In this document: one piece after another, positions 1 to 32,000 of the stretch
Position numbering within the stretch: position 1 is the stretch's first letter
Layout of the letters: every line of letters begins with the position of its first letter
Source: Ruminococcus albus 7 = DSM 20455
Lineage (GTDB): Bacteria > Bacillota > Clostridia > Oscillospirales > Ruminococcaceae
Length of the DNA stretch: 32,000 nucleotides
Assembly (NCBI RefSeq): GCF_000179635.2
Contig: NC_014833.1
Location: forward strand, 2,580,001-2,612,000
Reading direction: 5' to 3'
Notes under the pieces: generated by a model
Told to the model about the DNA's origin: nothing
The model's input: the letters and a program-made list of their open reading frames with translations, nothing else
Databases searched by the model: none
Made by a program: the position numbers and the translations under genes

Positions 1-222
1 GTACTTCTCCCGCACCGTCAGCTTATCCCACTGCTTCATAGGTTCTTCCAAAGGCTTTATGTCGATAGCTTTACGCTTGCGGCACATAGTCTGCATTTTT
101 TTATCAAGCTCCGACTTCTGCTCACTCAGCTTTTCACACTCAGCCGTATCGGTCTTGATACGCTCTTTCAGCTTGCCGATCTTCTCATCGAGCTTCGTGA
201 TCTTCTTTGCGATGTCAGCCAT
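1..222 (-). CDS. hypothetical coiled-coil protein; only the N-terminal 74 aa are visible because the ORF runs off the window edge
   Basis: ATG at 222-220 is preceded by GGTGGTGA. Translation is MADIAKKITKLDEKIGKLKERIKTDTAECEKLSEQKSELDKKMQ... and stays open to position 1. It is not in the supplied track because it is edge-truncated. Confidence 0.4.
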   Translation of the reverse strand, partial: MADIAKKITKLDEKIGKLKERIKTDTAECEKLSEQKSELDKKMQTMCRKRKAIDIKPLEEPMKQWDKLTVREKY

Positions 223-364
223 ATCATCACCACCAATCGTATGGACTTCGGAAATCAATTTCCATACTCCAATTATAGCGCGCAACAATGGGCTTTGTCT
301 ACTGGTATTGCGCACGAAGTTTTGTGTGCCGGATAGGTTTTCCGTTCGACAGATTGTTATTGGG

Positions 365-403
365 AAAATCAAAAAGCTGTGGAGCGGAGTTTGCTCACAC
401 AGC
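365..403 (-). terminator. rho-independent terminator downstream of the 423-740 gene
   Basis: Stem GCTGTG (376-381) pairs with CACAGC (398-403). On the minus strand it is followed by a T-run (plus-strand A-run at 365-375). Confidence 0.45.
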
Positions 404-422
404 CTATGGGGATATTCAGTTT

Positions 423-740
423 TTAGTTTGTAAGTTTTAATACTCTTGCCTCCCAAGAAGTACGAGCAACAAGATATTCATGATTAGGATACTGTTCTAT
501 CTCATATACAGTCCAGACCCCATCTGTTGTTTTACAGACCACTTTCCATGTTTCTTTATATGGTTGTATTTCGGTATAGCTGGTTTCCTCATATACCTTA
601 CCGTCAAAGCTAAGTTTATTGCCAGTATACTCTGCTCGTCTTAGATTACTATCTCTTATTCGCAGACCTAATATAACACCTATTATGACCAGTATTATTA
701 TTGACAAGATAATTGTAACCTTCTTCTTTTTAGTCATAGT
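423..740 (-). CDS. small membrane-anchored hypothetical protein (cassette gene 1)
   Basis: Start taken at MTKKKKVTIILSIIILVIIGVILGL (N-terminal TM helix), with GGGGTG upstream. The longer ORF to 794 would run into the promoter module. Confidence 0.55.
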   Translation of the reverse strand, partial: TMTKKKKVTIILSIIILVIIGVILGLRIRDSNLRRAEYTGNKLSFDGKVYEETSYTEIQPYKETWKVVCKTTDGVWTVYEIEQYPNHEYLVARTSWEARVLKLTN

Positions 741-800
741 ACACCCCGATTTTTTGAAATGATAAATATTGGCAAGCCGTGTGCTTACTCTCACTTCTAC

Positions 801-829
801 ATTATACTACACAGCAACTGAAAAAGCAA
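801..829 (-). promoter_or_regulatory. sigma70-type promoter of cassette gene 1
   Basis: Minus strand reads TTGCTT (829-824), 17-nt spacer, TATAAT (806-801). Confidence 0.55.
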
Positions 830-1043
830 CCCCCACTTTCATCAAACTGCCGCTCAGACTGCGCAATAACTGCGCCGAACACCGGTAAAAAACTCTCAGA
901 GCCGTGCGGATAAAGAGAAAAGTCGCATAGCTCGTACATGAACTTTGTTCATGTATATCACAGCAGTAGCGTGACAGTCAGAGAACGCTTGCCCGATATA
1001 TGCAGAACGAACAGGCTGCCAAGAAAAAGAAAGGACAGCTTGA

Positions 1044-1075
1044 ATAAAAAAATACGGCAGGGAGTATCCCTACCG
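1044..1075 (-). terminator. rho-independent terminator after the GNAT gene
   Basis: Hairpin CGGCAGGGA/TCCCTACCG (1055-1075, one mismatch). On the minus strand it is followed by a T-run (plus-strand A-run at 1044-1052). Confidence 0.55.
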
Positions 1076-1118
1076 CAGTGATGTGTATAGTTGCTAAGAT
1101 GGATCAGAATTCGTCTGT

Positions 1119-1562
1119 CTACAGACTAATATGAAACAGTTGATCTTTTGTTCCATATATCGTATGAAAATCACCGATCTTTTCAAACCCATATTTTTCA
1201 TATAAGCCTTGTTCTCCACTCATGATGTAAACAGTCCGAAATCCAATGGATTTTGCATAGGATAAGATATGCTGAATCATCTTTTCCGATATTCGCTTGC
1301 CACGATGCTGTTCGTCAACAAAAACAAAACCAATAAACGGTGAATACTCATATTCTTCCGACAATTCATCTTTTTCAGAAAGTGTACAATAGCCGATTAT
1401 GTTTTCATTTTCAATGGCAGCGACTACCCGCTCCCAATCTTTAAATGCATTCACCTTCATACGCTCTGCAAGATATGATCCTGCTTTCCATGAACATGAC
1501 TGAGCAAACAAAATCGTCTTATCCCATAGGATATGTCCTTTTTGCATCATCTGAATTTCCAA
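1119..1562 (-). CDS. GNAT-family N-acetyltransferase (cassette gene 2)
   Basis: Has the acetyl-CoA motif region FVFVDEQHRGKRISEKMIQHILSYAKSIG. TTG start at 1562 lies 7 nt after GGGAGGA. Confidence 0.75.
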   Translation of the reverse strand: MEIQMMQKGHILWDKTILFAQSCSWKAGSYLAERMKVNAFKDWERVVAAIENENIIGYCTLSEKDELSEEYEYSPFIGFVFVDEQHRGKRISEKMIQHILSYAKSIGFRTVYIMSGEQGLYEKYGFEKIGDFHTIYGTKDQLFHISL

Positions 1563-1626
1563 TAATTAATCCTCCCACGAATTCCGATCTACACGAGCAA
1601 GCCGATTGCTTGCCCTTACTCTCTAC

Positions 1627-1655
1627 ATTATACCATACCGATCATGAAAAAGCAA
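1627..1655 (-). promoter_or_regulatory. sigma70-type promoter of the GNAT cassette
   Basis: Minus strand reads TTGCTT (1655-1650), 17 nt, TATAAT (1632-1627), with TGG just upstream (extended -10). The leader that follows contains the hairpin GCAAGCaatcgGCTTGC. Confidence 0.6.
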
Positions 1656-1870
1656 TTCCCACTTTCATCAAATTGCCGCCCACCCAGCATCATAACTGTG
1701 CGCCGAAGCCCGGTAAAATACTCTCAGAGCCTTGCGGAACAGAGAGAAAGTCGCATAGCTCGTACATGAACTTTGTTCATGTATATCACAGCAGAAGCGT
1801 GACAGTCAGAGGACTGTAAAACGGTACTTACAGAACGAACAAGCTGCCAAAAGAAAGAAAAATCAGCTTG

Positions 1871-1910
1871 AATAAAAACAACGGCAGGGAGCGTTTGGCA
1901 CTCCTTGCCG
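1871..1910 (-). terminator. rho-independent terminator after the 1950-2285 gene
   Basis: Hairpin CGGCAGGGAG/CTCCTTGCCG (1882-1910, one mismatch) followed by a T-run on the minus strand. Confidence 0.55.
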
Positions 1911-1949
1911 TGGTGATATGTGTAGTTACTTAGAAAAATCATAATTTAG

Positions 1950-2285
1950 CTAACCCAAGTCAAACCAATAATCCTCATATTTGTGTTCTTTATAAAATTG
2001 TATGAGAAATGGTTTCAACTGTTCATGAATACGCCACAAAACATACTCTGTATCTTCGCTACCGTTAATCTGTACCCATTCATAAATCCTGTCAAGTTCT
2101 TCAAGGACTTTCGGTATTTGTTTGATAGAAAAATAGTGACAATCTACGAATATTTGTATTTTGCATTCTTTGAGTGCCTGATTCCATACCTTATTCCAAA
2201 CTTTTTGAAATGATACTGGTACATCATCAACAAATTCGCCACTGTTATAGTCTTTTCCTTTATATATTCCTAATGTTACTGACAT
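1950..2285 (-). CDS. hypothetical small cytoplasmic protein (cassette gene 3)
   Basis: 111-aa ORF with ATG at 2285 located 7 nt after GAGGT. No motif recognised. Confidence 0.6.
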   Translation of the reverse strand: MSVTLGIYKGKDYNSGEFVDDVPVSFQKVWNKVWNQALKECKIQIFVDCHYFSIKQIPKVLEELDRIYEWVQINGSEDTEYVLWRIHEQLKPFLIQFYKEHKYEDYWFDLG

Positions 2286-2298
2286 TATATCTACCTCT

Positions 2299-2430
2299 GA
2301 ATTCCGATCTACACGAGCAAGCCGATTGCTTGCCCTTACTCTCTACATTATACCATACCGATCATGAAAAAGCAATTCCCACTTTCATCAAATAGCCGCC
2401 CAGACTGCGCAATAACTGCGCCGTACCAGT
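2299..2430. repeat. conserved inter-cassette module, copy C (promoter/leader half only)
   Basis: Identical to copy B over 95 nt, then switches to copy-A-like sequence (2401-2425). Homology is lost after about 2430. Confidence 0.8.
2347..2375 (-). promoter_or_regulatory. sigma70-type promoter of cassette gene 3
   Basis: Same TTGCTT-17-TATAAT as in copy B, offset by +720. Confidence 0.6.
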
Positions 2431-2723
2431 TTAGAATATTGACACCGATGATGATTGAGAGCATCACGCAGGAGCGTGAACGAGTATGACCACCGACCTA
2501 AGCGGCGGAGAGATTAAGTCGCATAGCTCCAAATTCGCTGACGGAGCATCGAAAGCCTGCGTGATATGCAAATCCCACAGGAAAAAATAGCAAGCATTGT
2601 ATTTTGCACCGCACACGGACGAAAATACATCTGCTTGTTGGGGACACCCCAAGCCCCGAAATGACCGCACAGCGATCAAAAAATATCGGCTTACGCCGAA
2701 ATAGAAATAAAGGAGACACTACT

Positions 2724-2897
2724 ATGGAAAATACAAAACGCAAGAGGGGCAGACCGCCCAAACGCAAGGTTATGTCCGACAGGTCAGAAACTATATCAAC
2801 GAAGAACATAACAGGCGTGAGCATGAGAAGTACAGACAGAATAAGCTCACTCAGCAGAGAAATAAAGACACTCTGGAATAAAAAACAGCAAGGATAG
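2724..2897 (+). CDS. possible small basic protein with an AT-hook-like KRKRGRPPKRK motif
   Basis: ATG lies 8 nt after AGGAG. However, the 3' end runs into the terminator hairpin of the opposing gene, and there is no other support. Confidence 0.25.
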   Translation: MENTKRKRGRPPKRKVMSDRSETISTKNITGVSMRSTDRISSLSREIKTLWNKKQQG

Positions 2898-2912
2898 CTG
2901 ATTTCCTTGCTG
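2877..2912 (-). terminator. rho-independent terminator after the 2921-3157 gene
   Basis: Perfect 9-bp stem CAGCAAGGA (2886-2894) / TCCTTGCTG (2904-2912) followed by a T-run on the minus strand. Confidence 0.6.
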
Positions 2913-2920
2913 TGGTGGTA

Positions 2921-3157
2921 TCATAATTCCTTGAATGTCTCTTTGTCATATCGTTTCACAACTTTGTGAAATGCAGAATATCGAAGCGTAAGTGTTATTG
3001 TATCTTCGCTATCTTCCCGAATAACCTGCGGTTTTCCGTTCACTATATCACAGACTTTCACAGGAGCATGATTAGTTCCAATTAGTGAAATAGTGCCGCT
3101 TCCTCTACTCTTGTAAAGATGTAATTTCTTTAGTAGCTTTTTGATATATCTATTCAT
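2921..3157 (-). CDS. hypothetical small protein (cassette gene 4)
   Basis: 78-aa ORF bracketed by its own promoter and terminator. No motif recognised. Confidence 0.5.
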   Translation of the reverse strand: MNRYIKKLLKKLHLYKSRGSGTISLIGTNHAPVKVCDIVNGKPQVIREDSEDTITLTLRYSAFHKVVKRYDKETFKEL

Positions 3158-3215
3158 GTTAACCTCACATAAATTTCGGATTTTCGTCAGAGAAAACTGA
3201 CTGCCTACATCAGTA

Positions 3216-3244
3216 ATTATACATCATCACCGCCAATTAGTCAA
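3216..3244 (-). promoter_or_regulatory. sigma70-type promoter for the 2921-3157 gene
   Basis: Minus strand reads TTGACT (3244-3239), 17 nt, TATAAT (3221-3216). Confidence 0.5.
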
Positions 3245-3278
3245 TCATAAATCACCAAAAAGAAAGGAAACAACATCT

Positions 3279-3612
3279 ATGAGCAAAATAGGTTATATCC
3301 GTGTTTCAACGGAACATCAGGAGACAGCGAGACAGCAGGAGATCATGTGCGGCTACCACGTTGACTGTGTTCGCAGCACTCTCACAGTTGGAGCGTGAAC
3401 AACTCAAACAGCGACAACGTGAGGGCATCGAAATCGCTAAGCGGAAACTTCCGGGGGACGTTTCCGGGGGCAAGTACACAGTCAGAAAGCCCACCCCGAT
3501 CGACTGGACGAGGTTCGTGAAGCTCTATGGGGAATGGAAGTCCAAGAGCATCACAGGACGTGACTTTATGCGGAGAATGGGCAGCATGAACTTGTTCATG
3601 CGGTCGGCATAA
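3279..3612 (+). pseudogene. small serine recombinase (resolvase/invertase) remnant with an internal deletion and frameshift
   Basis: Frame 0 gives MSKIGYIRVSTEHQETARQQEIM (catalytic-Ser motif) and then hits a stop. Frame +1 resumes with FAALSQLEREQLKQRQREGIEIAKRK...GRKP-like...ITGRDFMRRMG, which covers the end of the catalytic domain and the HTH. About 100 aa of the catalytic core are missing. Confidence 0.7.
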
Positions 3613-3742
3613 CTCCTTTTACCGCCGTGTCAGGGAGTATGAAGCGGAACACGGGATCGCAGAGCCGACCTCTGCTTGATATATAGCAATATAGTTTGCT
3701 GAGTATGCACATATTTCTCACAGTCTTTTTATGCAACCCTCC

Positions 3743-3826
3743 AAAGTTGTAATATATCCATTGACAACTTTGCAATTGCATGATATACTAATGTCAGAAA
3801 GTTGAAACAAAAGTGTTTACAACTTT
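3743..3826 (+). promoter_or_regulatory. promoter of the 3868-7203 operon flanked by and overlapping two AAAGTTG-N15-CAACTTT inverted repeats (candidate Rrf2 operators)
   Basis: Promoter is TTGACA (3761-3766), 17 nt, TATACT (3784-3789) with TGn upstream. IR1 spans 3743-3771 and overlaps the -35. IR2 spans 3798-3826, downstream of the predicted TSS. Confidence 0.5.
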
Positions 3827-3867
3827 ACAAAACACCATAATCATGATATAATCAGGAGGTACTTATT

Positions 3868-4497
3868 ATGAAAATTGCAGTAGTTTGTGCAAACGGCAAG
3901 GCAGGTCAGCTTATCGTAAAAGAGGCTGTAAACAGAGGGTTTGACGTTACCGCAGTTGTCAAGGGCGAGAACAAGTCCGCTGCTCAGAACGTTATCATGA
4001 AAGACCTGTTCGACCTGACCGCAGCAGACCTCACGGACTTTGATGCTGTTGTAGACGCTTTCGGCGCATGGACACCCGAGACACTTCCTCAGCACTCCAC
4101 TTCACTTGCTCACCTGTGCGATATTCTTTCAGGAACTGACACAAGACTTCTCGTTGTCGGCGGCGCAGGAAGCCTGTATGTGAACGCTGAGCATACCGCC
4201 TGTGTTTCTGACGGTGCTGATTTTCCCGAAGTGTTCAAGCCGCTGGCTTCTGCTATGGCAAAGGCGCTTGGTGAACTCCGTCAGAGAAATGACGTAAAGT
4301 GGACATACCTGAGCCCCGCAGGAGATTTTCAGGCTGACGGCGAGCGCAGCGGCAAGTACATTCTCGCAGGCGAGGAGCTGACGCTCAACTCTAAGGGCGA
4401 GAGCATTATCAGCTATGCGGATTATGCTGTTGCTATGGTGGACGAGATCGAAAAAGGCGGTCACATCGGGCAGCGTATCAGCGTGGTAAGAGAGTAA
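3868..4497 (+). CDS. NAD(P)H-binding atypical SDR / NmrA-like oxidoreductase
   Basis: N-terminus MKIAVVCANGKAGQLIVKEAVNRGFDVTAVV is a Rossmann fold. AGGAGG RBS present. Confidence 0.8.
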   Translation: MKIAVVCANGKAGQLIVKEAVNRGFDVTAVVKGENKSAAQNVIMKDLFDLTAADLTDFDAVVDAFGAWTPETLPQHSTSLAHLCDILSGTDTRLLVVGGAGSLYVNAEHTACVSDGADFPEVFKPLASAMAKALGELRQRNDVKWTYLSPAGDFQADGERSGKYILAGEELTLNSKGESIISYADYAVAMVDEIEKGGHIGQRISVVRE

Positions 4498-4514
4498 GAA
4501 AGAGATGAACATCT

Positions 4515-4952
4515 ATGCAGATAACAAGTAAATTCACAGCAGCGGTGCATATCCTTACCTGTATCGACGTTTTTGACGGACAGATGAGAGTGACCAGCGA
4601 TTTCCTGTCGGGCAGTACGGGGGTAAATGCGGTGATCGTCCGTAATGTTCTCGGACAGCTTCGCACGGCAGGTATAGTCGAAACACGTCAGGGCAGCGGC
4701 GGCGCACACCTTGCAAAAGCACTTGACGAAATAACGCTGTACGATATTTACAAGGCGGTTGACTGCGTAGACGATGAGGGTCTGTTCCACTTCCACGAAA
4801 ATCCCAATGCGGATTGTCCTGTGGGACGGAATATCCACAAGGCTATGGACGAAAGGCTTGAAGCGGCGCAGGCGGCTCTTGAAAACGAGCTGAAAAGCAC
4901 GACTCTTGCACAAGTTGTCTCTGACACACGAAAGTTAATTGACGAGGAATAA
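4515..4952 (+). CDS. Rrf2-family transcriptional regulator
   Basis: Typical Rrf2 winged-helix N-terminus: KFTAAVHILTCI...SDFLSGSTGVNAVIVRNVLGQLRTAGIVETRQGSGG. Confidence 0.85.
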   Translation: MQITSKFTAAVHILTCIDVFDGQMRVTSDFLSGSTGVNAVIVRNVLGQLRTAGIVETRQGSGGAHLAKALDEITLYDIYKAVDCVDDEGLFHFHENPNADCPVGRNIHKAMDERLEAAQAALENELKSTTLAQVVSDTRKLIDEE

Positions 4953-5002
4953 AATGAGAGTGTGCTGAAAACATCGGCACACTCTTTCCATAGGAGGACA
5001 AT

Positions 5003-5620
5003 ATGACAGCGAATGATTATCTGAGATTTATCGTGGACGTGATACACTCTACCGTTGTTGCAACGGTGGATAGCGATGGTCTGCCCGTGACCTGTGTTAT
5101 CGACATGATGTATGCAGACGAGAACGGACTGTACTTTCTCACCGCAAAGGGAAAGAACTTCTATCAACGGTTAAAGGACAAGGGCTATCTTGCACTTTCG
5201 GGAAAAAAGGGCGATGATACCATGAGCTGTACGGCGATCTCTGTCCGCGGCAAGGTCAGGGAGTTAGGCTCTGATATGCTCCCACTGCTGTTTGAGAAGA
5301 ATCCCTATATGTGTGAAATATATCCCACCGAGGAAAGCCGCAAGGCACTCACAGTATTTCAGATCCATGAGGGCAGCGGAGAGTGGTTCGACCTGTCGAA
5401 GAAGCCTATCGAGCGTGACAGCTTCACATTCGGCGGTGTCGAAAGCAAGGCGAGTGGGTATTTCGTGAACGATGATTGTATCGGTTGCGGTTCGTGCCTA
5501 AGCGCCTGTCCGCAGAGCTGTATCGAGCTGAACGGCAAAGCTGTTATCCGTCAGGAAAACTGTCTGCACTGCGGTAACTGTGCGGAAGTCTGTCCTGTGG
5601 GAGCAGTCATAAGGAGATGA
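5003..5620 (+). CDS. pyridoxamine-5'-phosphate-oxidase-like FMN-binding domain fused to a 2x[4Fe-4S] ferredoxin domain
   Basis: Split-barrel-like N-terminal part plus CIGCGSCLSACP and CLHCGNCAEVCP cluster motifs. AGGAGG RBS present. Confidence 0.75.
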   Translation: MTANDYLRFIVDVIHSTVVATVDSDGLPVTCVIDMMYADENGLYFLTAKGKNFYQRLKDKGYLALSGKKGDDTMSCTAISVRGKVRELGSDMLPLLFEKNPYMCEIYPTEESRKALTVFQIHEGSGEWFDLSKKPIERDSFTFGGVESKASGYFVNDDCIGCGSCLSACPQSCIELNGKAVIRQENCLHCGNCAEVCPVGAVIRR

Positions 5621-5624
5621 TCGT

Positions 5625-6389
5625 ATGGAGAAGCTCGACTTTCTGATAAACTATCTGCTGTCCGAGAGAGATGATTTAGGCAGGATAGAGATACCAAATA
5701 ATGATACAGATAAATTCCGCCTTTACCGCAGCCTTGTGAATATCCGCCCTGCTGTCAAGGCAGACGAGGATTATCTGCAAGCCGAGGACGAATATCTCAC
5801 AGCCTTGACCGAGAGCAAGGGCATCACGGATATTGCAGACCTAACACCCATAGAGGACGGCATTTATCTCTGGAAAGGTGATATTACCACTCTCCGATGC
5901 GGAGCGATCGTCAACGCTGCCAATTCGGGAATGACGGGGTGCTGGCAGCCGTGTCACTCTTGTATCGACAACTGTATCCACACCTTTGCAGGGGTACGGC
6001 TTCGTTACAAGTGCGGTCAGATCATGCAGGCACAAGGTCATGAAGAACCCACAGGCAAGGCGAAGATAACAAAAGCCTATAATTTACCCTGCGACTATGT
6101 GATACACACCGTCGGACCGATCGTAGACAGTATTCTTACAGATGAACATTGCCGTCTGCTTGAAAGCTCCTACAAAAGCTGTCTTGAGATAGCAGTACAG
6201 AACGGTATCGGTAGTATCGCTTTCTGCTGTATCTCAACGGGTGTATTCGGATTTCCGCAGGATAAGGCGGCAGAGATAGCAGTCCGCACCGTCAGGGAGT
6301 TTCGCAAGAGCCACGATATACAGGTGATCTTCAATGTATTCAAGGAGGACGATCATGAAATTTACAAGAGATTACTCGGCGGAAATTGA
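5625..6389 (+). CDS. macrodomain protein (ADP-ribose / protein-ADP-ribose hydrolase type)
   Basis: Motifs GDITTLRCGAIVNAANSGMTG and VIHTVGP, and GISTGVFGF-like CISTGVFGF. Confidence 0.8.
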   Translation: MEKLDFLINYLLSERDDLGRIEIPNNDTDKFRLYRSLVNIRPAVKADEDYLQAEDEYLTALTESKGITDIADLTPIEDGIYLWKGDITTLRCGAIVNAANSGMTGCWQPCHSCIDNCIHTFAGVRLRYKCGQIMQAQGHEEPTGKAKITKAYNLPCDYVIHTVGPIVDSILTDEHCRLLESSYKSCLEIAVQNGIGSIAFCCISTGVFGFPQDKAAEIAVRTVREFRKSHDIQVIFNVFKEDDHEIYKRLLGGN

Positions 6390-7203
6390 CCGTCTGAAAA
6401 AAGAAATACAGACCGCTGATGCGATCGTCATCGGTGCAGGTGCAGGTCTTTCCACCGCCGCAGGCTTTACCTATTCGGGAGAGCGTTTGCAGAAGTATTT
6501 TGCCGATTTCGTGGAGAAATACGGCTTTCGGGATATGTATTCCGGCGGTTTTTATCCCTTTGAAACGTCCGAAGAAATGTGGGCGTACTGGTCACGCTAC
6601 ATCTACATCAACCGCTACATGGACGTGGACAACGGCACATACAAGCGCTTGTTTGAGCTTGTGAAGGACAAGGACTATTTTGTTCTCACCACCAATGTTG
6701 ACCACCAATTTCAAAAGGCAGGATTTGACAAGCACCGCCTGTTCTACACGCAGGGCGATTACGGGCTTTGGCAGTGCAGTGAGCCGTGCCACCAAAAGAC
6801 CTATGACAACGAGGAAACCGTCAGGGCGATGTTTGAGCGGCAGAAGGATATGCGTGTTCCGTCAGAGCTTGTACCCCACTGTCCTGTCTGCGGAAAGCCT
6901 ATGAGCATGAACCTCAGAGCAGATGACACCTTTGTCGAGGACGATGGCTGGCACAGAGCAGCGGAGCGTTATGATGAATTCCTGCGCCGCCATGATGGAC
7001 TGCATATCCTGTTCTTAGAGCTTGGCGTAGGCATGAACACGCCTGTCATCATAAAGTATCCGTTCTGGAAGATGACCTATGCAAACCCGAAGGCTGTCTA
7101 TGCCTGCCTGAATTTCGGGGAAGCGTATGCACCAGACGAGATCAAAGAGCAGAGTATTCTTATCAATGGGGATATTCATGAGTTGCTGAATGTCTTAGCT
7201 TAA
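6355..7203 (+). CDS. Sir2-family protein, macrodomain-linked (SirTM-like)
   Basis: Start at ATG 6355, 6 nt after AAGGAGG, overlapping the macro gene end. Contains GAGAGLSTAAG, TTNVDHQF and the Zn-ribbon cysteines CSEPC...CPVC. QGD occupies the position of the canonical HG. Confidence 0.7.
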   Translation: MKFTRDYSAEIDRLKKEIQTADAIVIGAGAGLSTAAGFTYSGERLQKYFADFVEKYGFRDMYSGGFYPFETSEEMWAYWSRYIYINRYMDVDNGTYKRLFELVKDKDYFVLTTNVDHQFQKAGFDKHRLFYTQGDYGLWQCSEPCHQKTYDNEETVRAMFERQKDMRVPSELVPHCPVCGKPMSMNLRADDTFVEDDGWHRAAERYDEFLRRHDGLHILFLELGVGMNTPVIIKYPFWKMTYANPKAVYACLNFGEAYAPDEIKEQSILINGDIHELLNVLA

Positions 7204-7212
7204 ATCAATTCA

Positions 7213-7250
7213 AGCCTTGCACTCAAAAACAGAGTGCAAGGCTCATTTTA
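7213..7250 (+). terminator. rho-independent terminator of the 3868-7203 operon
   Basis: 12-bp stem AGCCTTGCACTC (7213-7224) / GAGTGCAAGGCT (7232-7243) followed by CATTTTA. Confidence 0.6.
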
Positions 7251-7277
7251 CGCCAATAGGGTTTGCTTTAATTAGTC

Positions 7278-7297
7278 GGCAGCCCACAGCGTACACC
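7278..7297. repeat. candidate left terminal inverted repeat / att arm
   Basis: The reverse complement of GGCAGCCCACAGCGTACACC matches 28381-28400 at 16 of 20 positions. Confidence 0.35.
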
Positions 7298-7308
7298 AAA
7301 ATTTTTAC

Positions 7309-9000
<1,692 letters not shown>

Positions 9001-9165
9001 CTATCCATTAATATCTCTTTTTATCAATCTCTCGATTTTATCCTCAGCGGTATCAGTCGAAGTTTCGCTGAAATGCGATACCACAATATATGTCATATTT
9101 CCGATAGTGATCTTACGCTCTATCGGTTTTATTTTATCTGTTTGCTCCGTTGTCTTTCTGTTCAA
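9001..9165 (-). CDS. TnpW-like small transposon-encoded protein
   Basis: TTG start at 9165 after GGAAGGG. IERKITIGNMTYIVVSHFSETSTDTAEDKIERLIKRDI matches my recollection of the TnpW family found in Tn4451-type elements. The upstream part of the 123-aa ORF overlaps the STAND gene start and is rejected. Confidence 0.45.
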   Translation of the reverse strand: MNRKTTEQTDKIKPIERKITIGNMTYIVVSHFSETSTDTAEDKIERLIKRDING

Positions 9166-9220
9166 TCTATCATCCCTTCCAAAATAATTATTTAAGTCCA
9201 AATAAACGCACAATAATACA

Positions 9221-9249
9221 TTGCAAATCACCCCAATTTGTGATATAAT
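9221..9249 (+). promoter_or_regulatory. sigma70-type promoter of the STAND NTPase gene
   Basis: TTGCAA (9221-9226), 17 nt, TATAAT (9244-9249) with TGn extended -10. Confidence 0.55.
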
Positions 9250-9279
9250 AGTTGTATAATTCTTTGTAGGAGGCACCCC

Positions 9280-11592
9280 ATGACCCGCTGCGATTTCTGC
9301 TCGATAATCAACATCATAACCGAATATATCAGCGAAGCAAAAGCCCTGAGCCAGACCGAGCTTGTATTTCAACTTTTCACCGAGTTCGCCAACGAGAATG
9401 ACGATTTCGATTTTGATCAGGGCAGAGTCAACCGCTGGTTCAAGGGTAAGGACGCGGTCAGTCCGACTATCACGCGCTTTTACTCTCAGGACGGTTACGC
9501 CGAATATCTCGCCTCCGACCTTGAAGAAAAAGTGTTTCCGCTGATGACCGACTACGATATGGCGGCGAAGGATATTTACGATCTGCTGATGAACGATATT
9601 TCAATTTCAGATACTAAGAAAAACGAATTGTCAGAACTATATCCACCGCAGAACTCGACCGATACCGCCGACTTCATTTCCGCTGTTCTGCTTTTCGGCA
9701 TGAACCGCAAATTTCAGAAGCGAGATACCAAAATGCTCACAAGCGGCACTTTGTCAGCGCCCGCCGCTGACATTATTATGTCGGGCTCTGTTCCGAATCC
9801 TTGTAAACACTTCTGCGGCAGAGATACCGAGCTTGAAGAACTTCACGCTCTGCTCGAAACTCACAGCAAGATTTTCATAACAAGTCTCGCCGGCATAGGT
9901 AAAAGCGAGTTTGCCAAAGCCTACGCCAAGACCTACAAATCAAGCTACACCAATATCCTATATTTCACCTACCCCGGCAGCCTGCAAACGCTCATTGAGG
10001 ACATGGATTTTGCCGACGATCTCCCGTCTGACGATAACACCACCCGCTTCAAAAAGCACAACCGCTTTTTGCGGAGCATGAAGCCCGACACGCTGCTGAT
10101 AATCGACAATTTCAATACCACCGCCGCGAACGAACCGCATCTTGACCTGCTGATGAAATACGGCTGTAAGATAATTTTCACCACGCGCAGCCGCTTTGAG
10201 GTCGGATATACATACGAACTGAACGAGATCAGCGACCTCGAAAGTCTGTTATCACTTGCCGCGTATTTCTATACCGACACTCCCGATCAGCGGCAGATAG
10301 TCGAAAGCATTATCGAAACCGTACACCGACACACTCTGTTGGTTGAACTATCAGCAAGGCTATTGCAGACGGGAATCCTTGAACCGAACGAAGTCCTCTC
10401 CAAGTTATCCGAAAGCACTGCCGCCCCCGAAGCGAACGACAAGATCAGCATAACGAAAGACGGTCATACCAAAAAGGCGACTTATCACAACCACATCAAG
10501 ACGCTGTTCTCACTTTTTGCGTTGTCCGATGAAATGCAGGCGGTCATGCGCTATGCAACTTTTATTCCCGCAAATGGTATTCGCAGGAGACTTTTCGCAA
10601 AGCTCATAAGCCTTGAAAGCATGGACACGATCAACGACTTGACCGAGGTGGGCTTTATCCAAAACCCCGAAATGGATAAGATCGTTCTTTACCCGCTTGT
10701 GCAGGAAATTATATTATCTGACCTTTGCCCCGATACCGAGAATTGCAGACCGCTGCTTGATAATATTCACCGCACCTGCTTGCAGCATGGCGTTGATATT
10801 CCTTACTATCCCGCGTTGTACGCAATTACGGAAAATATCGCGTACAAGATCACGGTTTGCGACAAATCCGATTATCTGCTTTTCGTAGAGGACGCTTTCG
10901 CCTATATGGAGAAATACCGTTACGCAAGCGGCATGAAAAAACTTGTTTCTGTGATGACCGACTTACTCTCAGATGAAACCGTAGGCACTCAGAACGACCG
11001 CGCCCTGCTGCTGAACAACCAAGCATCCTGCGAGGGTCTGCTGAACGGCAATTACAAAAAAGCCATCAACCTTGAAAAGCGCGCAATAAATATGTGCGAA
11101 CCGACAGACAATCCCTTGCTTGCCGCAAACCTCCACATGAACCTCGGCTATCTTTACCAGGCGAACGGCAAGACCGACCTTGCGAAGCCGAGTATGGAGA
11201 AAGCTATGCAGATTATCGCGGAGGTGAACACTTCGACCCACGATATGATTATCATGTCGCGCAACTACGCCCGACTTCTTGCGGAAACAGGCGAAGCCCG
11301 CCGGGCAATCACAGCTCTGCAAAAGTGCGCAGATTTCGTAAAGGCGACCAATTCCGAGACGACCTCCGACTACGCTGACCTCCTTTTCGACATAGCCGGG
11401 ATCACCTCTCAGTTAAGCGGCATCCAAGCCGCCGAGCCGTATTTTGTTCGTGCTTTCAAGATATACCGCGATATATTGCCCGATGATGATCTGCGCGAAA
11501 AAGCCGCGCTTGCCGTAAGATATTTTGAACGTGCCGGAGTAAAGTCTATCCCGAATTACCTCGCTCTCAATGAAAATGCTGCCACACCATAA
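9280..11592 (+). CDS. STAND (NB-ARC-type) NTPase with C-terminal TPR repeats and an uncharacterised ~185-aa N-terminal domain
   Basis: Has an AGGAGG RBS. Motifs: FCGRDTELEEL; P-loop SLAGIGKSEFA; Walker B LLIIDNF; NB-ARC-like IIFTTRSR. TPR-like repeats lie near the C-terminus (ANLHMNLGYLYQANGKTDLAKPSMEKAMQI and others). Confidence 0.75.
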   Translation: MTRCDFCSIINIITEYISEAKALSQTELVFQLFTEFANENDDFDFDQGRVNRWFKGKDAVSPTITRFYSQDGYAEYLASDLEEKVFPLMTDYDMAAKDIYDLLMNDISISDTKKNELSELYPPQNSTDTADFISAVLLFGMNRKFQKRDTKMLTSGTLSAPAADIIMSGSVPNPCKHFCGRDTELEELHALLETHSKIFITSLAGIGKSEFAKAYAKTYKSSYTNILYFTYPGSLQTLIEDMDFADDLPSDDNTTRFKKHNRFLRSMKPDTLLIIDNFNTTAANEPHLDLLMKYGCKIIFTTRSRFEVGYTYELNEISDLESLLSLAAYFYTDTPDQRQIVESIIETVHRHTLLVELSARLLQTGILEPNEVLSKLSESTAAPEANDKISITKDGHTKKATYHNHIKTLFSLFALSDEMQAVMRYATFIPANGIRRRLFAKLISLESMDTINDLTEVGFIQNPEMDKIVLYPLVQEIILSDLCPDTENCRPLLDNIHRTCLQHGVDIPYYPALYAITENIAYKITVCDKSDYLLFVEDAFAYMEKYRYASGMKKLVSVMTDLLSDETVGTQNDRALLLNNQASCEGLLNGNYKKAINLEKRAINMCEPTDNPLLAANLHMNLGYLYQANGKTDLAKPSMEKAMQIIAEVNTSTHDMIIMSRNYARLLAETGEARRAITALQKCADFVKATNSETTSDYADLLFDIAGITSQLSGIQAAEPYFVRAFKIYRDILPDDDLREKAALAVRYFERAGVKSIPNYLALNENAATP

Positions 11593-12073
11593 TGACCGTC
11601 TGCACGATGACCGCAACAGGAGCAAGGCTGTACCAAAGCCACGCAAGCCCCGTCGCATGACTTGCGGTATTCAGCTTTTCGGCGCTCTTATCCACCGCCG
11701 TTTCGATATTAGTTACGGAGGTTTTGGTGTGTTCAAGCATCTTATCGACCGCCTCGTTCTGCTTCTTCATAATGTTTGTTAGGTTGTCGTTAAGCACCTT
11801 AGCGGTGTCTTTTCTTACGCTTTGCCGGTACTCCTCCTGCAAGTCGAGCAGGCGCAGTTGGCTCTCTTTCATCTCGCGGAGCTCGTTCTGAGTATCGCGG
11901 GTGTAGTTCGTCAACACCTCGTAAAGCCTGTCCACAGTCGCGAGCAGTAGCGTGATCTGGTACTTGTCCTCTGCTGCCCGACGGTCTTCCTCTCTCAAAT
12001 GCTGCACCTTCTGCCACAGGCTCGACAATTCTTCCTGCGGCGTGGCTCCTTGTGTATTTCGTGGCAAGCTCAT
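11567..12073 (-). CDS. coiled-coil protein with a C-terminal TM helix (Mob accessory?)
   Basis: Own RBS AAGGAAGGGG and an in-frame stop just upstream of the ATG. C-terminus is GLAWLWYSLAPVAVIVQTVIMVW. It lies inside the 3' tail of the relaxase ORF in another frame. Confidence 0.5.
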   Translation of the reverse strand: MSLPRNTQGATPQEELSSLWQKVQHLREEDRRAAEDKYQITLLLATVDRLYEVLTNYTRDTQNELREMKESQLRLLDLQEEYRQSVRKDTAKVLNDNLTNIMKKQNEAVDKMLEHTKTSVTNIETAVDKSAEKLNTASHATGLAWLWYSLAPVAVIVQTVIMVWQHFH

Positions 12074-12908
12074 ATTCTATCCCCTTCCTTGTGTATAGAT
12101 CTCCTAACCGACTTCCGCGCACCGAAACCGGTTCTCCATTCTTATTCAAATACTGCGGGTGCCGATACGAAACCGTATTCCCTGCGACCCTGCACTCAAC
12201 ATTATAATGCTCCTTCAGCCCGAGAATGACATCATCAAAAGTATGATTCAGCGGATCGGCGATCTCAATTCTTATTACCTCGCGCAGCTCGTCCTTGAAG
12301 CTCTCCGCACCGCGCTTTTTCATCTGCGCTTCACCGAAAGTCAGCTTATCTTTCTGACGTCCCATGTCATGGTTATAGAAATTGTCTCGAACCGAATTGG
12401 TAAAACCATATTCAAGGCATTTTCGCCCAAAGTATTCAGACATTTCATATAAATCCTTTTGACTTCTGCGATATGACCTTCCCGTATTCATATTGCAATT
12501 ACTGATGAGAAAATGCACATGAACATGGTCTGTATCGGTATGCACCGCGAAAAGCACCTCAAAACCTTTGCTGTGTATAAAATGTTCAGCGAAATCCAGC
12601 GATATCTCGAATGCGGTTTTGTGATCGACATTATCCAACGGGTGAAATGATATTGACATTTTATGCGCGAGGATCGTATTCTTCTTGTGCTTTGAATAGC
12701 TTTTCCCGTTCAGCTTGCGGGTGACGAGTATATTATTTGCAAAGTTCTCACGGTTGCAGCCGAGCGCGGTGTAAAGCTCGATATCGGTTTTCTTCACACC
12801 GCTTTCGACCTGCTGTTTTTGCCGACCGAGCATATACTCCGCTGCGGCTTTCAGCGCCCCGACCGACTTGCATGGCGCATAATCGACATTCACATTCCCG
12901 AACGGCAT
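11799..12908 (-). CDS. relaxase / mobilisation nuclease (MobA/VirD2 family); the last ~90 codons are probably non-native read-through
   Basis: Has the HTDTDHVHVHF histidine triad (HxDxxxHxH) and a conserved N-terminal region. Its ATG overlaps the mobC stop (TAATG). The C-terminal tail (AAGRIVEPVAEGAAFERGRPSGSRG...) is Arg/Gly/Ala-rich and overlaps the 11567-12073 gene. Confidence 0.8.
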   Translation of the reverse strand: MPFGNVNVDYAPCKSVGALKAAAEYMLGRQKQQVESGVKKTDIELYTALGCNRENFANNILVTRKLNGKSYSKHKKNTILAHKMSISFHPLDNVDHKTAFEISLDFAEHFIHSKGFEVLFAVHTDTDHVHVHFLISNCNMNTGRSYRRSQKDLYEMSEYFGRKCLEYGFTNSVRDNFYNHDMGRQKDKLTFGEAQMKKRGAESFKDELREVIRIEIADPLNHTFDDVILGLKEHYNVECRVAGNTVSYRHPQYLNKNGEPVSVRGSRLGDLYTRKGIEYELATKYTRSHAAGRIVEPVAEGAAFERGRPSGSRGQVPDHATARDCGQALRGVDELHPRYSERAPRDEREPTAPARLAGGVPAKRKKRHR

Positions 12909-13246
12909 TATCCCTCCGTGAGCGGCTTGTCAAGGAATGCCGAAAGCCTGTCCATCGCCGCACAGAAGCTGTTCTGATAATACCGGAGCGCAGTCTGCGC
13001 CTTGTCGCTCTGAAACGTATTAGCGAGATACGCCACCTGATTCAGATTTACGCCGATCTTCCGCAGTTCGTGCATTATCGCTTTGACATCATCATCGAAG
13101 AGATATACCTTAATATCAGTATCACGAACCATTTTTACGAAGAAATCAGTCTTTCCGAGACCACTTGCGGTACGTTTTTTCTCGAATGCCGCAAGTTCTT
13201 CCTTGGTCAGCCTTATGTTAAACTGCTTGTCTCTAACTCTATTCAT
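12908..13246 (-). CDS. mobC: MobC-family relaxosome accessory protein
   Basis: RHH-like N-terminus FNIRLTKEELAAFEKK and the characteristic GVNLNQVAYLAN motif. AAAGGAG RBS present. Confidence 0.8.
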   Translation of the reverse strand: MNRVRDKQFNIRLTKEELAAFEKKRTASGLGKTDFFVKMVRDTDIKVYLFDDDVKAIMHELRKIGVNLNQVAYLANTFQSDKAQTALRYYQNSFCAAMDRLSAFLDKPLTEG

Positions 13247-13258
13247 TTAGCTCCTTTC

Positions 13259-13645
13259 TCAGCCGCCGACAAAATCCATATCAATGTCATCGGCTGAAAC
13301 GTCGTTATCATTATTATTCGTTATGTTTATCGTCGGCGCAGCGCTGTATGGCATGACCATTTTCGTAAAGCACGCCGCGAGGAACGACGGAAGTGCTTTC
13401 TCAACACCGTTTTCCACCGCATTTACTATCTGCTCTACAAAACGTTCCTCTCGCTCGCGAGTCTCGAAATACGGGTCATCTTTCCGTCGGTAATACCGCT
13501 TGAAATACTCCGTAACAGCCATCGCGACCGCATGACTGTATGACTTGAACTCGTCCTTGTCCATACTATGCAAGTATTCCCAAGCCTGACGGTCGAGCGG
13601 CTTGTCAATGTTGAAACGCAGCGTTGTGCATTTTATGTTGCTCAT
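13259..13645 (-). CDS. ParR-like / RHH centromere-binding adaptor (hypothetical)
   Basis: Lies immediately downstream of the parM-like gene (1-nt gap) with a GGAGGG RBS. N-terminus is TLRFNIDKPLDRQAWEYL and the tail is acidic. Function is inferred from position only. Confidence 0.4.
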   Translation of the reverse strand: MSNIKCTTLRFNIDKPLDRQAWEYLHSMDKDEFKSYSHAVAMAVTEYFKRYYRRKDDPYFETREREERFVEQIVNAVENGVEKALPSFLAACFTKMVMPYSAAPTINITNNNDNDVSADDIDMDFVGG

Positions 13646-13646
13646 A

Positions 13647-14564
13647 TTATCCCTCCTTCAACTGCTGAAAAGCAATAGTTTCGTAGCCCTTAGCAGCGGC
13701 ACAGATGTCATCAATTATCGTTACACGGCTTGCATCAAACTCTCCGAAATTCTTGACGATACAGCCGCCTCCGCCTGCAACATAGAGCCGCATCAGCTCG
13801 GGGTCATACTCATACTTTGCAAGGGTCTGGAGCAGATCAGTGCAATATGATTTGATAGTATCGGTTATGCAATTCAAATATTTTTCCGAAATATCCGCCT
13901 TGCCTGTTCTTATCACCTGCTCAATAATGCTCTCGTCGATTTTCGTGCAAAACTTGTCCATTACCGCATTTTTCGCAGATATCACGCACTGATTTACGCC
14001 GAGCTTTTCCGTGTAGCACTTGCTCTCGATAGGGCGTTTGTTGTTGATGAACATGATGTTCATGGTTCCGTTGCCGATGTCCGCGAGCATATTTACGCCG
14101 GTCAGCTGCGTCAGACGGTCGATCACGGCAGGATACCCCTGCGGATAGATCGAGCAGCCAACAATATGCAGCTTGTACGCCACATCATTGAACGTGAATT
14201 TGACGTTCTTATTCTTCGTAATGTACCTGCGGAAATCCTCTCTCTGCGTCTTGACCCAAGTCAGTGGTAGCCCTGCTGCGATATGCACATCGGCTTCGGT
14301 GCAGTAAGTACATTTCAGTTCCTGAGCTATTGCCACAAGCGTCAGTAAGTAAAAATCCTCGTCCATGCTTTTATCAGCGATAAACGCCTTATGTCCTTCG
14401 CCTATGCGATAATACATACTGTCATACTGCAAGATATTTCCATCAAAGGTCGGCTTTGTAGGGTATGCCGTTATCCCCGTCGGCATGATCGTGTTTGCTG
14501 TTTTGATGTTGCCATATCCGTGGTCAACGCCTATGATCTTCGTTCCATTCTTTAGTTCTCTCAT
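13647..14564 (-). CDS. parM: ParM/StbA-family actin-like segregation ATPase
   Basis: Start at MRELKNGTKIIGVDHGYGNIKT after GGAGGG. Phosphate-binding motifs GVDHGYGNIK and LADIGNGTMNI. Confidence 0.75.
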   Translation of the reverse strand: MRELKNGTKIIGVDHGYGNIKTANTIMPTGITAYPTKPTFDGNILQYDSMYYRIGEGHKAFIADKSMDEDFYLLTLVAIAQELKCTYCTEADVHIAAGLPLTWVKTQREDFRRYITKNKNVKFTFNDVAYKLHIVGCSIYPQGYPAVIDRLTQLTGVNMLADIGNGTMNIMFINNKRPIESKCYTEKLGVNQCVISAKNAVMDKFCTKIDESIIEQVIRTGKADISEKYLNCITDTIKSYCTDLLQTLAKYEYDPELMRLYVAGGGGCIVKNFGEFDASRVTIIDDICAAAKGYETIAFQQLKEG

Positions 14565-14782
14565 TAAAAATCCCTCCGTTTCATGTTGTGACGGTTTTAG
14601 TATCGCTCTGATACCTCCCGTCAAGAATAATTATACCAGCGATCTCACGATTTGACATTGACTCAAAAATGACTGAAAAATGATTGTTTTTACGCTGCAA
14701 AAACACCTCTGATACCAAAAATCGGCGGGCGCATACGCGCCTGAAATCAAATTGAAGTAAAAATGATATTAAAAATATGCAC

Positions 14783-14825
14783 AAAAAAACAGCGGTACCG
14801 AACATAGTGCGTTTCGGTATCGCTG
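14783..14825 (-). terminator. strong hairpin plus T-run (orphan terminator / insulator)
   Basis: 13-bp stem CAGCGGTACCGAA (14790-14802) / TTCGGTATCGCTG (14813-14825, one mismatch). On the minus strand it is followed by T7. No minus-strand gene lies upstream of it. Confidence 0.4.
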
Positions 14826-15364
14826 TTATGCGTTTTATTCGGTTTTCGGTGCCAGCCTTGAAAACGGTGAGGCAAAAACATTTCATGCTGCGTAAATGGC
14901 AGCATAGGCAGGTAGCACCGCTGGCTATACAAACCCCGACTTTGGGCGGGCTTTGCATAGGCTGCGCGGTACTACCTGCTCAGAGGGGAAGACCCCTCCG
15001 AGACCTCCCCTAAAGCAGAGCATATGCTCTGTAAAAGCAAGGCTTCTGCTGAGGTGTGTGCAGAAGCCTTTGATCCTGCTAATTACATATATAGAAAGAT
15101 ATATAAGCTAATTACAGTGTTTATAAACAGATTATTACTCTTCGTTCATCACTTAGACACAAACGTCTTGCTCCTTATTCCTTTGATCATAATAACGTTT
15201 TGAATGATTGCACATACAGATGAGAAATAAGCTTAGAAGATAACCTAAATCATTACGTTATGAGTTTTGGACCGAGTGAATATGAAAACAGAAATTAAAT
15301 AACTTTTATTTAGGCATTTATGAAATTGATGGAATAACCTTTAATTGTGATAAATAGCGAAAAA

Positions 15365-15427
15365 TTTAGTTTGTACTAAAAAAATCACCGCAAATCTGTT
15401 GACTTTCAACGGAATTTAATATATAAT
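15365..15427 (+). promoter_or_regulatory. promoter of the C-protein/methyltransferase operon with an upstream palindrome (candidate C-box)
   Basis: TTGACT (15399-15404), 17 nt, TATAAT (15422-15427). The palindrome TTTAGTttgtACTAAA is at 15365-15380. Confidence 0.5.
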
Positions 15428-15482
15428 AATATTTGTTTAGTATTTGGGATTATTTGCAATTTTTTTCTTCGGGGGTGATAGA

Positions 15483-15719
15483 GTGGCTGTGAGTTACAGA
15501 AAACTATGGCATTTAATGTTGGATAAGAGAATTAGTAAAACTGAACTTGAAAAGTTGGCAGGTATTTCAGATTATACTATGCGAAAACTAAATAGGGATG
15601 ATGACGTATCAACTGAAGTTCTTACAAGTATATGCGCTGCACTGAATTGTGAAGTTCAAGACATCGTTGACTTCATACCTACAAAAAATAGTAATTTTGT
15701 GTTTGAGGATGACAAATGA
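15483..15719 (+). CDS. XRE-family HTH protein (controller/C-protein-like)
   Basis: GTG start (15483 or 15489) after GGGGGTGA. HTH region is ISKTELEKLAGISDYTMRKLNRDDDVSTEVLTSICAALNC. Its stop overlaps the next ATG (ATGA). Confidence 0.75.
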   Translation: MAVSYRKLWHLMLDKRISKTELEKLAGISDYTMRKLNRDDDVSTEVLTSICAALNCEVQDIVDFIPTKNSNFVFEDDK

Positions 15720-17509
15720 AAAAGACAGAACAATCTATTAAAAAGTTATTTATGAAGCCGCTTTCCTCAACTCGCGGTGGTGCATTTTATAATGCTTTCC
15801 CATATCCTACTAAGATTTCTCCGGAAGCAATTGCCATATATATCGCTTCAGCAACTAAGCCAGGTGAAAAGATACTTGATGCGTTTTCCGGAAGCGGGAG
15901 TACTGGAATAGCAGCTCTGCTTTCGGAATATCCGACTAAAAAAATGATTACAACAGCAATGGCACTCGGGATAAAACCAACTTGGGGTAGCAGAAATGCA
16001 GTACTTTATGAGATTGGGACTTACGCTACTTTTGCAACGAGAACGCTTACTAACCGGCTCAAGGCTAAGGATTATTCGATTGCCGTCAAGAGCTTTATTG
16101 AAAAAGCTAAGGAACTTGTTGGTGGTTATTATTTTGCCAAATCGCCTAATGGCTCATCTGGAACAATCCGCTACGCCATCTGGACTGAGTTTTTAGTTTG
16201 TCCTGAGTGTGGGGCTGAAATTGACTATTTTACGAATGGAACATCGAGAAATCCAGCAACGTTCAAAAAATCTGTCGAATGCCATCATTGCCGAAAAACC
16301 TGTTCAGTAGACGAAATGACTTTTGCAACTGAAGAATACTACGACAAGCTACTAAAAAGAACTATATCTCGTAAAAAGCGAAAGTTAGCATGGATTTATG
16401 GAACAAGCAAAGGCGAAAACTGGGATCGAGCAGCGACCACGGAAGACGAAGCTTTTATAAGAAAACTCGAAAATGAGTTTGTTCCAAATGAGTTACCACG
16501 GGAAATTAAATGGGGAGATTTGCACCGTGCAGGATATCATTATGGGATCACGCATCTCCACCATTTTTATACTATTAGAAATTATCGAGTGATGTCAGCA
16601 CTTTGGGAACTGGCAGGAACGTATCCAGAACGCGAGGCTGATGCGCTCAAGCTCCTCCTTCTTAGCTATAACGGAGCGCACTGCACTCTTATGACCAGAG
16701 TTGTTGCTAAACATAACGCAAAGGATTTTGTTCTGACCAGTGCCCAAAGCGGAGTACTTTATATTAGCAAGCTGCCGGTAGAAAAAAATATCTTGCTCGG
16801 ATTGCAAAGAAAGGCAAAGCCGTTTGAGGAATGTTATAAGATGCTCGAAAACTGTCACGGAACGATCGAGATTAGGAATGTTTCGAGTACAAAAATGATT
16901 GAACTAGATAAGAGTATCGACTTTGTGTTTACTGATCCTCCGTTTGGAGACTATATTCCTTATGCTGAAGTGAACCAAATCAATGAGCTTTGGCTTCCGA
17001 AGGTCACAGAGCGGTCTGAAGAAGTGATTATTAGCAACGCTCAGCAAAAGAATGAAGATAATTACCGAGATATGCTAACAAAAGTTTTCAGAGAGATAAA
17101 TCGCGTCGCTACAGATGATTGTTCAATTGCTATGGTTTTCCATGCCGCAAAAGCATCGATTTGGGGGACATTCGCAGATGCTGTCAAGTCAGCTGGACTA
17201 GAGATTGAGCAATCTAGTTTTCTTGACAAAACACAGGCGAGCTTTAAACAAGTTGTCTCAAAAACAGCTGTTCAAGGCGACCCCATCTTTCTTCTTAAAA
17301 AAAGTGAATCAGGAAAAACGGTGATTATAAATGAAGAATTAATTCTTAGGCAAGTTGTCGCGGACAATCCACATGAAACGGAAATTGAACAACGCCATTG
17401 TTATTCTCTATATATAGGAAAATGCATGGAAAACGGTATTAGTGTACAAAGAGACGCTGTTCAGGTATATGAGTATATTCGTAATCTGCGGGAGGCAGAA
17501 ACATTATGA
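15716..17509 (+). CDS. Zn-ribbon-containing DNA methyltransferase (COG1743/DUF1156-style; N6-A or N4-C)
   Basis: AdoMet motif ILDAFSGSGSTGIAA at about aa 55. Zn ribbon CPECG...CHHCRK at about aa 165-195. Motif IV FVFTDPPFGDYIPY at about aa 405. C-terminal region MVFHAAKASIWGTFADAVKSAGLEI. Confidence 0.85.
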   Translation: MKKTEQSIKKLFMKPLSSTRGGAFYNAFPYPTKISPEAIAIYIASATKPGEKILDAFSGSGSTGIAALLSEYPTKKMITTAMALGIKPTWGSRNAVLYEIGTYATFATRTLTNRLKAKDYSIAVKSFIEKAKELVGGYYFAKSPNGSSGTIRYAIWTEFLVCPECGAEIDYFTNGTSRNPATFKKSVECHHCRKTCSVDEMTFATEEYYDKLLKRTISRKKRKLAWIYGTSKGENWDRAATTEDEAFIRKLENEFVPNELPREIKWGDLHRAGYHYGITHLHHFYTIRNYRVMSALWELAGTYPEREADALKLLLLSYNGAHCTLMTRVVAKHNAKDFVLTSAQSGVLYISKLPVEKNILLGLQRKAKPFEECYKMLENCHGTIEIRNVSSTKMIELDKSIDFVFTDPPFGDYIPYAEVNQINELWLPKVTERSEEVIISNAQQKNEDNYRDMLTKVFREINRVATDDCSIAMVFHAAKASIWGTFADAVKSAGLEIEQSSFLDKTQASFKQVVSKTAVQGDPIFLLKKSESGKTVIINEELILRQVVADNPHETEIEQRHCYSLYIGKCMENGISVQRDAVQVYEYIRNLREAETL

Positions 17510-19296
17510 CGCAACCAAAGACAATCCAACATAAAAAAAGGTTTGGACAGTTTTTTTCTGGAAAGACGGTAGCAGATATGCTCTTCTCTTTACTTCCTCA
17601 AGGCTACAAATGGTCAAGTGTTGTCGACCCAATGGTTGGAATCGGTGATATGTTAGTTGCTGTTCAAGAGAATACCAAAGACTGTCCAACAATGCTTGGA
17701 ATTGAGATTGATAAGGTAGTAGCCAAGAAATGCGCTGAGCGAGTTCCGAATGCGAGTATTCTTTGCTGTGATGCGTTCAAAAATGATAATGTCGTCACAT
17801 CAAATGGGTTTGATCTTGTCATTACGAATCCTCCTTATGTTAGGTATCAATTGCAATACGATGACAAGGTAATGCCATCGGCACGTGAAATACGAGAAAA
17901 CCTAATTCGTCAGATTCAACGGATTCCTTATCTCTCTGAAAAAGAACGATTTCTATTTCTACAGCTCGCAAAAAACTATTCCGGATTGTCTGATATGGCA
18001 GTTCCGGCATGGCTGCTATGTGCAGCCTTGGTAAAAAAGAATGGCTATTTAGCTATGGTTGTACCAGAAACTTGGCTAAATCGTGATTATGCTTCGCCTA
18101 TACAATATTTGCTTTTAAAATGCTTCAGAATAGAAACTATTGCAATCGATAAGAACGCAAGCTGGTTTCCAGAAGCACTGGTCAAGACTTGTCTTGTTGT
18201 TGCTAAGCGAGTTGAAATACAGCCGCTACATGAAACAGAAAAACTTATTACTCGGATCATAGAAAACAAGAGGATTTATAAACAGCCAACAACTACGCTT
18301 TTCTACTATCTCAAAGGAGCAAAGGAAGCAAACAAGTGGTGCTTGTCGGAAGATGCAACTTTTTTCTCCAAGCGCTTGGAATTACCGCATGATCTTGCGG
18401 AGATCCTCAAAAGAACCGAGCCTGTTGAATTTATGACCCTTGCAGAAATGGGTATTGAATGTGGTCAGGGCCTTAGGACAGGAGCTAATGATTTTTTTTA
18501 TATCAAAATCAAAAAGGCTGAAAGAAAAACGATTAGGATTCATAGCAGGGTATGGGATCACGGGGGGAGAGATTATACTTTCCTAAAAGACGATATCATC
18601 CCTGCATTGCAGAACAGGGGAGAAATCAAAGGATTGGTTGTTACTCCAGGTAAGCTCAAAACAGGTGTTATTTATCCGCAGAGCGAAGTCAAGGGAGACT
18701 TGCAGAATTATATAGGCTCGGCAGAGAAATACATCGATACAAAGGGACGACGGTTCAAGGATTATAGTGCTGTTGTACCAAACGAAAAGAAAGATGGAGA
18801 TAGAATTGTCCGCGAGTGGTTCCGACTCCCGAAAATGGCAAATCGTCACCTTCCGAATCTTTGCATTACAAGAGTCTCGGCAGGAATTCCCGAGTGTTTG
18901 TTTGTTGAGCAAAATGAAAGTGAACCAATTGCAATTGACGCAAATATGGTAACAATCTGGGGGCATGATTCTCAGATGGTTTGGGGTGTTTTCGCATTGC
19001 TAAATTCAACATGGAGTAAACTATCACTTGAACTAATCTGCACCGTTATGGGTGGTGGTGCGCTAAAAGTCGAAACGAGTCATGTAAAGAAGCTTCTTGT
19101 TCCAAAGCTCAACTATGACCAGCTAAATAGATTAGGAAATATTGGTAAGGAATTGTTTAACCAAGAATGCATGACTGAAGGAATTCAAGATAAAATTGAT
19201 AATATTATCGCTTCTGCTTTGGGTGCAAAAGAAATAACGTCCAAAATGCGGAGCCTTTTGGAGCGGAAATATCAAGAAAGGAGCACACGATCGTGA
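17506..19296 (+). CDS. gamma-class N6-adenine DNA methyltransferase (Eco57I-type)
   Basis: Motif I VVDPMVGIGDMLVAV and motif IV DLVITNPPYVRYQ, followed by an ~300-aa C-terminal target-recognition-like region. ATGA overlap with the upstream gene; GGGAGG RBS. Confidence 0.85.
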   Translation: MTQPKTIQHKKRFGQFFSGKTVADMLFSLLPQGYKWSSVVDPMVGIGDMLVAVQENTKDCPTMLGIEIDKVVAKKCAERVPNASILCCDAFKNDNVVTSNGFDLVITNPPYVRYQLQYDDKVMPSAREIRENLIRQIQRIPYLSEKERFLFLQLAKNYSGLSDMAVPAWLLCAALVKKNGYLAMVVPETWLNRDYASPIQYLLLKCFRIETIAIDKNASWFPEALVKTCLVVAKRVEIQPLHETEKLITRIIENKRIYKQPTTTLFYYLKGAKEANKWCLSEDATFFSKRLELPHDLAEILKRTEPVEFMTLAEMGIECGQGLRTGANDFFYIKIKKAERKTIRIHSRVWDHGGRDYTFLKDDIIPALQNRGEIKGLVVTPGKLKTGVIYPQSEVKGDLQNYIGSAEKYIDTKGRRFKDYSAVVPNEKKDGDRIVREWFRLPKMANRHLPNLCITRVSAGIPECLFVEQNESEPIAIDANMVTIWGHDSQMVWGVFALLNSTWSKLSLELICTVMGGGALKVETSHVKKLLVPKLNYDQLNRLGNIGKELFNQECMTEGIQDKIDNIIASALGAKEITSKMRSLLERKYQERSTRS

Positions 19297-22200
19297 ATAG
19301 AAATCAACTTAGAGACTATGCAATACAAGCGCAAGCTATGATTGATTCAGGTGCTGTTGAAGACAAAATTCGCCACTACTTCTCTTCTAGATTGTTGAGT
19401 ATTTTTCCAGATTATCCTTGGTGGGTTCAAGCACATATGCAAGGAACGGAGGAACACGTTCATTTTTCTACAGCGGGTAGCAATCGTGAGGGGTTTGTTG
19501 ACGCTGTGGTTGGAAAAACTGCCATTGAATATGAGAAGAATTTGATGATTCAAAGCATATTTGAGGAAGGCTATCATCAGGTCAAAGAGTATTCAGCTGC
19601 GCTTTGCAATATTGGTATACCCGAAACTGAAGTTTTAGGAGTGCTGTCAGATACAGTCAGATGGTACGGATTTAAAGTAAGAGTTATTGGAGAACAGACA
19701 GAGGGGATTTTGCTCGGCCCAGATGATGTAGAACTTGAAAGAATAATGTTCGTTGATCTTTCAATTGAAACTGACGAAGAATATTCTCGATTCGAACAGT
19801 TTATAGCTCAGTTCATGGCGCGAGAAGAATCGCGTATTCTAAACGCTAAGACACTTGTAATGGATTTTGGTGTTGATAGTAACTTCTACAGATCATTTAT
19901 CGGAGCATTTTCTGAAGCAACTAATACAGCAATGGCAGAAAAGCCAGATTATGCAGAACTAATCAAACAGGTGTGGCAAAACTTTATCGCATATCTCGGT
20001 GTATCAGATTATGGCTCATTTTCAACAGAAACATACGTGAGCGAGTTTTATCTTGTGACAGTTGCAAAAATACTCTGCGCCAATATACTTGCGGGTAGAG
20101 CAATCATAAGCTCAGACGACGAGATCAAGGCGATACTTAATGGCGAACACTTCTCAAGGCAAAACATATATAATTTCGTTGATTACGATTATTTTGGATG
20201 GCTTAATAGAAGCCCATATGTTGATATTATCATTCCTAGCGTCAGGGAGATGCAAAATCGGCTCAAAGCTTATGATTTTTCTCGGCTTGGAGATGAGGAT
20301 ATATTTGGAAGACTTCTCGCTCAGCTTGCCAACAAGGAGCATCGGCTTATGCTGGGACAGGAGTTCACACCGCATTGGATTGCCAGGGATATTGTTAAGT
20401 ATAACATAAATAAGATTGGAGACGAGGTTCCACACATAATGGATATGTGCTGTGGATCAGGAGTGTTCCTGATTGAATCGATTAATGCTGTACGAGAGAA
20501 ATATTCAATCTCTTCGGATAAATACGATGCTAAGAAGGATGCTATCATTTTTTCTGCTGTGATGGGGTTTGATATTGATCCATTGGCAGTAATGCTTGCA
20601 AAGGTCAATTGGATTATGACAATGAGGGATTTGTTCCCTTTACATTCGGGAAGTATTACAGTTCCGATTTATCATGCTGATTCCCTATTTGTTGCTACGC
20701 CGATTACACATAAAATGCCAACGCAGGATGAGGATTATTATATCATTACACTTAATCATCAACAAATCAGAGTACCTGCATTCCTGTTTTCTACGATGTA
20801 CAGAAAGGTGTTTGACTCTTTTATATCGAAAGTCTATAGGGTAGCAATGGCGAGAGCGAAACAAGCAGAAGATACAATAGATGCATTTGATGCTGAATCG
20901 CTAATCAACGCCGTAGAACGCGAAGGTGAGATTGAACTTGGAAAGCATAGGAAAGCTGAGCTTTCTTTGACGGCAAATCAAATGGTTTTTCAACTTGAAA
21001 GTCTCCAGCGTCATGGACAAAATGGTATCTGGCACTTTATTATCAGCAACAGTTATAGACCGGGGCTTACAGAAAAGCAGTTTAATTGCATCGTTTCTAA
21101 TCCTCCTTGGATGGCAATGAGCAAGCTGGCAGATAATCCTTATAAGAATGCACTTCATGAGATTGCAGAAAAGTATTCGATTCAGCCTAAAGGTGCTGCA
21201 CATCCGCACATGGAGCTTGCTACGATTTTTTTAGTCAGTTCCATTGACCGTTATCTTCATGACGGAGCATGCTGGAGTTATGTCATGCCTGCAAGTCTGA
21301 TGAGCGGACTTAATCACGAACCGTTTAGGAAAGAAAAGTTCATAACTTCGGACGCCGAATTAGAAGCGAAAGTCGAGGCAATTTGGGAACTTCCAGTTGA
21401 TATGTTTAAAAACAAAGCAGTAGTGCTTTCTGGTAAAAAAACTACTCAGGTGCCAGAGACAATCGACGGGCGCGTTTATGAAGCAATGAATAATTATAAA
21501 GACTGTATATATACACTCAATCGTCAAGGAAACCGTAGTGCTTGGACAAATAGAGGTAGCACTGTTGATGTTGCTGATGTAATTGCTAGTGATAGGCTCA
21601 GTTTTTTACAAGGATGTGACATGTTTCCTAGAACAGCGCTGTTCCATCAATTTGTTCCCAGACCGAACGGAAACTGGGATATTCGACCGATTGACCGCAC
21701 TGGTGATTTATGGTATCTCGTTAGTGATAGCAAGAAGAATATCTGCAATGACCTTATTTCAGAGGATTTTGATAACGAGTTTATTTATGATACGTTTATT
21801 TCTAAGCACTTATCTCCATTCATTATGGCTGAGCCAGCAAAAGGATTAATTCCTGGGCGTAAGGTGGATGGAGTTTGGAAACCACTATATGCAGAGGATT
21901 TAGCGCTTTTAAACGCTGGAACGGAATATGTTTTCCAGCAGATTTCAGATGCGATCAAGCAAAACCTAGTTCAATTTCTTAACGAAACAATAAATATTTA
22001 TGGTAAACTATATAGGCAGAATTTTTCAATGAAAAATTATCTGGTACTTTCAAGTGCGAGCGGATCGAATCCGTGCGCAGCATACCTAGACCTTAGAAAT
22101 CTCAACAGAAACAGGCTCGTGATTGATCAAACACTATATTGGTATCTTGCTGAAACAGAAGACGAAGCAATCTATATTTCTGGACTTCTTAACAGTTCTG

Positions 22201-22505
22201 CACTATGGGATGCCATATCAGATTTCCAACCAGAAGGAGGTTTTGGTAAGCGTCACATACACACTCTGCCATATAAGATTATTCCGTCATTCGATTCAGA
22301 AAACGATGTACATATAAAAGTAGTTGATGCTACAAAAAATTTGATACATGAATGGCAAACAGTTTGCATGAACGATATATATCGGAATCTTATCAAGCCA
22401 AATGGAGGTACGCTTTCCAGCAGACGTAAAAAACAGCAGAGCAAGATACGTGAGCTTACTTCATATGAAATATATGCAACGGCTTGTATGGAATTATTAA
22501 GATGA
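19293..22505 (+). CDS. 1070-aa MmeI/PglX-like protein: N-terminal PD-(D/E)xK-like region, helical spacer, N6-adenine methyltransferase, then TRD
   Basis: GTG start with GTGA overlap, AAAGGAG 9 nt upstream. Contains GFVDAVVGKTAIEYEKNL (aa 67-84), QEFTPHWIA, motif I MDMCCGSGVFLIES and motif IV CIVSNPPWMAMS. Confidence 0.8.
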   Translation: MNRNQLRDYAIQAQAMIDSGAVEDKIRHYFSSRLLSIFPDYPWWVQAHMQGTEEHVHFSTAGSNREGFVDAVVGKTAIEYEKNLMIQSIFEEGYHQVKEYSAALCNIGIPETEVLGVLSDTVRWYGFKVRVIGEQTEGILLGPDDVELERIMFVDLSIETDEEYSRFEQFIAQFMAREESRILNAKTLVMDFGVDSNFYRSFIGAFSEATNTAMAEKPDYAELIKQVWQNFIAYLGVSDYGSFSTETYVSEFYLVTVAKILCANILAGRAIISSDDEIKAILNGEHFSRQNIYNFVDYDYFGWLNRSPYVDIIIPSVREMQNRLKAYDFSRLGDEDIFGRLLAQLANKEHRLMLGQEFTPHWIARDIVKYNINKIGDEVPHIMDMCCGSGVFLIESINAVREKYSISSDKYDAKKDAIIFSAVMGFDIDPLAVMLAKVNWIMTMRDLFPLHSGSITVPIYHADSLFVATPITHKMPTQDEDYYIITLNHQQIRVPAFLFSTMYRKVFDSFISKVYRVAMARAKQAEDTIDAFDAESLINAVEREGEIELGKHRKAELSLTANQMVFQLESLQRHGQNGIWHFIISNSYRPGLTEKQFNCIVSNPPWMAMSKLADNPYKNALHEIAEKYSIQPKGAAHPHMELATIFLVSSIDRYLHDGACWSYVMPASLMSGLNHEPFRKEKFITSDAELEAKVEAIWELPVDMFKNKAVVLSGKKTTQVPETIDGRVYEAMNNYKDCIYTLNRQGNRSAWTNRGSTVDVADVIASDRLSFLQGCDMFPRTALFHQFVPRPNGNWDIRPIDRTGDLWYLVSDSKKNICNDLISEDFDNEFIYDTFISKHLSPFIMAEPAKGLIPGRKVDGVWKPLYAEDLALLNAGTEYVFQQISDAIKQNLVQFLNETINIYGKLYRQNFSMKNYLVLSSASGSNPCAAYLDLRNLNRNRLVIDQTLYWYLAETEDEAIYISGLLNSSALWDAISDFQPEGGFGKRHIHTLPYKIIPSFDSENDVHIKVVDATKNLIHEWQTVCMNDIYRNLIKPNGGTLSSRRKKQQSKIRELTSYEIYATACMELLR

Positions 22506-22712
22506 ATATGTAACAACACGTTTTATTTTTGAATTAATAAATCTATTAGAAGAATCAAACCATATGTTAAAAACAAACTCGATTCTTGCTGTATCGAAGT
22601 TGGTTTTCTTTTCATGTTATCGTTATTCACTATTGCTTTCAATTCGAGCAATATGGAACGAGCGGGACGAGTTATATTGCCATGTGAAGAGTAAAAGAAA
22701 AGGATCTGCGGA

Positions 22713-22741
22713 TTGACTTTTGCATGAGTGTCTGGTATATT
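22713..22741 (+). promoter_or_regulatory. sigma70-type promoter for the PHP-ATPase module
   Basis: TTGACT (22713-22718), 17 nt, TATATT (22736-22741) with TGn extended -10. Confidence 0.5.
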
Positions 22742-22884
22742 ATAAATTAGGTTTTGTTATCATTTTTTCTGCCTATTACTATGCTATCATTTATGCAAAA
22801 CAGGAACTAGATAAGTGGAAAGATATGAAATTAATTTCTATTACAATAGCTGTTTGTATAATTGTCAAGAGAGGTGAACTTGCT

Positions 22885-24924
22885 TTGAAAAAGTTAGATC
22901 TTCATATACATACCAAAAAATCAGTAAGTGATCATCCATTTGAATTCTCAATTGACAAGTTGAAAGAATACGTCACTCAAATGGGAATTGATGGAATCGC
23001 TATTACTAACCATAACCTATTTGATAAAGATCAATTCTTTGCAATTCAAAATGAATTAAATGGAGTTTGTGTTGTATTGCCTGGTATTGAAATTGATTTA
23101 GGCATTAAGTCAGATGGCCATATCATCTGCATTACTACACAAGATGACATCGATGATTTTTCTCAAAAATGTGATAAGATAAATGCCTTAATAAAAGAGC
23201 AAAGCGACTTTGTAAAGTATGATGATTTTAAGTTGATATTTACTGATTTAGGTAAATATCTATGGATTCCGCATTATGACAAAGATCCCATTCTAGACAA
23301 AGAAATAATCAAAGATATGGGAGAAAATATAAAATGCGGCGAAGTCGGAAGTGTAAAGAAATTTATATACAATCAAAACAATCCTGAATGTCTCATACCT
23401 GTTTACTTTAGCGATACTCGTTTTACGGCCGATTTGCCCAAACTTCCTTTAAGGCAAACCTATTTTGATATCGATGAAATAAATGTTGCTACGATTAAGC
23501 GCTCTCTTTTGAGTCGCACTCATGTTTCTTTGACGGAGGAAGAAGGTCATAGCCTTTTCTATGTATTGCCAGATCTAAAAATATCTACTGGATTAAATGT
23601 TATCGTTGGTGGTAGATCGTCTGGAAAAACTTACACACTAAATGAGATTTCCAAAGCCAATGATAATGTTAAATACCTAAAGCAATTTTCGCTAATTGAA
23701 CAGGATCCAGAAACATCAGCAAAAATATTTGCAGACAAAATTGCAAATAAAAGAAATAGTTTTGCTGAAGAATACTTCGATCTTTTTAAAGAGGCCGTCT
23801 CATCAGTAAAAAACATCTCTATTAAGGATGACGAAGCAAAAATCGAACAATACATAACCAGCCTTGTAAAATGCGCTAAAGAAACTGATAGGGTTGATAT
23901 GTTTTCAAAGTGTGCCTTATATAACGAAGAAACATTTCCCAAAAGAAAACTTGAAGGCTTAGAGAAGTTAATATCAGCCACTGAAACACTACTTGGAGCA
24001 AGAGAGTATAGAGAGCTTATTGATAAGCATATCCCCTACAGCTCTCTTGTTTCGTTGTTGCATGATTTAGTGTATAAATATCGTCAAGAGAAAGAACTCT
24101 CACTAAAAGAAAAATGGGTTGGAGATTTAGTCAAAGACGTTAAACGCGCACTTAAAACACGTAGCGCAACAACTGAAATATCGGAAGTTGATTTTTATGA
24201 ATGTCAGCTTAATAGAAAGAGAGTGCAAAAGTTTAACAAGTTAGCAAAGCTTGTTAAGCAAGAGGAAATAATTAGCAATCAAGAAATTGAAAATTTTAAT
24301 GTTCAAGCTAAGAAAAGAGCTTTTAAAAATGCTCAGGAACTTAAGGATTTTAGTGGGCGTAGGAATATTAGGTTTTCTGATGTTATTGATCTTTACGATA
24401 ACAATCCGCAAGAGTATCTTCTGGCATTAAAAGAGATGGAGAACATTCCCGATTCGGATTATTATAAATATTTTGCTTATATCGAATATGCCGTTTTGAA
24501 TCAATATGGTTTTGAAGTATCTGGCGGCGAACGTGCGGAGTTTAATTTACTTCAAGAAATAAATGATGCATATAGATATGATTTATTACTTATTGATGAG
24601 CCAGAATCATCTTTTGACAATATTTTCTTAAAAGAAAAGGTGAATCATATTATCAAAGAACTTTCTAAGACTATGCCCGTAATATTAGTTACTCATAATA
24701 ACACGGTTGGTGCCTCAATAAAACCTGATTACCTAATACATACTAAGCGAATTATCGGAAAAGATATACGTCATGAAAGATACTGTGGTCTGCCAAGTAG
24801 TAAAAATCTAATATCCAATTCTGGTGAATCAATAAAAAATATCGATGTGATGATGGATTGTTTAGAGGCAGGACAAGCTACATACGATGAAAGGAGAAAC
24901 GATTATGAACTACTTAAAAATTAG
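22885..24924 (+). CDS. PHP-domain phosphoesterase fused to an SMC/ABC-type ATPase with a coiled-coil insert
   Basis: TTG start 8 nt after GAGGTG. An in-frame ATG at 22825 would add a hydrophobic N-terminal segment. PHP motifs: LDLHIHT, ITNHN, GIEID, IPHYD. ATPase motifs: Walker A GGRSSGKT, signature VSGGERAEF, Walker B LLLIDEPESSFD and LVTHNN. Confidence 0.8.
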   Translation: MKKLDLHIHTKKSVSDHPFEFSIDKLKEYVTQMGIDGIAITNHNLFDKDQFFAIQNELNGVCVVLPGIEIDLGIKSDGHIICITTQDDIDDFSQKCDKINALIKEQSDFVKYDDFKLIFTDLGKYLWIPHYDKDPILDKEIIKDMGENIKCGEVGSVKKFIYNQNNPECLIPVYFSDTRFTADLPKLPLRQTYFDIDEINVATIKRSLLSRTHVSLTEEEGHSLFYVLPDLKISTGLNVIVGGRSSGKTYTLNEISKANDNVKYLKQFSLIEQDPETSAKIFADKIANKRNSFAEEYFDLFKEAVSSVKNISIKDDEAKIEQYITSLVKCAKETDRVDMFSKCALYNEETFPKRKLEGLEKLISATETLLGAREYRELIDKHIPYSSLVSLLHDLVYKYRQEKELSLKEKWVGDLVKDVKRALKTRSATTEISEVDFYECQLNRKRVQKFNKLAKLVKQEEIISNQEIENFNVQAKKRAFKNAQELKDFSGRRNIRFSDVIDLYDNNPQEYLLALKEMENIPDSDYYKYFAYIEYAVLNQYGFEVSGGERAEFNLLQEINDAYRYDLLLIDEPESSFDNIFLKEKVNHIIKELSKTMPVILVTHNNTVGASIKPDYLIHTKRIIGKDIRHERYCGLPSSKNLISNSGESIKNIDVMMDCLEAGQATYDERRNDYELLKN

Positions 24925-25312
24925 TAATGGAAAGGGTTCCTTTAGAAATAAAGACGGCGAATATAAGGAAATAGATACTATCACTAAGGAAGATATACTT
25001 TATTTACTTGACGAGGCGACGGATTCAACAAGCAATTTTGAAATGGATGAGATTACGGACGATTCTATTAAAAACGAAGCACATAAAATTATTTATAAAA
25101 GTATTTACTCAAAATTCTCTAATCTATTAAATAACAAAAAGCAATTTCTAGACGAGTGTGATGGGCTCTACAAAGATGCACTTCAAAAATACAAACCAAA
25201 AGAAGAAGTTATGACAAGCAACGGCAGTAGTTCAGATAATATCGCTCAAGTCGATGTATCATCATTCAAAAGTAAGCGTATAACCCCCAGCACCTACCCC
25301 ACCGAAGTCTAA
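24905..25312 (+). CDS. small acidic hypothetical protein overlapping the PHP-ATPase gene by 20 nt; native C-terminus displaced by the IS66 insertion
   Basis: ATG at 24905 after AAAGGAGA. The last 13 codons are read from the IS66 left end. The reconstructed native end is ...SSFKMK, with the stop at 28289-28291. Confidence 0.5.
   Translation: MNYLKISNGKGSFRNKDGEYKEIDTITKEDILYLLDEATDSTSNFEMDEITDDSIKNEAHKIIYKSIYSKFSNLLNNKKQFLDECDGLYKDALQKYKPKEEVMTSNGSSSDNIAQVDVSSFKSKRITPSTYPTEV
25264..25271. repeat. IS66 target-site duplication, left copy (ATTCAAAA)
   Basis: Identical 8-mer directly abutting both IRs. Confidence 0.85.
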
Positions 25313-25412
25313 TAAAGTATAATAAACTCCAAGGAACACCATGAAGTAAATTGAATAATCCAAATTGATCCATGGAGTTCATTGGAGACGATTAGACAAG
25401 GAGGTAACAGGT

Positions 25413-25730
25413 ATGGACAAAACAACATCCATCACAACAATCAAAAAAGAAATGCAGCTTCAGGAATGGTCTGCGCAGATCAAAGCACAGCAGGCAAGCG
25501 GTCTGACGATCCGGGAATGGTGCAAAGAAAAAGGGATCAAGCCAAACACGTATTACAACCGCCTAAGAAAAGTTCGTGAAAAGTATATCGAAAATTCTCC
25601 GACCATCGTTCCTGTATCAGTTCCTTGCTCAAACGAAAATATCCGCATTGAGAAAAACGGACTTCAAATATCTCTTCCGGCAGATATATCTGCGGACACT
25701 CTGACCGCTTTGGTGCATGAGCTATGCTGA
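25413..25730 (+). CDS. tnpA: IS66 accessory protein TnpA (orf1)
   Basis: MDKTTSITTIKKEMQLQEWSAQIKAQQASGLTIREWCKEKGIKPNTYYNRLRKV (HTH). AAGGAGG RBS present. Confidence 0.8.
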   Translation: MDKTTSITTIKKEMQLQEWSAQIKAQQASGLTIREWCKEKGIKPNTYYNRLRKVREKYIENSPTIVPVSVPCSNENIRIEKNGLQISLPADISADTLTALVHELC

Positions 25731-26079
25731 ATGATCTGGCAGCGGACGCACAGGTCTATCTTGTTACGGGATACACCGACCTTCGACGCGGGATAGACGG
25801 ACTTGCGACTATCGTTCAGGCTCAGCTTCGACTTGACCCGTTCTCGAAAGCATTGTTTTGTTCTGCGGCAGACGTTGTGACCGCATCAAAGGTCTGCTGT
25901 GGGAGGGCGATGGTTTTCTGCTGTTGTACAAGCGCCTTGACAACGGAAGATTCCAGTGGCCGCGCAGTGAGACCGAAGCAGTAATGCTCACATCTCAGCA
26001 AATTCGCTGGCTTCTGGAAGGCTTGAAAATAGAGCAGCCGAAGGCTATCCGTGAGGGAAAGCCGGGGGCGCTGTATTAA
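25724..26079 (+). pseudogene. tnpB: IS66 TnpB (orf2), frameshifted
   Basis: VYLVTGYTDLRRGIDGLA...SKALF is in one frame and FCGRRCDRIKGLLWEGDGFLLLYKRLDNGRFQWP is in the next. The shift lies in a T-run near 25853-25858. Confidence 0.8.
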
Positions 26080-26171
26080 GGCAATACTTACCGAATATTC
26101 AGAATATGTGCTTGAAAAGCCCCTCTTTTCGTGGTATCATTAAAGTATCATCACGAACGGAGGGGTGCTTT

Positions 26172-27682
26172 ATGTCCGAACCAAATATGACATCGGAAAT
26201 TGTATCGCTCCGTAATGAAAACGCTGTTCTCAAGGAAGAACTAGCACTTGCCAATCAGCAGTTAGCGTGGTTCAGAAAGCAGATATTCGGAAGAAAACAG
26301 AGCAGACATCTGTTGTTATGGAAAAGGAGTTCGGTGTTCAGCTTTCCATGTTCGGAAACAATGAAGAAAATCCGCAGCTAAATCTGCCGAAACAATTACT
26401 GTTCCCGAACACAAGCGCAAGAAAAAACGCACTCACGATGAATGGATGAACAATCTGCCTGTAAAAGAAGAACATCACAAAATTGACAACCCGGTATGCG
26501 AAATATGCGGCGCCGAAATGGAAGAACTGACTCCCGAAAAGGCTTACGATGAACTTATATTTACGCCGCCAAAATATCATATCCGCAGGCATATAGTACA
26601 TAAGTACAAGTGTCCCGAGTGCGGAGAAAAGCCCGAAGAAAGGGACGAACCTTGTCATATCATCCGTGCGCCATATCCTCACGCTATGATCCCGGGAAGC
26701 TATTGCTCTCCCGAACTTCTGGCTCATATCATCTACGAAAAATATGCAAAGTCAGTACCTCTGCACCGTCAGGAAAAGGACTTTAATTCCAAAAACATAC
26801 CTCTGCTCAAAGCGACTATGTCTAATTGGGTAGGCACTGCTGCCGAAAAATGGTGTTTGCCGATTGTGGAGAAAATGCATGAGACGCTTATCGCAGGGCA
26901 GATGATCCATGCCGATGAAACGACCGTTCAGGTGCTTCACGAGGAAGGCCGAAAGCCTACCACGACATCAAGAATGTGGGTCTACTGCAACGGCAAAATG
27001 AATGACAGGAGCATCATCATTTTCGATTATCAGCCGACACGAAAGGGTGAGCACGCCTCGAATTTCCTGAAAGGATTTATCGGCTATCTTATCTGTGACG
27101 GATACGATGCCTACAATGCAGTCGAGGGTGCTAAGCGATGCGGCTGTATGACTCATGCAAGGCGTGGTTTTATTCAGGCTCTTCCGAACGACCAAAAGCT
27201 GCACAGCACTTCTGTTGCGGCAAAGGCAGTAGAATATTTCAACAAGATATATCACGAAGAAAAATCTGCTTGCCGACAGCTCCACAGAATACAGATATAA
27301 ACAGCGCCTTGTGAAGGTAAAGCCTTTGCTTGACGAGTTTTTTGCGTGGCTTGAAAATGTTCAGGTCAGTGGTAAGGGCAAGCTGACAGATGCAGTAAGA
27401 TATGCGTTGAATGAACGGAAATATCTTTACACGTTTCTTGAAAACGGAGACGTGCCTATCGACAACAACAGAGCCGAAAACGCAATAAGACCGTTTGCGT
27501 TAGGCCGAAAAAATTGGCTGTTTTCAAATACAGCAAACGGAGCCAGATCAAGTGCAACGCTGTATTCGATCATTTCAACTGCACAGGCGAACGGTGTTGA
27601 TGCTGAGAAATACCTGACCGAGCTGTTTTCACAGCCTGCGGGAACGATATTATTACCATGGAGGGAAGAAAATGAAACTTAG
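26172..27682 (+). pseudogene. tnpC: IS66 DDE transposase TnpC, interrupted by at least three frameshifts
   Basis: Leucine-zipper N-terminus, Zn-finger CEICG...CPECG, HADETTVQVL and the C-terminal NRAENAIRPFALGRKNWLF are spread over four frames/ORFs (26172-, 26267-, 26446-27300, 27311-27682). Confidence 0.85.
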
Positions 27683-28211
27683 TAATGAAGATGCAAAGCT
27701 GTTTTATGAACTGTTTTTTCCACTGCTTGACTATGTGAACAGAGAATATCATATACTTCCTGAGGAAGATTATTTCGGGCAAGGAATGATCGACCCACAG
27801 GATGCTGCGGAGGTTGCCCACTTTTTATGGGAACGGACATGGATCATTGATGATTATCTTGAGCGATCGGATCTGCCCGAATAACACATGGAGATACTTA
27901 AAAGCTGGAAAGGGTGCATCACCGGCAGATTTATCATTGAGCGACATTGGAAAAAGGGATCGGTATTTATATCGATCGATGACAATTCTGTTTTTCTTGT
28001 AAACGGCATTGTCAGCAGTTGGGAGGAAATGCTGAGAAATGCACCGATGCCAACTTTGCTTGATGCAGCGCTTCTGCCATTTAAAAATGCGATCATTTCC
28101 GATGGCCTTGTATCTGTTATGCCGATCATATTCGGTCCGAACAGCAAAGCTGATTTCAAAGAAATATACATGGACGCAAAGAGAAATGGAGAAATCAAAG
28201 CCAGAATATGA
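27672..28211 (+). pseudogene. IS66 passenger ORF of unknown function with an in-frame TAA at 27885-27887
   Basis: The 27672-27884 and 27888-28211 ORFs are in the same frame, separated by a single stop. Both lie inside the IRs, downstream of tnpC. Confidence 0.45.
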
Positions 28212-28216
28212 TGTTA

Positions 28217-28250
28217 CAGCCGGGTGTTATCTGCCCGGCTGTTTGCTTTT
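28217..28250 (+). terminator. rho-independent terminator inside the IS66 right end
   Basis: Stem CAGCCGGG (28217-28224) / CCCGGCTG (28234-28241) followed by TTTGCTTTT. Confidence 0.55.
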
Positions 28251-28275
28251 ATGATGCGGGGGGTTATACGCTTAC

Positions 28276-28283
28276 ATTCAAAA
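28276..28283. repeat. IS66 target-site duplication, right copy (ATTCAAAA)
   Basis: Identical to 25264-25271. Confidence 0.85.
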
Positions 28284-28320
28284 TGAAATAATATAAAAAC
28301 ACAGTGAAAAAATGACAAAA

Positions 28321-28353
28321 ATCGGGCAGCATATTTGCCACCCGATTTTTTTG
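28321..28353 (+). terminator. rho-independent terminator of the PHP-ATPase module, now separated from it by the IS
   Basis: Stem ATCGGG...CCCGAT (28321-28346) followed by T7. Confidence 0.55.
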
Positions 28354-28380
28354 ATTGATGTTTGATCGATTCGGCTGTCA

Positions 28381-28400
28381 AGTGTACGTTGTGAGCAGCC
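28381..28400. repeat. candidate right terminal inverted repeat / att arm
   Basis: AGTGTACGTTGTGAGCAGCC matches the reverse complement of 7278-7297 at 16 of 20 positions. Confidence 0.35.
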
Positions 28401-28614
28401 TGTATTGTGGTGTGCGCCAAAATAATATATTGGACTTGTGCGGAACGGATTTTGTGTGCGCCAATAGACTACGGGCTATTGGAACATACAATCATGTTAG
28501 TCCCAAGCCACTTTTATAAATTCTTCCCAAAGAACGGCAAAATACGCTCAAATGCCGATGTTACATAGGGTTCAAGGTCATATGGCTCGCTTCGGGAACA
28601 ACGAATATTTCTCC

Positions 28615-29469
28615 TTATACCTTCATTCCGTTCAGAGCCTTAACAAATTCAGGCGAATCATGGTCAACGATCTCGCTGTGACCAAGGTCAAGTTCTGCGA
28701 TCTTCTGCATATCCTCATCGGTAAGTGTGAAGTCCCAGATGTCGATATTCTGCTCCATACGCTCCACATGAACAGACTTCGGCAGAATGGAAACACCACG
28801 CTGCGTGTTCCATTTGAGGGCGATCTGTGCGGCGGTCTTTCCGTACTTACTGCCAATTTCCGAGAGAACAGGGTGAGAGAAGATGCCGTGCAGGTCTTCC
28901 ACGGTCAGCCTGTCTTTTTTCGCAAGAGTATCATAGACCGACACCGCACAGCGCATCGGTACATCCGCTACGAACTGCGCCGCACACTGCCAGTTTTTCA
29001 GCGCACGTTCGTCATAAACTCCGCACACGATGTCAATGTTCTTTCCCATGTTTTTGAGTATCTCCCTTGCGTTTTCGGGCGTATTCTCAAAAGGCACGAG
29101 TTGAAATTTGATGTCGGGAATCTCCTCTCTGATCTGCGTCCACATATCCACAATGGTCTGTCCGGGTGTCATGGTCGATGTACCGATACGAAGTACAGAC
29201 GGTTGTGTGTCATCGGCTTTCTTCGCACGCTCCACAGATTCACGGCAATAGGCGATGATATACCGTGCGTCCTCGTATACTGACTGTCCTGCCTTTGTAA
29301 GCTGTAATCCTCTGTGCGTGCGTGTAAACAGGCGAACGCCGAGACTGTCCTCCAAAAGATTGATCTGCTTGATGACCGCAGGCGGCGAGATGAACAGCGC
29401 TTCCGCCGCTTTATTGAAACTGCCGCTGTCAGCGACAACAATGAACGTGTCGAGTTGGTGGTTGTACAT
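28615..29469 (-). pseudogene. chimeric ORF: LysR-family regulator (N-terminal ~195 aa) fused in frame to the C-terminal ~90 aa of an aldo/keto reductase
   Basis: LysR HTH: FIVVADSGSFNKAAEALFISPPAVIKQINLLEDSLGVRLFTRTHRGLQLT. After ...VEDLHGIF the sequence becomes the AKR C-terminus: SHPVLSEIGSKYGKTAAQIALKWNTQRGVSILPKSVHVERMEQNIDIWDFTLTDEDMQKI. Confidence 0.65.
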
Positions 29470-29499
29470 GAGGTTTTCCTTTCTAAGATAAATCAGAAT

Positions 29500-30429
29500 T
29501 TAATGCTCTATGATTTTAAGGTCAATGCTATTATTTACCGATAAACGAACTCTTCCACCGATAGGAAAAGAGAACATCGGAAATACATGACCGAAATCTA
29601 CACCAAATACAATTGGAATGTCAGGAGATACTTTGTCCTTGACGATTGCTTTTACAATATCTTCGGTCATTTTGCAGCTTTCATCAAATCTGCCGAACAC
29701 GATTCCTCTTATCGTGTCTGCTCCGCTGATTTGAAGAAGCGATTGCAGATTACGGTCAAATTCGCACACGAAGTAATCGCCCATGATATTATCATCTTCA
29801 AGGAACAATACTCTATTTTCAATCTCAGGCATATAAGGCGTACCCTGTAATAGATTCAACGTACAAAGATTTCCTCCTATTATCTCGCCCTCACATTTTC
29901 CTTTCTGAATGACTGTATAACTTTGCGAAGCTACTGACGGTGTGACAGCGAAAGAAGCGTCACTCATTATACATTCCGAAAAGTATTTTTCCGTATATTC
30001 ACGCTCGTTAAGAAATCCGAGTGCCGCAAGGTGAGGTGCATGGTATGTCACCAAGCCCGTTTTTGCATAAACGGCATTAAGTAAAGCTGTTATATCCGAA
30101 TATCCGCAAAGTATCTTCGGATTTGCTCTTATCAGCTCATAATCAAGATACGGCAATATTTCATTTGCATTAAATCCACCGATACAAGCCATTACTGCCT
30201 TGACGTTTTTATCTGCAAATGCTTCATGTATATCATCGACACGAGAGCGAATAGACGAAGATAAAAACATATTAGTTTCTCTGCAATTTTTGGAAAAGGT
30301 TATATTGAAGCCCTTGTCCTTCAGAAAAGTGAATGCGCTGTCATAAATATCAGGACGAACTCTCGTCAAACTGCTTGACGGAGCGATAATGCGAATCTCA
30401 TCTTCTGGGTTCAATTTTTGGGGTATCAT
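29500..30429 (-). CDS. LD-carboxypeptidase (peptidase S66, LdcA/MccF-like)
   Basis: IRIIAPSSS N-terminus, ACIGGFNANE, GYSDITAL (nucleophile Ser context), GFDFGH-like GVDFGHVFP. Confidence 0.8.
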   Translation of the reverse strand: MIPQKLNPEDEIRIIAPSSSLTRVRPDIYDSAFTFLKDKGFNITFSKNCRETNMFLSSSIRSRVDDIHEAFADKNVKAVMACIGGFNANEILPYLDYELIRANPKILCGYSDITALLNAVYAKTGLVTYHAPHLAALGFLNEREYTEKYFSECIMSDASFAVTPSVASQSYTVIQKGKCEGEIIGGNLCTLNLLQGTPYMPEIENRVLFLEDDNIMGDYFVCEFDRNLQSLLQISGADTIRGIVFGRFDESCKMTEDIVKAIVKDKVSPDIPIVFGVDFGHVFPMFSFPIGGRVRLSVNNSIDLKIIEH

Positions 30430-30504
30430 TCTGCCACCGCCTTATTAAATTCCGATTTATACCAGTCCCTTCTGGCTCTATTTCTATTATATCACACCAA
30501 AACA

Positions 30505-30542
30505 GAAAAAACAAGCATAAACCCAAAGGTTCACACTTGCTT
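30505..30542 (-). terminator. imperfect hairpin plus T6, likely terminator of the NUDIX transcript
   Basis: Minus strand reads AAGCA..AACCtttgGGTT..TGCTT followed by TTTTTT. Confidence 0.35.
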
Positions 30543-30678
30543 TTTGCGGAGTTACCAGTTCTTTGTTTCCTTTTCGCTGCGATTATTCTTCTTGCGTTCC
30601 TCGACCATTTTCACGAACCACTCCACCATTGCAGGATAAATGCCATTGTCAAGCCTGTCACCTATCATCTCCGAATTA

Positions 30679-31137
30679 TCAAGAGTGTTTCTCCCATATT
30701 GCTTTAATCACTTCTTTATCATTCTCACACAAATTTTCCGGGAGTTCTCCTTTAGCAAAAAATTGAAGCCGTAGGACTTCCTCTTCCTGTCGCTTTAAAT
30801 TTCCCTCATATGACCTGCAAACAAAGTTAATGTCCAATGCATACACTTCATCTCCATTGGGATAGGTAAAGTGACATTTTTCGCCCGACTGCATATTGTA
30901 AAATTGCAAATCCTTTACACACAAGCCTGTTTCTTCCAAGCACTCACGTCTGGCAGCCTCTTCCGGTGTCTCCCCCAGTTCCATACTGCCTGCGGGTACA
31001 CACCATGTACCGTCATCTGTTCGCTGCTCCAACAAAACCCGGTCTTGCTCATCAAAGATAAACACTCCACATCCCACCATTTGAAGCGGTCTGTGACCAA
31101 CACCTTCTATTTTTCTAAGATCTAATATATAACCCAT
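30679..31137 (-). CDS. NUDIX hydrolase
   Basis: Nudix box GSMELGETPEEAARRECLEETGL (GX5EX7REUXEEXGU). Confidence 0.85.
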   Translation of the reverse strand: MGYILDLRKIEGVGHRPLQMVGCGVFIFDEQDRVLLEQRTDDGTWCVPAGSMELGETPEEAARRECLEETGLCVKDLQFYNMQSGEKCHFTYPNGDEVYALDINFVCRSYEGNLKRQEEEVLRLQFFAKGELPENLCENDKEVIKAIWEKHS

Positions 31138-31192
31138 TCTATTCTCTCCCTTAGATTAACATTGCTTTTTTTACAGTCATTCAGCTTTCATA

Positions 31193-31651
31193 TCAAACCC
31201 CATATATCTCATATTTATCAGCCGTTGTCGATCTCGGCACATAATCGCTCTTGCCAAGCACATTAGCCTTGTCAGTGATATACGCCCGAAGTATCTCCCT
31301 GCTCATATTCGTAATATCCTCACGCTCTACTGCTTCCTCGGCGGGCAAAAGCAGCACCTCGTTATTCTCATAGCCGTCCGACTTTGGTTCACCGCTTACA
31401 TACTCCAAAGTGAACACCACACACCACTGCTCGGGCTTGAACTGCACCGAGAATACGGCTTTGGTTTTTGCGCTCACGCCTGTTTCTTCCAGCACCTCAC
31501 GCTCGATCGCTTTTGAGGGCAGCTCGCCCTCCTGCACATAACCTCCCGGAACGAGTATCCTCCCCTCGGCAGTACCGTAGGTGTGGCGGACGAGCAGGAT
31601 TTTCCCGTTTATCTCGACTATGCCGCATACTGTGAAATACTTGTTATTCAT
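31193..31651 (-). CDS. NUDIX hydrolase
   Basis: Nudix box GGYVQEGELPSKAIEREVLEETGV. Start taken at ATG 31651 (MNNKYF...), 6 nt after GGAGA. Confidence 0.8.
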   Translation of the reverse strand: MNNKYFTVCGIVEINGKILLVRHTYGTAEGRILVPGGYVQEGELPSKAIEREVLEETGVSAKTKAVFSVQFKPEQWCVVFTLEYVSGEPKSDGYENNEVLLLPAEEAVEREDITNMSREILRAYITDKANVLGKSDYVPRSTTADKYEIYGV

Positions 31652-31664
31652 TGCAATTCTCCAA

Positions 31665-32000
31665 TTACTCAAGCAGCCTGCTTTTCATATCCGCAAGCTG
31701 TTCCTCACTTGGTTTGTTGTCATCTGAATACATCTTCTCCATAGGATACCACCATACCGGACCCCTGCCGTTGTTACCGTAGTTCTCAATATCTCCGTTT
31801 ACCCTCGGGAGCAGATGCCAGTGCAGGTGCGCATCACCCATACCAAGCAGCTCATAATTTATCTTCTCCGCACCGAATGCCCTTGACACCGCCTCGGCAA
31901 CGATAGTCATTTCTTCAAGGAACTTTGCCCGCTCTGTCGGGTCAAGGTGGAACAGCTCGGTCTTGTCTCCGTGGTGCTTGTAGAGGAACAGTGTGTAGCC
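31665..32000 (-). CDS. HIT-family protein; N-terminus lies beyond the window edge
   Basis: Histidine triad GDAHLHWHLLPR. The frame stays open from 31910 to 32000 (GYTLFLYKHHGDKTELFHLDPTERAKFLEEM...). Confidence 0.8.
   Translation of the reverse strand, partial: GYTLFLYKHHGDKTELFHLDPTERAKFLEEMTIVAEAVSRAFGAEKINYELLGMGDAHLHWHLLPRVNGDIENYGNNGRGPVWWYPMEKMYSDDNKPSEEQLADMKSRLLE

Follow-up and report, generated by a model that had tools for sequence, protein, structure and literature searches.

The locus described here is an operon of four plus-strand genes, which occupies positions 15483-22505 of the analysed window, a stretch of 32,000 nucleotides from Ruminococcus albus (Table 1). A small helix-turn-helix (HTH) gene is followed by the genes for two companion DNA methylases, MT-A and MT-B, and by the gene for a large fusion protein, RM. 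The four coupled open reading frames reported in the first-pass annotation are present both in the ORF list and in the junction sequences, which were read directly: stop and start codons overlap as ATGA at 15716, ATGA at 17506 and GTGA at 19293, and the three overlaps are preceded by the Shine-Dalgarno-like runs GAGGA, GGGAGG and AAGGAG. The motifs quoted there for the three large proteins likewise translate as stated (Table 1). For the HTH gene, a start at GTG 15483 agrees with its homologues, which begin with ATG-GCT-GTA at the equivalent place. A consensus scan of positions 14900-25500 gave its best promoter match ahead of the HTH gene, and no plus-strand promoter-like site of comparable strength was found by the scan inside the operon.

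Table 1. Positions of genes, domains and motifs of the operon in the window
Feature	Position	Strand	Basis and remarks
Imperfect palindrome TCTGTTGA-ctt-TCAACGGA	15395-15413		Overlaps the -35 hexamer of the promoter-like site
Promoter-like site TTGACT-17-TATAAT	15399-15427	+	Consensus scan, 11/12 matches
HTH gene	15444/15483..15719	+	ORF list; 78 aa from 15483; Xre/Cro-type (HTH_26)
MT-A gene	15716..17509	+	597 aa; companion DNA methylase, BrxXI/PglXI-DUF1156 clade
MT-A motif I DAFSGSGST	15878-15904	+	Translation
MT-A 4-Cys zinc finger, in nested recognition insert	16199-16291	+	CPEC...CHHC
MT-A motif IV DPPF	16934-16945	+	Translation
MT-B gene	17506..19296	+	596 aa; Eco57I-type gamma-class N6-adenine methylase, second companion
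MT-B motif I DPMVGIGD	17626-17649	+	Translation
MT-B NPPY	17827-17838	+	Translation
RM gene	19293..22505	+	1070 aa; RM fusion; GTG start
RM N-terminal ~175 aa, putative PD-(D/E)xK endonuclease domain	19293..19817	+	Conserved motif set
RM motif FVDAVVGKTAIEYEKNL (D70, E79, E81-K82)	19494-19544	+	Conservation
RM helical connector, aa ~176-330	19818..20282	+	AF2 helices 185-324
RM gamma-class N6-adenine methylase domain	20283..21362	+	Pfam, PADLOC
RM motif I DMCCGSG	20442-20462	+	Translation
RM motif IV NPPW	21099-21110	+	Translation
RM C-terminal target-recognition region (predicted), aa ~691-1070 + stop codon	21363..22505	+	Foldseek

The HTH protein belongs to the Xre/Cro type (Pfam PF13443, E 3.2e-17), which confirms the earlier XRE-type call. 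Its description as a C-protein holds only in part: a small HTH gene does head the operon, but it is facultative, since only 19 loci of the 41 with an MT-A gene (window included) have it ahead of that gene, and in one relative a Phd/YefM-like gene takes its place. As in C-protein R-M systems, a small Xre-family HTH gene heads the operon and a palindrome overlaps the promoter; the HTH gene overlaps MT-A by ATGA. Unlike in those systems, the gene precedes the methylases rather than the nuclease gene only, its product belongs to HTH_26, and it is missing from more than half of the related loci. The HTH protein, a putative controller of the operon or autoregulator, has a candidate operator in the palindrome at the -35 hexamer. 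Locus L017 has a related palindrome, TGTTGAGA-t-TATCAACA, ahead of its HTH gene; no palindrome or C-box consensus upstream of the operon is common to the comparison loci.

MT-A has its best match in the BREX type-3 PglXI profile of PADLOC (E 3.6e-98, aa 12-525), of whose 919 positions it covers 103-618, and PF01555 matches motif I at its N-terminus. Alignment to CcrM reveals a circular permutation, with motif I first, the four cysteines in the middle and DPPF late. All 34 sequences compared share C162, C165, C189 and C192 as well as DxFxGSGST and TDPPFG, and the DPPF motif together with the clade indicates that the enzyme is probably N6-adenine specific. BrxXI is built along the same lines: its core holds, behind the AdoMet motif, a large recognition insert with a 4-Cys zinc finger (PMC12839542). 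The former assignment of MT-A to COG1743/DUF1156 is therefore correct with regard to the kinship of the methylase core, but not with regard to the DUF1156 domain itself: Pfam gives no DUF1156 match at E<=0.01, and the NCBIfam model DUF1156_antiphage scores 38.9 bits (cut-off 1000), over aa 273-542 only. MT-A accordingly shares the methylase core and the 4-Cys recognition insert with the BrxXI/PglXI proteins of BREX type 3 and with the DUF1156 methylases of 'BR-systems', but has neither their N-terminal DUF1156 domain nor their C-terminal HTH triad. Its locus also differs in the absence of BrxC, PglZ, BrxHII and the DUF499 ATPase, and in that the partner of MT-A is a putative Type IIG nuclease-methylase. 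MT-B was rightly recognised as an Eco57I-type gamma methylase, since it matches PF07669 (E 1.3e-11) and PF02384 (E 2.5e-8). Its motifs are invariant in 35 sequences, and in close relatives its gene always lies directly upstream of the RM gene.

The methylase domain of the RM protein matches PF02384 (E 5.8e-14) and PF07669 (E 3.5e-9), and aa 277-680 are covered by the PADLOC model REase_MTase_IIG (PDLC03630, E 2e-59); conservation of DMCCGSG and NPPW extends over 35 sequences. The model of the full-length protein is matched by MmeI (5hr4), BpuSI (3s1s), DrdV (7lo5), CamA and BrxX/PglX at Foldseek E-values between 1e-9 and 1e-12, in keeping with its earlier characterisation as MmeI/PglX-like. 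PglX/BrxX, which possesses no nuclease, fits the model as well as the Type IIG enzymes do. The C-terminal region has no match in Pfam; judging from the model it is predicted to be a target-recognition domain of the MmeI/BpuSI/DrdV type.

The first-pass annotation saw no stand-alone nuclease in the operon. It missed that the RM protein carries, within its N-terminal ~175 residues, a conserved set of PD-(D/E)xK-type motifs, which comprises E23, E53, D70-X8-E79-x-E81-K82, Q96xxxY100 and S119-D120-T121. Among full-length representatives, down to ~27% identity, E23 is found in 65 of 66 and E53 in 64 of 66 sequences, and D70, E79 and D120 are present in every one (66/66). Position 81 is Glu followed by Lys or Arg in close relatives and Lys in distant ones, so that the latter carry the canonical PD-(D/E)xK motif in the form D-X8-E-x-K. 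The subfamily of the window has Glu in place of the canonical Lys (E-Y-E-K); in BamHI such an E-x-E variant is active. BLASTP aligns aa 69-1010 of the RM protein (E 2e-39) with a 1001-aa plasmid protein annotated as 'restriction endonuclease BseRI', a label that is the depositor's automatic annotation. The alignment pairs VDAVVGKTAIEYEK with IDVEVGATVIEVKR and thereby includes the D..ExK residues (D..E-V-K in the plasmid protein), although identity is only ~22%. The secondary structure of the domain in the AF2 model, alpha-beta-beta-beta-alpha-beta, fits a PD-(D/E)xK core. When the domain is modelled in isolation, the catalytic hairpin (residues 51-84) stays below pLDDT 50, and with this low-confidence model Foldseek found nothing in the PDB below E 0.6. 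Sequence profiles that cover the domain were found neither in Pfam nor in PADLOC or the PDB. Of the 203 representatives with this domain, the best 150 include 65 proteins of more than 1000 aa, all of which carry it at the N-terminus; their lengths run from 1049 to 1221 aa, with most at ~1050-1115 aa. From the pattern of conserved residues we infer that it is a nuclease domain of the PD-(D/E)xK type.

The three large genes form a cassette. MT-A, MT-B and RM stand in this order in 39 of 42 comparison loci, from Clostridia, Gastranaerophilales, Caldisericota and Bacteroidota, and an order kept across ~40 loci is more than chance would give. Their flanks are unrelated and represent different mobile elements, among them a prophage-like region, a conjugative (T4SS) element and a Mob_Pre mobilisable element. 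Junction gaps range from -32 to +6 nt in ~40 related loci. Of the three exceptions (L018, L039 and L042) two are decayed; in L039 all three genes are truncated and a gap of 468 nt precedes the RM fragment. The order is intact in a relative of 34% identity and rotated to RM-MA-MB in one of ~27%. The three proteins have diverged from the window copy to correlated degrees (Spearman 0.69-0.81), and the catalytic motifs of all three methylase domains are conserved across the relatives. The homologues are thus syntenic, and the trio does not consist of independent orphan methylases, an outcome the first-pass annotation had envisaged for genes without such synteny. Both methylases are missing from a single locus, and there the RM gene is interrupted by an internal stop; solitary members of the RM family exist among distant relatives. 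One plasmid, from Hymenobacter, carries MT-A broken into two reading frames together with an RM gene annotated as intact; this is a sequencing error, or else it speaks against a strict dependence on MT-A.

Among characterised systems, the closest parallels are those of BpuSI, BspLU11III and BsmFI: a single chain with an N-terminal nuclease (putative in our case), a helical connector, a gamma N6-adenine methylase and a recognition domain, together with two companion methylases in the same operon, which are needed there for host protection. In BpuSI, whose connector layout corresponds to that of the RM protein, an amino-methylase (M1) and a C5-methylase (M2) are encoded in one operon with the RM fusion, which could not be cloned without them (PMC3185434). 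Type IIC enzymes in general are accompanied by no, one or two methylases (PMC4081073). The likeness to BpuSI is one of fold (3s1s, E 2e-11 for the full-length model in Foldseek); neither phmmer nor profile searches of the PDB sequences recover 3s1s. In contrast to BpuSI, both companions in the window appear to be amino-methylases and the nuclease motif reads D-X8-ExE/K instead of PD-X15-ExK, and a facultative HTH regulator sets the operon apart from all three systems. Eco57I shares its Pfam family with MT-B and with the methylase domain of the RM protein, but has one companion methylase, not two. MmeI (Type IIL) resembles the RM protein in fusion layout and fold (5hr4, E 5e-12), and some distant RM relatives are solitary, as MmeI is. 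MmeI, however, works without a separate methylase, whereas the trio has two conserved companions, and none of the MmeI Pfam domains was found in the RM protein of the window.

We consider it likely that the operon is a Type IIG (IIC/IIS-like) R-M system with two helper methylases, carried by a mobile element of R. albus. An 'unusual Type IIG variant' was among the options raised before, and the domain families, the REase_MTase_IIG match and the Foldseek matches speak for it. A fusion of this kind with two methylases is a known kind of bacterial defence, newly exemplified here. The RM protein would be a single-chain R-M-S fusion of a PD-(D/E)xK-type endonuclease, a connector, a gamma N6-adenine methylase and a recognition region. 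By analogy with characterised systems its target may be an asymmetric site, with cleavage at a fixed distance from it and methylation of a single strand, a modification that would be insufficient to protect the host. MT-A and MT-B would then supply full protection, probably with one enzyme per strand. The gene order, with both methylases ahead of RM, the stop/start overlaps and the fact that RM starts with GTG lead us to propose that the methylases are made before the nuclease and at least as abundantly. The HTH protein, in turn, may repress the single promoter by way of the palindrome that overlaps its -35 hexamer.

The trio could, on the other hand, be a module for methylation only, in which the N-domain is a degenerate, non-catalytic relic comparable to the non-nucleolytic N-terminal domain of PglX, and the three methylases, together with the HTH protein, have a role as orphan or epigenetic regulators, or pre-methylate the element as anti-restriction cargo. 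Such a module would fit the Glu in place of the canonical Lys of ExK, the failure of the isolated N-domain to find a fold match with a model of pLDDT <50 at 51-84, the presence of PglX/BrxX among the best structural matches, and the fact that the cassette always rides on mobile elements. We nevertheless regard it as unlikely. Each of the five acidic residues is retained in 64 or more of the 66 representatives, which points to an active site that has been maintained; E81 is always followed by a basic residue, and a broken RM gene at the sole locus without companion methylases is the pattern expected if an unprotected RM protein is toxic. To keep three methylases for regulation alone would, moreover, be unparsimonious. 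That the genes are unrelated methylases lying side by side in a defence island, without any functional link, was refuted by the synteny survey and has practically no probability left. The window is indeed a defence-rich mobile element, in which a PDC-M49 system (PADLOC) adjoins the operon directly downstream, but PDC-M49 is never co-conserved with the trio in the comparison loci, in contrast to the three genes themselves with their shared order amid different flanks, their overlaps and their correlated divergence.

More elaborate is the idea of a new multi-subunit system for epigenetic discrimination, in which the PglX-like protein would be joined with MT-A and MT-B in an obligate complex of fixed stoichiometry and sense a combined methylation state, resembling BREX without PglZ and BrxC, and in which the companions are needed for restriction as well. 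Translational coupling is present, the trio is kept in two gene orders over a very large divergence, and the clade of MT-A is otherwise found in BREX type 3 and DUF499 'BR' systems. Gene overlaps and a conserved order are, however, equally typical of ordinary R-M operons, and solitary members of the family imply that the RM protein can stand alone. The window holds no HsdR/S, Res, PglZ, BrxC, DrmA/B or PLD gene, as had been stated before, and neither Pfam and PADLOC searches of the window nor the gene tables of the inspected relatives revealed PglZ, BrxC or DrmA/DrmB, so that no BREX or DISARM partner is at hand. Systems of the BpuSI type account for the trio without new mechanisms. A new epigenetic-discrimination module, as proposed in the first-pass annotation, is unneeded because RM polypeptides accompanied by two methylases are already on record (BpuSI; PMC4081073), and we judge the multi-subunit system highly improbable. 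Scarcely better placed, and very unlikely as well, is a related version in which the trio would be an obligate three-enzyme machine, a minimal BREX-like module with a built-in nuclease of the E-x-E variant, where MT-A and MT-B assemble with the RM protein and the combined methylation of an asymmetric site, rather than any one mark, decides between self and non-self. If true, it would explain why MT-A has stayed with the RM family in spite of the rotated gene order.

The Type IIG system that we favour leaves current concepts of R-M biology unchanged. It does, however, present the BrxXI/PglXI-type core, which until now has been a topic of BREX type 3 and DUF499 systems, as what appears to be an ordinary companion of a restriction enzyme, which bears on the evolution of the BREX methylases. 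The N-domain of the RM protein, for which there is no Pfam model, could be added to domain libraries, as such genes are now annotated plainly as "N-6 DNA methylase". The RM family is common in gut Clostridia and also occurs in Bacteroidota, Caldisericota and Gastranaerophilales. Should the RM protein be active, it would be the prototype of a large Type IIG family of at least 203 clusters at 50% identity, which might contribute new recognition specificities to REBASE and help with the methylomes of the gut microbiome.

The operon of Ruminococcus albus 7 is most likely a restriction-modification (R-M) system of Type IIG, in which two methylases accompany the restriction enzyme and the controller is facultative. 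It consists of a small Xre/Cro-type gene (HTH), the genes of two stand-alone methylases (MT-A and MT-B) and, in last position, the gene of a putative nuclease-methylase fusion (RM). The first-pass annotation had described four overlapping, translationally coupled ORFs, and this description is confirmed by the ORF coordinates and by the junctions, which, read directly, are ATGA, ATGA and GTGA; Shine-Dalgarno-like runs stand ahead of the three (GAGGA, GGGAGG and AAGGAG, in order). The HTH start at 15483 is supported because the homologues begin with ATG-GCT-GTA at the position of the window's GTG-GCT-GTG.

The top promoter-like site of 14900-25500 (TTGACT-17-TATAAT, 15399-15427) lies directly upstream of the operon, inside which neither a plus-strand promoter-like site of similar strength nor a convincing terminator was found. 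A palindrome, TCTGTTGA-ctt-TCAACGGA, overlaps its -35 hexamer, and a similar one, TGTTGAGA-t-TATCAACA, is present ahead of the HTH gene at L017, one of the loci holding relatives of the operon. The upstream regions, aligned in search of a conserved C-box, aligned poorly, and a palindrome search locus by locus revealed a resemblance between two loci only. From the palindromes of these two loci, the window and L017, the HTH protein is a probable repressor of the only promoter.

Features of the R-M operon and its surroundings (window positions)
Feature	Position	Strand	Remarks
Macro-domain protein	5625-6389	+	PF01661, E 2e-36
289-aa ORF	6334-7203	+	no family match
Large serine recombinase with DUF4368	7309-8979	-	
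STAND-type NTPase	9280-11592	+	770 aa; C-terminal TPR repeats
MobA/VirD2 relaxase	11799-12908	-	
NikA/MobC-like protein	12908-13246	-	
ParM-like actin-fold protein	13647-14624	-	
HTH gene	15483-15719	+	78 aa from GTG start; longer TTG-initiated ORF from 15444
MT-A gene	15716-17509	+	597 aa
MT-B gene	17506-19296	+	596 aa
RM gene	19293-22505	+	1070 aa
PDC-M49A/B pair	22885-24924, 24887-25312	+	PADLOC E 1e-288, 2.8e-93
Decayed IS66-family element	25365-27682	+	DDE transposase split in two ORFs, 26446-27300 and 27311-27682

RM shares 100% identity with the protein "N-6 DNA methylase [Ruminococcus albus]" and carries the motifs DMCCGSG (residues 384-390) and NPPW (603-606); REBASE-derived Type IIG profiles match its residues 277-680. 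No other part of RM is as well conserved as its first ~240 residues, yet these had no match in Pfam, PHROG or the PDB sequences. When the N-domain (the first ~175 residues) and the C-terminal regions were scanned against Pfam and PHROG with E limits of 10 or 1, nothing useful emerged, the sole match of an N-domain profile search was a spurious SelB fragment, and single-sequence and profile searches of RM against PDB sequences returned just weak methylase-motif matches to BsaXI and PglX. In a profile search with the N-terminal region, 1.84 billion representatives yielded 203 proteins; of the top 150, the 65 that exceed 1000 aa (1049-1221 aa, mostly ~1050-1115 aa) all carry it N-terminally.

In 66 sequences aligned to the window protein, D70, E79 and D120 are present throughout, E23 in 65 and E53 in 64, and for the family as a whole the N-domain motif is the canonical D-X8-E-x-K. 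Position 81 is Glu in the window's subfamily, followed by Lys/Arg (I-E-Y-E-K), and Lys in distant relatives (I-E-F-K, L-E-W-K, I-E-A-K). At 19527-19538 (RM residues 79-82, compared with the relatives P0341-P0390) E-Y-E-K/R of close relatives and E-x-K of distant ones fall in identical alignment columns; apparently the lysine has shifted by one residue and a Glu now fills its place. BLASTP aligned RM residues 69-1010 to a plasmid-borne Rhizobium gene labelled "restriction endonuclease BseRI" (E 2e-39), with RM VDAVVGKTAIEYEK opposite IDVEVGATVIEVKR.

In the AF2 model of RM (pLDDT 71), residues 23-119 form a helix, three strands, a helix and a strand, and the whole model matches CamA, BrxX/PglX, MmeI, M.BseCI, BpuSI and DrdV. 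The isolated N-domain model (pLDDT 67; catalytic hairpin below 50) gave no significant match in a Foldseek search of the PDB. With no match from this model, which is of low confidence in the hairpin, the N-domain is a putative nuclease by its conserved motif, its secondary structure and its homology, and not by a confirmed fold.

The companion MT-A possesses an AdoMet motif (DAFSGSGST, residues 55-63), a four-cysteine element (162-192) and TDPPFG (406-411). PF01555 covers just the motif I part, and alignment to CcrM reveals a motif order that is a circular permutation of the beta-class one. Its top library match is the BREX type-3 PglXI profile (E 3.6e-98), positions 103-618 of 919 being aligned to MT-A residues 12-525. 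BrxXI/PglXI and DUF1156 "BR" methylases share an N6-methylase core with a ~250-residue recognition insert and a four-cysteine Zn finger (2026 comparative study, PMC12839542), whereas MT-A is devoid of their N- and C-terminal extensions. DUF1156 models matched the C-terminal half of MT-A alone, with scores far under the cut-offs; assignments to DUF1156/COG1743, BREX, DISARM and Type I/III R-M were rejected on membership tests. MT-B, with the motifs DPMVGIGD and NPPY, is a gamma methylase of the Eco57I type. The motifs named above for MT-A, MT-B and the methylase part of RM are invariant or nearly so among 34-35 non-redundant homologues. BLASTP among the three methylases found no recognition domain in common and is therefore silent on whether a single site is read by all three.

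A chance adjacency of the three methylase genes is refuted. Of the 42 loci inspected (L001-L007, seven in metagenomes, and L008-L042, 35 in genomes), 39 have the order MT-A, MT-B, RM, and the gaps at the gene junctions range from -32 to +6 nt. The three proteins are also correlated in their identity to their counterparts in the window (Spearman 0.69-0.81). The exceptions are L018, L039 (truncated copies of all three genes only) and L042 (an RM fragment only). At L018 (Massiliimalia massiliensis NZ_FUHT01000003, 7631-11219) the cassette is decayed: MT-A is missing, the last ~126 aa of MT-B are left, and an internal stop breaks RM into ORFs 7989-10721 and 10845-11219; no other locus is without MT-A and has a mere MT-B fragment, and no other has an internal stop in RM. 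Relatives occur in Lachnospiraceae, Oscillospiraceae, Gastranaerophilales (52% identity), Caldisericota (42%), Phocaeicola (35%) and on a Hymenobacter plasmid (40%), and the cassette flanks vary by locus (a prophage-like replication module, a T4SS conjugative element, a Mob_Pre element beside a Gabija-like pair, and others). An HTH_26 gene stands upstream in 19 of the 41 loci that hold MT-A (window included), and at L045 (2809-10234, 34% identical) a 73-aa Phd/YefM-like gene replaces it ahead of the trio. The distant L050 (6273-14046) and L043 (8001-12385), at ~27% identity, show overlapping genes in the rotated order RM, N6_N4 methylase (MT-A-like), Eco57I-type methylase, and another distant RM relative has an MT-A homologue directly 3' of its gene.

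An obligate three-enzyme discrimination complex is very unlikely; one distant RM family member is solitary, beside an Mrr gene. A methylation-only module is also improbable, if slightly less so.

Several of the related loci have neighbours of their own: a HEPN/NB-ARC STAND protein upstream of the rotated trio at L050, a Gabija-like OLD-ATPase and UvrD-like pair after the cassette at L002 (13238-15810), and a WYL-domain regulator at L006 (15800-16783), likewise after the cassette. On the Hymenobacter cellulosilyticus plasmid (L048, NZ_CP095047, 2050-9228; trio at 40% identity) an ABC-three-component system adjoins; the MT-A homologue is divided between two frames (aa 1-338 and 331-586), each part being annotated as a hypothetical protein, and the RM gene, intact in the annotation, bears only the name 'hypothetical protein'. 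Neither Megablast of the operon (E. coli genomes, PLSDB plasmids) nor tblastn (phage records) returned anything, and these collections therefore provide no close annotated relative. The literature, searched for a methylome of R. albus, gave nothing relevant.

The operon region has a GC content of 0.33-0.42, compared to 0.45-0.52 in the flanks. An element backbone spans 7309-14958, and downstream of the operon lie a complete PDC-M49A/B candidate defence pair and broken IS66 genes. The low GC and the recombinase, relaxase, MobC-like and ParM-like neighbours suggest that the R-M operon and PDC-M49 are carried as cargo by an integrative mobilisable element. PDC-M49 protein A, which probably starts at TTG 22885, is TrlF-like, with a PHP phosphoesterase domain at the N-terminus and an ATPase of the ABC/SMC type. 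A functional link between this pair (GC 0.33) and the operon was rejected: it lies 380 nt downstream, has its own promoter-like site (22713-22741) and accompanies the methylase-RM trio in none of the 42 related loci. The STAND-type NTPase inside the mobile element, with weak AAA_16 and nSTAND1 matches and no PADLOC match, is possibly an uncharacterised Avs-like sensor. The decayed IS66-family element also holds an HTH_Tnp_1-like ORF and an 86-aa IS66 Orf2 (TnpB) fragment. Just beyond the recombinase end of the island, the Macro-domain gene overlaps the 289-aa ORF; GC is ~0.50 here, unlike the island.

As a Type IIG system, the operon would function by analogy with known Type IIG/IIS systems: the RM fusion would methylate one strand of an asymmetric site and cut at a distance, and the separate methylases would modify each strand, such that newly replicated host DNA is never unprotected. 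The last position of the RM gene, together with translational coupling and a GTG start codon, would see to it that the methylases build up before the nuclease. In Type IIC systems the enzyme may be accompanied by no methylase, by one (Eco57I) or by two (BpuSI) (reviewed in PMC4081073). In the BpuSI operon an amino-methylase (M1) and a C5-methylase (M2) lie beside the RM fusion, whose own activity protects the host incompletely and whose gene resisted cloning without M1 and M2 (PMC3185434). The R. albus system may be likened to BpuSI and BspLU11III in its working, although no detectable sequence is in common.

Three features of the R. albus system are unusual: the companion MT-A of the BrxXI/PglXI-DUF1156 clade, a putative nuclease domain absent from Pfam, and E-x-E-K instead of E-x-K in the window's subfamily. 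The first-pass annotation, which saw no stand-alone nuclease, had proposed either a Type IIG variant or a new kind of epigenetic-discrimination module; its observation stands, and of its interpretation the former part is retained. PADLOC-type tools would already label the operon as RM Type IIG with Type II methylases, and the three features, by comparison with Pfam, PHROG, PADLOC and PDB sequences, argue for an uncharacterised family and not for a new kind of system.

Follow-up and report, generated by a model that had tools for sequence, protein, structure and literature searches.

A PHP–SMC-like ATPase gene and its overlapping partner in Ruminococcus albus 7 belong to the catalogued phage-defence candidate PDC-M49

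The 32,000-nt stretch of the Ruminococcus albus 7 (DSM 20455) chromosome analyzed here, hereafter the window (NC_014833.1, positions 2,580,001 to 2,612,000), contains a gene whose product joins a PHP phosphoesterase to an SMC/ABC-type ATPase, followed by a small acidic open reading frame that overlaps it. An initial annotation, made from the sequence alone, read the pair as a defence-like module resembling the anti-phage system Ppl and distinguished by its overlapping partner, its own promoter and its position behind a methyltransferase operon. This raises the question of whether the locus is a new defence system, a variant of a known one or something else. The presence of the PHP–ATPase gene and the small gene was confirmed, and the interpretation as a whole was partly supported. 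The locus is not new: it is a two-gene cassette that PADLOC has already catalogued as the phage-defence candidate PDC-M49.

The PADLOC profile search that the initial annotation had proposed showed that both proteins match this candidate end to end. Protein A, the PHP–ATPase, matched the PDC-M49A model PDLC04680 over profile positions 1–674 of 674 (E 8.6e-289, 957.8 bits), with PDLC04678 and PDLC04679 likewise matched, and protein B, the small partner, matched the PDC-M49B model PDLC04683 over positions 1–135 of 135 (E 2.8e-93) and PDLC04682 with an E-value of 2.9e-35. The gene layout is also that of PDC-M49, A (22885–24924) and B (24905–25312) adjoining on the + strand with a 20-nt overlap, and neither gene order nor strand shows a family-level difference. 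PDC systems are 145 "guilt-by-embedding" computational candidates found inside restriction-modification loci (Payne et al., 10.1101/2024.01.29.577857); embedding in a type I restriction operon was the original basis for PDC-M49 and was reproduced in six related loci. Other PDC candidates have had mixed outcomes, with two of seven tested working in one study and two of two failing in another. A literature search on PDC-M49 found no paper naming the family and no experiment, phenotype, mechanism or structure. Given the full-length matches and a pair that is sparse, mobile and located in or beside restriction-modification genes, "defence-like module" was a reasonable description. The features of the locus are as follows.

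22713–22741, + strand: promoter-like site TTGACT-17-TATATT with a TG extension before the -10 element, 143 nt upstream of the A start
22871–22878, + strand: Shine-Dalgarno sequence AGAGGTGA of gene A, 6 nt before TTG 22885
22885–24924, + strand: gene A (PDC-M49A), 679 aa from a TTG start, PHP phosphoesterase joined to an SMC/RecN-type ABC ATPase
22885–23574, + strand: PHP domain, residues 1–230, with conserved H7, H9, D16, H43, E69, H79, H130, D177 and R179
23608–23631, + strand: Walker A GGRSSGKT, residues 242–249, invariant in homologues
23707–24258, + strand: residues 275–458, a helical insert separating the two ATPase lobes (DSSP on the AF2 model)
24517–24618, + strand: signature VSGGERAEF (24517–24543) through Walker B/D-loop LLLIDEPESSFD (24583–24618)
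24691–24702, + strand: H-loop THNN of gene A, 3' of the Walker B/D-loop
24890–24897, + strand: Shine-Dalgarno sequence AAAGGAGA of gene B, within the A coding sequence
24905–24924, + strand: 20-nt overlap coding for both proteins, read as YELLKN* in A and as MNYLKI in B
24905–25312, + strand: gene B as it stands (PDC-M49B), ATG 24905, 135 aa
25264–25271, no strand: left target-site duplication ATTCAAAA, 8 bp, from junction analysis
25272–28275, no strand: IS66-family element of 3004 bp, its insertion point two codons ahead of the native B stop
28276–28291, + strand: right target-site duplication ATTCAAAA, then the displaced native B end (TG AAA TAA)
28317–28357, + strand: hairpin with an A-run on one side and a T-run on the other

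On sequence grounds, we place the true start of gene A at TTG 22885, directly behind its Shine-Dalgarno sequence AGAGGTGA. The stretch AGAGGTGAA...TTGAAAAAGTTAGATC around this site is kept in the closest relative (locus L082), and all gene A homologues begin MKK(L/I)DLHIHT. The ATG at 22825 was considered as an alternative start and rejected, the codon being ATA in the same relative; the hydrophobic segment that the initial annotation had derived from it as a possible membrane anchor is thus not part of the protein.

The N-terminus of A belongs to the PHP superfamily (PF02811), with conserved metal-ligand motifs on a PHP fold, a Pfam score below the gathering threshold (22.1 bits vs 26.4; E 2e-4) and an altered last canonical metal ligand, D177-x-R179 rather than D-x-H. 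PF02811 is precomputed for many of the homologues. The PHP motifs reported earlier were all recovered, namely DLHIHT (22897–22914), ITNHNL (23002–23019), GIEID (23083–23097) and IPHYD (23266–23280), and the PHP positions listed above are invariant in 33 homologues; the ligand positions are assigned by reference to the YcdX and PolX motifs, not from an alignment. A Foldseek search with the AF2 model of A (mean pLDDT 86.5) matched the Pol III alpha PHP domain and the PHP phosphoesterase 3e0f with a probability of 1.00. A sequence search of the PHP domain against the PDB returned noise only.

The ABC ATPase region comprises residues 232–611, and its Walker A, signature and Walker B/D-loop motifs lie where they had been described. 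The 33 homologues (49–89% identity) show no variation in Walker A, Q-loop, signature, Walker B, D-loop or H-loop, and with the PHP residues equally invariant, the motifs are not due to chance. The lobes are split by a helical insertion and the Q-, D- and H-loops are present, which places A among the SMC/Rad50/RecN-class ABC ATPases. Foldseek matches of the ATPase were RecN, MukB, SMC, SMC3, JetC, AriA and Rad50 heads, those at the top being RecN, MukB, SMC3, Smc and JetC. The spacing between Walker A and signature (297 residues) agrees with the "about 300 aa of predicted coiled coil" of the initial annotation, but only about 185 of these residues form the helical insert, whose longest helix (residues 385–427) measures 43 aa (DSSP, AF2 model). 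A search of protein A for a CxxC hook motif found none. In the Pfam search proposed earlier, PF02811 stayed below its gathering score, and SMC_N and AAA_21 matched weakly; a whole-family profile searched against the PDB matched solely generic ABC ATPase segments. The call of a PHP domain and an SMC/ABC-type ATPase in one chain was borne out by the profiles, the invariant motifs, the AF2 model and Foldseek. The homologues of A fall into more than 1385 clusters at 90% identity, and most are 677–681 aa long.

The small gene proved to be a real and constant companion of A. B lies directly after A on the same strand in 79 of 79 testable loci from many phyla, which settles the co-occurrence analysis suggested by the initial annotation. 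Of the 79 loci, 74 have an overlap of exactly 20 nt, the nucleotide consensus of the overlap, T ATGAAATaCTTAAAaATTGA, is highly conserved, and a Shine-Dalgarno-like motif stands at the position of AAAGGAGA in 45 of 71 loci. Moreover, the identities of A and B are correlated (r = 0.81, compared with a maximum of 0.18 in shuffles), so that the acidic partner overlapping A, as first described, is a genuine gene that diverges together with A. B looks obligate for A. In the window, protein B (pI 4.96) consists of a conserved core (residues 1–97), a lineage-specific disordered tail (98–122) and an IS-encoded end (123–135), as judged from alignments, the AF2 model and junction analysis. Its AF2 fold is predicted with confidence, and searches for structural relatives returned none in the PDB (best E 2.1) or BFVD (best E 0.06). 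Pfam, NCBIfam and fold searches likewise found no recognisable domain in B, DNA-binding and nuclease domains included; because B has neither such a domain nor a structural relative, any role given to it is a guess. A natural A–B fusion was also considered and rejected: in the sole long B match (P0316, 286 aa), B follows on from a fragment of A that carries a frameshift.

The 3' end of B has been altered by the IS66-family element. This element has terminal inverted repeats GTAAGCGTATAACCCCC and GGGGGGTTATACGCTTAC and matches Pfam DDE_Tnp_IS66 and zf-IS66, and its transposase genes are split into fragmented open reading frames. When the flanks of the element are rejoined, they translate to VSSFKMK*, the C-terminus of a 98%-identical homologue (P0122). 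The 135-aa B is therefore a chimera whose last 13 residues are IS-encoded; the open reading frame of the initial annotation is real, its length of 135 aa is an artefact of the insertion, and the native protein would have 124 aa. The PDLC04683 model, with its 135 positions, extends over the IS-derived tail, so that this R. albus protein itself was probably the source of the PDC-M49B model. Downstream of the element, a terminator scan revealed the hairpin at 28317–28357 (RNA fold -21.3 kcal/mol, z-score -3.5), which is probably the native A–B operon terminator, displaced 3 kb by the insertion. The A–B copy in the window may be impaired because the B C-terminus has changed and the terminator has been displaced. 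For anyone cloning this copy, the IS66 insertion is a practical warning that the native B end needs restoring. The initial annotation had overlooked both this disruption and the existing PDC-M49 entry.

The distribution of the pair is sparse and patchy. A scan of genome contigs with an alignment query, a single-protein query having matched nothing, gave 218 matches among about 185,579 species genomes (about 0.1%), spread over more than 10 phyla. The pair was found on 58 plasmids, including plasmids of Enterococcus and Staphylococcus, and in four IMG/VR contigs; it was found in none of 50,697 phage records, and a nucleotide search of E. coli genomes gave no match. Its neighbours include type I restriction subunits, GmrSD, Schlafen/AlbA_2, KAP and HNH, defence genes being a minority of them, and the context varies without synteny from locus to locus. 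A third conserved cassette gene was rejected, the commonest other neighbour cluster occurring in 9 of 81 loci.

Within the window, the pair lies in the most AT-rich part, as previously noted (GC 0.31–0.34 at 22001–25500, the lowest in the window), and follows, after a gap of 380 nt from the methylase stop, a three-methylase operon with a PglXI-like enzyme. The site TTGACT-17-TATATT, which had been called the module's own strong promoter, is present and is the best consensus match in 22400–25500 (10/12, a motif match only). However, such sites are no more frequent in the region than in shuffles, and this one is not conserved in the closest relative. An Rfam search of the whole window found no RNA family. 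An 89%-identical relative lies beside serine recombinases without a methylase operon. The three features said to make the locus different thus do not make it special, as the overlapping partner defines the whole family, and the promoter-like site and methylase operon are local.

We consider it probable that this PDC-M49 member acts as an ATP-gated nuclease defence module with B as its partner. In the working model, the cassette is carried on an integrated mobile element of R. albus. The SMC/RecN-like ABC heads of A may dimerise around ATP and engage DNA, and the N-terminal PHP domain, as a putative metal-dependent phosphoesterase, would cut or degrade nucleic acid, a single chain thereby doing the job of Mre11–Rad50 or GajA. 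B, an acidic protein of about 100 residues, would be made by translational coupling from the conserved 20-nt overlap; most likely it attaches to A in a regulatory or sensing capacity and would restrain the nuclease until it is met by invading DNA or a product of a phage. The cassette would move horizontally as a unit and act independently of the upstream methylase operon, because the 89%-identical relative lacks this operon. The computations themselves establish the gene structure, the conserved motifs, the strict pairing and joint divergence of A and B, the sparse and mobile distribution with its restriction-modification setting, and the fold class of A; we infer the nuclease activity, the ATP gating, the role of B and the defence phenotype from the predicted architecture and its context.

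Other readings of the same data place the pair in the service of its neighbours or carriers. PrrC and RloC combine an ABC-like ATPase and a nuclease in one protein and lie within type I restriction-modification operons, an embedding noted for PrrC (10.1101/2024.01.29.577857), and A–B could similarly be a latent nuclease that is checked by adjacent modification enzymes and released by phage anti-restriction factors, with the upstream methylase operon as its functional partner. Six of 80 loci have the order hsdM/S–A–B–hsdR on a single strand, the hsdS stop overlapping the A start; type I genes lie near the pair in 13 of 80, and the window pair sits directly 3' of the methylases, all of which fits this idea. 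However, most loci, the 89%-identical relative among them, have no adjacent modification system, no neighbour family exceeds 9 of 81 loci, and the window pair has its own promoter-like site and the 380-nt gap; in addition, PrrC and RloC are anticodon nucleases without a PHP domain or a B-like partner. This accessory role is, in our judgement, unlikely. Rather unlikely too is a toxin–antitoxin or addiction module, with A as a toxic nuclease and B as its labile antidote, the pair stabilising plasmids, mobile elements and restriction-modification operons but having no role dedicated to antiviral defence. It would account for a small, acidic, downstream B that is translationally coupled to A and strictly co-inherited with it, for the frequency of the pair on plasmids and mobile elements, and for an Enterococcus plasmid on which a truncated A allele beside an intact B fits the loss of a toxic gene. 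Classical type II antitoxins, in contrast, are usually encoded first and have a DNA-binding domain, whereas B is encoded second and has none, and toxins are typically simpler than a 679-aa SMC-like machine driven by ATP. This reading overlaps with defence, because many modules of the toxin–antitoxin type take part in abortive infection.

A DNA repair or recombination factor of the SbcCD/RecN kind, serving the host or the carrier mobile element and not immunity, is suggested by the closest folds (RecN, SMC, MukB and Rad50 heads) and by the PHP domains of Pol III alpha and PolX, which are established as proofreading or end-processing exonucleases (10.1101/2025.09.30.679545). Housekeeping repair is nonetheless ill-suited to a pair that occurs in about 0.1% of species genomes, patchily across phyla, and that is plasmid-borne, restriction-embedded and absent from phage genomes; conserved core-genome contexts, which the initial annotation had named as evidence against its own reading, were not seen, the surroundings being variable and non-syntenic. 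We regard a repair role as quite improbable. Least of all do we expect a plain homologue of the single-gene PHP–ATPase system Ppl (Gao et al. 2020) with an incidental small reading frame, which we judge very improbable. Both have PHP and NTPase domains in one chain (PMC11482910), and A shows weak similarity to TrlF (NCBIfam NF045780), a family represented by a 944-position PHP-then-P-loop profile with an AAA-like ATPase that perhaps corresponds to Ppl. Against this, A scores 70.9 bits (E 9.4e-20) with TrlF, where the curated cut-off is 350 bits, and membership was rejected; the domain order is shared, but the alignment of the 679-aa protein covers only profile positions 7–117 (A 3–101) and 306–427 (the P-loop region, A 232–346). 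In PADLOC-DB v2, which we take to contain a Ppl model, no such model was hit at E ≤ 0.1 with whole A or at E ≤ 10 with the split domains, a result in which HMMER filters may hide very weak matches. Furthermore, B is not incidental, since it is present in 79 of 79 loci and its dual-coding overlap with A is conserved across phyla.

The kinship with Ppl proposed by the initial annotation accordingly does not extend beyond shared architecture, Ppl being a single-gene system (PMC11482910) and A having an obligate-looking, conserved partner. The two resemble each other as PHP phosphoesterase and NTPase in one polypeptide encoded by a mobile, sparsely distributed gene, and the SMC/RecN-type ABC fold of A with its helical insert is set apart from Ppl by description and profile search. 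Articles citing the primary report (PMC13434339 and PMC12904381, for Xu et al., Mol Cell 2026;86:180) describe Ppl as a proven anti-phage exonuclease that works 3'–5' on ssDNA under the control of NTP level and 3'-OH ends; NTPs inhibit it, and overhangs with a 3'-OH trigger it (Xu et al., as cited in PMC13434339). By analogy, this exonuclease would be the best working model for A. Our literature search for validated PHP–ATPase defence systems returned Ppl and Ophion only, and one for an ABC ATPase classification mentioning PHP fusions found nothing relevant.

Comparison with other nuclease–ATPase systems gave similar partial likenesses. Like SbcCD and Mre11–Rad50, A has an ABC ATPase with a helical insertion between the Walker A and signature lobes, is predicted to work with a metal-dependent nuclease and has Rad50 heads among its fold matches. 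Unlike them, it is one chain instead of two, with PHP in place of the calcineurin-type Mre11/SbcD nuclease, an insert of about 185 aa without a CxxC zinc hook, an accessory and patchy rather than core distribution, and a partner B without a nuclease fold. Membership in that group was rejected, A–B having no long coiled coil, zinc hook or separate calcineurin-type subunit. Gabija (GajA/B), PARIS (AriA/B), Septu (PtuA/B) and Lamassu are likewise small mobile operons in which an ABC-type ATPase is coupled with a nuclease effector; the fold matches of A include AriA, and weak PADLOC profile matches to AriA, HEC-01A, Mad3 and Mad8 lie around the signature and Walker B. Their effectors are TOPRIM, HNH, Cap4 or similar, whereas that of A is an N-terminally fused PHP domain, and neither sequence nor fold relates B to GajB, AriB, PtuB or LmuC. 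Gabija/OLD membership was rejected, with no TOPRIM, GajA or OLD match in Pfam, NCBIfam or PADLOC.

Returning to PDC-M49 as an ATP-gated nuclease module, we raise tentatively the further possibility that the family is an immune system with a mechanism of its own rather than a variant of Ppl. It might be a single-chain "Mre11–Rad50 analogue" in which the SMC-like ATPase licenses the PHP nuclease, B provides specificity as a sensor or safety catch, and the 20-nt overlap sets the A:B stoichiometry. As a discovery, the locus adds little, since PADLOC would label it PDC-M49. Its value is as a lead to a widespread family (more than 1385 clusters at 90% identity, at least 10 phyla, Enterococcus and Staphylococcus plasmids) known as a computational candidate, in which a predicted PHP nuclease with an SMC-like ATPase is paired with a small protein of unmatched fold through an unusually strictly conserved overlap. 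A defined mechanism for PDC-M49 would replace a database label and show how this family is related to Ppl.

The initial annotation had described a defence-like module in which a gene for a PHP phosphoesterase fused to an SMC/ABC-type ATPase (gene A) is overlapped by a small acidic gene (gene B), and this observation as a whole was confirmed. A PADLOC search showed that both products match models of a phage-defence candidate: PDC-M49A (PDLC04680) matched protein A over all 674 profile positions (E value 8.6e-289), and PDC-M49B (PDLC04683) matched the small ORF at 24887–25312 (E value 2.8e-93). The A-B pair is already catalogued as candidate PDC-M49.

Gene A lies in a long plus-strand frame (22720–24924). 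The PDLC04680 match starts at residue 21 of the version initiated at ATG 22825, which corresponds to a TTG codon at 22885 with AGAGGTGA just upstream. The N-terminus MKK(L/I)DLHIHT was found in nearly all of 33 homologues (49–89% identity), and the 89%-identical relative keeps the TTG start and ribosome-binding site and has ATA at the position of the upstream ATG. Therefore, we place the start of gene A at this TTG, and the hydrophobic extension proposed from ATG 22825 falls outside protein A. As the PDLC04683 match begins at codon 7 of this ORF, gene B was assigned to ATG 24905, behind AAAGGAGA; the reported 20-nt overlap was seen (B start 24905, A end 24924). All motifs quoted in the initial annotation were found where expected, and the A-B stretch is the GC minimum of the window. 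The promoter described as strong is a promoter-like motif match, the best of its region.

Features of gene A (window coordinates)
22713–22741, plus strand: promoter-like site TTGACT-17-TATATT, top motif match of the region
22885–24924, plus strand: gene A, 679 aa, TTG start
23407–23421, plus strand: FSDTR, residues 175–179 of protein A, holding the last PHP ligand position
24721–24921, plus strand: conserved C-terminal module of protein A, residues 613–679

Relatives were collected from a scan that took one genome per species and used an alignment as query; this gave 218, and 80 loci were retrieved. These came from Bacillota, Bacteroidota, Pseudomonadota, Chloroflexota, Spirochaetia, Planctomycetota, Omnitrophota, Elusimicrobiota, Fibrobacterota, Saccharibacteria, and others. 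B directly followed A in all 79 loci with enough sequence for testing, and in 74 of these the overlap measured exactly 20 nt; its nucleotides are highly conserved, encoding YExLKN* in one reading frame and MKYLKI in the other. Pairwise identities of A and B co-varied (r = 0.81; shuffled maximum, 0.18). No third conserved gene was found around the pair, the next commonest neighbour cluster occurring in 9 of 81 loci. These data show that B is an obligate, translationally coupled partner of A, bearing out the proposal that the small ORF is a real partner of the PHP-ATPase. In locus L001 (locus positions 6369–8693), from the Enterococcus faecalis plasmid NZ_CP124954.1, the annotation gives A as a 'histidinol-phosphatase' of 558 aa and a 345-nt gap precedes B; sister plasmids match A over the full 679 residues, and this copy of A appears truncated with B intact.

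Pfam matches to protein A were weak (SMC_N, AAA_21, and PHP, the last at 2e-4 and short of the gathering score), and the alignment of the 33 homologues was far more informative. In this alignment, H7, H9, D16, H43, E69, H79, H130, and D177 of the PHP domain are invariant, as are Walker A (G242–K248), Q267, the signature (S546–E552), D571–E572, D578, and H604 of the ATPase and a CLEAG motif at the C-terminus. We take the former to correspond to the canonical PHP ligands by analogy with YcdX and PolX. The last ligand position carries an invariant arginine (D177-x-R179 instead of D-x-H), a hint that the third metal site is altered. As judged from these residues, protein A was shown to possess an intact PHP ligand set, with arginine in the last position, and all motifs of an ABC ATPase.

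The AlphaFold2 model of A was confident (mean pLDDT, 86.5). Foldseek comparison with the PDB matched its N-terminal part to the Pol III alpha PHP domain and the PHP phosphoesterase 3e0f, and its ATPase part to RecN, MukB, cohesin/condensin/Smc heads, JetC, PARIS AriA, and Rad50; in the model, the ATPase shows an SMC/RecN-like fold. Instead of the approximately 300 aa of coiled coil first proposed, the insert between the ATPase lobes comprises residues 275–458 with a longest helix of 43 residues, and a CxxC hook was looked for in A and not found; the predicted insert is a short helical arm. The C-terminal module behind the ATPase consists of beta strands followed by a long helix, with CLEAG, Y667, R670, and Y674 invariant, and is a candidate surface for B binding or dimerisation.

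Protein B is acidic (pI 4.96; family median, 4.78). Its conserved core (residues 1–97) contains AHxIIY, K70, F81-x-DE, and K95-Y96 motifs, and the remainder is variable. AlphaFold2 modelled the core with pLDDT above 90 as a sheet of three strands with one helix and a helical hairpin, followed by a disordered tail. No relatives were found in Pfam, NCBIfam, the PDB, or BFVD. When 1.84 billion representative proteins were searched by profile, 473 family members were recovered; those among the matches listed are stand-alone proteins of roughly 70–170 aa. The sole long match, considered as a natural A-B fusion, proved to be B joined to a fragment of A that carries a frameshift.

Furthermore, gene B is interrupted two codons before its native stop by an IS66-family element, a previously unreported detail. 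A 24-nt inverted repeat (25269–25292 pairing with 28255–28278) has typical IS66-family ends (GTAAGCG...) and surrounds IS66 transposase genes, and the 8-bp target duplication ATTCAAAA lies on both sides (region concerned, 25264–28291). As tnpB and tnpC are broken into several ORFs, the element looks decayed. Joining the flanks without it yields ...VSSFKMK*, the exact C-terminus of a 98%-identical homologue, so native B has 124 aa. The 135 aa first reported is the present length, but 13 residues are encoded by the element. The PDC-M49B model has 135 positions spanning this tail and was therefore probably built from the R. albus protein itself. The hairpin just past the element (28317–28350 or 28317–28357) is probably the native A-B terminator, possibly bidirectional, moved 3 kb by the insertion. 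Since the conserved core of B is intact, the module may still work.

Surroundings of the A-B cassette (window coordinates)
7309–8979: large serine recombinase with DUF4368, mobile-element backbone
11799–12908: MobA/VirD2 relaxase, mobile-element backbone
13647–14624: actin-like ALP_N protein, mobile-element backbone
15716–22505: methyltransferase operon of three large overlapping genes, followed by A-B
25272–28275: IS66-family element with inverted repeats and transposase genes, flanked by the 8-bp duplication
28317–28357: strong hairpin of -21.3 kcal/mol (z-score -3.5), between an A-run and a T-run

The mobile element that carries the cassette also encodes a serine recombinase, a relaxase, and an actin-like protein. 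Downstream of this backbone (7309–14624) comes the defence-type cargo. Between recombinase and relaxase sits a 770-aa protein (9280–11592) with weak STAND NTPase matches (AAA_16, nSTAND1), C-terminal TPR repeats, and no PADLOC match. As first noted, A-B follows the methyltransferase operon, which encodes, in this order, PglXI-like (597 aa; E value 3.6e-98), Eco57I/N6_Mtase-like (596 aa), and type IIG-like (1070 aa; E value 2e-59) enzymes and no obvious separate nuclease. The closest relative has no such operon beside it, adjoining instead three serine recombinases, an AAA_15/21 ATPase, a PemK toxin, and a Schlafen-Fic protein.

The 145 PDC candidates, some of one gene and others of several, were derived from genes lying within BREX, DISARM, and type I restriction loci and then put into PADLOC (Payne et al., 10.1101/2024.01.29.577857). 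Other authors call them unpublished or never verified; a few have been tested, M49 not among them, with mixed outcomes, and 'PDC-M49' was named in no paper of the collection searched. Ppl, to which A had been likened, consists of one gene whose product has PHP and ATPase domains (PMC11482910); it is now reported to act as an ssDNA 3'-5' exonuclease, with NTP depletion and 3'-OH ends as its triggers (Xu et al. 2026, as relayed in PMC13434339 and PMC12904381). A shares this architecture, but has partner B, and no PADLOC Ppl model matched A even at E <= 10 on separated domains. NCBIfam TrlF has the same domain order; its score for A was 70.9 bits, below the cut-off of 350. By these tests, A falls outside both families and is Ppl-like in outline, not a member; that the pair is plain Ppl is very improbable.

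We consider the following composite reading of A-B as a defence system moderately probable. The heads of A would dimerise on ATP and engage DNA, as in Rad50, RecN, and SMC; the nuclease would be the PHP domain, in the manner of PolX, Pol III alpha, and Ppl; B would be a regulatory or sensing subunit; and the pair would confer a defence phenotype. Direct neighbours include type I HsdR/HsdS/HsdM, ResIII/SNF2, HNH, GmrSD, KAP NTPases, and Schlafen/AlbA_2, along with ordinary genes. In six loci (L011, L023, L025, L028, L053, and L054; about 7300–15400 in most), A-B lies on one strand inside a type I operon, hsdM-hsdS-A-B-hsdR, and L011, L025, and L028 show overlap between the stop of hsdS and the start of A. 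A PrrC-like restriction accessory is an unlikely reading, and an addiction module slightly more so. The two type I-embedded A-B copies of L053 and L054 are on one Ruminococcus sp. contig (LBCK01000005.1), about 26 kb apart in opposite orientation. The family was found on 58 plasmids (45 Enterococcus, 9 Staphylococcus), in 4 of 2.9 million IMG/VR viral contigs, and in none of 50,697 phage records. This pattern agrees with an accessory cassette that moves horizontally and disagrees with a core repair gene, the outcome that would have spoken against the initial annotation; a repair factor is quite improbable. The initial interpretation was partly borne out: it stands for the PHP-ATPase architecture and the partner, but not for the coiled coil, the upstream ATG, or kinship with Ppl beyond the shared architecture. 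As a discovery the A-B cassette is modest; it is stronger as an experimental lead.
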